Below, in pieces: positions 1 to 64,000 of a DNA stretch of 64,000 nt (positions are counted from its first letter, which is position 1; every line of letters starts with the position of its first letter). Origin of the DNA: Mytilus edulis (taxonomy: Eukaryota). The stretch is taken from the NCBI RefSeq assembly GCF_963676685.1, contig NC_092349.1, positions 49,352,001 to 49,416,000 of the forward strand, given 5' to 3'. The translations under genes and the position numbers were made by a program. The notes under the pieces were generated by a model. The model was not told the origin of the DNA, did no database searches, and saw only the letters and a program-made list of their open reading frames with translations.

Positions 1-395
1 TTCAGGGCTGATGCTAAATATTTTATGGTTTAGGACTACAAGTTGGACGCAAGCGGTATTCTTGTTAGCCGTGTTGTTGGTAACTTACATTTTCTGATAT
101 CGAATTGTTACTACAAAAACGTTGCCACTTGGATATCCCTTCAGAAAACTAGTGTTATAAATTTGATAGCGATCTTTTATTTGATAAAATTTAATAGCCA
201 GTTCATAGACATTTATTGAAAGTTTAAACAGCGCAAGTAATAATCAATTAATGATAAACGTGCTTTTAAAAAACAGTTAACCTGAATATACAATTGTGCA
301 AGCCAGTGCTAAATAGTCTTCTCACGTTATAAAGTAAAGACAAAAGTAACAATAATGAGAAATTTGGGAAATAATTTACCTTCAATAGGTCTGTC

Positions 396-563
396 TTATC
401 TGTTATCACATAAACTTCAATTGTAAAAAAGATAAAGATCAAGTGATATTCATGACAGATAGCTTTATGAAAGATTGGCTTATCAGTTATGACATTAAAT
501 AGAATTGTAGAAAAGATAAAGATCAAGTGATATTCATGACAGATAGCTTGATGAAAGATTGGC
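396..563. repeat. Tandem duplication, 84-bp unit x2
   Basis: GATAAAGATCAAGTGATATTCATGACAGATAGCTT occurs at 431 and 515; it explains the internal repeat in ORF 266..565. Confidence 0.85.
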
Positions 564-780
564 ATGTTTAACTATAGGGGTTTTATTTCGTGGGTTTCAT
601 TATTGTTGGGTGTGACACGAATCTTCCTGCGTACTTATATTTTGTGAACTTGCATCTAAAAAAAATACTCAGCAATTAATCTAATACAAAACTGTGCACA
701 TGTCCTGCATACGAACATGATATTTGACGCTAGAATTAAACATCTATACTTTCATCTATCTCCCTAAAAGGTCTTGTTTT

Positions 781-980
781 ATATTAATTGGTTGTTGTAC
801 AATTTAACAGTATTTTGACACCAGCCTCCTTTTTCTAGTTGATTCAAATTTACTTTCTACAACCAACGAGCTTGAATGTCTACTTTAATATTGATTAGTT
901 GTACAATTTATCATTATTTTGTCACCAGCCTCCTTTTTCTAGTTGATTCAAGTTTACCATCTACAACCAATAGGCTTGAA
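781..980. repeat. Tandem duplication, ~104-bp unit x2
   Basis: ACCAGCCTCCTTTTTCTAGTTGATTCAA occurs at 820 and 924. Confidence 0.8.
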
Positions 981-1439
981 GTTTTATTATACACCTCACC
1001 GTACAGAAAAATGTATTAAAATGATGTCCATTTTGAAAGCAATCAACGTTAAAACGATGTACCTTGCAAAATATTATATCTTTCATTGAATGAAATAAAA
1101 AAAAATCTCTACCCGACTAAATGATGAATGTTTTAAATTCCAAAATCAACCCTTATATTAAAAATGTAAACAAAATGTCTGCTTGATCAGATATTACCTA
1201 TATGGTATTGTTTTGTACTTAGTAGACATTTACTTTCATTTAACCACGATGTCAGATTTTTAGGCATAATGTTGCAATTTTGGTTTGGTGATTTTTTGTT
1301 TTATATTTCTGACAACAAACTAACAAATTTGGTCAATATAATTACTCTTTGATATCTTAATTTCGTTAATTGAATTATTTGTAGGTCTTATTTTGCTATG
1401 AATGTTTTCGTTGAAAAAAAACATAAAACTAATTGGTAG

Positions 1440-1652
1440 ATAAACTCATCATAGATACCAGGACTAAATTTTGTATATACGCCAGACGCGCGTTTCGTCT
1501 ACAAAAGACTCATCAGTGACGCTCGAATCCAAAAAAGTTTTTAAAAAAAAAAGCCAAATAAAGTACAAAGTTGAAGAGCATTGAGATCCAAAATTCCTGA
1601 AAGTGTTGCCAAATAAAGCTTAGGTAATCTATGCCTGAGGTAGAAAAGCCTT
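1440..1652 (-). mobile_element. Hammerhead-containing dispersed repeat (retrozyme / Penelope pLTR-like), family A
   Basis: Reverse-complement homologue of 19360-19545, 5985-6272 and 15400-15565. Confidence 0.75.
1479..1522 (-). ncRNA. Minimal type I hammerhead ribozyme (intact core)
   Basis: Minus strand reads GCGTCA-CTGATGA-GTC-TTTTGTA-GAC-GAAA-CGCGCG-TC-TGGCGT: CUGAUGA and GAAA boxes, 3-bp stem II, palindromic stem III, GUC cleavage triplet, 6-bp stem I. Confidence 0.85.
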
Positions 1653-1999
1653 ATAACCATATTATGCATTTAGACAAATGGTGTAGCTAAAGCACCCACA
1701 TTGCAATTAATTCAATCTACAACATAAGGAAAGAAGAAATACATAAAGCTAAACACATGTTTCTATTAATTCTTGATGAATGATATGCATGTGAATCTTT
1801 GTACAAAGTCTCAACCAATATTGTTTTTACCACTCGAGATAAAATAAATTGGTAACCAAACTGTATCACACTGAAGAGAACACGAAATGGTGTTAGATAA
1901 AAACAGCTTAATCGTCTATGTTAACTTTTTTAAAGTCAGTTTTTATCTTCGGTTTTTCACATTGCATTTTTTTTTCAAAGGGTTGTCATTTTACATAAC

Positions 2000-4200
2000 T
2001 TACGACAAAAACGTAGTCATGGGCATCCGCCTAATGTAAGCCAGTCTTTTAAATCTAGATAGCCCTCTAGCAGCTTTGATGATCTTCTTTCACATTTTTA
2101 TCATCCACTAGTGTTACAGTACATAAGAACTATTCTTTTTTCACAGCCTGTTATCTTTTTTAAATGTTTGAGAGATCATACACTGGACAAAGGATGTATC
2201 AATACATTTTCTCCCATTTACAGACTTGTCAGTATAATTTGTGATGTAGTTCTTTCCCGTATTTTCAAACCAGTAAGACCGCAACCTGTACATGAAGAAA
2301 ACAGGAAATTCCTTCTTTTTTACTTTTCCAATAGAAGATTTAATGCAATCAACATCTGCAACGTTCTACATCACAAGGAGGTAACATCTAAAAAAATCCT
2401 ATTTATTTTCAAAATCAGTCTGTTCCTATTGTATCCTACAAGTACACCAAAACCATAGCACCTAAAGTATTTTACTATAAGCAAGCATTATATGACCTTG
2501 ACTTAGAGCAATACTTGAAAAACCCTCAGACATGTGACTGTTCCCACTCGCCTTATAATTCTGGCTATTTTATTTCTGGGGATCTAAACATAATTCTACA
2601 TGAAAATCTCCGAAAGATGATTACTCATGGTCCTAAGTTTAGAGAACCCCAACACATCAATTTGAGCCATAACTTCAAAATATGGATTCCATTGAGGACT
2701 TTTAGCTAAACAAGAAAAAGTTGCACTGGACACTTTGTCAGAATGGGTCAAAACAATCAGGTCTCTAATAAAACATCGCATTCATAACTTGAAAAACTGT
2801 GTATGATCGACCAAAGTCCGTTTTCAGAGACAAAGAGCCCGTGAAATGTCTCACATCTCTTCATGATCAGTACGTTGTTGCTCCCGCGGACAAAGCTTCG
2901 AATAATATTGTCTTTGTATGTAATACGTATTACTACGAATGTCTTGTAAAAGAATTAGGAATAAAAGTGCACTCAGGTTATCCAATATATAAAGACATAT
3001 CATTTGACAAGGATGAGATTTTGGCAAATCATAAGTCCTTCATGGCTTCAATGAACATTACTTTGAACAAAAAATCGGAGGACTTACCTTGTTTGTGTGC
3101 GATACATAAGCTTCACAAAGTTCTGTACAAACACGGTACATTTCCAGCTCCTCTACATGTTCTGCTAAAGAATTTCTATTAGATTTACTAAAATTCTGTC
3201 CGCAGTGAAAGTGGGTCTTCAAATATACTGTGAAACTGTTTACTCGCGTAGTGGTATAAACCATATGTGGATTCTTAAAAGTTCTAAAGAACTTCAAGAC
3301 AATTTTAAATGTCGGTCTTTATCTGAAATTAGTTCTATCAAAACTTTTGATTTTTCGACCCTGTACTCACCATTCCTTGTGTGAAATTGAAAAATCGCCA
3401 GAAAGAAATAATCCATAATGCCTTTCAACATAAAAATGGTAGCGTACGCTATAAATTTATTCCTTTGGGATATCATAATGCAATTTTTTTTTTATAGTGC
3501 ACAAAAGGGTAAAACATGCTACACAGAGGAACAAGTGTTGTATACTGGAGTTTCTTTTCGACAACATATTTGGAGTCGGAGGTAGATTTCTACGGGAATA
3601 AACTGTGCGTCTCTGATTGCCGACCTCTTCTTATTTTCATATGAATCGGAGCCCCTTAAGACACTTTTCAAAAACAAGAAGATCCAGATATATTGATGAT
3701 GTTCTTTTCATTAACAATCCTAACTTTTCTGATTGGGTTCCATTAATATATTCCCAAGAATAAGAAATTGAATAAATAACAGACATGGATTCCTCTGCCT
3801 CATTTTTAGACTTATACCTCGAATCAACTTACACAGTCGTCTCAGTACCAGAAGCAATGACAAACGAGACGATTTTTATTTTGAAATTATTAATTTACCC
3901 CACCTAAGTAGCAATATACCAACTTCACCTGCTTATGGTACACACATTTTATTTTATTTAATTTATTCGATATTCAAGAGCGTTCAGCTCCTACTCAGAC
4001 TTTATAAAACATCACCAAAGTTTGACCATAAAGTTGAAGAACCAGGGGTAGGTCAAAGAACGTCTCTTCTTTTTCTACAAAAAATCATCGGAAGGTACCA
4101 AAACCTTGTTGATTTATATTTCGTATCAACTTCACAAATAATACATGACGGTCTTGGGTATAGATTCTGCGTACTGACGTTGTTTATCATCCTAATAACG
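2000..4200 (+). pseudogene. Decayed Penelope-like retroelement reverse transcriptase
   Basis: Frameshifted fragments: GPKFREP, VVAPADKASNNIVFVC, YSRSGINHMWILK, IKTFDFSTLY, RYIDDVL (~3685), FLDL, DKRDDF..INLPHLSSNIPTSPAYG. No C-terminal GIY-YIG is visible. Confidence 0.85.
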
Positions 4201-4756
4201 TGTTATGTTGTTCTTTTATTTGTCTTTGTTCTATTATAAATATTATTTTTACTGTTTATTCTGTTTTCAGTGATATCCATTTGACGTGGCTCGGTACTTA
4301 TACATCCCGTCAATGTGTTGTTTGGATTATCTTTATTTTTTTCTGATGTTGTGTAAGTTTCACTGTTTGTGTTTCTTGGGAACACATGACGTGGCTCTGT
4401 ACTTTTGAACATCCCGCGATTATGTTATTATTCTATTATAAATTCATTATGTTATTGTTCTACTATAATGCCAATATTATATTGCTCTATTTTAATTTTG
4501 AAAACACTTTGAACGACAAAATTATTTTATATCTCTTCCAGTGTGACATTTACATTCTGACGACAAACAAGCGACTCTACACTAGAGTTGATGTGAACCT
4601 TTTCATTCATTCACAGGACTTCAAATATTTCAATCCTTTATGGGTTGATTAAAATACTTAAACTTATATAAGTAAGCAATGAATGTGGTTGTTTTAGTTG
4701 ATAGATTCGTTTTAGTGCTTCTTTTTTTTTGTTTAATATTTGATAATTTTGTTACA

Positions 4757-5030
4757 CCGTGATGACTGCTGTATCCCTTTTTAGAAAATTTTACCTATTA
4801 TGTCTGTTTTGTTCACGCATCGTTGTAAATATAATGGAATTTGAAACGACTGTCATACAAGTGAAATGTTTAGTGCTACAAAACCAGGTCCAATCAACCA
4901 TTTTCTACATTTGAAAATGCCTGTACCAAGTCAGGAGTATGACAGTTGTTGTCCATTCTTTTGATGTGTTTGATCATTTGGGTTTGCCCTTTGATAATGG
5001 AACTTCCTCGGAGTTCAGTATTTCTGAAAT
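4757..5030 (-). repeat. Dispersed repeat fragment (family with TTCCTGACTTGGTACAGGCATTTT core)
   Basis: Reverse-complement homologue of 31620-31850 and partly of 21540-21610. Confidence 0.7.
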
Positions 5031-5221
5031 TGTTTACTATACACATTATTTCATATACCAAGAAATCAATCAGCGGTGTTCATTACATATTATAACACAA
5101 TAATAACTACTGATAAAATCATGATACAGGAAATTATAAAATTGTTTTCTCTCTCCAATATCATATACCAATACATGAAAGTGAAGTGGGTTTATTTTTT
5201 ATTCAGAAATATTCAATTGCA

Positions 5222-8200
5222 TCATCCACAAGTTGTACTGTTGAAACAAGGCTGATCTGAAAAACACAAAAACAAAAAACATTACCCAAACTGAACTGCA
5301 TATTTTGTATAATATATGACTGTATAAATGTAACAATTTCAACTATTTTCCTGACTCATTTTTCTTAAATTACGGTTTCGGGACATATGAAAGCATGACA
5401 TTGCATTTCATTATTTATCAGATGCAATAATATAATGCTTTAAATAAATGCTTGCTTGCCTGGCATTACGACTCTAAATCTTTTGCCATTCAACTGCCAA
5501 GCTTTAACATCATGCTTTGGCATGAACTTTTGCATTCACATCCGGTCTTTGTCTAGTTATCACATGATCCGTTATGGAATGGATTCTGTTTCTTTGAACT
5601 TATGATACACATTTTTATCAAATCATTCACACAGAACTGGTTTTGAACATGTAGATAGCAATGCTTTTAAACTATCGTTGAGAAAGATATTCCCAATGAT
5701 TTAAGTCTTATATTATAGCTACAATTATATAAAATGCTTAAATAAACGTACTCTGGATAAGGGTTCTACAATCACCCTTCGTGTTACAATTTTTTCCAGT
5801 ACAACATGCTGAACATAAAACAAGAGATCCAAGATCTGCTCGTTTTCCATGGTGAGTTGCCTTGTATTCTCTCAACATTACGTCACAAACCTACAAAAAC
5901 ACAAATAAACAATTACATTAGATGGTCTCAGTGTGTTTTAAATGGTTATAAATTAAATGTTTACAAAAAAATTGAATTTTTTAAAATACTAAGGCTATTC
6001 TACCTCAGGAATAGATTACCTTAGCTGTATTTAGAAAACTTTTTTTGGGGTCATCAATGCTCCTCAACATCGTGCTTTATTTGGCCTTTTTAACTTTGTT
6101 GGATTCGAGCGTCACTTATGAGTCTTTTGTAGACAAATAAACTCATCAAAGATACCAGGACTAAATTTATTATATACGCCTGACGTCATCCAAGACTCAT
6201 CAGTGACGCTCAAAACGCGCGTCTGGCGTATATACCAAATTTAATCCTATTATCTATCTATGATAAGTTTATTTAACATGCGCAAACAAGCAAAAAGTAT
6301 AACCTCTAAATATAAATACTATATCGGCTGACAATCTAAATTGAATCATACTGAAATCTCGCTGACATAAATAAAAGTAGTACAACTCGATTATTTGAAT
6401 ACTTCAAATTTTACAATAATAATAGTTTGTCTAATCGCTTTGATATGTATGTATTGCAACTTATTTATAGGTTTTTCAAATATTCTTAATCACATTCAGT
6501 ATTTTCATTGTTAGTTACAAACATAGATTGAGCTTGAACTAACATAGCTTATATGAGAAATTGAACATCTTGTGAAGGCATGAATAACTTGTTAAACATC
6601 AAATATGACGAACAGTTCTGAATTTTGCCAAGTGCTTGGCCTTTGTGGGGTAGGAAAGATTTATTTTATTGCATCTTTCCTGGTGGCTTAGTTGACCCCT
6701 TCCTAGGCCAAGCTATTGTATTCTGTATTATTTTATTATCGTTTTATGTTTTGCATTCATTATTATCAGAGACATATAATACATTATATGTCTCTGTTAT
6801 TATCTTGTTGGAAAACGTATATGTATATATTATATATTGTTTATTTTTGTATGAGAAACATTTTTACTCTGAATAAGTAAAAATATTGCAATTCAACTTC
6901 CAGTTTCTCTTTTCATTTATGCATTGACCAAATGGTCCAATAAATGTTAAATACATGAGATACTCGCCGATTCATTCAAGTGAAAGGTAAACCTCTCGTT
7001 GTTTGTTTGGGTTGAAGGAGGAAAGCATAAATAAAAGTAGTACAACTCGATTATTTGAATACTTCAAATTTTACAATAATAATAGTTTGTCTAATCGCTT
7101 TGATATGTATGTAATATTTAACTAATTATAATTAACTAAAACAAAAAAAAGAACATGCGTTATGTTTACAGTTTATGACCATTTTAACATGTTTTGTATA
7201 GTTATACAGTGTAGGTAGTTAGGTAAGAAATAAACACAGCAGCTGCGTGTAAATCCCGTATCATACCACCGTATTGTACTAATGCACCTTAGTGTAATAC
7301 AGTTTATTTAGAGTAACCATATGCCGGATGAACAAAAAGTGTGTCATTTATTGAAAAACATATGGCTTGGTATACAAGAAAACTTCTCTAGTGTTCAAAA
7401 ACATTTTTCACAAAATCCCCCCGCTTCAAGCTCTGGATCCGTGCCTGTGTATTGGGTGCAAATCGTAAAGTTTTTGTGCCCATCTTTTGGAGAATGGTGC
7501 TAAAATGTTTTGGGTCTCTTGTAGAGGCGTTTGATAGAATGAAGTTGTATGTAGTATAGTGCTGACTATTTAGCTAGAGGGATGGGGGATGGGTGTATTG
7601 TCTTAACAAATGTTTTTTAAATGCGCAACATTTCTTATGCTATTTGATATCATATCCTCACGTAACGTTATTTGTTTTAAGTAGATATAATTACATGTGG
7701 TATGAATGACAACGAGACAACACTCCATCCAAACGTAAACCGTTATAGGTTAAATAAGGGATATCAACACTGAGCCGTGGATCACACCGAACATCACGCT
7801 ACATGTATGAAGGGCCCAAATAATGAATAGTGTAAAACTATTCAAACAGGAATACCACCGGTCTAATTTATATACAAAAACGAGAAACAAGCATGAACAA
7901 CATAAAAAAAAACACTGAACATCAGGTTCATGCCTTAAGACAGGTGCAAACAATTACAGCGGGTTTAAACATTTGAATGTACTAATCTTCACCTCATCTG
8001 AAACTACAGTGTAACATCACAACATAGAAAGACCCACTATAAAATATCAATTGAAATTACTTAATTTAATCAAAAGTCATATTAACACAAGTGAACATAC
8101 ATTAAACGAATAAAGTTTATCTATGATGCAGTGTAAATACAAAATCAATAAAATAAGGGATGAATAAAAAAAGGCAATAGCAGTATACCACTGTGAGATA

Positions 8201-11200
8201 TTTAATAATTTCAGAGAGTTAACAATAAACTTGAACAAAAGTCCGCCAATTGATATTATATTTGCCATACTTACTGTCTTTAATTCGCATCCCAGTTCAT
8301 GTATGATTCTACCACCTGAAAATATCTTATTCAGTTTACACACCTGCAAATGTTAATAATACATCGAAAATAAGTTTTAAAGTAATCAAGAGAACTCAGT
8401 TGAACTATGGTTTCGTCATACAAATGCGGCCAATGCCATAATATTAAAGTGCAACCGTGTTTGTATTTATTTGAATGTTTGCTGTGTTACAATTTCTTTA
8501 CTCTGAAACAAATTACCTGTTTCTGTTATACCTTCCATACATCCAATTCTAATTCATGTTGACAACTTGTAAACTACAGAACTCATATTCATGTTCTATT
8601 GCAGTACAAAACGAATCTATTAATTACAGTTTGTATACCAGGATGAATTTAAGATGAATTTATATTCCGCGAAACTACTTGAAAGATTTTGAAGCATCAA
8701 CATTGAGGTAAACTATGAGGTCATAAAAATTAAAAACGCTCAAACCGATGCTGTTTCGCTACTTCTATGGTTACGATTTGGATAAAACAGCGTTTTTTGT
8801 AGTAGATGTTGATTCATATTCGATTTGATTCGACTTATAGTAGATTCTAGAATTTTACTTTTGGGACCAAAGACATGTCAATTTGAATTTTATTTTAGCA
8901 TATAGTTAATGAAAAAATACATAAAGATTGCATGTTAATTGTTGTTGATGAACATTTCAATTAGACTATACATCTATAAAAATCATGAACGAAAATCCAC
9001 CGTGAAATTTTAGCAATATGTGATATAACATCAAAGAAAATAAATGACATAGATGTAAGCAGTCTTCGCCCGAGACAAATAAGATAAAAACCGCAATTTT
9101 TATACGTGAGCATGTAACTGTTCGGAGTCAAAACCGAAGATACTGCTGTCAACAGGCACCTTAACGTGTATAACTTGTTCATTTGCCTTACATTTGAAAA
9201 ATATGAAATTCAGTACAAACAGATCACCGATCACCAGAGCAATACACAGAAAAATAAAATACATTCCGTTGATACAATTTGATTTGATTGTATTATAGCT
9301 GTTACCAAAATCCAAGAAAAATGTTAGTACCTATATTTGTCATATTAAAAATATACAATGATAGAATGCAGTGATAATTCTGTAAAATTTAAAATTAAAA
9401 TGATAACATCATTTAGCAAATGCATAATGAAACCAATGGCCTTTTTTAAAATATTTGTTGTGAACATTTTTTATATTTTCAAAAGAACGTCAAATAATCA
9501 CTCAACGAAAGTGTTTTGCCAAGAATTCCACTTTTGACCTGAAAAAAAACAACAAAAAGCGTTGTTTTAAAAAAAAATCTGAATGTTTTTTGGGGGTTTG
9601 TTTTGTTTTGTTTTTCTAGTTTTTGTTTTACTTTTGCTATGCATATATTGAATGTTTGTCATGAATGGATTACCTACATCTTTTATCTTTTTAAGCTCTG
9701 TTTTTAAGGATCGTGAGATATATGATTACAATGCGGAAACTAATTAATTACCTCAGTAGGTTGACAACTTTGAAAAACAGTACAATCACTAGAACGAGAC
9801 ACACGGTCACACACTCCACATGTGTCATACGACACAGAAGAATCTATGTATAGTAAAACGAAGAAAAACAAGTATGTTATAACAATTAGAGCAATGTAAT
9901 TTCAAAACGAATTGGACTGTGAATAATGGACAATCTGAATGACGAAAACGTTACAAATATTGATTATTTTTTTAGCAAAACATATAACGCTAAAAATGCA
10001 CAATATCTTATGAATTAAAGTCATATATGTAAGCTTGTGCAATATGTCATTGAATTCACATTATGTATGTTTTATGTTTAAAGCAGATTCCAAATAAATG
10101 TACAAAAATTATATATAGAAACGAAACTAGATTATACTTTTGAATAAAGAGCAATAGATCATGCTTTATACTGATTCATGTATAATCGGCCGTTTAAAAA
10201 AGATCTCAAGTAATTCTAAAACAAACGGTACCGCGTTGGCTGTACCAAATTTGCATTTTGATAAACAAGTGATTATCACGGTCACTATACTATACTATAC
10301 AATTATAGAATTTTGATGAGGATTATACAATGATTTATCAACCCAAGAGATATGATATTCACCGGACCAACGACCGAGTGTGATTGTCACATCTATGGCG
10401 TTGATCACTCATTGTATCAACTGAAATCAAAAGTAACCAATTGTTTTATTATATGACTTTTTATCCTTCTTCAATTTTCTAGTATTTGCTTAAGAAGATA
10501 CCTTTAAAACTGCTCCCTGTTTTTATATTAAATATATCTTATGCTTTTTCAGTTGCTAAGTTCAATTAGCTTAGTTAAAATATTAAAAAAAAGTAAACTT
10601 AAAACAAATACACCAAAAAGAGCAGAAAAAACGAAAACAAGAAGAAAAGAAAAAAAAACGGGAATTCCTTGACATCCTGAACCTACGTCATTGACGATTT
10701 ATATATCTATATCTAGACACACGAACGCTGTTTCACCTTTTATATTAACCTCGTAGATTTTTGGCGCGGTACATATTACGTTTTATCAAGGAGGCCGTCC
10801 TATGCTTTTAGAAAATGAGAAAACAGAAAATTGTCAGTCATATAATAAAAATGTTTAAACAAGAGGCAAACCAAAACCAAATAACAAATGTAAAGACAAA
10901 ATGAAAACAAACTGCATACTGATACATTGGTAAAATAATAAAGAATCAAAAACATAATGCATCTGAAGTTTTTTCGGAAAGGATATCCAGTTTGTTGTAG
11001 TTACTGTTGTCAAGTCATTAAGGGTTGCATATTTTGGTATTATTATTGACACGGTCATATGTTTTTTGCATCGTAAATAAACATTTAGTCTTAAACCATT
11101 TGTTGACATGGTACTGGCTATGTTTTTCTCATATACTTTATGATGATATTGTGCTAAACCCCTAACGGGAGGGGTTGTACTTGATTTTCATATGATAAAG

Positions 11201-14200
11201 ACATTATCTTTCAATCAGTAAAATTAGAGTCCCAAGCTGGCATTTATGTATTTGTAAAATTATTTTGCAAGAAAACAGACAATTTCAAAATAAATAGTTC
11301 AAATTTCATTTGTTGGTATTTTTTTTTTTTTATTTAGCAAACATATTTGGGTTTTATTTCTGAATATCTTTAGACAAAGACTCGAATTATTGGTTTGAAA
11401 GGAAGCGGTAGTGTTACGAATCTGTGATATGTGAAATGCATGTATCTGTTGTTGCAACTTCAGTATGACCAATGAAATGCTTTGAATAAAAAGTTGTTTA
11501 ACTGGAAAGTGTGTTTGTGGTTACTTCTTTGATTGCTAATTCTTTACTTACAGTGTAGGCCACATAGAACTTTGTTGCATGGGACTCCACTGCTATCAGG
11601 CTGTGTGTTACAGCACTGAGCACACACAACCGTAGCCTTCTTTTGTCTTATTAGTGGCAAATCAACATTTCTCTTTCCAACAGAAGCAATGAGATCGCAT
11701 ACCTAAAAACAAACAAGAAATGCAATCAAACTGAGATCTTCTAAATTAAGCATGATCTATTTGAATATTTCTATCCTGAAACGTCCTAAAGCGTTCCCTC
11801 TGATGCAGCTAAATCGATTATTTAAAAATGTAGTCTGTATTTTAGTTCCATAAAAATTCCGTTTTAAACGTTCGCCACAAACAAAACGGCTATGAAAATT
11901 GACAACACAAAATCCTGTTAATGTATATTTCTCCACGCAAAGAAAGTAACTAGCATTTTGGTAGAATATATCTGGTGGAGTACATATGATTATATCTGTT
12001 AAAGCCAAAAAGATAAAGAATAGCGAACTATTGTATAATTCAAATACCGAGTTCGAAAATACATTGACCAGATGATGACAAATGACTTAACACCCAGGGA
12101 ATTCCATAAAATATAAACAAACGTTAACGCTGGTATGTTCAGGAATAACAGAGGATCGCATGTAATTGATGAAGGATAATTAAGGAAAACACTACTAGTT
12201 AGATATAAGAAGATATGGTATGAGTGCCGATGAGACAAATCTACATCCAAATTACAATTTGTAAAGGGAAACCATTACAGGTCAAATTACAGATTTGTAA
12301 AAGGAAACCATTACAGGTCAAATAACAGATTTGTAAAAGGAAACCAATACAGGTCAAATTACAGATTTGTAAAAGGAAACCATTACAGGTCAAATTACAG
12401 ATTTGTAAAAAGAAACCATTACAGGTCAAATTACAGATTTGTGTTTGTTATATATCTCATTGAGAAGGAATGGCTTTGTAATAAAAGTGTGTTCATTACG
12501 ATAGACTCATTATATTAAATTTTTGAAATTTGAAAGTACATGTAACTAGAGGTCTTTAATAGACATTGAAGAAAAATCTATTGTAGAACATTTAGCCATC
12601 CCAACTTCCTTAAACATTTGTTGTCACCTCAGCCTGTAGATTTGCCCTGATGTCTTGTTTTAGATCAACGTTTCTTGAGATTGTAGCTCAAATGAATGCA
12701 CCATTATATTTTCAACTCTTTTCTTCATGTGCTTGATTTCATAAAGCCTAAATTGACTAATTTATTGATTTCTGTTTACAAATCATTTTCAAATTGAATT
12801 CATTTAGACACTTCATTTTACTTTTAGGATTTATAATTCCGTTATTGCAAATCAAACTATATCCTTAAAGTTTTTAATATATTGATTGACTGATATCAAA
12901 AACATCGATGGAATCTACTGGCAATCGCTTGGTTGATAGAAACTGTCTATTTTTCATATATAAGCATTGCATGCATTTGTCATGATATAATAAAAAAAAA
13001 TCTGACACATCCCTCAAGAAATTAATGTGGTTATATGATCATATTGATCAAAGAGGTGTCAAAAGAACTATTATAATAAATCACAATAACCTTATAGTAT
13101 CTATTGAATGAACTTATACTGATCACTTACATCGTATACGTGTCACAGCACACATGATCTCGGGAATAGATTAAAATTGAAAATGGAAAAAGGGCATGTG
13201 ACAGACAAAAGATAACAACCCGACAAAAGAGAAGAAAACAACCTAAAGTCACCAATGGGTCTTCAACACAGCGAGAAAAATCGCACTCGGAGTTGTGTTT
13301 CAGCTGACCCCTAAACAAAAATGTATATAATATTATATATATTTGATATATTTGTTATGAACTAATTTGACAATGGTTTGATGTAACGGCAAAGTATCTT
13401 TTGTTGACAATTTTTACAGTCGTCACTCTTTCATAGAAAAATGTATCGAAGTAATCTATATTTATTAGTTTTCTCATGTAGTTTGAGCGTTCTTTACGAT
13501 GACTTAATATGAACATATTACCACTAGTAATATTTTTATGAATACATTCCACTGTATCCATTCGTTTGATGTGTTTTGGCTTTTGAATACCAATTGATTA
13601 GGGACTTTCCTTTTTGAATTTTCCTCTGAGTTCAGTACTTTAGTAATTTTACTTTCGCTAATTCGACGAATATGTTCCAATTGTCGTAGTTTCATACACA
13701 TGTCACCGGATATGTTCTTCCGGTAGCAATGCGATGGGTGTCACATTTGGAGCAGGATCTGAACTTCCTTTCGGGGCACTTGAAATCACAATAAAGTTTT
13801 TGGTAGGGGTCCGTGTTGTTGAGTTTTTAGATGTATGCGTTGTTTTATGTATTGTTTTTCGTTTGTCGTTTTCTTCTTTAGCCATATCGTTGTCAATTTA
13901 TTTTCGACTTATACGTTTGAATGTTCCTTCGTATCTATCGTCTGACATTTCAAAATTATTTTTTATCATATAACAAAATAAAATTACTTTTAATTTTCTT
14001 TGATATCGTTTGAAGCTAAGATTGACATGATAGTAAAATTGATAAGGACCAATGTACAAGATTTTAACACTGATGAGTAATTTTGAAGCCCAAACATATT
14101 ACCCTATTGCCTTACCTGCGTTGATCGACATCCTGCTGAGAAAACAGTAGATAGGTCTGGTAAAATTACTTTGTCTAAATAGCATTTCTGGAAAAAAACA

Positions 14201-27417: not shown

Positions 27418-29647
27418 TATTTTGGTAATCTTATGACATGTATGAGGAGAAAATGTTTTTGTTCGAATATCAACATACAGAATTTGGGTGTTCACAGGAT
27501 GTAGTGGATGAATGAGTCTTAAAAAACATTTAATTATTCACAGAATATTCAATAAGGGAGAAAAGTTGTGTTTTACAAAGAATTCACATTGGAGATAACT
27601 CTATAAATGTCAGCAATTGTATCAATAAAAAGGAAATTATGTTACTTACAAAGTCTTGAGCTTAATAATAAGTAGTATTAAACTAAATGCTCATCATTGC
27701 ATAGACATACATAAAAGCAATACTTGAACAAAAACAAATAAACAATACATGTATATGAGATTTGGAAAGAAATCAAACATATGCGCATAAATATCAATAC
27801 ATCTGTTAACTTATTTCAAGATAAAAAATCTCTATCTAAAGTTTGTAACTGTTTGAAAGTTCAGTTTATATAAGGAATCTATAACAAAAACTAACATTCA
27901 TCTATTGTTTCTTTTTTTTAATGTTCCAAAACCTATCAAAGTTTTGTGAACTATTCTAGTTTATTGTGCTTTCATTTAATGATATATATACCTCTGTGAA
28001 AACAAATATTGTATAAATTTAGTGTTTTTCAGTTTATACCACAAAGTAAAATATATTGTTTATTCAATCACATGTTTTTAGTACACTTAATGTTTTCTCT
28101 ATTTTGCTAAAAGCCAAATAAATGCAATTTTGGAATAAAACTTTTTTTCAAAATGCATTAATTTAAACATTCTATTCAGACACATATGCATATTTCCCCC
28201 AAACATAGCCATTTTGTATCTAGTTACAAATACAGATAATTAATTATCAACCATTGATTCTTAAATGGACTCCCCTGGTTTACTTTAGAATTTTTATGAT
28301 TTTACATTCAGCAAATTTTGTAAATTGGACAGTAAAATAAAGATAATTTATTACATTTTTTAAAAACAAATGAACACAATCTGTAAAGTAATGATTGAGA
28401 AATATAAAATGAATGTTAAACATGTAAAATGCAACAGCTGTCATATAAAATGTACTTCTTCAAATAAAATACATATGTTTTGCTATAACTGAGAGATCTT
28501 GGTTTGGCGTCTAACCTGGTTCCAGTCACAAAATATAAATCATACATTTTTTTTTCAAACATATATTCATGTGCAGAGTTTAATATTATGCAAAAACAAA
28601 TCAAAATGATAATATAATACATAAAGTCAGGTTCACATGATGGCAAATAATTCTATTAAGTATGAGCTGTCTGTCAAATATTTTCTCTGACAAGTTACAT
28701 TTATTTAACATGGTGTCATTGTGTTATATAGTTAAAATAAAGAACAGAGTTCCAATGTCTACCAGGTTGCAAATGTTTATCTATCTAAGAGAAAACTTAA
28801 AAACTGTTTACTTTTTTTTTCTTTAAAACTGTTTTGAAGGCAAATTCAGTGCAATTTCCAAAATAATTAATATTTCCAAGAAACATTTTATTAAAAATAT
28901 TTGACTGGCTCTGATTTTCAAGCTTGTCTGGGACATTCTTGAAATACAATTTTGATATAAATGAAAACAAGAATTGTATACATGAGAGTGGCAGTGCTAA
29001 CAATTCAATTTTTCATATAAATAATATTTCCAAGGGACATAATTCTTTTTTGAAAATTATTGATTGTTACTGATTTTCTAACTTGTTTGAAACATTTCTG
29101 ATATATACCTATGATTAAAGTTTTATAAAATCTATCAGGATTTGTACACGTGGGTGAGCTTACAAGAACTGATGGACAGACGCCTAGTATTTCTATGTCC
29201 CAAATAATATGTTATGGAGGACTAAATGGTCATAGACCAACATCTTCAACAAAAATGGTTAATTAAACTGATCCTTTGTGAATTGATTTGATTTTTGATT
29301 TTTGGTGTTTAACACCACTTTTAACCAGGCCCCTCTTTGTGTATTGAAGGTGTAGTTCACATGTTATGGTTATCATCTGCATAGTATAACATGTCATGTC
29401 TTGAGTCAAGATTGATTGATCAGTATTGACCGTCACTTTCCGGTAATGTTCTGCCATTTCCTGGCAGTTAGTTTATATTGGTGCAGGAGTGCCTGGAGAG
29501 AACCACCGACCTTTATTTTCCCTTTAAGTCAAGAGGTTAATATATCTTTCAAATAATAGTAGCTTCCATATATATAGGGGTTATTTTCGCGGGTTGTAAA
29601 TTTTGGTGGATAGAACAAAATTACAAAAATAAATTCCACCAATTTAA

Positions 29648-30237
29648 GGTAGATAGGGTGTCTTCCTCCATCTTGGATTTTGAAATATAAGAAAACAAGG
29701 TCTAGATCTTTGATAAAATGTGCAAATTTAGAGATTATTAGGTAATTCATTTGTAAGAATTTTTATCATGATATGGAAAATGCCATGTTTATCATATTTA
29801 TGGTTGTATTTTACAAAAAAAACAAATACTTTTGTTTGATTCAACTTTTTCCAACATTGCAAAATAAGGGGAGGCAACTCAAATGCAAGGGCAGATAGTG
29901 TTACTTTTACAATAGAATGTGTTAGGAATTTACCCATTTTATTATATAGCAAGAAAACGAGTAAGGTGACCCCGTTTTTCCATTTTCTTATCTAAAAGCA
30001 TAATATTGAAGCTATCTTCTTATATTTTATCTCAAAATTCTATGGTGTAGTTTTTGTTTTATGGATTTTCCATGCATAATCTATACAAAATCTGACAATT
30101 TTGCACAACCTGTAGTGTGAAAATAAGTCCTGTGATCCATTCTTTTTATTAATTTTTTTAAAGAAGCAGGATATAAACTACATTTTGGCAAATTATTAAA
30201 AAAATCTATGGATTACATTTAAGACACCCCATCTACC
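29648..30237. mobile_element. Kolobok-like MITE with TTAA TSD
   Basis: TTAA|GGTAGATAGGGTGTCTT ... AAGACACCCCATCTACC|TTAA, nested in another MITE (~29570-30329). Confidence 0.8.
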
Positions 30238-30969
30238 TTAAAAGTGCAAATGATAAAAGTTTTAAATCTGCCAAAATAATAACTGCCAATTATTTAAATT
30301 ATTTATAGAAAATAACTCGCTATACAGTAATATATGAATTTCAATATTAAGTTAGTGTTGTTCCATAAAAACATACACATGGTTATCTGCCATTTGGTTT
30401 CTATTGGAGAGTTTTGTAATAGGCACCCATACCACATCTTCTTATTTTTATATGGAACCCAGGAAGGCACTTTGAAATCTCCAATACAGGTACATGGTAC
30501 ATGGGAGACACAAAAAGTGTAAATTTAAGAGAAATTCTGGCTTAAGACTCTTGAAGAATACCTCTTTTTGAAGGTTCTTCCTGTTTGAATGGAATAGCTC
30601 TAAGCATATATATTTTATGATATATAGTTTTTATACAAAATATAACACTATTTACATATGAGAAGTTCAGATTCAAAGTAAAAGTGGTTGATACAATTCA
30701 AATAAGTCATTTTAAAATAAAAAGTAAAACAATTAAGAATAATATTTAAAAAACACAGCACCACATAATATCTATCATTAATTCTTTGTGAAAGACTTCA
30801 TATTTCTATTGCATAGCTGTTTTATAAATATATAAACAAAATAATGGAATTAAAATTACTTCTTCATTAATTTACAATTGTAGTTTAAAATTTCAAACTA
30901 ATGCAATCTTTACAAAAATTATGTATTTATTAAATTACCTTGTTGTGTAAAGAAAAAAATATAATACAT

Positions 30970-31263
30970 TATTGTATAGCAATATCATATTTCCCACAGA
31001 ACGTAACCAAAAGTTAGCGTGCAATAAATTCTAATATTGCACTAGTGCAATAAATCTTCAAAATTCATGACGTCATCAACATTTAAATCTTAGTTTAAAC
31101 CAATTTTTACTTTCAAATATTATATTGCTATACAATAAAAGGGTTATTGCATGAATATTAGGGAATATTGTCCCTCGTAGAACATATATTGCACTCGCAA
31201 GCTCGTGCAATATAAAATTCTACTCGGGACAATATTCCCCAATATTCATGCAATAACCCTATA
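30970..31263. mobile_element. Non-autonomous IR-module plus long hairpin element (Crypton-like)
   Basis: ATTGTATAGCAATAT...ATATTGCTATACAAT module containing TGACGTCATCAAC, followed by a ~120-bp hairpin (GGGTTATTGCATGAATATT...AATATTCATGCAATAACCC). Confidence 0.55.
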
Positions 31264-32019
31264 TTATTGTCATGTTGGTAATTTTCATCAAAAATATATT
31301 ATATCTTGGTAATTGTGAACAACAACAATCAAACTGACTGTGCAAAATAAACAGCATAATAGACAATATGTTTTGCACATGAATACTTTATCATTATAGA
31401 TAGGTTTTGATTGACCTTATTTGAGCAAGATCTAGAATATGGTTGCCATGATGGAGGTATAAGTACACAAAGTCCTTCATAAATCAGCTCAATTCACAGA
31501 TCACTATCTAGACTTAAAAAAGAAGTGTTTCTATACAAAATATACCCTTGCATAATTCATTACTGCTGCATGTATCTATTAAGGATCACTTATGAATGTC
31601 ACAGTTTCAATTACGTTAAACAAAATGAAAAATCACAAAAATACTGAACTTAGAGGAAAATCAATTCGGAAAGTCCATCATCACATGGCAAAATCAAATA
31701 ACAAAACGCATCAAAAACAAATGGACAAGAACTGTCATATTCCTGACTTGGTACAGGCATTTTTAAATGTAGAAAATGGTGGATTAAACCTGGTTTTATA
31801 GCGCTAACCCTCACTTTGATGACAGTCTCATCAAATTCCGTTATATTTACGAATGAGAATTTCTCCATCCAAAATGACAGACAAGGGAATTAACCCAAAC
31901 TCAAATCATGTCATTCAAAATCTGTTATTTGGCTAATAACATGTAAATAAAAGAATCACGTAAACTATGTAATCTTAAAGATTATAAATATTTTATCATT
32001 GTTGTTAAAACTGACATAA

Positions 32020-32320
32020 ACAAGAATGTGTCCACAGTACACGGATGCCCCACTCGCACTATCATTTTTTATGTTCAGTGGACCGTGAAATTGGGGTAAA
32101 ATCTCTAATTTGGCATTAAAATTAGAAAGATCATATCATAGGGAACATGTGTACCAAGTTTGAAGTCGATTGGACTTCAACTTCATCAAAAACTACCTCG
32201 ACCAAAAACTTTAACCTGAAGCGGGACAGACAGACGAACGAACGGACGAACGGACGGACGAACGGACGCACAGACCAGAAAACATAATGCCCCTCTACTA
32301 TCGTAGGTGGGGCATAAAAA
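32020..32320 (+). mobile_element. Helentron/DINE-like non-autonomous element
   Basis: AACAAG start, internal (GACG/GAAC)n microsatellite, 3' hairpin TGCCCC..TACTATCGTAG..GGGGCA, then an A-run. A degenerate relative lies at ~41040-41355. Confidence 0.65.
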
Positions 32321-34723
32321 TAGTGTCTGAATAAAAATTGAATGTAAGGGTAAAACTTTTCATTTGATATTTATTATTTTTAAGGCTAATTTTCTCAATT
32401 CTGTATATTTTTGGCCCATTATGTTTTATAAGTTATATATCAGCAACTTATCATTCTCTTTTCTATTGTTCTAACCATTTTTCACCATTATATTTTTTCC
32501 CCTTTTTATTTTGGATAACCCAACTCAGATTCTCTTCACTTTTGATGAAGAAGAAACTTTTAATTAAAAAAGACTCTTCACATGTTGTAGAATATAGAAG
32601 CTAGCCTTTTAAAATTTGATTTAAAACTATGTTTAGCATTATATAAATTGCATGGTACATTTTATAGAAATAAAATTATTGCATAAATTTTGATTTACAA
32701 CTCTTAATAATTTATAAATGTAATGACTTAAATTTAACTAGAATATTTGAGGCAATCGCATAGGCTTTATACAAATCTGTTATTGTATAAACAGTCATGT
32801 TGATGGTTTATACGTTTAGTTATGTCTTAAGTATAGAAATGAGACATCTATCAAATTGAAATCTACAGTTGATACATGCATCAATACCTTGTCATAAAAA
32901 ATATGAGAATTTTATTTGAAATATTCTGATCAGGTATATTAGTCTCTAATGCATGATGATAAATATCAGGGTAATATACTTAAAACAAAATAGCACTAAT
33001 TTGCCTATGGCACAGACATGACAGAGAAAAAACAAATATCTAACAATTTTTCTGTTGTCAAAGATAAATAAACAATTTAAACAAACATCACTGCTAACAG
33101 ATATTTGAAGACAAAAAATAACAAACAAAATGTATTACATATATGAAATATAAAAAAAATCATTTTTCACCATAAATATATATATACTGGCACTAAGATT
33201 CAATATTATGGTATATTTGGAATAAGTATAAACAATATTTATATGCAAAATATACAATTCAATCCAATAATTGGAAAATAAGAAGACAACAACATAAAAA
33301 TATATTTCTCTCAATGCAACATCTAAAATTTACTGACCTTGATAAATTGAAAAAATTGTGAAAACTGGATGTAATATTATAAACTCAAAGTTCTGATTAC
33401 CACATAATTTGTAATACATTAACATATAAATGATTCATTACAGTGAGCAAGTTTCAATTTATATTATGAGCTTGCAGTTGACTTTGTAGGCTAGAACTGT
33501 GATTTGTAACACAAAAGAATCACCACTTATTCCAATAATAGTATTTAGTATATTGAAATAAATATATTGAGTTATCTCCCCTTGAACATGTTAGACAGAG
33601 AATATAGTACTTGTTTCTCATCACCAGGCAGTGTTCTACAACTGTGTAAAGTTTTATTAAAATTTGTCAAACTGCTTATGAAGTGGAGTACTTTCAAGGC
33701 ATTTGGATGCACAGACAGACAGATAGTAGTGCTTTAAAATATTTGTACTATTCATGATCATACAATGATAAGTATTTACAATCTTTGAAAACATTCATGT
33801 TTTGAAGTCCACATTTTTGCATTTTTTTCAATATATAAATAATACATAAATAGATACATGTATATGGCAGAGTAGATTTATAATCAAACATATTTAACAT
33901 GAGGACTTAATAAACCTATTTTTCCACAAGACTTGTTCTATAACAGATTATATTGTGGCTATGTCTCTAACTGCCATGTCAAAATAAAAATGGTAGATTT
34001 TTTTAAATTGGTAAAATCCCCTATTTGAAAATACAAATATTCATCTGCCATTAATATAAATGCATAAAAGCAGATATAGGTAACATGTATAAATAAATGA
34101 GACAGCAACTAAATAACAAAAAAAAAAAAAGATTCTTAAGTTCAACATTCAATCTTTAGCAATAGACAAATGTCTTAACAAAATGCATAGCTCTCAATGA
34201 TCTTATTGTAAAAGTACTGTCACTTAAAATTATAGCAAACAATACATTTCTGAAACTCTAAATGTGCTTTTCTAATTTCATGTACAAAAATTCAAAATAT
34301 CAAGAAATTTTTTTTTCACTGTTTCATAAAAAAAAAAATAGATCTTTCCAACATAAAGTAAAAACACCTGACACCATATTTTAAAAATTTACCACCCTTG
34401 TTTTAAACTATAGAAGTGCAAATACTGTTCATGCTGTTGGTCCATTCTTATTTATTGGATACCAATTTTCGAGGATCTCATGGGTATAGGGTACAGCAGT
34501 TCAATGCATTACAGTTTGTTATATGAATATACATGATATATGCCAACTTTGTGGCAAAACCATGAAATCAAATATCCTGTAACATGCAAATTTTCCTCAA
34601 TCCACGAAAATTGGTAACCACAAAAATAAATGAATCCACAATACATGTAGGCATCATTATGCTATCTAACTTATACGACATGATCAAATAATTCTACCTT
34701 TCTCCTGACCTCTTCATACAGAC

Positions 34724-35157
34724 TTAATCATACATTTCTAACTCCTCCCTTGAACTATCATCGACCCCATCAGTTTCTAGGTCATTAACATCTTGTATAT
34801 TTGGTGTTATGTCAAACATTTCTAACTCCTCCCTTGAACTGTCATCGACCCCATCAGTTTCCAGGTCGGTTACATCTTGCACATATGGTGTTATATCAAA
34901 CTCCTCTACAATCTCTGCAACCCTCTTCAGTTCACAATCTTCCAAGGCTTTAATCAGCTTCTCTTTTGTAGCATCATGACCGTTGGACTCTTGCCACTTA
35001 GTTAACATAGAGTAGGCTTTTTCTTTGACATCGTGATGATTCTGGTCAATAATACTGATAGTGCCTTCTCTTATTTCTAGATGTCGCCCAACATTTTTCC
35101 AGTCACTGATTATTTCATGGGAAACCTGAAGGAACAGCTTATTCCATGGACTATTTC
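34724..35157 (-). CDS. Terminal exon: death domain plus duplicated 28-aa acidic tail
   Basis: WNKLFLQVSHEIISDWKNVGRHLEIREGTISIIDQNHHDVKEKAYSMLTKW...ATKEKLIKALEDCELKRVAE matches the death-domain helix pattern; FDITP..DGVDDSSREELEM occurs twice. Confidence 0.85.
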
Positions 35158-38100
35158 CTACAAAAATTCAAACTTTTAAGACTTATCAAAGACCAATTAT
35201 ACAGATTTTTTATTATTTCTTTGTTGTTTTATTTCAGAGCCTGTAATTCATGTGGTTGCAGCTGTTTATTGTTGTTTCTCATATGTGTTTATTGGTTATT
35301 GTTTTGTATAGTTTGTTCTTGTGTTGTGGCTTCAATTATAAACTAGTTTACCACCACCACACTCTGTATTAATGTGCCTGTTCAAATTAAGGAACCTGTA
35401 ATTCAATGGTTATGTTTTTTGGCTGGGAAACACATTTGTTTTTCGTTCATTTTTTCAAACATAAATTACACCATTAGTTTTCTAGTTTGAATTATTTTAT
35501 ATCTGTCATTTCAGGGCCATTTTAAGCTGACTATGCAGGATAGGGTTTGCTCATTGTTGAATGGTGTACTGTGACCTAAAGTTGTCAATTTCTGTGTCTT
35601 TTGGTCTCTTTGTAGAGGGTTATCTCATTAGCAATCAAATCATATCGTTTTATATTTATATTAAGTGTTCTGAGAGTTTGTTGTGAGATCAAAAACTCTT
35701 TTTTGATTTAAAAGTGCAGCCAGCAGCTGCTGTAGGAAAATAAATAGTTAATTTACCATTGGGCTGTTCCAAGGCATCTCTCATTTTTGTAAATGATGCA
35801 GACGATCCAATTATACTAGGAATATTTGGCAGGTTGCCTTCTGAACCAAACACAGTTAAGCTATATCCTACTTGACCAGGAAAATTGTTCCCTCTTTTGT
35901 CAGATAAACCAGAAAGGTTATTTGAGGATATTGGTGGAGTTACACATAGATAAAATTTCTCCTGTTCTGGCGAAGGGGAATTACTCCTTATATCTAATTT
36001 CAACTTTGGTGTAGGTGGTCTGTTGTTAGGTCCCTGGTTAAATAATGGTGTGCTTGTTTTTACATGTGAGCCACTTGGTCCAGGTGTAGACCTAATCTGG
36101 TGATGTTCATGGTGTGTAAAGTTATAATGAGTGTCCAGTTGACTTTCTGATGATGATGTTTTTGCTGCCTGCTTCTGTCTGAGTAAATCCGTATCAGATT
36201 TGTATCCATCCAACACATCAACTGTATGTGAAGATCTTGAGGATTTTATGGGCACTGATATCTGTAAAATGTTATAAAAACATAATTAGTCAGTGTGATA
36301 CAATATTTATCCATTTAAGACAGTTAAATTTCCAAATTTAAAACGCAAGCTCAAGAAGTGTTTTAAATGTTTAAGATTTAACTATCAAGAGTGAATAAGT
36401 CATGTACATGACATATTTATTTTCGATATCACAGACTAGTCAAAACATTTACTAAATTTTATCATCGGTATAAAGACATCATTCGTAAATATAGCTCAAC
36501 ATGCAGACTTCTAATACGTTCAGGTATTTCACATCCAATTCTTTATGGAAATATTCTTTATAAAGCACAAAGGTGTCAGTATTCACCTCAGAAACTTACA
36601 AAACCTTTGAATAGACTTCTTAAGAAGGGATATAACTACGATACTGTTGTCAAGTCATTAAAGATTGCATATTTTGGCGTTAATATTGAGTCACTGATAA
36701 GGTCTTTGCATTGGATTTAAACACATTTATTCTAAAAACAGTTGTTGGCATGACACGGGTTATGTTCTTCTCATATATGTTATGATGGTATGATACTAAA
36801 CCCCTAATGGGAAGGATTGTGCCTGATGTTCATATGATGAAATCATAATCTTTCAGTCAGTTTAATTGAAGTCTAGAGCTGGCATGTCAGTTAACTGCTA
36901 GTAGTCTGTTGTTATTTATGTATTATCATGATTATTGTCATTTTGTTTATTTTCTTTGGTTACATCTTCTGACATCAGACTCGCACTTCTCTTGAACTGA
37001 ATTTCAATGTGCATATTGTTATGCATTTACTTTTCTACATTGGTTAGAGGTATAGGGGGAGGGTTGAGATCTCACAAACATGTTTAACCCCGCCGCATTT
37101 TTGCGCCTGTCCCAAGTCAGGAGCCTCTGGCCTTTGTTAGTCTTGTATTATTTTAATTTTAGTTTCTTGTGTACAATTTGGAAATTAGTATGACGTTCAT
37201 TATCACTGGACTAGTATATATTTGTTTAGGGGCCAGCTGAAGGACGCCTCCGGGTGCGGGAATTTCTCGCTACATTGAAGACCTGTTGGTGACCCTCTGC
37301 TGTTGTTTTTTATTTGGTCGGGTTGTTGTCTCTTTGACACATTCCCCATTTCCATTCTCAATTTTATGGTATGCACGAGATTTGGTGGTGGAATCATTTT
37401 CTCTAATGATTTTTACATGATATGTAGACAAATTTAATACTTTTTTTTAGAAAGATCTGCAAAAATATCTGTTCTTTCTATGTGACATCTTCAGGCATGG
37501 TGCCTTTTTTTCAGAGGAAAGCAAGAAAGGGGAATTTCAGAGGAAAGCAAGAAAATTTGAAGCCATAATGGAATTTTGACCAATGACCAATTGAGATCAC
37601 ACGAACCACATGTTTATTAAATAAAAATAATCAACAGGTCAGGAAATAGATAAATCGGGGAGGGATAAGATAGATCTGTATACCAAGTATATTCATAGAT
37701 TGTTATTATTGTTGTAATATGATTATATTTATATATTTGGTATTTTAAACACATTAACATGTGTGAATAAAGTATATATCTACTATACATGCTATATATA
37801 TATATATATCATCATTGACAAGACATTTTTTTTTTGTAAAAAAATCATTTGACTGAATTACTGATATAATGTATTAAATATTGAAGTCAAAAAACAATAT
37901 CCTGATATCTATGGATTTTCTCATTGACAAATATATGCCAAATGACTATAAATTAGCTGTCATGGAACCTTGCTCTTTTAGTCCATGTTATATTTTTTTA
38001 TCAAAAATTTAAATGTAAAAATATCCTTGTGGCGAATTTTCAAAACCACTACGTCAAGTATCCACGCAAATATTCTTTTTTCCATCAATTCACTGAAACT

Positions 38101-41100
38101 GGTATTAATACAAGCATGTCTAAGTGCATCTAAAGCTAACATACCATTCTGTTGAATATTTTCCTGTTATGTGCACCTCTGGAGATGATCTTAAACTTTG
38201 GATCCTTTTTACTTTGTTGGAGTTCTAGTTTTTTCAATTTCATTTGTAATGCTGCCATTGAAAGTTCCGTTACTAGAAAAATCATTAAATAATGACATTT
38301 AATATCATGATTATGGTTATAGACAATATAAGAATTTAAATTGGAATAATATTCAACAAGTGACATTAATTTTCTATTTTATAAATGAGTAACACTGTTG
38401 ATCATGAGTAATGAGTTGGTTATTTAATTTCCATATTTTAATATATTTCTATTCTGTTTCAAAATAAGAAGATTTTTACGACCATTTTAAAATCATAGTA
38501 TAATTATAAAAGAATGAAAAAAGTAGAAAAGTAAAGGGTCTGTGTGCTTGTTTACGAGATATAAGCAATCGAAAATTTGTTAGGAAATCATTCTCTCTAG
38601 ATTTTTTCAGACTTTAATCATAGGCTACTTTTTTGTTGCAAAACTATCATACTATGAAAAAATAACAAAAATTTAAAAGATTTTCATCCATGGCTTTTTT
38701 TTAAAACTAGTCTATCCAAATTATTTTAGAAAAGAATTCCACTCAAGCCAGTGCTAGGAGTTGTCATAACCTTGCAGTGAGGTGACAGTTTGTTTGGCTC
38801 CTTGTTGAAAACCTCACTTTGATTTTGAGATGAAGAACAGCTATAAAAGTGCTGTTCCTTTGATTTTGTGTGTTTTGTTGTTGATCATGTACTAATTTTG
38901 TGTCATGGACCCCATATCCTCATGTTTTTCCATTATTGTCATGAAATAATGAAAATAAAAGTCGGGGTTAGCAGACAAACTTCTTTTAATGACAATACAT
39001 CATGTACATAGTTAAAACCATAAGATTACGAAAATCTGGCAAAAATTTAAAAACAAAGAGGAGCTTAATTATTCAATTAAGACTTTTAATGTTTAATGGT
39101 AAATAAAGAATAAGAATTAGCTAAAAAAAAATCTAGCGTGTTCTTCCATTGTTTGGTGTAAACATGATAATGCCATTGACAATGCCCTGCAATTGACAAA
39201 CCAAATATTCCAGAGATGTAAAATACTTACCTTTTTCAACTGATCCTGTAGATGATGCCTGGAAAACAGTTTCTATGGTACCAGTCTGTGAGCCAGGACC
39301 TTTGGTAGGATTTTCACAATGACATAAGCAGAGGATCGACCCATCTATGACATTAACATCTTTGTAAGACCTGTGTTTTTCTACATAAAATCCTTTATGT
39401 ACTAGATGAAGTTCACTTTCTTCCAACCTCAGTTTTTCAGCAAAAGAAGAAGTGATTTCTCCTATTTGATCATCTGGGTTATCAACTTTGACATGAATAA
39501 AAGTTTCGTTTAGTTCAGTATCTGTCCTATGTGGTAATGTTTTGTGGAGGTAAAGACGGAATATGATTCTACTTTCATTAAAAAGCATCTCTAAATTTGC
39601 TTTCTTTTCGATAATATCTTCTAAAAGAATAGATTCTTCTAAAGCTTTGTTCTTGTAGAGCAAGTCAAACTGCTTTGGCACTATATCACATCTTTTACAG
39701 ATCTTGTTCTTTAACTCTTCAACTGAACACATAGGATATTCTTGCAAGGTAAAACTGTCCATATCAGGTAACCCCGATTTAATTGTCAAGACTATTTTCT
39801 TAGTTCTACGAACAGTGAGCACAGAATTTGAGCTAATTTTTATGGGCAGGTTCTGTATATTTTCAACTTCGTCAATGACATTTGAACTACTAGGAAGGAA
39901 AACTTCAAAAGATTTTGGGTTCCAATGACAATGTTTTGAGATCTCATGCCTAAGTTCGACTGTTGAGCAATCAGATCTAACAAACACAGTGAATGGATGC
40001 ATGTGTCCTCTATCTTCGCCAATAATTCGGACCCTTAACTGAATATCAGAACATGGCTTAGGAGTAAAATGAACAATGAATGTTGGATAAGAATGATCAA
40101 TATTGGTGTCTCTCATTAACTGTTTTTCATTGAAGAGTAAACAAATGATGGCTTTCATATTGTAATCAACTCTTTTCCCCATGTCATCTGTGACAGAAAA
40201 ATCTGCAATGTCTTTACCACGAAATTCCTTCACTTCTTTAGCTGCTCTCTTTAAGTAAGCTCTTAAAAACTGCTCTATAGTATCTGTTGATAACTGTTCT
40301 ATATGTAAAACTAATGAAGTCTGATAAGATTGGTGGTAACAAAATTTTACTATGTTTGTTTTGATTTTCACTACATCAAAATAAAAAGCATTTCTTGGTA
40401 TTTGATTCAAAATTTCTACTTTCAATGTAGTTTCTCCGTTTTCATTGTCTAGGCACAGTTGAAGTAATTCCTCAGATAACTGTTGTTTAATGAACTGTAT
40501 GTTGTAGAGAGTGATTGGTTTTGGAAGCGATACACAGATAAAAGGTACTGGATTCTCTAAAAGCATTACATTGTTGCTTACAGGAGTTGGTGTATTTGCA
40601 AACTTTTTAGATATGAAAAATGTTAATTGTTTTGTTCTTTCATGTGGAAGAAACACAAATATTGATTGAAAAGATGACAGGAAGGATTTATGGTTTGTAC
40701 CAAAAATTTCAGCATATCGGTCGTTGTTAAGAACATTTGAAAATGGTCTTCCATATTTTAAAATAATGTCTCGCTGGACCAGCTCAAGGTTTACAAAAGG
40801 ATTTATTGGTATCTTAGAAATTTTGCCATCCACAATGTAACTACTGGTGGAATCACAATCGAAGATTAAGAATCGATATTCTGGCTTATCTGATGAAAAT
40901 GAATACCTTTTGAAACTGTTACTACCTTCTTCCGAGTTCAGTGACTCTGAAAAACATATAAAAACATGAAAAGTAATTGCAATGTTTTTGGAAACATGTT
41001 GCCTGAACTTTAACATAGCTTAACCAAATAAATAATGGGGATCTGTGTCCATTTTGCACAGATGATGCCCCTGCCTGCATTTAAAGTGGTGAAAGAACTG

Positions 41101-43491
41101 AACTCAAGGCTGGTAAAAGACTGACTGAAAAGAAAAAATTAAGCAAATTTTCTATTAGTAAAGGGGCATAACTTCAAGAAAGGTAAAAGTAAAACTTCCT
41201 ATATTCACACTTGAACTGTGTTGTAGTAATATATAGTATTGTGTATAAATTTTGTTGAGGCCAACTAAAGTTGGAGAACAAAACATTTTTGGGATAATCA
41301 GATGAACAGACAGACAAGAGTAAAACTTAATGCTCCCTCAACTAAGACAGGGCATACATTTTAAAATATGTTTTATTCATTACATAATTTAACTTTTTTG
41401 TAAAATATGAAAAATAAAAAACACCTTTCAATCTTTTTGACAAGTCAAGAACTGCACATGGAATTTTTTTTCTTAATCGGTTAGTAAGCGTAATGATCAC
41501 GATGATACTGTATCAGAATTCCAGGCTAAAAACTCTTCAACTTTGAATAATTTTATACAAAAACTTTTCTTTGTCAAAATAAAGCACTTATTGTTAGGCT
41601 CAAATTAAAATATTGTTTGTTTGCCCTTTACCGACCGACCCTATCAATTCGTTCCGCCTGAAAATCTTTTATTTGTATTTACCAGCAAGATTTTATTTTA
41701 TTTTATTTTTCGTTCCTACCAAAAATCTTATATTTGTATTTCCCGCTCAAAACTTTTTTATCGGAATCCTCGGGTTTTATCTTTACGTATAAGGTCCAGT
41801 CCATTTGGTATCACCTAAGAGCGTTTGACATTAAAACACTTGCATTTGAAGTTTCAAAGCATATGTTTGAAATCGATGTTGAACGCTTTCTGAAATCATG
41901 ATATGAAGTACGTTACTCTGTACCTTTAAACTTAAAGAGCAGGGTTCATTTATAAAAAAGTTCGTTTGATACAAAAGTATTAACGTGTGTACAAACTAAC
42001 GGACGTTGTATTCTATGTAGGGATGGCCTTTTGTGAACCGCATATCAGAATGATTATAGGTGTCATACCACCAATTACTCCCTCAAATTTAGAACGTATG
42101 TGAAAGTAGGCCTACTCGGACAAAAAAAAAGTGCATTTGATGTCATTGTTCACCTAAACTAACTAACAAATTTGCAGGAATGAAAGTTTTGTTGAAAGAG
42201 AAATATATTAAGACCATTTTGAGCCAAAATTTACCTGTCTATGAGTTTGCATTAAAAATTGAGGATTAATGCGCTCCATAGTATACTAATTTAAGATTTC
42301 CAGAAAACCAGGGATTATTTTTAGTGGTACCTCCTTTCGGAAGCTCTCTGCTTTCTTATATGATTTTGAATGTATGTTGAAAATTGGCATGCAGAAAGGT
42401 GACACCTGTACAATTCAGGATATACCTAGTTTCTATGAAGTTAAACTTAAGGTAAAATATTTAGAAAGCTGTGAAAATTGCAAAATTTGGTTGAACAGAT
42501 AGGGACTTTTAATTGGTGGTATGACACCTATAGTTGACGATGCCGCTATAATTTATTTATATCTGACATGAACCAAAAGTGACAAAACCCTGTAATGTGG
42601 AGAATATCTGGCAGTAAAATCGCCAAGTTTTCCATACAGATCATTTAAAAATGTGATGCAAAATACGTGACAATTGAGTTTTAGGTCTTATAGCATTTTT
42701 ATTGGAAACAAAGGCACACACGAAATTTGTAACACTCTAGGGACTTTTTCTACTAGTAATATATGTCTGCCCGGACATTATCTTACCAGTACAAAGTTAT
42801 CTCTTATATATTTTTTTTCAAAACTAATAGTCCCAGCGGAAAACTTATTTGCAAAAACAAAACGGACAAAAAAATGACATTATGCAGATTTTGTATCTAT
42901 AAAATAAAATATTTTACCTACCTGCCTACCCATGACAAATAATATACCGAGCCAAGTTATTTTTTTGGGAAAAAAATAAAATATTTTACCTACCTACCTA
43001 CCCTGTTTCAAAACATAGGGTCGGAAAAGGGCAAACAAACAATATTTTAATTTAGGCCTTATTCTTGATACTTTTGAATCTAAAATTAAGCTTAATGCTT
43101 TATCCTACATGTATATATATCTAACTTTATTCATAGTTCTTTAAATAAATATGTGCTAAAATCCAGTCTTAAAATACCATCGAAATGTCAGTATCTCAGA
43201 TTACCATGATTACAGAGTATTTTGCATGGATTTACTGTATACTAAACATATGCATTCCAATAAGTTTGTACTGTCTGGAATTTCACAAAGATGAGAGACA
43301 ACAAAACATCAGGTCATAGACTAATTGTATTTAGGGAGCCCTTAAGGCCCTTTTAGAAAGACTTCATGTTGAACCTGAGGTTTTTAGCCGATTTTTTCAC
43401 AACTAATTCTAATGAAACCAATGATGAGAAGCCTATATAAATTAAAATATGGACCATGTGTACCTCCATCAGCAAGCGGATTTATGTCCAT
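34724..43491 (-). CDS. Tandem ubiquitin-like-domain protein with C-terminal death domain, 5 coding exons, ~936 aa
   Basis: Exons 43491-43464 (MDINPLADG; least certain), 40946-39231, 38272-38145, 36261-35757, 35157-34724. GT-AG introns with phases 1,1,0,1, 2811 nt in frame. Confidence 0.8.
36640..37366 (+). repeat. Dispersed repeat family C, long copy (intronic)
   Basis: Homologues at 11000-11240, 13170-13325 (reverse) and 47500-47743 (reverse). Confidence 0.8.
39231..40946 (-). CDS. Large exon encoding 3 clear (possibly 4-5) ubiquitin-like beta-grasp repeats
   Basis: Examples: FTLQEYPMCSVEELKNKICKRCDIVPKQFDLLYKNKALEE and AEKLRLEESELHLVHKGFYVEKHRSYKDVNVIDGSILCL. Confidence 0.75.
41595..43040. 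mobile_element. TIR element with a nested TA-flanked MITE (42058-42529)
   Basis: Outer TIR AAATTAAAATATTGTTTGTTTGCCCTTT / AAAGGGCAAACAAACAATATTTTAATTT. Inner TIR AGGTGTCATACCACCAATTA / TAATTGGTGGTATGACACCT. Confidence 0.8.
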
Positions 43492-43752
43492 GAATAAATA
43501 TTCTAAGCATGTTCTGCATGTTCTGGATGATGTGTATTACCAAGTTTATGTTCATTTTTTTAATAATAAATATCACAAACCTATATCTGCATCAGTACTG
43601 TTATAAGATGCCATTCTGAGACCTCAATTTATGTCTTTTCATGTCTTTTAATTTCTCAATCTGTAATGAAAAAATGTATGCAATCATGACAATATTCCTG
43701 TAATAACAGACAATCACTTGTTAAATACCTATGTACATGTACTAAAAACACA

Positions 43753-44315
43753 TACCGTACATGCATTTATTCTAATTAACGCCCCGGGGGCGAAGACAAT
43801 TTCCGAAAGGGGGGCGTCAATTAGAGAAACGAATTTTGTACCTTACTTCATTGACCTTTACCATGTTTACCTGAATTTTGTTGAAATGGACTATAGTAAC
43901 ATACACGTGTTTCTTATTGTCTCCATAATCTATAAATAGCGTTTATCGGTAATGTGACCTCATCAAATAATTTGTTAAAATTTTCGAATGAACAAGCGTG
44001 CACATCAATGGAACATAATTTCAACAGCGTACTGTGTAACTGAAAGATCTATTTTTGGAACTTGTACACACTGTGTTGGAATATCGGAGTGGATTAAAAC
44101 ATGGGCATTATTGATTTTTCGTTTCATGTTTCTGAGTGACCGGGTCGATGTCTTTGCAATATTGTAAATTCTGTAATAGTTAAGTTTCAATTATTTTTTT
44201 TTAACTACAAAATGGGGGCATTTATTAGAAGTCAAAAGTTCTGAACGCACGATTTTCGGTAGGGGGGGTAATTAGAAGGGGGGCTTTAAATAGACATGAT
44301 AGAATAAATACGGTA
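43753..44315. mobile_element. pogo/Tigger-like MITE
   Basis: TA|CCGTA...TTTATTCTA and TAGAATAAATACGG|TA termini. Confidence 0.6.
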
Positions 44316-44800
44316 CAAATATTTTTCAATATTCAGTACACCTGTATAAAATTTATATTCATCATGTTCATTGTGAACAGTGAAAGCAAACTATGGAAAA
44401 ACAAGAAAATTATTAATGGTGAAAAAAGATAATGATGCATTAAAATAATGATTTTACAATTTGAATAAGGGATTTATTTTGTGAAAGGCTTCCCAGATAA
44501 AAAATCTGCAATAATGAAACAATTTTGGCAAAGATTTCTGAAATAACATCATTTTACATTTAAGCATAAAATGTTGGTTAAAAGTTCATTAGAGTCCTTG
44601 TTTGTATACTATAGATGTATCATTTGTTTTTCTGTTTTATTATTTGAAATCCCAATGTCAAATTCGAATTAAGAATTCCCTGATCTTTGAAATCCCTAGC
44701 TTAAAAACACCCATTCCCCATGTCCCAAAAAATGTCCTGCACCCTCTTTATACTAACCATGATAACAGGTTAAGCTCATCTTCATGTCGATTAGTCATGT

Positions 44801-45631
44801 TAGTCCGAGATTACTCTGACGTCCAACGGCTGTTTTGCCAGACAAGCTAGAGCCGTGGGACGTCAGAGCTCGTCCCATATCAAAAAGTGGATATTTGCCC
44901 ACCCAAAATAGATGCGCTGCTTCGTCGCTTCTGAGGCCGACTGACGGCCTTGGAATTATATAAATCGTGCATCAATCTATTCATTTTTCATTTATCTCTT
45001 CATTTATGTAAGTTTCACCTACCTGCGAACCTTTATTTTTCCATATTTTAACAGTGTTCACAGTGACCCATCGATTTCGACATTTTGACTTTCACTTTCA
45101 AAGATAATCACGTGACCATGAGAAAACAGTGATGATTTATGCAAATGACCATAATGTAACACCTCCTTCATTTACGATGCAAGTTATCTAAATGTCCGAG
45201 AGCTTCCGATTGTAACGTGGTCGGAACTAAATGTTAAAAACATTGATCTCCTATAAAGGAGGTGAAAAAATATAAATATTTTCATATTTTGAGTCTCGAG
45301 ACCACGAACTCTCTCGTAACTTGACGTCCATTTGAAAGTGAAAGTCAAAATGCCAAATTGATGGGTCACTGTGAAAACTGTTAAAATATGGAAAAATAAA
45401 GGTTCGCAGGTAGGTGAAACTTACATAAATGAAGAGATAAATGAAAAATGAATAGATTGATGCCCGATTTATATAATTCCAAGGCCGTCAGTCGGCCTCA
45501 GAAGCGACGAAGCAGCGCATCTATTTTGGGTGGGCAAATATCCACTTTTTGATATGGGACAAGCTCTGGTGACCCACGGCCCCAGCTTGTCTGGCAAAAC
45601 AGCCGTTGGACGTCAGAGTTATCTCGGACTA
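44801..45631. mobile_element. Non-autonomous element with ~300-bp near-perfect TIRs (TAG termini, Academ-like)
   Basis: TAGTCCGAGAT...ATCTCGGACTA. Arms ~44801-45100 and ~45332-45631 are reverse complements, with CATGT on both flanks. Confidence 0.8.
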
Positions 45632-46399
45632 CATGTCGATGTGTACATACAGAATAAACGAAGGACAAACTTGGCACCCTTAGACATGTTAGAAGGTTGT
45701 GATAAAACTAATATTTTAAGATAGGACTTCATTTAATCAAAATGCTTTTAACACCATTAAAACAAAATTTACAATAATTTGTGCTATAAATCATATTCAA
45801 TTTCCAATTATATCATGTATATTATCTATTGGCCCCACAAGATTTATCTTATCGCCGGCTATTATTCATTTTTTATACCTAGATATACATACATAAATGT
45901 CGGCTAAAAGGTCTACAGAGTTTATGTTCCATTTTTATATACCTTTAAACCTGAGCATCTGAGAATAGTGTGAGTTTAAACCATAATAATAATCAGGTTC
46001 AGCTGTTCAGACCGTGCCATTCCAATAAAAACAGCTGATTGCTAATTTTTCCCTATTCTAACTCTGATACTATTTATTCTTTTAAATTCTAACCAGTGCA
46101 TACATTTTTTAATAACACATTTTTAAAAATAGACAAATTTTTAAATGCGGTGACCCTGCAAATAGGGTGGACTTCCTGTATATATACATGTACGTATAAA
46201 CATGATAAACATCAACATTTTCCATGTGTACATGTATGTATACAGAATAAACGAATGACAAACTTGACAACCTAATGAGATGGAGAAAAACTCAGATTCT
46301 AAGAGAGAAATTCATTCAAATCGCTACAAAAATAACTTTCAACACCATTTGCAACACGATTTACCCAAAACTTGAAAAGAAATTCGTCACAAAACAGAA

Positions 46400-46455
46400 C
46401 ACTTGTTGATTTCCGGATTAAGGGCGTGGGTAATCATAGACCAATACCGGAAGCA
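46400..46455. promoter_or_regulatory. Candidate promoter of the UBL-death-domain gene
   Basis: Cluster of TTCCGG/CCGGAAG (ETS), GGGCGTGG (GC box) and CCAAT in AT-rich context upstream of the minus-strand gene. Confidence 0.35.
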
Positions 46456-47799
46456 ATTCTGTAAGAATTGACGGATAGTTTTTATTAGAATATTTGAGGG
46501 TCTGTATGGTCCGTGTAACACTTATCAATTTAAAGTTTTAAAAAGTTTTGAAACTTTAGATTTTTGGAATTTTGATCAAAGTTTTAAAATATCAAAATTT
46601 CAAATTGTGTATAGGTTTTGAAATTTTGAAATTTTACCCAAATTATTAAAATATTAAAATTCTAAATATCGTTTATAAATTTGATAGTTTAGGAATTTGG
46701 TCAAACTTTTAAAATACTAAACCCAACGTGCAATTTTGATTATTTCACTTTTTGAAAGTTTGATTTTTTAAATTTTTGATTAAAATATCAAAAATAGAAA
46801 AGGGGCGAAAAGAGGGGTATCTGTAAACACTGATGTTAACACGGCTCTGATAACAATCATTCATAGTTATAAGTAAATAGCACGACATATATCAAATCAT
46901 TTTTAATTACAAAATAAATAATGGAAAGAAGAAGCCTGTTTTTTATGATGACATGATATATATAAAACATATTAGACATCGCATGGGATAACAGTATTCT
47001 GAAATTTTAAGGTTGTGCATCTATCAAAAATAATTTGTTAAACCTATTTAAACCGGAATTAAATAAGTTGATTTAAATCTTTTATATAAGGTTAGCGTTG
47101 AGATAATAATTCAGAGCTATTTGGTGTTCCAAGTGCCCAAACATTTAGAAGTAACAGTGAAAACTGACCAACTCGCAGTAAACCAAATAGTATTATTCGC
47201 CTTTTTGACGTTCATGATGAAGGAAGAGCCAGAAAAAGCGCTTTGGTCGCATGCATGCAATTTTAAACGTTTTTTTTTGGGTTTTGTTTATCGATTGCAT
47301 GACGATAATATATTGCCTTTTATGATTTATTTCAGTTCCAAGAAATAACACGGAAGGAATACTTAATGTATGGCGTCGCAATGAACGTTGAGCTAGGCGC
47401 GCTTCGATCAGCTGGCCCCTAGACAAAAAAGTGTACTGGTTTGACACAGTGATTATAGACGTCATACTAAACTTCGAAATATAACAATGAACTAAAATTA
47501 AAATCACACAAGACTTAAAAGGACAGAGGCTCCTGAATTGGGACAGGCGCACAAATGCGACGGGGTTAAACATGTTTCGTGAGATCAAAACCCTCCTCTA
47601 TACCTCTAGCCAATAAAGAATGAAAAACACACAGTAATACGAACAGTAGAACGCACTTGAAAAGGAATTCAAGTCCTATGTCAGAATAGGAAACAAACGA
47701 AACTAATCAAAATGACAATGATAATAAATTAACAAAGGACTACAGTAGTAGGGTGTGTGGAGTTTTAGGCACCCCAAAAACGCAGGGCGCGAGGGCGCA

Positions 47800-48095
47800 G
47801 CCAAATATGGCCAAGCCCCGCCCCTTTATCGAAACGTCCCCTCCGGTTGACCAAATATGGTCAGCTGACTAGGACGACACAACATGACTCATAAGTCCAT
47901 CGTTCGTAATTACGCTCAGTTGAAATGACTCATATCCACAAATAAGGTAAGAACGTTACAATATGACTCGTCGTCAGACGTGACTCATGTTGATCGGGGA
48001 TGATTCAAAAACGGAAGGGTGATATCCATATACGGACATGTATCGAATCGACCAATGGCAAGGACGGAACGAAAGTATAAAACGACCCCGCCCCC
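47800..48095 (+). promoter_or_regulatory. Left-end promoter/enhancer of the PC4-like gene
   Basis: CArG CCAAATATGG at 47801 and 47851; AP-1 TGACTCA at 47885, 47926 and 47981; GC boxes CCCCGCCCC; CCAAT ~48052; TATAAAA ~48076. Confidence 0.65.
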
Positions 48096-48128
48096 CCTCA
48101 TCCTAGGTTCATTCACAAGTCAGTAGAG

Positions 48129-48638
48129 ATGGAGAGCGCACGTTGTAACTTAGAGTTGGGCAATAATAGATTTGTCCAGGCCACCGAATGGAAAGGAGAA
48201 ATAAGAATCGACGTGCGAGAATGGGAGATGAAAGACGGAAAGTTGAAACCCACGAAAAAAGGACTCAGCCTTCCCCTGTCCAGATGGAAGCTTCTCGTCG
48301 ACAGTTTTGATATGGTGGACCAAGCTCTTGAAGAAAACAAAGAGTATTTGACACATCTCGGGAGAAATATGTACTGTAGCGTAAAAGCTTCCGGAATATG
48401 TGTCGATCTGAGACAGCACTTTTTGCCATCACAACAAACCGACGTGGTACCCACACGAAAAGGGATAACCCTAAGACCATCCGAATACGCCAAATTAAAA
48501 AACGTGGCTAGTGTAATTGGAGACTTTGTGCCAGAACTGTGTTCCATCGTCCCGTGTCCATATAGTTCAGACCATCAAAACCAGCTGGGATTTTTAACAT
48601 GTTCGGAGTGCAATCCAAACCACTACACGGAATGGTGA
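48129..48638 (+). CDS. Tandem PC4/Sub1-like ssDNA-binding protein with C-terminal Cys/His motif
   Basis: Two PC4 signatures, EWKGEIRIDVREW..KPTKKGLSL..W and VDLRQHF..PTRKGITL..Y, plus the tail C..HQNQLG..CSEC. Confidence 0.8.
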   Translation: MESARCNLELGNNRFVQATEWKGEIRIDVREWEMKDGKLKPTKKGLSLPLSRWKLLVDSFDMVDQALEENKEYLTHLGRNMYCSVKASGICVDLRQHFLPSQQTDVVPTRKGITLRPSEYAKLKNVASVIGDFVPELCSIVPCPYSSDHQNQLGFLTCSECNPNHYTEW

Positions 48639-48819
48639 TTGTGACAGTGATAATGACATGCTTTTTTTTTTTCAAATTTAAATGCAAAGACAGAACTGGA
48701 TATTTATGTTATATATATTTATTGGTTTTATTAAATATGTAAACTTTTGATTTACCCTGTTTCTTTCACAAATTCTCAAGAAGAATTTTTACCGTTTGTG
48801 CATTGAAAAAGGGAAAATA

Positions 48820-49215
48820 TGAATGGAAATTCAAGAAGTATTTCTTCTGATCTCATTCGGCTATTAATAATATATTTTTAATTTAAAAAGTCAGAAAAAG
48901 TACTTTTCGAATTTTCAATCATGTGTTTCACCCAAGATGACCTGAAACACACGAAAAACTGTAACATTTTTCTCTCAGACCTATCAAACATATGCTCATC
49001 TGATTTTATCAATGAAGACTCGATGCACATGAACTTAGATTTTCCAGAAGTATATTTTCCCGTTTGCAAGAATGGAAATTCAAGAAGTATTTTTTCTGAG
49101 TGCTCACTTTTAACCATAATACGTGTATATATATTTTAATTCAAAATAATCAGAAAAAGTTCTTCTCGAATTTTCAATCATGTCTGTTTGACCCTAGATG
49201 ACTTGATACACACGA
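48820..49215. repeat. Diverged ~135-bp direct repeat inside the Polinton
   Basis: AATGGAAATTCAAGAAGTATT...CGAATTTTCAATCATGT...GATGAC...CACACGA at ~48822 and ~49071. Confidence 0.75.
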
Positions 49216-49588
49216 TGAAAATCACAGCTATACTAAGATAATTGATTAAGAACAACAACTTTCCACACACTTATCAAAGAAATGCCAGACTGTGTTGATT
49301 TTAGATTCAGATAAACAGCTGATCAATTATCTATTTTGATTTTATGAATGGTGCTGGTTTTGTTTACTCCAAATCTAGTGAATTATTTGTTGATAAGTTT
49401 ACTGTCAATGTAAACGTTTTCTGTTGCCTTTTTAACAAACGAATATTCTGGCAATAAGCTATATAGCCAAACCAACCTCCCATTACATAATTTGACCAAA
49501 TAATTTCAAGATTTCTTCGTTACGAAGAACTTGTTAGAACATATTCCTATTTTGACCAACACGTTGTCATTCCCAACAAAGGCAATTA

Positions 49589-49935
49589 TGACTCATTACA
49601 TATATAGACGTATGGATGGTGCTCATTGTTTTTTCATGGTCATCGCATGACTTAATCGATATCGATTCATCTCTCCTTATATGACCAGATACAATTCACC
49701 CATTTCTGACTCATTTCTTAATATAGACCCGTGGAAGACTCATTGTTTTGTCATGGTCATCGCGTGACTCATTCGATATCGATTCATCTCTCATTATATG
49801 ACCAGATTCATTTCGCCTACTTCTGACTCATTTCTTAATATAGATCCGTGGCTGACTCATTGATTTTACATGTTCATCGTGTGACTCAATCTCTCCTTAT
49901 ATGGTCAGATACCTTCCGCCGTACATATATAAGGC
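49589..49935 (+). promoter_or_regulatory. Tandem ~118-bp x3 enhancer array and TATA upstream of the ZnF-PolB gene
   Basis: Units start at 49589, 49707 and 49824. Six perfect TGACTCA, CArG CCTTATATGG at 49895, TATATAAG ~49926. Confidence 0.7.
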
Positions 49936-50034
49936 AACCCATCGAAAACGACGAATTATACAATTTCGACCAATTTCAATGTGACATCGGGGGGTATATA
50001 TGAACAATACGTGAATATCAATTTCATTTTCACA

Positions 50035-50358
50035 ATGGATTTGAAGTGCGATGTATGTTCCAAAACATTTTTAAGACCATCCGATCTAAAAAGGCACCAA
50101 AATTCTGTACATGGAACTCATTCATTTTCGTGTGACAAATGTGAGAAGAAGTTCACTAGAAAAGACAAATTTCTAGAACATAATAGAAAATGTACCATAA
50201 TTTGTAAATATTGTGACAGTAATTTTGAACACCAACGAGATTTTAACGAACATGATCATTTACTCCATACGGACAAAAAATATATGTGCAACAAATGTGA
50301 GAAGAAATATTCGAATAAAAGAGAATTAAAGAATCACCGAGACAAATGTTTACAATCT
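50035..50358 (+). CDS. C2H2/C2HC zinc-finger array exon; predicted exon 1 of the PolB gene
   Basis: MDLKCDVCSKTF..L.RH...H plus three further fingers, ending at a phase-0 donor TCT|GTAAGT. Confidence 0.8.
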
Positions 50359-51011
50359 GTAAGTATATCTTTCTTTTTCCGTGTCACAATACATATATCA
50401 TGACAGATTCATACAAAAGTAATCTTTTCATTTGCGTAAACACTAATTAAAACTAACAAAAATTATTATAGATAATTATAAATGATATCAATTTCAAAGT
50501 AACATTCTCAAATCAAAATCGAGCGAACAGAAAATACAGAAAACAGAATGATATTGAACAATATGTGCAACGCAATTAATAAATTATCAGTTTTATTGAA
50601 ATTAATCATTTTAGTCTCGATGTACTACACTTGTTTTCCCTGTTGTATCTCGAAATAATCGAATCAGTTAATTTATTTGTTGATATAAAGAGAAAATAAT
50701 TTCTACCATTTTTTCAAGAATTGTGAATACGTTTCGAAATATTTTGAACATTGATTAATTTAATTTAAGAATAGTGGAGGATAAATCGAAATTGCAATAC
50801 AAAAATAAAATCAGACGTGAATCATTATTATTTCAGATTAAAGATATCTGAAAATAATTTCGCTTTTCTCTTTTCTGTTTAAAATGAACTGAGTGATTTA
50901 CTTTTGTACGAATCTGTTATGAAATCTAACAAACCTTGACAGTTATATAATGTATATTCCATAGATAATAAATCCAGTGTAAAGAATTAAATCATCACAT
51001 TTTCACAATAT

Positions 51012-51789
51012 TTATTTATTTTTTTTAGGCCTGAGGTATACCACCTCAGGTCTTACATATTTTTTGTTTTTTCTTGTCTCTCTTTTCAATTCCCTTATCA
51101 GGGAATTGGCCCTGTCCTGGAGCGCAAGATGTGCACTCCACAACTCATCCACTTCCGGATGTCTCCAGTGAATTGTCTGAAAAAAAAATAAAAAATCTAT
51201 AAATATGACTCCTAAAACAGGGGTATGAGGAAATACGTCTCAAAGGGTCTTTTACGTTTTTAGATATCAGTCATTGGTTGAAAAATATTCAGTTTCTTCT
51301 AAATCAATGACCAATAATTGTATACCTATTTTGTCAGTTTTGTTTGGACTTATTCTGCTCGATTATGGATTTGATTGGTGTTCGGTAATTTTGTTATTAA
51401 CCTTATTTAACATGTAGAACAATAACTCTCTAGGTTTTTTTTTTTGTTTGTTTTTTTTTTTTTTTTGGAGTTAAAAAAAAAATGAAATAAAAAAAATAAT
51501 AGCTACTCACTGCTTCATCATTTACACTCTCCCCTATGGACGATGGGGTTTCTCTCGTCCACAGCCTTCTCCTCAGATCAGTATTAGTCTGAAATAAATT
51601 AAATAATAATAATAATAAACGAAAAGTTATTGTGTAAATGAATATGAGATTATATCACATGATGTAAAATTGAAATAGAGAGTAACCGTAACCGTAGTAT
51701 ATTGCATTCATTCATCATTCAGGTGTAAAGATAAAATTGAAACTCACCCATTCCTCATTCGGAGTACTTGATGTAGGGTTAAACGACAT
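51012..51789 (-). CDS. Nested antisense 3-exon gene in the PolB intron; 94-aa basic-tailed protein of unknown function
   Basis: Exons 51789-51748, 51588-51511, 51176-51012. Both donors are GTGAGT, both acceptors are polyT-TTCAG, both introns are phase 0, and the stop overlaps AATAAA. Confidence 0.72.
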
Positions 51790-52280
51790 TTCTCTTCAAT
51801 GGCTAGGATGCGAATGAAGAGGACAAAGGAACTTTCTTTCTATCGACTTTCAACTCTTGTTTATTCTCAAAGCTAATTTCTTTAATTGCGACAGTCATAC
51901 CTTCATTTGATGTACAGAACTGGTGTATTTGGTACAAACCTTTCCTTCGTTTATCGTATAAATATCTATGTTCCAATGTATGTCCTTCTAGCAGACGTAC
52001 TCATGTCTGGCGACATCAAGCTTCATTCTTTGTCCAAACATCCAGACAAGAGTTGTACTTAAATTATCGATATATATATAGATTAAGATTATTGTTTAAC
52101 CTCGAGATAAACACGGGGATCGAAAATGAAACTGACACACCCGAATTACTATATAATGATTGAAACATAGTGATTCGTTATTTCATATGTAACCATCAAT
52201 ATGGATATATTAGTATACGTACTTATATTCACGGAAAGTAAATGAAAGAATATATGAAAAAAAGATAATAATGTGGTAAT

Positions 52281-52316
<36 letters not shown>

Positions 52317-52737
52317 TATTTCGGATTTTTTTTATAATGCCTTGTATGTGGAAATAGATCTTTAAATTTTTTAAAAGATTGAAATTGATTTCATCAAGAT
52401 TGAAGCTAATAATATGGTATATAAAAATAGTCACATGTAATCACTGGTACTTAGATGTTTATCTCAATAAGATATATTTATTTGATTGTATTAATTATAT
52501 TCTCTTTAAACATTATTAAAAACACATGTCCAAGTAATGAAGCAAGAGGTGAAATCAAATTATCAATGTATTGAACAGATTGTGGAAAGAGAGCTAACTC
52601 TGTCTTAACTCCACAATAAAATATAGGAAAACACTACTTGTCTCCCATGTGCGTAAAAATCAAAGTACTTAGAGCACTGACATAAACTGAGGGAAAAAGA
52701 ATCAATGGATCAATAATATCATCATCTTTTTTTTCAG

Positions 52738-55700
52738 GAGAAATCTACTACTACCAAAGAACCTTCAACAGTCCCCGAGCCGGGACCCTCGGAAGGATTT
52801 AGGTGTCGTCGATGCACGGCTAGATTTTCCAATCGCCGCGAGTTGTACCTACACGGCATGCAACATCACTATCAGACAGGTGCCGGTGGTTTACAATCTC
52901 GACCTTGGACCCACGATGAAGCCCCTTGGGAAGTGGAGGAAGACAAGGCTTTGAGGACCGTTTACGAGGCCAATGCGCCCCTCATTTTAGAGAATCACAG
53001 CGAGAGTTCCGTAACATCAACATATAACGTTCCACTGACCAACGACTTCACCGTTCCCCAATTGATGGAGCAAGCCGAACGTCTCTACGATCGCCAGGGC
53101 CACGCCTTTCGACTGAACTTGGAATTTGGGTTGATTCTACGCCACACGGAAACTGGAGACTACCGTTACTTCCGGCCATTTCAGAACGAATCACTCTTTC
53201 AAAGACCCATCTATATTTCACGCCGTAAAGACCTCAACCGACTGAAATTACGTCTTCAACGCTTTAACGTCACCGACTACATCTTACGTCAGAGACCCGA
53301 CACGAAATGGAAACCGTATTTAGTCACCAACGTCCGATTCGTCTTCTATTACCTAAACTATCCCCTGGGCAACGCCGTGAAGCTACCGGACTACATTCTG
53401 CAATCGAAATCAATCGTGGGATTAGATAAGACCCGAAATGGAAAACACGTATACAAAGACCATCTGTGCGCCTTTCGTTGCCTGGCCGTGCACCACGGAC
53501 ATCGGACAGACCAGTTGGAAACCCACACTAGAGCGTTATTCCAGCGTTGGATTCAATATGCAGAAGACAAGCAACTCGATTCAACAAATTTTCAAGGACT
53601 CCCGCTTCACCAGATGGCGTATTTCGAACATTGTTTTAGCATCAACGTCAATGTGTACCATCTACGTGACGACGACGTGGCACTCACCGTCTACAAATCC
53701 CGTTGTCATTATCCAGACTCTATGCACGTCAACCAATATGATCATCATTTATCGTACATCTCGAACTTGTCGGCGTACACTCAGAAATACCAGTGCGGCA
53801 CGTGCGATCGCCATTTTAAACGGGTAGACAGCATGAAACGACACCAACTGAAATGTACCGGGCAGACCGTCTACCGCTTCAAAGGCGGATTTTATTCCAA
53901 TCCCAAAACCATCTTCGATAAACTGGAAGAACACGGCATCCGCGTCCAAGATCGGTTATATCCGTGGTTCGTCGTCTACGATTTCGAGGCCATGCTGGTG
54001 TCCATACAAGAATCCAATTCCGACAAACTCACCTGGACACAGCGACACGAACCCATCTCCGTCTCCGTCTGCAGCAATGTCGAGGGATTTACAGAGCCAC
54101 ATTGTATCGTTGACCCCACCGCTCAGTCGCTCGTTCAACACATGGTGGACTACATGACAAAAATTGCATTGATCTCATATAAACTAGCCAAAGAGAAATT
54201 TGCCGATGCTTTTGACCAACTGGAGGCTGACATCGAGAACCCGTACCGTGCCCTCCTAGAAGACGACGACGAAGAGGGGTATAAACTGGACGCCTTTTTA
54301 TACGATGAGGAATTACAGGAGGAAAATGAAAAACAGAAAAAGGTGTTCCAAAAATTAAAAGAAGAGCTAGAGGCTTACTGTCAACAGATCATCGTATTAG
54401 GGTTCAATTCGGCAAAATACGACATGAACCTCATCAAGACTTATATTGCCAAATCATTACACATGCACAATCCGGGGGAAAAATTTACAGTGAAACGCAA
54501 TAACAGCTATGCCTGCCTGGCCAACGAGACCTTCAAATTTTTAGACATTACCTCGTATCTGGCACCCGGATTTAGCTATGCCAAATTTCTGAAAGCTTAC
54601 GAAGTAAGTGAAAATAAAGGATGTTTCCCCTACGAATGGTTCGACAGCGCTGACAAATTACATCATCCGACACTACCTGCCCACGAACAGTTTTACAGCT
54701 CATTAAAGGAATGTAACATCTCGCCAGAAGACTATGCTTATTGTCAAAAAGTGTGGACGGAGAAGGGTATGTCGACGTTCCGAGATTTTCTGGTGTGGTA
54801 TAACAATCTCGATGTCGGACCTTTCGTCCAGGCCGTGGCAAATTTACAGAAATTTTATTTCGAGCGGGACATCGACCTCTTCAAGACCAGCATTTCCGTC
54901 CCCGGATTAGCACGCCGGATGCTCTTCGATACCGGTCGACAAGTCGGTGCTTCGTTTGCTTTGTTCGACGACGCCAACAGTGACCTCTACTTCAGCATTA
55001 AACAGAATCTGATCGGTGGACCGTCCATCATCTTCAATCGCCATCACGAAGTCGGGCAAACGTTCATCCGGAACAATTTCAACAAGCCCTGCCAGAAGAT
55101 CCTCGGTTTCGACGCCAATGCCCTCTACCTCTATTGCATCGACCAAGACATGCCGACGGGTCCGTTCGTTCGCCGGCGATTAGAGGACGGCTTCAAACCT
55201 CAAAAGCGGGATAGGTATACCATGATGTATGACTGGATGGACTACCTGAATCACTCCCAGGGTCTCGACATCCGACACAAACTAAACACCGGCAAAGAAA
55301 AGAAGATCGGCTCGTATCCCGTCGACGGCTACGATCCTACTACAAATACAGTCTACCAATTCAACGGATGTTACTGGCACGGACATCAATGCTGGATGAC
55401 GAAAAACGTCAAAGACCAGAAATGGCAGGAGACCCGGCAAGCCAAATTCGACAAGACCGCCAAGACCACAGAGTTCATCCGGGCGCAAGGCTATAAAGTC
55501 GTCGAGAAATGGGAATGTCATTTTCGTCACGAGATCAGAAGAAATGGACAATTGAAATCCTTCTGCCACTCCCGGAAACCGGCGACCCCGCAACGATCCG
55601 TCACAGAAATCGAGATTCTAGAGGGGGTAGCTAGCGGTCGACTCTTTGGTATGGTAGAATGCGACATCCGGGTCCCAGACGAATGGCCCTCACACTTTCA

Positions 55701-57081
55701 ACATCCGACCATGACGCCGTACCAATACTTTGAGGAAATGTCACCTTTGTTCTGTACCACCGACGTCCCTTTCGAAGTCATCGGCGAACACATGCAAGAG
55801 CACGTTCGCCGTTTCGAATTGTCAGAAAAACCTCGTCGACTACTGGTGGGAGGTATGCGAGGACGCCAGATGCTAATCGCCACTCCGCTCCTGAAATGGT
55901 ACCTGGAACACGGTATGCTCGTCACCAAGATATACCAAGTCGTGGAATTTAAACCGCAGCGATGTTTCAGGGATTTCGTTAACGTCGTCAGCGACAACCG
56001 ACGACTGGGAGACGCCGATCCCGACAAGACCATCATCGCCGAAACCTCCAAACTCCACGGCAATAGTGCTTACGGCGGAACCATCATGGACCAGGAAAAA
56101 TTTCAATCGGTGACGTACGTCGAAGGCGAGGGCAGGGTCATGATCGAGGCCAACAAGCCACAATTTAAAAAGATGACCACTCTGTTAGACGAAGACGAAT
56201 ACTTCGAAGTGGAAAAGTCGAAAGAGAAATTGGACATCAACCTTCCCATACAGATCGGCTATTTCATCCTACAGTACGGTAAACTAAGAATGTTACAATT
56301 TTATTTCGATTTTCTGGACCGGTTTGTAGACCGCTCCGATTTCCAGTATTGCGAAATGGACACCGATTCCGCATACATGGCCCTCTCCGGACCCGATTTG
56401 GTTAGCGTCATCAAACCACACCTGCTAGATACTTATCAACGAGCTCTCATCGGCTGTTGTCGGGACGATTTTGAACCCGATTGGCTCCCGCGCACGTGTT
56501 GCACCAAACATGCCAAGTACGATAAGAGGACGCCCGGACTATTTAAAGTCGAATACGAGGGTGACGTCATGATCGGACTATGTTCCAAGACCTATATCGT
56601 ACAAAAGTCCAAACTCGTCTACACTTCGAACACAAAGATGGCAGCCTTCCGACTTCTCAGACGTGCCAAGAAACTTGCACCGAAGCGCCTCGTCCATCGT
56701 CCGCGTCTCGTCCGGGATGTCAAATTCAGTTCCAAAGGCGTCACCAAGAGACGGGTCAAGGCACCCATGACCACCTTTCGCCACGTCCTCAATACACAAC
56801 GCGTGGGGAACGGATCGCTTAAAGGATTCCGAGCCAGAAACAACGGCATAGCCACCTATGAACAGACGAGAAATGGCTTCTCATATTTTTACTGTAAGAG
56901 GAAACTTTTAAGCGACGGCGTGAGTAGTGTTCCTCTCGATCTAGAACTGTGCCCCGTGCCTATGGAAATCGACGAAAGCGAAACCCCCATGGAAATAGAC
57001 GAACCCGAGACGGTTCTGGACGACGACGATCGATATTTAATACAACTACTGGAAACTAACTTTGATAGTGATGGTGAATGA
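52738..57081 (+). CDS. polB: Protein-primed family B DNA polymerase (ZnF, terminal-protein region, OTU-like domain, exonuclease, polymerase with Vsr-like insertion)
   Basis: ExoI VVYDFEA, ExoII GFNSAKYD, ExoIII YNNLDV, motif A DANALY, motif B KLHGNSAYG, motif C MDTDS, KTY. The frame is open from the acceptor TTTTTTTCAG|GAG at 52738. Confidence 0.95.
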   Translation, partial: EKSTTTKEPSTVPEPGPSEGFRCRRCTARFSNRRELYLHGMQHHYQTGAGGLQSRPWTHDEAPWEVEEDKALRTVYEANAPLILENHSESSVTSTYNVPLTNDFTVPQLMEQAERLYDRQGHAFRLNLEFGLILRHTETGDYRYFRPFQNESLFQRPIYISRRKDLNRLKLRLQRFNVTDYILRQRPDTKWKPYLVTNVRFVFYYLNYPLGNAVKLPDYILQSKSIVGLDKTRNGKHVYKDHLCAFRCLAVHHGHRTDQLETHTRALFQRWIQYAEDKQLDSTNFQGLPLHQMAYFEHCFSINVNVYHLRDDDVALTVYKSRCHYPDSMHVNQYDHHLSYISNLSAYTQKYQCGTCDRHFKRVDSMKRHQLKCTGQTVYRFKGGFYSNPKTIFDKLEEHGIRVQDRLYPWFVVYDFEAMLVSIQESNSDKLTWTQRHEPISVSVCSNVEGFTEPHCIVDPTAQSLVQHMVDYMTKIALISYKLAKEKFADAFDQLEADIENPYRALLEDDDEEGYKLDAFLYDEELQEENEKQKKVFQKLKEELEAYCQQIIVLGFNSAKYDMNLIKTYIAKSLHMHNPGEKFTVKRNNSYACLANETFKFLDITSYLAPGFSYAKFLKAYEVSENKGCFPYEWFDSADKLHHPTLPAHEQFYSSLKECNISPEDYAYCQKVWTEKGMSTFRDFLVWYNNLDVGPFVQAVANLQKFYFERDIDLFKTSISVPGLARRMLFDTGRQVGASFALFDDANSDLYFSIKQNLIGGPSIIFNRHHEVGQTFIRNNFNKPCQKILGFDANALYLYCIDQDMPTGPFVRRRLEDGFKPQKRDRYTMMYDWMDYLNHSQGLDIRHKLNTGKEKKIGSYPVDGYDPTTNTVYQFNGCYWHGHQCWMTKNVKDQKWQETRQAKFDKTAKTTEFIRAQGYKVVEKWECHFRHEIRRNGQLKSFCHSRKPATPQRSVTEIEILEGVASGRLFGMVECDIRVPDEWPSHFQHPTMTPYQYFEEMSPLFCTTDVPFEVIGEHMQEHVRRFELSEKPRRLLVGGMRGRQMLIATPLLKWYLEHGMLVTKIYQVVEFKPQRCFRDFVNVVSDNRRLGDADPDKTIIAETSKLHGNSAYGGTIMDQEKFQSVTYVEGEGRVMIEANKPQFKKMTTLLDEDEYFEVEKSKEKLDINLPIQIGYFILQYGKLRMLQFYFDFLDRFVDRSDFQYCEMDTDSAYMALSGPDLVSVIKPHLLDTYQRALIGCCRDDFEPDWLPRTCCTKHAKYDKRTPGLFKVEYEGDVMIGLCSKTYIVQKSKLVYTSNTKMAAFRLLRRAKKLAPKRLVHRPRLVRDVKFSSKGVTKRRVKAPMTTFRHVLNTQRVGNGSLKGFRARNNGIATYEQTRNGFSYFYCKRKLLSDGVSSVPLDLELCPVPMEIDESETPMEIDEPETVLDDDDRYLIQLLETNFDSDGE

Positions 57082-57611
57082 CATGTATACACATTCTGTG
57101 AACTTTAAAATTTGATACATTCAATTTTCCAATTGTATTCATTTTATCGTGTGATAATCGAAGACGTATGACATTGGGTAGCCATGTTTTTTTGTTGTTT
57201 TTTTTTTGTTGTTTTTTTTTTTTATACAAGTAACTATACATTTCCACTATGACGAGAATGGGTACTGAAGTTCGATTAAAACCACATAACTCGTAAACGA
57301 TCAGAATTGAAAAACACCATGTAAATATTTTTGTCAACAATAAATGTATATTGTGTATAATAAAATGTATATTGTGTATGTTTCATATTGTCGTTCATCT
57401 GGCCTGATGGAATGTCGAAAACTATTTTTCGTCCTTATCCCCCCCTCCTTGTCATAACGAAAAATAGTTCTTGACTTTCTAGTCTACAATAAATAATAGG
57501 AAATGAATGAAAACAAATTAGACACTAAATATTTATTTACATCAGTTACAAATTGAACAAAATACCCAGAAACAACATCTATATATATTAATCCATAAAT
57601 AATTAGCAATG

Positions 57612-58025
57612 TTAATTTGTAAAGCGGTCATCAAGTTGGATTATTTTCTTTGTCATTTCATAGAATCCATCTTTGTCTGGTAAATTATTTTCTCGCCATT
57701 CACAGTTTTGTAAAAGTTTTATAAATGTATTTTTCAATTCCAATGATATGTCTGTAAGTTTAGTGTCCTTTTTCCACAATTCTAAGATTTCTTCGCAATC
57801 AACATTTTCCAAAGCATCGTCGAAGTAGATATTCAGTTGTTCTAACTCGGACATCATGAGACAGGAATGATTTCTCTGACTGGGATGATTGTTTCTACAT
57901 CCAAAACAATGTTTTCTGGTTAAAAGTCTGACTTCTTCTACCACTTTTCTAGCATATAGGAACAAGTATATATCAATCGTCATTCGAATCTCTTTACCCT
58001 CAGTAATGGTTTGTGTTGATTCCAT
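57612..58025 (-). CDS. Polinton accessory protein with CxGC..HPSQ..HxC motif, 137 aa
   Basis: CFGCRNNHPSQRNHSCL, with TATAAA ~45 nt upstream and AATAAA downstream (~57531). Confidence 0.7.
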   Translation of the reverse strand: MESTQTITEGKEIRMTIDIYLFLYARKVVEEVRLLTRKHCFGCRNNHPSQRNHSCLMMSELEQLNIYFDDALENVDCEEILELWKKDTKLTDISLELKNTFIKLLQNCEWRENNLPDKDGFYEMTKKIIQLDDRFTN

Positions 58026-59135
58026 CTCGATGGTTTAGAAAGACTCTGTGAACGTTGGATGCCAACGCTGTTTATAAAGGATATTTGATCACGTGATGGC
58101 GTGTCGTTTGATAAGCTTAACAACACTGACAGATGTCGAAATCTGGAATTTGATGTGATAGCGAATAGACAATTGGGTTCCCATTTTAAATGTTCCGTTT
58201 GTATATAGTCGTCTTTTTTCCCATTGTAAGGTTACAGTAAAAACATGTTACACGATCCGGTGTAAAATAATCCATTAATAATTAAATCTTTGCACAATCT
58301 GTCTAGGCCAATGTTCGAATCATATAATACAATTTTAACGGATGTTTTGGTTGATGGAAATAAACGAGTAGGAGACGGTCATGGACGACGAGGATCGATA
58401 TCTGATTTATCTATTGGAAACTAACTTTGACAGCGAATGAGATCGTATATTGTGTGTGTGTGACACACATTCTGGGACCTTTTAAATTTGATAGATCCAA
58501 TTGAACTCATTTTGTCCTGTGAAAATCGAAGAGGCATGACATTGGGTAGTCATGTTTTGTGTTTTTTTTTAATTTTTCATGCAAGTTCCCATACATTTTC
58601 TATAGTAAAAAAGAAGACTCGAAAGAACAGTTCAGTTCATTTTTTGAGCGAGTAAAAACACATTCTTGTTAAATGTAAACAATCGGAAATGACCAGTGGG
58701 GTAAAATGAAAACGTTCTAAAACTTAATGGAAATTACACTAGACTGGGACTATTTTTCTGTGAACTTTTAAATTTGATAGACAATTTTTCCAACTGTACT
58801 CATTTTGTCGTGTGTAAAAAGAATGTGTGACCATGTTTGTTTTTTTTTTAAATACGAGTAACCATACATTTCCTATCACTCGAAATTTGTGAATAAAAAC
58901 ACATAATTGACTTGTAAATAATAATTTGTGTATAATAAAATGTATATTGTGTATGTTTCATATTGTCGTTCATCTGGCCTGATGGAATGTCGAAAACTAC
59001 TTTTCGTCGTTATCAACCCCCACCCCCCCTCCTTGTCATAACGAAAAATAGTTTTTGACTTTCCAGTCTACAATAAATAATAAACTCGATAGTCTAATCT
59101 ACATTTTTATTCATCCACATTTTACAAAGACATAT

Positions 59136-59303
59136 TTAAAGCGAAATCCATTGTTTATTGTCTTTAGTCACTTGGTCTTTGACCGGAATTCCGGGAGGTC
59201 CTAGTTTAGGCGTCTTCTTCTTTTTCTTGAATCCTTGACCCGTCTGCGATTTTTCACGATCGGCTAAGAGTGTGTGGTAGCGGTCGTAAGGTACCAGTAT
59301 CAT
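59136..59303 (-). CDS. Small basic 55-aa protein (candidate virion core protein) not in ORF track
   Basis: MILVPYDRYHTLLADREKSQTGQGFKKKKKTPKLGPPGIPVKDQVTKDNKQWISL; ATGA overlap with the upstream stop; AATAAA follows. Confidence 0.7.
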   Translation of the reverse strand: MILVPYDRYHTLLADREKSQTGQGFKKKKKTPKLGPPGIPVKDQVTKDNKQWISL

Positions 59304-59611
59304 TTTCTCCATGACTCTATGATATCCAGAAGATGAACGATGGCCGCTGTTCCCTTTTGCAGAACACGAAGTCTGTCTTTTCTCGACGACGTTTTTCTAC
59401 CCAAGATGCTGATGATCTTTTTGAATCTCTTTAATTTGACTTTCTCCGAGGGTGTCAGGACGATCGTTCCTTTGATGACGTTGTGAGCAATCTCGCTCAA
59501 GACTTTTAGTTGAGATTTGTCGATGGTCTTTAACAACGCCTTTCGTTGATCTTTCTTGGCGGTCCGCAACAGGTGTAGAAAATGGTGATGGGTGTCCAGC
59601 AGTCGACTCAT
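59300..59611 (-). CDS. Conserved small basic Polinton protein (103 aa), paralog of 63001-63345
   Basis: Likely start is MSRLLDTHHHFLHLL, with TATAAGAG 27 nt upstream. The pattern FL.LL..A....RK.LL......Q...LSE...N...G.I is shared with the paralog. Confidence 0.75.
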   Translation of the reverse strand: MSRLLDTHHHFLHLLRTAKKDQRKALLKTIDKSQLKVLSEIAHNVIKGTIVLTPSEKVKLKRFKKIISILGRKTSSRKDRLRVLQKGTAAIVHLLDIIESWRK

Positions 59612-59640
59612 GCCTGATGAGTGTGGTGTGGTCGTTCCTC

Positions 59641-60294
59641 TTATAATTTCTGTGGAATGTAGATCACCGTATCTTCTCCCGGGAACACGTGGGTCCTCAA
59701 TCGATAGGTATCGTCGGAATTTGGTGCCAAATCGACGATTAAGTAGCCGTAGTCTCGCGAAGTGGCGTCGGAAAAGCTTTTCATCAGTATCTTCCAACGT
59801 CCTGGATAGAGTTGTCGCCCCAAGGTCACGATCTGGGAGACGTCTCTGACGTTTTTCATCAGAACCAAGTACGTGGTGTTGAGGGCGATGGTTCGCGACC
59901 TGGATCCTTGTACATATAGGTTTTGGGTCAGAAACAAGACGCTCAATCGTCGGTGGTGGCATCCCTGTGTGAATAGCAGTTCCATGTCGACGTTGCGCAC
60001 TACTTGATGCATCAGATCGTCCAACACGATCAGGCGGTGACGTCTATCGCCGGTGAATTCCCGGACCGTGTCCATCGTAGGTAAGCCCTCGTGAAAAACG
60101 ATGTTGGGAATCGTCTTTTCCATCTCTTCGAATAGCGGCTGGTGGATGCCGAAACAATACAAGATGGCTTCCGGTGGCTCTTCGGCGTACATCTCTTTTA
60201 AATGTGTCAATAGTCTGTACACGAATCGCGTCTTCCCGCTGTTGGTCATCCCCGTGATGCACATGCTCGTGCAAGGTAAAAACGGAAACGACAT
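59641..60294 (-). CDS. A32/FtsK-like genome packaging ATPase
   Basis: Walker A GMTNSGKT, Walker B LIVLDD, HHRRLSVLFLTQN. Confidence 0.92.
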   Translation of the reverse strand: MSFPFLPCTSMCITGMTNSGKTRFVYRLLTHLKEMYAEEPPEAILYCFGIHQPLFEEMEKTIPNIVFHEGLPTMDTVREFTGDRRHRLIVLDDLMHQVVRNVDMELLFTQGCHHRRLSVLFLTQNLYVQGSRSRTIALNTTYLVLMKNVRDVSQIVTLGRQLYPGRWKILMKSFSDATSRDYGYLIVDLAPNSDDTYRLRTHVFPGEDTVIYIPQKL

Positions 60295-60324
60295 GGTTAA
60301 TCGTCTTTCTGCATCCGTCCTCTC

Positions 60325-60555
60325 TTATGACTTTGACGATTTGAGCGTGGGACTGGGTAGAGCGTATCCGATGGCGCTACTTAGCAGCGTGATCCACAAT
60401 TCGCTTTTACCGTTTTGCATCGACAGGTTGGCGATCGAGGTGATGATGATGACGTAGACGACTATCATCTGACAAAAGTAGACGATTTCCGATTTGGGTA
60501 GTTGGCTGCCCATCACTTGCCATCGTTCACTATGCGTGCTGCTCTCGCGCTCCAT
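60325..60555 (-). CDS. Small two-helix membrane protein
   Basis: Hydrophobic IVYFCQMIVVYVIIITSIANL and LWITLLSSAIGYALP; TATAAGAG 26 nt upstream. Confidence 0.7.
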   Translation of the reverse strand: MERESSTHSERWQVMGSQLPKSEIVYFCQMIVVYVIIITSIANLSMQNGKSELWITLLSSAIGYALPSPTLKSSKS

Positions 60556-60995
60556 CCTCGACGGGTTGTACCAATTCTTCCTCTTATAAACTTCTTCACT
60601 TTGCGATCGTTGTCTCGCAGATCTACGGTGCTAAAGTCGTTGAGGATCTCTTGAAAAGATCGCGAGCCGTGTCTCTCCCGGACGAAATGAATGCAGTAGG
60701 CTCCACAGGTATTGCTGTCTTCCGGTTGGACGGCATCCGGCGTATACAGATAGGTCGGTCCCAGGACTTCTTCGAATCGACGATGGTAGTCACCCGGACG
60801 GTTTCCCAGCGAGTCGAAAAATTCGGGAGGTCCTTGAAGAGGAAAACGAAACACGGTCCAGTGAGTCCCAGGTCTGGAACACGGATCGGTGTTGACGACG
60901 TACGTCTGTGGTCTCTGTGGTCGCACTAATTCGTCGGCACAGATGGCTCGGACGTGTTGGTCTCTCAGCGCTCTTTCCACCTCTCGGTTGTTCAT
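60513..60995 (-). CDS. Adenain-like cysteine protease (virion maturation protease)
   Basis: NTD..PGTHW (His), FFDSLG (Asp), Q..DSNTCGAYC (Gln/Cys). Confidence 0.92.
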   Translation of the reverse strand: MNNREVERALRDQHVRAICADELVRPQRPQTYVVNTDPCSRPGTHWTVFRFPLQGPPEFFDSLGNRPGDYHRRFEEVLGPTYLYTPDAVQPEDSNTCGAYCIHFVRERHGSRSFQEILNDFSTVDLRDNDRKVKKFIRGRIGTTRRGWSARAARIVNDGK

Positions 60996-62254
60996 TGTAG
61001 CAAGACGCGTCGAGATTGATCCACGTGCATCACTTTGGGAAACTTGCCGTACATCAGGACGGTCACGCTCTCCGGCAGGGGCGTCCCGAATTTGATTACC
61101 AGTCGACAGTCTCCTCTCCGCTTGGCGTTGAAATCGACTCGATCGTCGACGTTGAGGACGAAGAGGGCAAACCCACCGGCGTAATCCAAGAGGGAGACGT
61201 CTACGTCGTCCCTGAAGGTAGCGAGTGTCCTGTAGGCGTCCACGTAGTTTCTACCGGCGAAATTGGGTTGTAGCGGTTGACTGGGGTACGATTGTCCGTC
61301 GACGTACAATCCCAAAAAGTTGCAGTCGAACCCCTGGAAATTGAACGGCGATCTCTTATAACTTCCACTGAAGGCTTCGCTGCTGACGAGGGCCACGATT
61401 AATTGGCTGGGAACGTCTCCCTGGAACAAATTGTTCTCGATGAATCCGTACTCTCCCTTGGATACGGAAGCCGTCTTGAAGTGACTGGTTACGAACGGAT
61501 ACATGGCCGTGGCGTCTCCCAACAATTTGCTGTGGGCCATCAACACTCCGGCGTTTGGTGTCTGTAGACACACTTTGAAGGCGGCATCCAGGATCTGCAC
61601 TCGGTAAGCCGCGTCGTCGTCGCTGGACATCAGGCGAAAGGCGTTCTTACTGGGCCACAGCTTCAGGGTCAACGGGATGCCGTTCAACAACAGGCGATGT
61701 TGACGAAACACGTCCAAATGTAAAGGTCCTTCCATCTCCAGGATCCTGCCTTCTCGGGTGTATAAAGAGCGACGGTACAATCCCTGGTTCGCTCCTCCTT
61801 GGACGTTGGCGTCGTCGAGATGTCCGGCCGTGTCTCTCATAAAGAGCTGCGAATCTAATAGTACTTTATCGCTGGCTCCGGTCTCCAGTAAGGTGTCGAT
61901 GTAGGCCTTGAACGGATAATTGGATCCCATTTGCGCGACGGGCGTCTGTTGAAGACTGCATTCCACCTCAGAAAAGAGGGCTTGAAGCGACAGGTTGACT
62001 AATGCCACGTTGGTGTCTTTGGCGACCGAGGTACCGTCGGCCTTCAGGAGACGCAGTTTGACTTTCAGTGAACTTCGCTTCAGATCCATGTAGGCGGCCG
62101 ATTGCGCCGGAATCGAGAAGTCCAAGGGAGCGTCCGCACTGATTTGATTCGTCGGTCTAAATTCTATCCATTCTCTTCTCTGTATCCCCGTGTTGGCCGG
62201 TGGAGGGGAAAACAAGGACAGCTCGTCTTCGTGATTTTCTTCCAAGTGGTTCAT
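60992..62254 (-). CDS. Major capsid protein (double jelly-roll)
   Basis: 420 aa with Polinton MCP-type motifs (ELSLFSPP..T.I...EWIEFRP, NYPFKAYIDTLL, GSYKRSPFNF); lies between protease and penton. Confidence 0.88.
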   Translation of the reverse strand: MNHLEENHEDELSLFSPPPANTGIQRREWIEFRPTNQISADAPLDFSIPAQSAAYMDLKRSSLKVKLRLLKADGTSVAKDTNVALVNLSLQALFSEVECSLQQTPVAQMGSNYPFKAYIDTLLETGASDKVLLDSQLFMRDTAGHLDDANVQGGANQGLYRRSLYTREGRILEMEGPLHLDVFRQHRLLLNGIPLTLKLWPSKNAFRLMSSDDDAAYRVQILDAAFKVCLQTPNAGVLMAHSKLLGDATAMYPFVTSHFKTASVSKGEYGFIENNLFQGDVPSQLIVALVSSEAFSGSYKRSPFNFQGFDCNFLGLYVDGQSYPSQPLQPNFAGRNYVDAYRTLATFRDDVDVSLLDYAGGFALFVLNVDDRVDFNAKRRGDCRLVIKFGTPLPESVTVLMYGKFPKVMHVDQSRRVLLQ

Positions 62255-62547
62255 GATTCATCCAGTTGGTTGAACGTTCGCCTGCGCTTTCGCCCTCTTA
62301 TAACTTTCGGAGAGGCCAGTTCCGATTTGACCATCTCGAGGGTTTGCGCAAGCGGCGTCACCAGTTGAACCTTGGGCGTCGTCTCTGGGCGCCAACGAGC
62401 GCCGCTGCCCACGATGTATCGTCCCTTGTGGTCGGGTCGGACCCTTCCTGCCGATAGGTCCGAGAAATGTTGCTCCCACTTTTTGTGATCGGGAACGTAC
62501 GGTATCCAGCGTTGTGACTTGTGGTCGTACACTTCTATCGAACCCAT
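62251..62547 (-). CDS. Small Polinton protein (98 aa), basic C-terminus
   Basis: YVPDHKKWEQHF..LVTP..Q.LE..KSEL..RGRKRRR; overlaps both neighbouring genes in a compact cluster. Confidence 0.7.
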   Translation of the reverse strand: MGSIEVYDHKSQRWIPYVPDHKKWEQHFSDLSAGRVRPDHKGRYIVGSGARWRPETTPKVQLVTPLAQTLEMVKSELASPKVIRGRKRRRTFNQLDES

Positions 62548-62957
62548 CTTCGTCTGCGTATGTGAAGCGTGCAGTACAAGCAGTCGGTTTTAAATCGACA
62601 TGCCCGTAACTGGTCGTCTCTTATAAAGATTCGCACCCGATTCAAGTCTGTTTGACGTAATCTGACGTAATAAGGTTTGGTATACTCTAAAGTTCCTTCC
62701 TCGATCGGTTCGGTGGATCGCAAGAGCGGCAAGAAACTATTCCGCACGTAGGATTCCTCTACCACGTCGGCACAGACGTAGAGTCGATTGGTTTGGCATT
62801 CCGGTTGAGACGGTAGGGCGAGTTCCGTCAGTGCGCATTCCCACGTACCCTCCAGCAGGTATCTCTTGGGAAGATCCACCACGAAGTCCCCAGCGTGGTT
62901 ATCGGAATGGTCCTTGAGCGAATCGCCGCTGTACAGGTGCAGGTAGACATCCTCCAT
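62535..62957 (-). CDS. Minor capsid protein (penton, single jelly-roll), compact 140 aa
   Basis: YLHLYS..S.....DN...DF.VDLP....LEG.WECALTEL N-terminus and LHIRR C-terminus typical of Polinton pentons. Confidence 0.85.
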   Translation of the reverse strand: MEDVYLHLYSGDSLKDHSDNHAGDFVVDLPKRYLLEGTWECALTELALPSQPECQTNRLYVCADVVEESYVRNSFLPLLRSTEPIEEGTLEYTKPYYVRLRQTDLNRVRIFIRDDQLRACRFKTDCLYCTLHIRRRRWVR

Positions 62958-63000
62958 CGTGTCGTCATCTCGGTGCCCCGCTAGTCCCCTCTTATGAATG

Positions 63001-63345
63001 TCACTGTTCTCCAGAACGAAGAGAGAAGACGATGGCTCGATTGAGGTACTGGGATCTCATCAGACGCGGGATCGTCTCGTGGAAAGTCATCAGGGCGTTC
63101 TTTTTTCTTTGTAGAGATATTCTACCATCGATCAGTTGACGGAGGAGGAGAGAACGCTCTCTAAAGTGGGAAGCGTCTTGCTGAAGGACGTGGATGAATC
63201 CTTGGACGATGAGACGGACGACTTCGGACACGGCCTGCATCTGTGGTCTCGTCATGAATCGCACCAATAGCTTTCTCGCGGGTTTGTTCGCCTGTCCTAG
63301 TTGTTGTAGGTAGTGAAGGCGTTCATATACGATAGACTGGTCCAT
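63001..63345 (-). CDS. Small basic Polinton protein (114 aa), paralog of 59300-59611
   Basis: LHYLQQLGQANKPARKLLV...QMQAVSEVV..IVQGFI; TATAAGAG 28 nt upstream. Confidence 0.72.
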   Translation of the reverse strand: MDQSIVYERLHYLQQLGQANKPARKLLVRFMTRPQMQAVSEVVRLIVQGFIHVLQQDASHFRERSLLLRQLIDGRISLQRKKNALMTFHETIPRLMRSQYLNRAIVFSLRSGEQ

Positions 63346-63347
63346 GA

Positions 63348-64000
63348 TTACGCGGAAGGTTGTGGTTCCGGTCTCTTATAGTCTTTCAAAGACGTCAGGG
63401 AGATCCAACTGTTGAATTTCGCCGGCCATCCCATCCACTTTACCAACGCGTCTTGACGTCGTCGGCGAATGACTTTTTCGATACGGTACACCGTCTCCTC
63501 GGTGACTCTCACCCTGTTCAGCTCCGATTGGTAAAAGGTATCTTCCACGACGTCACCGAGCGTGTCCTTCAACGTGTAATACGATATGCCATCTTTCGTG
63601 CCCCTGTCGTCCACCACGAAAAACTCCATCGTCCATCGTTCGTCGTACTCTCGATCAAACGGCTGTCTAACGTGCGAGATGCGGACGGTATCTCCTTTTC
63701 GGAACGCGTAGCCTCGTGTCGCTGGTTTCACGTACTGTTGCGTCGGGTACTGGAGTTTCCACAGTCGGGCTTCGTCCTTTTTAGTCACCGCACGGGGAGC
63801 CATCTTGATGGAACGGTGGTAGGCGGCATTGTAGCTCTGTGTGGTGTCGTCCAGCACGTCGATCCAACGATGCGTTTGATGACGGGTTAGGTATCGGAAG
63901 AGTCTAGCCTTCAGCGTCTTGATGCATCGTTCGGCGTAGGAACTTTTCTGTTCGTTCTGGGTGTAAAAATAGTCAACCTTCTCGGCTTTCAAGAAACGTT
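63348..64000 (-). CDS. int: Retroviral-like (rve) integrase with C-terminal chromodomain; 5' part outside window
   Basis: AERCIKTLK (catalytic E), YN...HRSIKMAP, F..GD.VRIS and chromodomain YRIEKVI...LVKWMGWPAKFNSWI. Confidence 0.92.
   Translation of the reverse strand, partial: RFLKAEKVDYFYTQNEQKSSYAERCIKTLKARLFRYLTRHQTHRWIDVLDDTTQSYNAAYHRSIKMAPRAVTKKDEARLWKLQYPTQQYVKPATRGYAFRKGDTVRISHVRQPFDREYDERWTMEFFVVDDRGTKDGISYYTLKDTLGDVVEDTFYQSELNRVRVTEETVYRIEKVIRRRRQDALVKWMGWPAKFNSWISLTSLKDYKRPEPQPSA

Follow-up and report, generated by a model that had tools for sequence, protein, structure and literature searches.

The window analysed here is a 64,000-nucleotide stretch of the Mytilus edulis genome (NC_092349.1, positions 49,352,001 to 49,416,000). 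It contains a recently active Polinton, and the features of this element are collected in Table 1. Terminal inverted repeats (TIRs) together with a 6-bp target-site duplication are a criterion for Polintons and adintoviruses. Here the flanking 6-bp duplication is GACTAC, and a second copy of the element, 99.4% identical over 18.6 kb, has a different one. The left TIR contains three AP-1-like and two CArG-like sites (motif count). The family to which the element belongs has been active recently and is transcribed in bivalves; no relative turned up among the viral contigs searched.

Beyond the genes in Table 1, the element has one for a TBP homologue (Pfam E-value 3e-22). Its adenain-like protease has the His, Asp, Gln and Cys catalytic residues, as aligned with S273R. 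A Pfam scan of the 420 amino acid capsid candidate gave no match; the in-window part of the integrase, scanned alone, gave Chromo (E-value 8e-4, under the cut-off) and no rve match. The motif YATAAGAG occurs nine times on the late strand, and seven of these lie 18–78 nt ahead of an ORF start.

Table 1. Positions of the Polinton features within the window
Feature	Position	Strand	Details
Left terminal inverted repeat	47743..48082	.	about 340 bp, begins AGTAGT; 99.1% inverted match 2.35 kb past the window end
PC4-like single-stranded DNA-binding protein	48129..48638	+	Pfam PC4 E 1.6e-24; covered by contigs of X4, X6, X7
Zinc-finger exon	50035..50358	+	108 aa, four fingers; phase-0 donor TCT/GTAAGT; contigs extend back to about 49970
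GT-AG intron	50359..52737	+	2379 nt, GC 0.29, phase 0; joint in X4, X6, X7
Antisense gene, last exon	51012..51176	-	54 aa, basic, helical, conserved hairpin inside; spliced to exon 2 in X1, X4
Antisense gene, exon 2	51511..51588	-	26 aa, phase 0 at both ends; acceptor joined to zinc-finger donor in X4
Antisense gene, predicted first coding exon	51748..51789	-	14 aa, ATG, phase-0 donor; used by M. edulis model P0085
pPolB exon	52738..57081	+	1447 aa; linker, fifth finger, TP-like, vOTU, internal finger, exonuclease, polymerase with Vsr-like insert
Fifth zinc finger	52804..52869	+	upstream of the first in-frame ATG (52858) save its last residues
QTGAG, predicted adenain-type cleavage site	52873..52887	+	motif conservation; predicted cut QTGA/G
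vOTU domain (approximate limits)	53425..53772	+	catalytic pair Cys244/His337 (exon-frame numbering)
58-aa basic protein with QTGQG	59136..59312	-	ORF 59312-59136; 55 aa counted from the second Met
A32-like packaging ATPase	59641..60294	-	Pfam Pox_A32 E 1e-4, just under the curated cut-off
Adenain-like cysteine protease	60513..60995	-	Peptidase_C5 E 0.006, under the curated cut-off; ASFV S273R match E 0.015
Probable major capsid protein	60992..62254	-	420 aa; inferred from size and position
Probable integrase, 3' part	63348..64000	-	368 aa; C-terminal chromodomain-like part; gene start beyond the window

The spliced polymerase gene

The Polinton makes pPolB as a spliced zinc-finger–TP–vOTU–pPolB protein of 1555 amino acids. 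The joint 50358/52738 (GT..AG), which a sequence-only reading of this DNA had predicted and proposed to seek in transcripts, is found in contigs of runs X4, X6 and X7, i.e., three of eight runs, from three studies. These three are probable RNA runs; most of the eight are only guessed to be RNA. In all three, the intron immediately upstream of the acceptor is uncovered. The joint is not listed in X3 nor in four further runs (there the depth of the zinc-finger exon is 0 to about 4), and the raw-read RNA runs by species label, X21 (89 reads) and X24 (1 read), are too thin for a joint. Unspliced sequence upstream of the acceptor is present in X1, X2, X3 and X21; in X21 it is sense-strand, at a depth of 2–2.5 versus 0.4–0.5 on the zinc-finger exon. 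Such sequence is compatible with internal initiation or with damage to the copies, and the X3 contig has an altered acceptor base. The acceptor reads TTTTTTTCAG/GAG, the first exon base being 52738. On recomputation, the phase-0 donor, the acceptor with the first in-frame ATG 120 nt on, the product length and the intron length all agree with the sequence-only reading. The same modules are brought together in one M. edulis gene model (P0004) and in two from Crassostrea virginica (P0044 and P0046, 1559–1588 amino acids).

The domain order is fingers, TP, vOTU, exonuclease, polymerase. Of the four fingers in the zinc-finger exon, two are of the C2H2 and two of the C2HC type (Pfam zf-C2H2, E-value 2e-14). 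In an alignment of 38 mutually related polymerases, the last His of finger 5 is invariant and the Cys/His pair of the vOTU domain is conserved in all 38. The exonuclease and polymerase motifs were located, and Pfam DNA_pol_B_2 matches above its cut-off (E-value 3.3e-9). The predicted structure of the first 454 residues has a pLDDT of 81.9. Against PDB, Foldseek matches OTUD1, OTUD3 and DUBA (probability 0.96–0.99, E-value 0.02–0.09; OTUD1 0.99 and 0.044) and Y-family polymerases too, every PDB match having an E-value above 0.001; the BFVD matches include adintovirus and MELD-virus PolB, with E-values down to 9e-17. The earlier proposal of a ZnF-TP-OTU-PolB product is borne out by the RNA joints, the same donor position in other families, the TP- and OTU-like folds and the OTU pair.

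The closest known system is the pPolB of Polintons and adintoviruses, which has the TP-vOTU-EXO-PALM order (PMC11071308; PMC8502044). The M. edulis element is alike in the TP-vOTU order, the Cys/His pair, the adenain, the A32-like ATPase and the TIRs, but differs in its five-finger leader before TP, in having its linker interrupted by an intron and in a conserved site of the adenain type. Zinc is not mentioned in the main text of PMC11071308, nor splicing in PMC8502044. A further close system is the mollusc Polinton polymerase pPolB2 with its VSR insert (10.1101/2023.08.22.554363); the M. edulis protein has the Vsr-like motif GCYWHG at exon residue 876, and Pfam Vsr is matched weakly (E-value 0.032) only in the C. 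virginica relative P0046. The main text of the pPolB2 paper, its extended alignments aside, contains neither “finger” nor “N-terminal.” Automatic models (C. virginica LOC111099418 and LOC111119200, M. edulis CAG2213159.1) already join a finger exon to PolB, but are named merely uncharacterized or C2H2, and the oyster intron lies four codons upstream.

Origin of the finger leader and its intron

The sequence-only reading suggested exon capture, pointing to an AT-rich zinc-finger exon beside a GC-richer PolB exon. The compositional contrast is real (GC 0.309 versus 0.485; GC3 0.287 versus 0.574), but the idea that the fusion arose by capture is unsupported, because intron-less finger leaders are the more widespread and apparently the older state. 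The survey of related Polintons that it called for finds at least two fingers in a stop-free PolB frame with no intron in 14 of 18 metagenomic loci whose upstream frame is closed. Fingers ahead of finger 5 lie within one called ORF in 20 of the 40 database proteins of the tree, and the same genome holds an intron-less finger-leader family (L047, L055–L058). The finger leader belongs to the clade as a whole and mostly lacks an intron.

In a quick, midpoint-rooted tree, the split forms make up one 20-row clade (SH-aLRT 99) nested within the continuous forms. One continuous sub-clade sits inside the split clade; together with the shifted oyster intron, this requires either two gains or one loss. 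In the families of the M. edulis genome with introns of 2379, 3985 and 302 nt, all phase 0, the GT donor lies three codons past the last finger Cys. The leader is very probably older than the intron, which would have been gained later, in the linker, within a bivalve sub-clade; exon and intron, with a small antisense gene aboard, may then have become a cassette open to exchange.

Capture of the exon from a host ZNF gene, newly joined to PolB through the intron, would account for an AT-rich exon and intron with host-like GC3 (0.287 versus 0.289 in a host ORF), while the leaders of nine intron-less relatives have a GC content within 0.05 of that of their polymerases, and finger exons do appear to have been swapped between families: in P0004 the fingers are 60% identical beside a TP region that is 96% identical. 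However, intron-less leaders occur widely and border the split clade, the nine genomic exon matches and three protein matches share the four-finger layout with no host donor gene found, and another element ORF (57615-58025, GC3 0.33) is equally AT-rich. We regard host capture as very improbable, and as the origin of the fusion it is refuted by the continuous leaders that surround the split forms. The AT-rich exon indicates at most a later exchange of an exon-plus-intron cassette.

The antisense gene in the intron

The intron also holds a conserved, spliced antisense gene, which is absent from the sequence-only reading. The splicing of its predicted first exon was not seen in the runs examined, and X1 and X3 contigs read unspliced across the donor at 51747. 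Homologues are antisense in two other families, and in three families the gene comes with an ATG exon and a donor of its own. The layout is retained in families whose zinc-finger exons are 48–52% identical, and all five exon 2 copies found in the same genome are antisense to ZnF/PolB. The protein has no usable match in ESM Atlas or Pfam. No long inverted repeats, such as would suggest an invertible cassette, flank the segment.

One X4 contig (record 12; 212 nt, depth 158.7) runs from the last 30 nt of the zinc-finger exon on the plus strand into 51588-51511 and 51176-51073 on the minus strand. The joint keeps the frame and coincides precisely with the donor and the acceptor, with no sequence likeness beyond the splice sites. 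It is tempting, though doubtful, to read the zinc-finger exon as a shared 5' module that is cis-spliced to PolB and trans-spliced to antisense exons 2 and 3, giving a polymerase-free finger protein of 188 amino acids. Such a protein would compete for the same DNA sites, which adds to our preferred explanation of the leader (below) rather than replacing it. The two pre-mRNAs share a complementary overlap, the antisense layout of exon 2 is kept as described, and X1 has exons 2 and 3 spliced with the leader unspliced. Against this, the joint comes from a single contig in one of eight runs, its zinc-finger side is one letter under the 31-letter bridging rule, and it is missing from the joints table. 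The organism label of X4 differs from that of the best-matching DNA run, which leaves an inverted copy in the X4 animal as a further possibility. X6 and X7 join ZnF to PolB with the antisense exons (next to) uncovered, whereas X3 is deep on the antisense exons with ZnF uncovered. The antisense gene's own ATG exons and donors also count against it, and no such fusion protein appears among the few candidate database matches.

A common 5' exon joined to opposite-strand 3' exons is known from Drosophila mod(mdg4) (PMC4387717) and Caenorhabditis elegans eri-6/7, the latter using Polinton-derived repeats (10.1101/2024.01.15.575659). In contrast to these host genes, the candidate here lies within the replicase gene of the element itself and would act through overlapping antisense pre-mRNAs. 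Set against the mod(mdg4) type, the exons are on opposite strands in five of five copies, and the candidate joint at canonical sites is seen in one contig of one run; but the mod(mdg4)-type 3' transcript lacks a strong upstream 5' splice site, whereas here there is the donor at 51747, and two other families have a counterpart of the ATG exon. We speculate that one zinc-finger exon might serve two proteins, in cis the polymerase and in trans the antisense gene, as a switch between replicase and DNA-binding competitor, and that families might trade the finger cassette as a module for specificity.

Predicted processing and possible role of the fingers

Directly behind finger 5 stands QTGAG, at the position given earlier. 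A QxGxG or QxGG motif follows the last finger in 35 of the 38 aligned polymerases (26 and 9, respectively), compared with a background of three matches per 43,431 downstream residues; as the rows are related, this conservation could also mean a flexible Gly linker. According to PMC4246237, adenain cuts at (M/I/L, relaxed Q/N)xGX/G or xGG/X, accepts Gln at P4, cleaves the HAdV-E4 pTP at QRGF/G and works during virion maturation. QTGA/G fits this consensus, and the cut would free a five-finger fragment of 157 amino acids. Among the 21 animal-type metagenomic relatives in which finger 5 is visible, 10 lack the motif; three of these that were examined encode the protease nonetheless, so cutting at that site is not universal. 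On balance, judging from the motif, we slightly favor cleavage of the leader at QTGA/G by the element's adenain-like protease. The QTGQG of the small basic protein, which had been offered as a matching site, is indeed present, but two such motifs in one element compare with 0.9 expected (P = 0.23), and it is kept only in mussel-type families and missing from distant homologues; we have dropped it as independent support. Of the sequence-only reading, the spliced product and the adenain-type site stand, the exon capture does not, and the QTGQG match is weak.

What might the leader do? Adenovirus leaves the recruitment of its polymerase to the genome ends to host factors. Here the fingers would recruit the TP-polymerase to the terminal repeat, the vOTU would free TP from the polymerase, and the finger-TP would remain on the genome end until trimmed in virion maturation, much like adenovirus pTP. 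The overall best explanation, to which we give a probability of roughly 0.55, is a spliced polymerase with an end-binding five-finger leader that is predicted to be protease-trimmed at QTGA/G. Its binding component, that the five fingers bind the DNA ends or origin of the element, is plausible at somewhat under even odds. The N-terminal trimming of a genome-linked TP at xxGX/G or xxGG/X would be shared with pTP maturation by AVP (PMC4246237), but here TP is fused to the polymerase, the part removed is a zinc-finger array and the cut is predicted.

Alternatively, the five-finger piece might, once free, act as a transactivator, either at the late YATAAGAG promoters or on host genes. Since the cut site directly adjoins finger 5, the array would emerge whole; the late-strand motifs ahead of ORFs would offer it targets, and stand-alone zinc-finger genes (“Ziftr”) occur in some adintoviruses (10.1101/2024.03.25.586562). 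However, a late motif resembling a TATA box is more simply assigned to the element's own TBP homologue and PC4, adenain acts late, in maturing virions (PMC4246237), no activation domain is evident, and finger exons differ by 40–50% between families with much closer polymerases. We consider a transactivator unlikely; an origin-binding leader that would be trimmed in maturation like pTP is our best reading. A somewhat stronger rival, though still improbable, is that the fingers stay attached, or that the Gly-rich motif, mainly a linker, is cut by the element's own vOTU or a host isopeptidase. It would accommodate the motif-less relatives, the chance-level QTGQG and the intact vOTU pair, and the vOTU has been proposed to process pPolB itself (PMC11071308). 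Yet the same paper places that cut between TP and vOTU, and the alternation of GxG and GG with Gln fixed four residues before the bond fits the two site types of adenain more closely than it does a simple linker or an enzyme restricted to diglycine.

The finger leader adds an extra domain to the accepted layout of Polinton polymerases, and its motif gives the maturation protease of Polintons a concrete predicted substrate and cleavage site. As a caution, small Cys-rich ORFs upstream of PolB that are annotated as separate genes may be first exons. If the opposite-strand joint is true, it would mean trans-splicing inside the replicase gene of a virus-like element. The end-binding leader offers a possible answer to how Polintons locate their own DNA ends.

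The splice between the finger exon and PolB

The junction 50358/52738 (GT..AG), which joins a 108 amino acid zinc-finger exon to the PolB exon of a Polinton, is present in sequencing runs X4, X6, and X7 (three studies; 30, 161, and 188 letters, respectively, on the shorter side of the joint), and in each the cover tracks the exons. The search covered eight of 24 listed runs, and X4, X6, and X7 are taken as RNA by guess, not by record. The joint is not listed in X1, X2, X3, X21, and X24, where the depth of the finger exon is 0 to approximately 4. Unspliced sequence upstream of the acceptor occurs in X1, X2, X3, and X21 (sense strand in X21), which is compatible with an internal start or with damaged copies; several damaged copies lack the finger exon. 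The sequence-only reading had correctly placed the phase-0 donor and the acceptor, the 2379-nt intron, the 1555 amino acid product, the first in-frame ATG and the QTGAG motif; its observation is confirmed and its interpretation partly supported.

Judged by sequence comparison, the splice is conserved across families. In other families of this genome, introns of 3985 and 302 nt begin with a GT donor three codons past the final Cys of the fingers and end at a phase-0 acceptor ahead of the same linker. The donor at the equivalent place is read through in three more database ORFs, and in the oyster Crassostrea virginica the intron lies four codons upstream. Existing gene models, P0004 in M. edulis and P0044 and P0046 in C. 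virginica, already unite the modules and leave them unnamed. A spliced finger leader of a Polinton PolB, or its cleavage site, is not found in the portions of the literature available to us; supplements, Repbase, and subscription papers may show the leader. PMC8502044 and a 2024 preprint (10.1101/2024.03.25.586562) treat the Cys-rich “Oncoid” ORFs that precede PolB, and likewise “Ziftr” finger genes, as genes in their own right.

The terminal inverted repeats (TIRs; approximately 340 bp) of this Polinton are 99.1% alike, within a 6-bp target duplication. On another contig lies a second copy whose target duplication differs and which is 99.4% identical across 18.6 kb, so the family has moved recently. 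The closest named proteins bear the label Mytilus edulis, so the host is probably a mussel. The element contains 12 AP-1-like TGA(C/G)TCA sites (three in each TIR and six ahead of the finger exon) versus four in 47.7 kb of host flank; with the CArG-like boxes, they could possibly place the replicase promoter under host stress control.

Features of the element and its surroundings (window positions unless a locus is named)
Feature	Position	Strand	Remark
Polinton	47743 to 2.35 kb past window		
Finger exon	50035-50358	+	donor follows
PolB exon	52738-57081	+	acceptor precedes
First in-frame ATG	52858	+	
QTGAG	52873-52887	+	behind finger 5
AP-1-like sites	47885-47987, 49589-49888		
CArG-like boxes	47801, 47851, 49895		
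Acceptor in intron	51028	+	strong
Hairpin	51030-51052		last antisense exon
Partial duplication, PolB 3' end and downstream	56989-57445, 58354-59020		
AT-rich ORF, 137 aa	57612-58025		duplication around it
PC4, A32-like ATPase, adenain-like protease			Polinton genes
TBP homologue	L010:660-1178	-	E 3e-22; past window
CARD protein	L010:1178-1417	-	E 2e-12; past window
ORF, 213 aa	L010:1335-1973	-	past window; no Pfam match; by eye macro-domain-like
Host ORF, 628 aa	39133-41019	-	ubiquitin-like domains (Pfam E 2.5e-9)
MITE-like inverted repeat pair	44801-45631		277 nt, 96% complementary

Origin of the leader and of its intron

A homolog search with the first 330 residues returned 42 proteins, of which 37 were aligned with the window sequence (38 rows; P0003, P0004, P0023, P0041, and P0042 omitted as truncated or distant). 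By Foldseek, the AlphaFold2 model from this alignment (454 residues, pLDDT 81.9) matches PDB entries for Y-family polymerases and for OTU domains (the latter at probability 0.96-0.99), every E > 0.001, and, in BFVD, adintovirus and MELD-virus polymerases with E down to 9e-17. These matches agree with the scheme in the available text of PMC11071308, where a terminal-protein-like domain (TP), likened to a Y-family little-finger domain, is followed by a viral OTU domain (vOTU). The vOTU catalytic Cys and His are present in 38/38 rows.

Did exon capture create the fusion, as the AT-rich finger exon had hinted? The contrast in base composition holds up (GC3 0.287 versus 0.574 in the PolB exon; 0.289 in a host ORF); it is not seen in nine intron-less relatives, where leader GC lies within 0.05 of the polymerase by rough boundaries. 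Half of the database proteins in our tree (20/40) have fingers upstream of finger 5 within one called ORF, although three NCBI gene models and one Logan sequence among them may hide introns. In a survey of 77 metagenomic loci, 21 have the finger-5 region and 18 of these a closed upstream frame, 14 of the latter with at least two fingers in the stop-free PolB frame; no finger was found in 24 distant loci (23-30% identity). A decayed family in the same genome is also intron-less. In a quick maximum-likelihood tree (61 rows, midpoint root), the split forms group in a single 20-row clade (support 99) that is nested among continuous forms and itself contains one continuous sub-clade. Because intron-less leaders are widespread and the split clade is nested, exon capture is ruled out as the origin of the fusion; on this quick tree and in these loci the fusion very probably predates its intron.

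Between families the finger exons diverge far beyond the adjoining polymerase (60% versus 96% identity for P0004, a gene model in which a mis-join is possible), which suggests exchange of the finger cassette after the intron arose. Decayed pieces of a sister family cluster on contig C11 at 24-40 Mb (L017, L019-L022, L051, L153-L159). At L051 the sister family's intron stands beside a polymerase 88% identical to that of the window element, a pairing pointing to cassette exchange.

An antisense gene and a candidate opposite-strand joint

The intron contains an antisense gene of three exons, all phase 0, with a predicted product of 94 amino acids; exons 2 and 3 are spliced together in X1 and X4. 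Two other families have homologues within their introns, likewise antisense and each with its own ATG exon. The hairpin inside the last antisense exon is preserved at synonymous positions in a comparison of two families (energies of -14.7 and -20.4 kcal/mol) and, on the plus strand, follows an acceptor whose use would end a finger-only protein two codons on.

One X4 contig (depth 158.7) joins the final 30 nt of the finger exon in frame to exon 2, which is encoded on the opposite strand; the joint falls on both splice sites, with no shared sequence able to explain template switching. The copies of exon 2 found in this genome are antisense in 5/5 cases. Trans-splicing, with precedents in the accessible accounts of mod(mdg4) (PMC4387717) and eri-6/7 (10.1101/2024.01.15.575659), is a doubtful candidate. 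Against it, the contig stands alone and falls one letter below the bridging rule, the run bears another organism label, and X6 and X7 lack the joint. No finger/antisense fusion is among the database protein matches. This opposite-strand splice is surprising and thinly supported.

A predicted protease site and a possible role of the fingers

Behind the last finger, 35/38 rows, all of them related sequences, have QxGxG (26) or QxGG (9); elsewhere these motifs occur in none of 3,830 upstream residues and three times in 43,431 downstream. According to the part of PMC4246237 available, adenovirus protease sites are (M/I/L)XGG/X and (M/I/L)XGX/G, Gln is accepted at P4, and HAdV-E4 pTP is cut at QRGF/G. 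The Polinton's own protease has its catalytic residues. QTGAG is a plausible adenain-type site. Against it, of the 21 metagenomic loci seven have the Q motif, four another xxGG/xxGxG and ten none (three of these ten have Q-G motifs further upstream). The matching QTGQG, once taken as support, drops out: two motifs in the element's 4,088 residues are at chance level (P=0.23), and QTGQG is confined to mussel-type families. In distant Polintons (L082, L085, L091), Cys-rich PolB leaders of 420-740 amino acids have Q-x-G-x-G motifs between modules.

What might the fingers do? The leader precedes TP, which comes to sit on the 5' end of the genome, and adenain is active in maturing particles, so the simplest reading is that the leader is trimmed there, at the predicted site. 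Before trimming, the fingers would putatively bring TP-polymerase to the terminal repeat; in adenovirus, host factors recruit the polymerase to genome ends. Release of the fingers as a transactivator, as the sequence-only reading proposed, is less likely: YATAAGAG does stand ahead of late ORFs (nine copies, seven at 18-78 nt from a start), but the Polinton encodes its own TBP and PC4. QTGAG gives the Polinton protease a predicted site that is testable.

Follow-up and report, generated by a model that had tools for sequence, protein, structure and literature searches.

Intact Mavericks, or Polintons, of vertebrates have been described as elements of 12-25 kb with AGTAGT ends, a 6-bp duplication and two converging modules, and the accessible text of this description states their genes to be intronless (Barreat and Katzourakis 2021, PMC8097293). 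Marine molluscs harbour pPolB2 Polintons with a protein-primed polymerase carrying a VSR insert, an integrase and terminal repeats; a spliceosomal intron or a nested gene is not mentioned in the available portion of the corresponding article (Jeong et al. 2023, PMC10748475). In adintoviruses, motif-bearing genes termed 'Oncoids' are located upstream of the polymerase body and, in the sections at hand, are defined by LXCXE/CK2/CR1 motifs and paired CXXC (Starrett et al. 2021, PMC8502044); neither 'splic' nor 'Mytilus' occurs in the text of that paper. Introner insertions, finally, are known in dinoflagellate Polinton-like elements, according to the accessible part of a further study (PMC12166617).

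The locus analysed here, a stretch of 64,000 nucleotides from Mytilus edulis (hereafter the window), contains a Polinton that shares the ends, the duplication and the converging modules of vertebrate Mavericks as well as the polymerase, integrase, terminal repeats and host type of the mollusc elements, but its polymerase gene has one intron, within which a small gene with two or three introns of its own lies on the opposite strand (Table 1). Like the Oncoids, this is a small accessory gene near the polymerase start of an animal Polinton-type element, known by linear motifs rather than by homology. Unlike them, it is spliced, antisense and placed inside an intron, and its protein has none of the Oncoid-defining motifs, the three exons of the window being devoid of Cys. 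No spliced or nested Polinton gene was found described in the literature searched, a body of work outside which most subscription papers and Repbase entries fell; gene family and arrangement are apparently undescribed, within a known kind of element.

Table 1. Features of the Polinton and its nested gene, by position in the window
Feature	Position	Strand	Basis
Left terminal inverted repeat, AGTAGT end, 339 bp	47744..48082	+	repeat pair match 99%
PC4-like gene	48129..48638	+	Pfam PC4 E 1.6e-24
Polymerase exon 1, C2H2 zinc-finger N-terminus	50035..50358	+	Pfam zf-C2H2 E 1.8e-13; ATG 50035
Polymerase intron, 2,379 nt, contains nested gene	50359..52737	+	splice signals and frame
Nested gene, exon 3, 54 codons and TAA; predicted coiled coil, YxRPEVVYLRP, basic tail	51012..51176	-	sequence, profile, heptads
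8-bp inverted repeat (hairpin) over PEVVYLR codons, just before poly(A) signal	51030..51050	.	
Nested gene, intron 2, 334 nt, GTGAGT...TCAG	51177..51510	-	exactly removed in RNA-type contigs
Nested gene, exon 2, 26 codons, phase 0-0	51511..51588	-	sequence; donor used in contigs, three studies
LRRRLW, candidate atypical (RxLW) cyclin-docking motif, core of RRxLW[TS]R	51559..51576	-	conservation and published preferences
Nested gene, intron 1, 159 nt	51589..51747	-	sequence; retained in contigs covering it
Nested gene, coding exon 1, ATG, 14 codons, one TP, phase-0 GTGAGT donor	51748..51789	-	sequence
Polymerase exon 2, protein-primed DNA polymerase B with VSR nuclease insert	52738..57081	+	
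Packaging ATPase, protease, major/minor capsid candidates, integrase	59641..64000	-	all open

The element measures 18,611 bp from its start at 47744, its right terminal repeat ending 2,354 bases past the window. It has the terminal inverted repeats with AGTAGT ends and the 6-bp target duplication (GACTAC) that mark Polintons/Mavericks, and its second copy, located on C10, matches it at 99.4% along 18.3 kb and has the same ORFs open. The window element is an intact Polinton that was recently active. Its PC4, zinc-finger, polymerase B, integrase and TBP-like proteins pass the Pfam cut-offs. The integrase does so in the 99%-identical C10 copy (PF00665, rve, E 1.2e-10), the window ORF encoding the same 368 amino acids, and the polymerase (DNA_pol_B_2, PF03175) reaches 35.8 bits against a cut-off of 25.8 with its polymerase part as query, and has no match to this family when the whole ORF is the query; VSR matches at polymerase residues 880-938. 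Packaging ATPase (Pox_A32, E 1e-4) and protease (Peptidase_C5, E 0.002) lie slightly below the cut-offs, and the major and minor capsid candidates, which we presume to be such from size and gene order, have no family match in the Pfam searches. At the right end of the element, just past the window, a TBP-like protein (Pfam E 2.9e-22) and a 213-residue ORF that appears macrodomain-like by eye and has no Pfam match are encoded on the minus strand (L042:657-1178 and 1332-1973). With PC4 at its left and the TBP-like protein at its right end, the element holds two mimics of general transcription factors. Blocks at 56989-57500 and 58354-59082 are duplicated around the polymerase end, and a 137-residue minus-strand ORF (57612-58025) contains a His/Cys motif and has no Pfam match. 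Upstream of the insertion, minus-strand host exons (39133-41019 and 34724-35167) encode ubiquitin-like domains (Pfam E 2.5e-09) and, as judged by eye, a death-domain-like stretch.

The zinc-finger exon is directly followed by a phase-0 GTAAGT donor, and the AG acceptor of the intron is in frame with the polymerase ORF. The intron is further supported by two distant Polintons of the same genome, L076 and L080, in which the zinc fingers are contiguous with the polymerase, with no intron between them; element L083 has a short polymerase intron without a nested gene. For the window lineage, the zinc-finger-to-polymerase junction was seen in none of the three RNA-type contig sets, which have no cover on the zinc-finger exon, and one contig from a related element joins a different sequence at 52738, a flank of 27 letters that is absent from the genome. 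Contigs of three runs start within the intron (52611-52740) and cross the polymerase acceptor unspliced; such starts could reflect an additional promoter of the polymerase, whose transcripts would leave out the zinc fingers. In a tree of 13 polymerase N-terminal blocks, from which L081 and L087 were omitted as too short, the intron-bearing elements lie on one supported side. The presence of the nested gene requires two changes on this tree, at weak support, and a single origin is compatible with it; L082 and L083, both internally deleted, are placed among the carriers, again at weak support, and have no nested gene.

The nested gene had been proposed in an earlier note, made from the DNA letters alone, as three minus-strand exons that join in phase 0 inside a Polinton polymerase intron and end in a stop codon overlapping AATAAA. 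Each of these points holds. All three exons are open, have lengths that are multiples of three and are bounded in phase 0, with poly-T/CAG acceptors, and their translations match piece by piece; two overlapping AATAAA (51020-51015 and 51016-51011) touch the TAA; and the host intron, 2.4 kb long, belongs to an intact element of 18.6 kb. A three-exon, all-phase-0 chain near AATAAA was found once in the real intron, never on its plus strand and in none of 500 resampled introns, in a control that is lenient, because the real gene was known when its criteria were chosen and because resampling loses poly-T tracts.

Part of the stretch occurs in 20 of the 24 listed sequencing runs; 14 of these are RNA by guess only, and none of them is on record as RNA. 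Four runs were analysed against the locus, X1, X3 and X4 as contigs from three studies (depths 4-17, RNA status guessed) and X24 as raw reads. X1, X3 and X4 each contain one contig that goes from 51176 to 51511 and drops exactly 334 bases, so that the predicted junction between exons 2 and 3 is present at its exact GT-AG ends in all three sets, as read from a table of contig pieces that lists no joint row (rows at repeats being dropped). The junction predicted between exons 1 and 2 (51748/51588) was seen in none of the three sets, all of which read through intron 1, and the 5'-UTR intron considered possible at 51900-51803 was not removed in any of them. Contig cover extends over about 51045-52156 and is missing at 49900-50988 and 52199-52561, suggesting, as far as contigs that show presence only can tell, that these are transcripts of the nested gene and not polymerase pre-mRNA. 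The deeper contig of X3 (17.5 versus 4.1) departs exactly at the exon 2 acceptor into 122 letters that match nothing in 49900-53500, and the first exon in this run may be a different one; the main exon 3 contig of the same run has a net loss of one base, which means that a broken copy is transcribed. The raw-read RNA run X24 contributed a single read of 12.7 million. The nested gene is a transcribed and spliced gene, in which removal of intron 2 was observed in the RNA-type contigs, while splicing of exon 1 is suggested by gene calls and by parallel first exons in related copies.

These copies fall into three lineages. Lineage A has two intact copies, one in the window and one on C10, with all three exons open, and three on C11 that are broken or partial. 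Lineages B and C are about 50% and 25% alike to the window gene in the last exon, the non-identical genome matches to exon 3 ranging from 47 to 58%. Six of the eleven exon 3 genome matches belong to lineage B, as do L085, L088 and L089; a weak, stop-containing match at C7:73.09 Mb (L027/L038) with no Polinton gene nearby was set aside. The exon 3 acceptor of lineage B is at the same place, and its exon 2 is likewise of phase 0-0. Most B copies are fragments; in L028, L088 and L089 the zinc-finger exon is still present and arranged in the same way, and L085 alone retains a polymerase, its four-exon nested gene lying upstream on the antisense strand, within the polymerase intron. In this element (1000-4135), an A-type polymerase, 96% identical, is combined with a B-type nested gene directly followed by the terminal repeat, which suggests cassette exchange; the nested gene has a duplicated exon 2, and the zinc-finger exon is missing. 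L085 is thus a likely recombinant with its zinc-finger exon deleted. One B copy has a duplicated exon 2a that is without RRxL. A TATA/initiator reading, which fits one B copy, fails for the window gene. Lineage C has its full copy in L084, where PC4 and zinc finger are followed by an intron of 4 kb, which houses an antisense gene of four exons, and then by a polymerase that is 69% identical in its N-terminal block. Against a profile from which it had been left out, the last exon of lineage C reaches 10.9 bits, a score attained by 1 of 2000 shuffles, and short ATG first exons with a TP and a phase-0 donor are found in lineages B and C too. It may be that one clade gained an intron where zinc fingers and polymerase meet, and that this intron then served as a slot for an exchangeable cassette.

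Eleven further last-exon matches of lineage C form a tandem array (C11:25536570-25551952; L105, L106), the units of which, about 1.5 kb each, carry exons 2-4 of the gene, some of them broken; L019/L021 show a similar tandem duplication of lineage B. Nearly all broken copies of the three lineages cluster on C11 at about 25-40 Mb, a region that resembles a transposon graveyard or a small-RNA cluster.

Public but unnamed Mytilus records, all of them gene predictions, exist for each lineage. CAG2213400.1 agrees with lineage A in 13/14, 25/26 and 41/45 residues over exons 1-3, with identical borders. VDI72306.1 matches lineage B (7/7, 28/28 and 29/29) and XP_063438856.1 lineage C (10/10, 28/28, 30/30 and 49/50), the exon borders agreeing in both. 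The gene call of CAG2213400.1 departs from exon 3 at an internal donor, and the exons that follow are unrelated; this may reflect a chimeric transcript of Polinton and host or an artefact of prediction. In a metagenome scan, 11 stretches fitted the peptide pattern and none was confirmed; the exact degenerate pattern had no match there, and viral contigs gave none for the nested gene.

Synonymous sites are saturated between the three lineages; divergence among the copies of lineage A is too low to be informative on selection. Residues shared by A and B use different codons in six of seven cases in the first block of exon 3 and in six of nine in exon 2, where the count for B and C is seven of eight. 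Intron DNA of the window has four short matches with L085 and none with L084. Within exon 2, the seven residues around the Trp, a window picked after the motif had been seen, are identical between lineages at five or six positions, versus 3-5 of 19-20 in the flanks. Conserved throughout are RRxLW[TS]R, a putative coiled coil and, at the C-terminus, P[ED]xxxLRP with its basic tail. Codon turnover and profile comparison together reveal purifying selection on the nested protein, and frame and splice phase, on whose conservation in related copies the original proposal depended, recur in two further lineages with phase-0 exons. We consider it very probable that the nested gene is real and coding.

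The encoded protein begins with a short TP-containing exon, followed by the exon with RRxLW[TS]R, in lineage C only by an additional exon with ARKRLFSP, and then by heptads, P[ED]xxxLRP and the basic tail. Searches of Pfam, PHROGs, PDB and Atlas did not place it in any family. The earlier note had taken RRRLW for a cyclin-docking-like motif. In the accessible text of one study (PMC12356897), the canonical consensus is [RK]xLx{0,1}[FL]; it is absent from lineages A and B and occurs once in C (KRLF), while the atypical core RxLW is present in all three lineages (as RxIW in one B copy). The likeness to the canonical motif is accordingly incomplete, and what speaks for RRRLW is that it is the best-conserved part of exon 2 and that its Trp is of a favoured kind. 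In the same source, mutational scanning prefers Trp and Tyr over Leu after the motif Leu, as well as Arg at P-3, P-2 and P-1, and strong cyclin motifs occur in viral proteins; of the sequences that fit even the strict consensus, less than 15% were cyclin binders in its screen. Flanks of the nested motif were compared with these preferences by eye. Docking proteins of this type covered there (p21, RBL1, HPV E1, herpesvirus M97/UL97) likewise bear a basic-x-Leu-hydrophobic motif in a disordered region, but the nested protein has Trp in place of Phe or Leu in the shared motif, and Pfam finds no kinase, helicase or CDK-inhibitor domain in it, the CDI domain of Cip/Kip inhibitors being without a match at E up to 10 or 0.1.

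Other observations temper this reading. A relaxed RxL pattern arises by chance in about a fifth of shuffles, with no excess in lineages A and B, and a D-box (RxxL), considered as another reading, does not occur above chance either. The two TP sites, once offered as a cell-cycle argument, do not carry it: [ST]P is observed versus expected 2 versus 0.9 times in A (p 0.24), 3 versus 2.9 in B (p 0.59) and 4 versus 1.5 in C (p 0.04, marginal), and the full CDK site [ST]Px[KR] is found in none of the lineages. Cyclin A/E, the partner first envisaged, fits poorly with the Leu at P-4, which is reported to favour cyclin B and to hinder A2 (PMC12356897, accessible text). A complex prediction of mussel-type cyclin A 158-421 with residues 8-47 of CAG2213400.1 yielded 0.05 and 0.01, against a mark of 0.34 that peptides and host-virus pairs seldom pass, and counts neither for nor against docking. 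The cyclin reading is supported by the additional canonical A-R-K-R-L-F of lineage C, followed by SP, and by the favoured Trp and Arg flanks; it is weakened by the lack of enrichment in CDK sites, by the non-binding of most consensus matches and by the fit of RV[LI]W to PP1 docking. On balance, RxLW is a credible putative cyclin-docking motif on sequence grounds, and, given a real and coding gene, a cyclin mechanism has in our estimate just short of an even chance. Gene, nesting and motif of the initial proposal are supported, and the TP-site argument, the 5'-UTR intron, the 'early' timing and the cyclin A/E partner are not.

The C-terminal half could instead be where the protein acts, as a coiled-coil adaptor working via its zipper and P[ED]xxxLRP, with RRxLW binding a non-cyclin; it might be a decoy for a bZIP- or geminin-type host partner or a cofactor of the element's own PC4, TBP-like protein or polymerase, both of the former being encoded by the element. 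A helical segment, as had been proposed, is supported by clear heptads in the last exon, with an Asn at an a/d position in lineage C, and by the long helix predicted for the lineage C homologue (residues 64-104, pLDDT up to 93), whose model, at pTM 0.26, consists of one long helix and disorder. The first half of the lineage C protein is mostly predicted to be disordered, with helices at 44-54, 64-77 and 79-104. The last exon is also the most widely recovered part: its profile found 18 matches at E up to 0.001 among 1.84 billion representatives, of which 11 look like members (five named, all Mytilus, and six unnamed fragments). The other seven are long or repeat proteins, coiled-coil or WHEP repeats by nature; among the four that were individually checked, two were WHEP repeats, one was a heptad repeat and one a protist protein, and three were judged by length and stretch count. 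Geminin-family replication regulators have a disordered N-terminus with RRxL, followed by a coiled coil, an order that the nested protein repeats, but it has no sequence, profile or structure match to them. Geminin and bZIP family profiles do not match, no family exceeds its cut-off, and the Atlas geminin row, at 0.77, is within the chance range. In bZIP proteins a basic region adjoins the N-terminus of the zipper, and the nested protein has none there. We regard the adaptor explanation as unlikely, albeit the best of the alternatives.

It is conceivable, too, that the antisense transcription unit itself matters, damping or timing polymerase expression by interference and perhaps feeding small RNAs, with the protein being secondary. 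The opposite-strand nesting, the contigs of the nested gene beside a zinc-finger exon without cover, and the many broken copies and the tandem array gathered on C11 would agree with this, as would an RNA hairpin ahead of the poly(A) signal, which lineages A and B preserve at synonymous positions. The hairpin pattern has nine exact places in the genome versus none for a control pattern, and within its region (8-11 bp) A and B differ by 3-4 synonymous changes of 10, mostly in the loop or at the edge, versus 6 of 7 upstream; it could assist in forming the 3' end or serve as a site at the DNA level. In lineage C, however, the hairpin is absent and the peptide persists, and it is the amino acids, the frame and the phase that are preserved against a turnover of codons and introns, rendering a primary role of the RNA improbable.

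We give a slightly lower probability still to the conserved basic-hydrophobic motif being an RVxF-type docking site by which the protein would recruit PP1. RV[LI]W of lineages B and C fits the pattern that we assume for such sites, [RK]x?[VI]x[FW], but RRRLW of lineage A does not, although this lineage is intact and transcribed. A minor virion protein, such as a coiled-coil capsid cement or core protein of the 'Cah' class, would likewise be small, basic and coiled-coil, as proposed for adintoviruses in the accessible part of a preprint (10.1101/2024.03.25.586562); the location outside the capsid module, the separate poly(A) signal, the splicing and the linear motifs make this quite improbable. 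That the exons are remnants without function, or that their splice sites arose by chance, as low RNA depth, retention of intron 1 and several broken copies might suggest, is very improbable in view of the frame, phase and motifs kept across three diverged lineages with saturated synonymous sites, and of both intact element copies keeping all three exons open.

The explanation that we prefer, tentatively and with less than even confidence, is that of a spliced antisense accessory gene, whose small protein, predicted to be mostly disordered, likely docks on host cyclins, dimerises and tunes the cell cycle. A minus-strand promoter within the polymerase intron would drive the gene, and its output would be a short, spliced and polyadenylated RNA, of which the loss of intron 2 is observed and the remainder presumed. 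The product would be translated, imported into the nucleus via its basic tail and probably dimeric through the coiled coil, and RRxLW would likely bind the cyclin patch of the host. By competing with CDK substrates or serving as one, it could hold the cell in a state that supports replication, with replication factors and nucleotides at hand; lying on opposite strands, the nested gene and the polymerase gene might in addition hinder each other's transcription.

Annotation of Polintons starts from long ORFs, and their genes are described as free of introns; the polymerase gene of this recently active one is split. That its nested gene founds a new family of spliced genes in the style of small DNA tumour viruses, an antisense, lineage-swapped cassette in a polymerase intron that steers the cell cycle with a natural RxLW and was missed by ORF-based annotation, is a possibility to which we give clearly less than even odds. 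A conserved multi-exon gene that is invisible to ORF scans means that the gene content of animal Polintons may be undercounted. The natural candidate RxLW motif is of the type favoured in mutational scanning, and the nested gene offers a concrete, testable lead on the way in which an animal Polinton, once integrated, might engage the cell cycle of its host.
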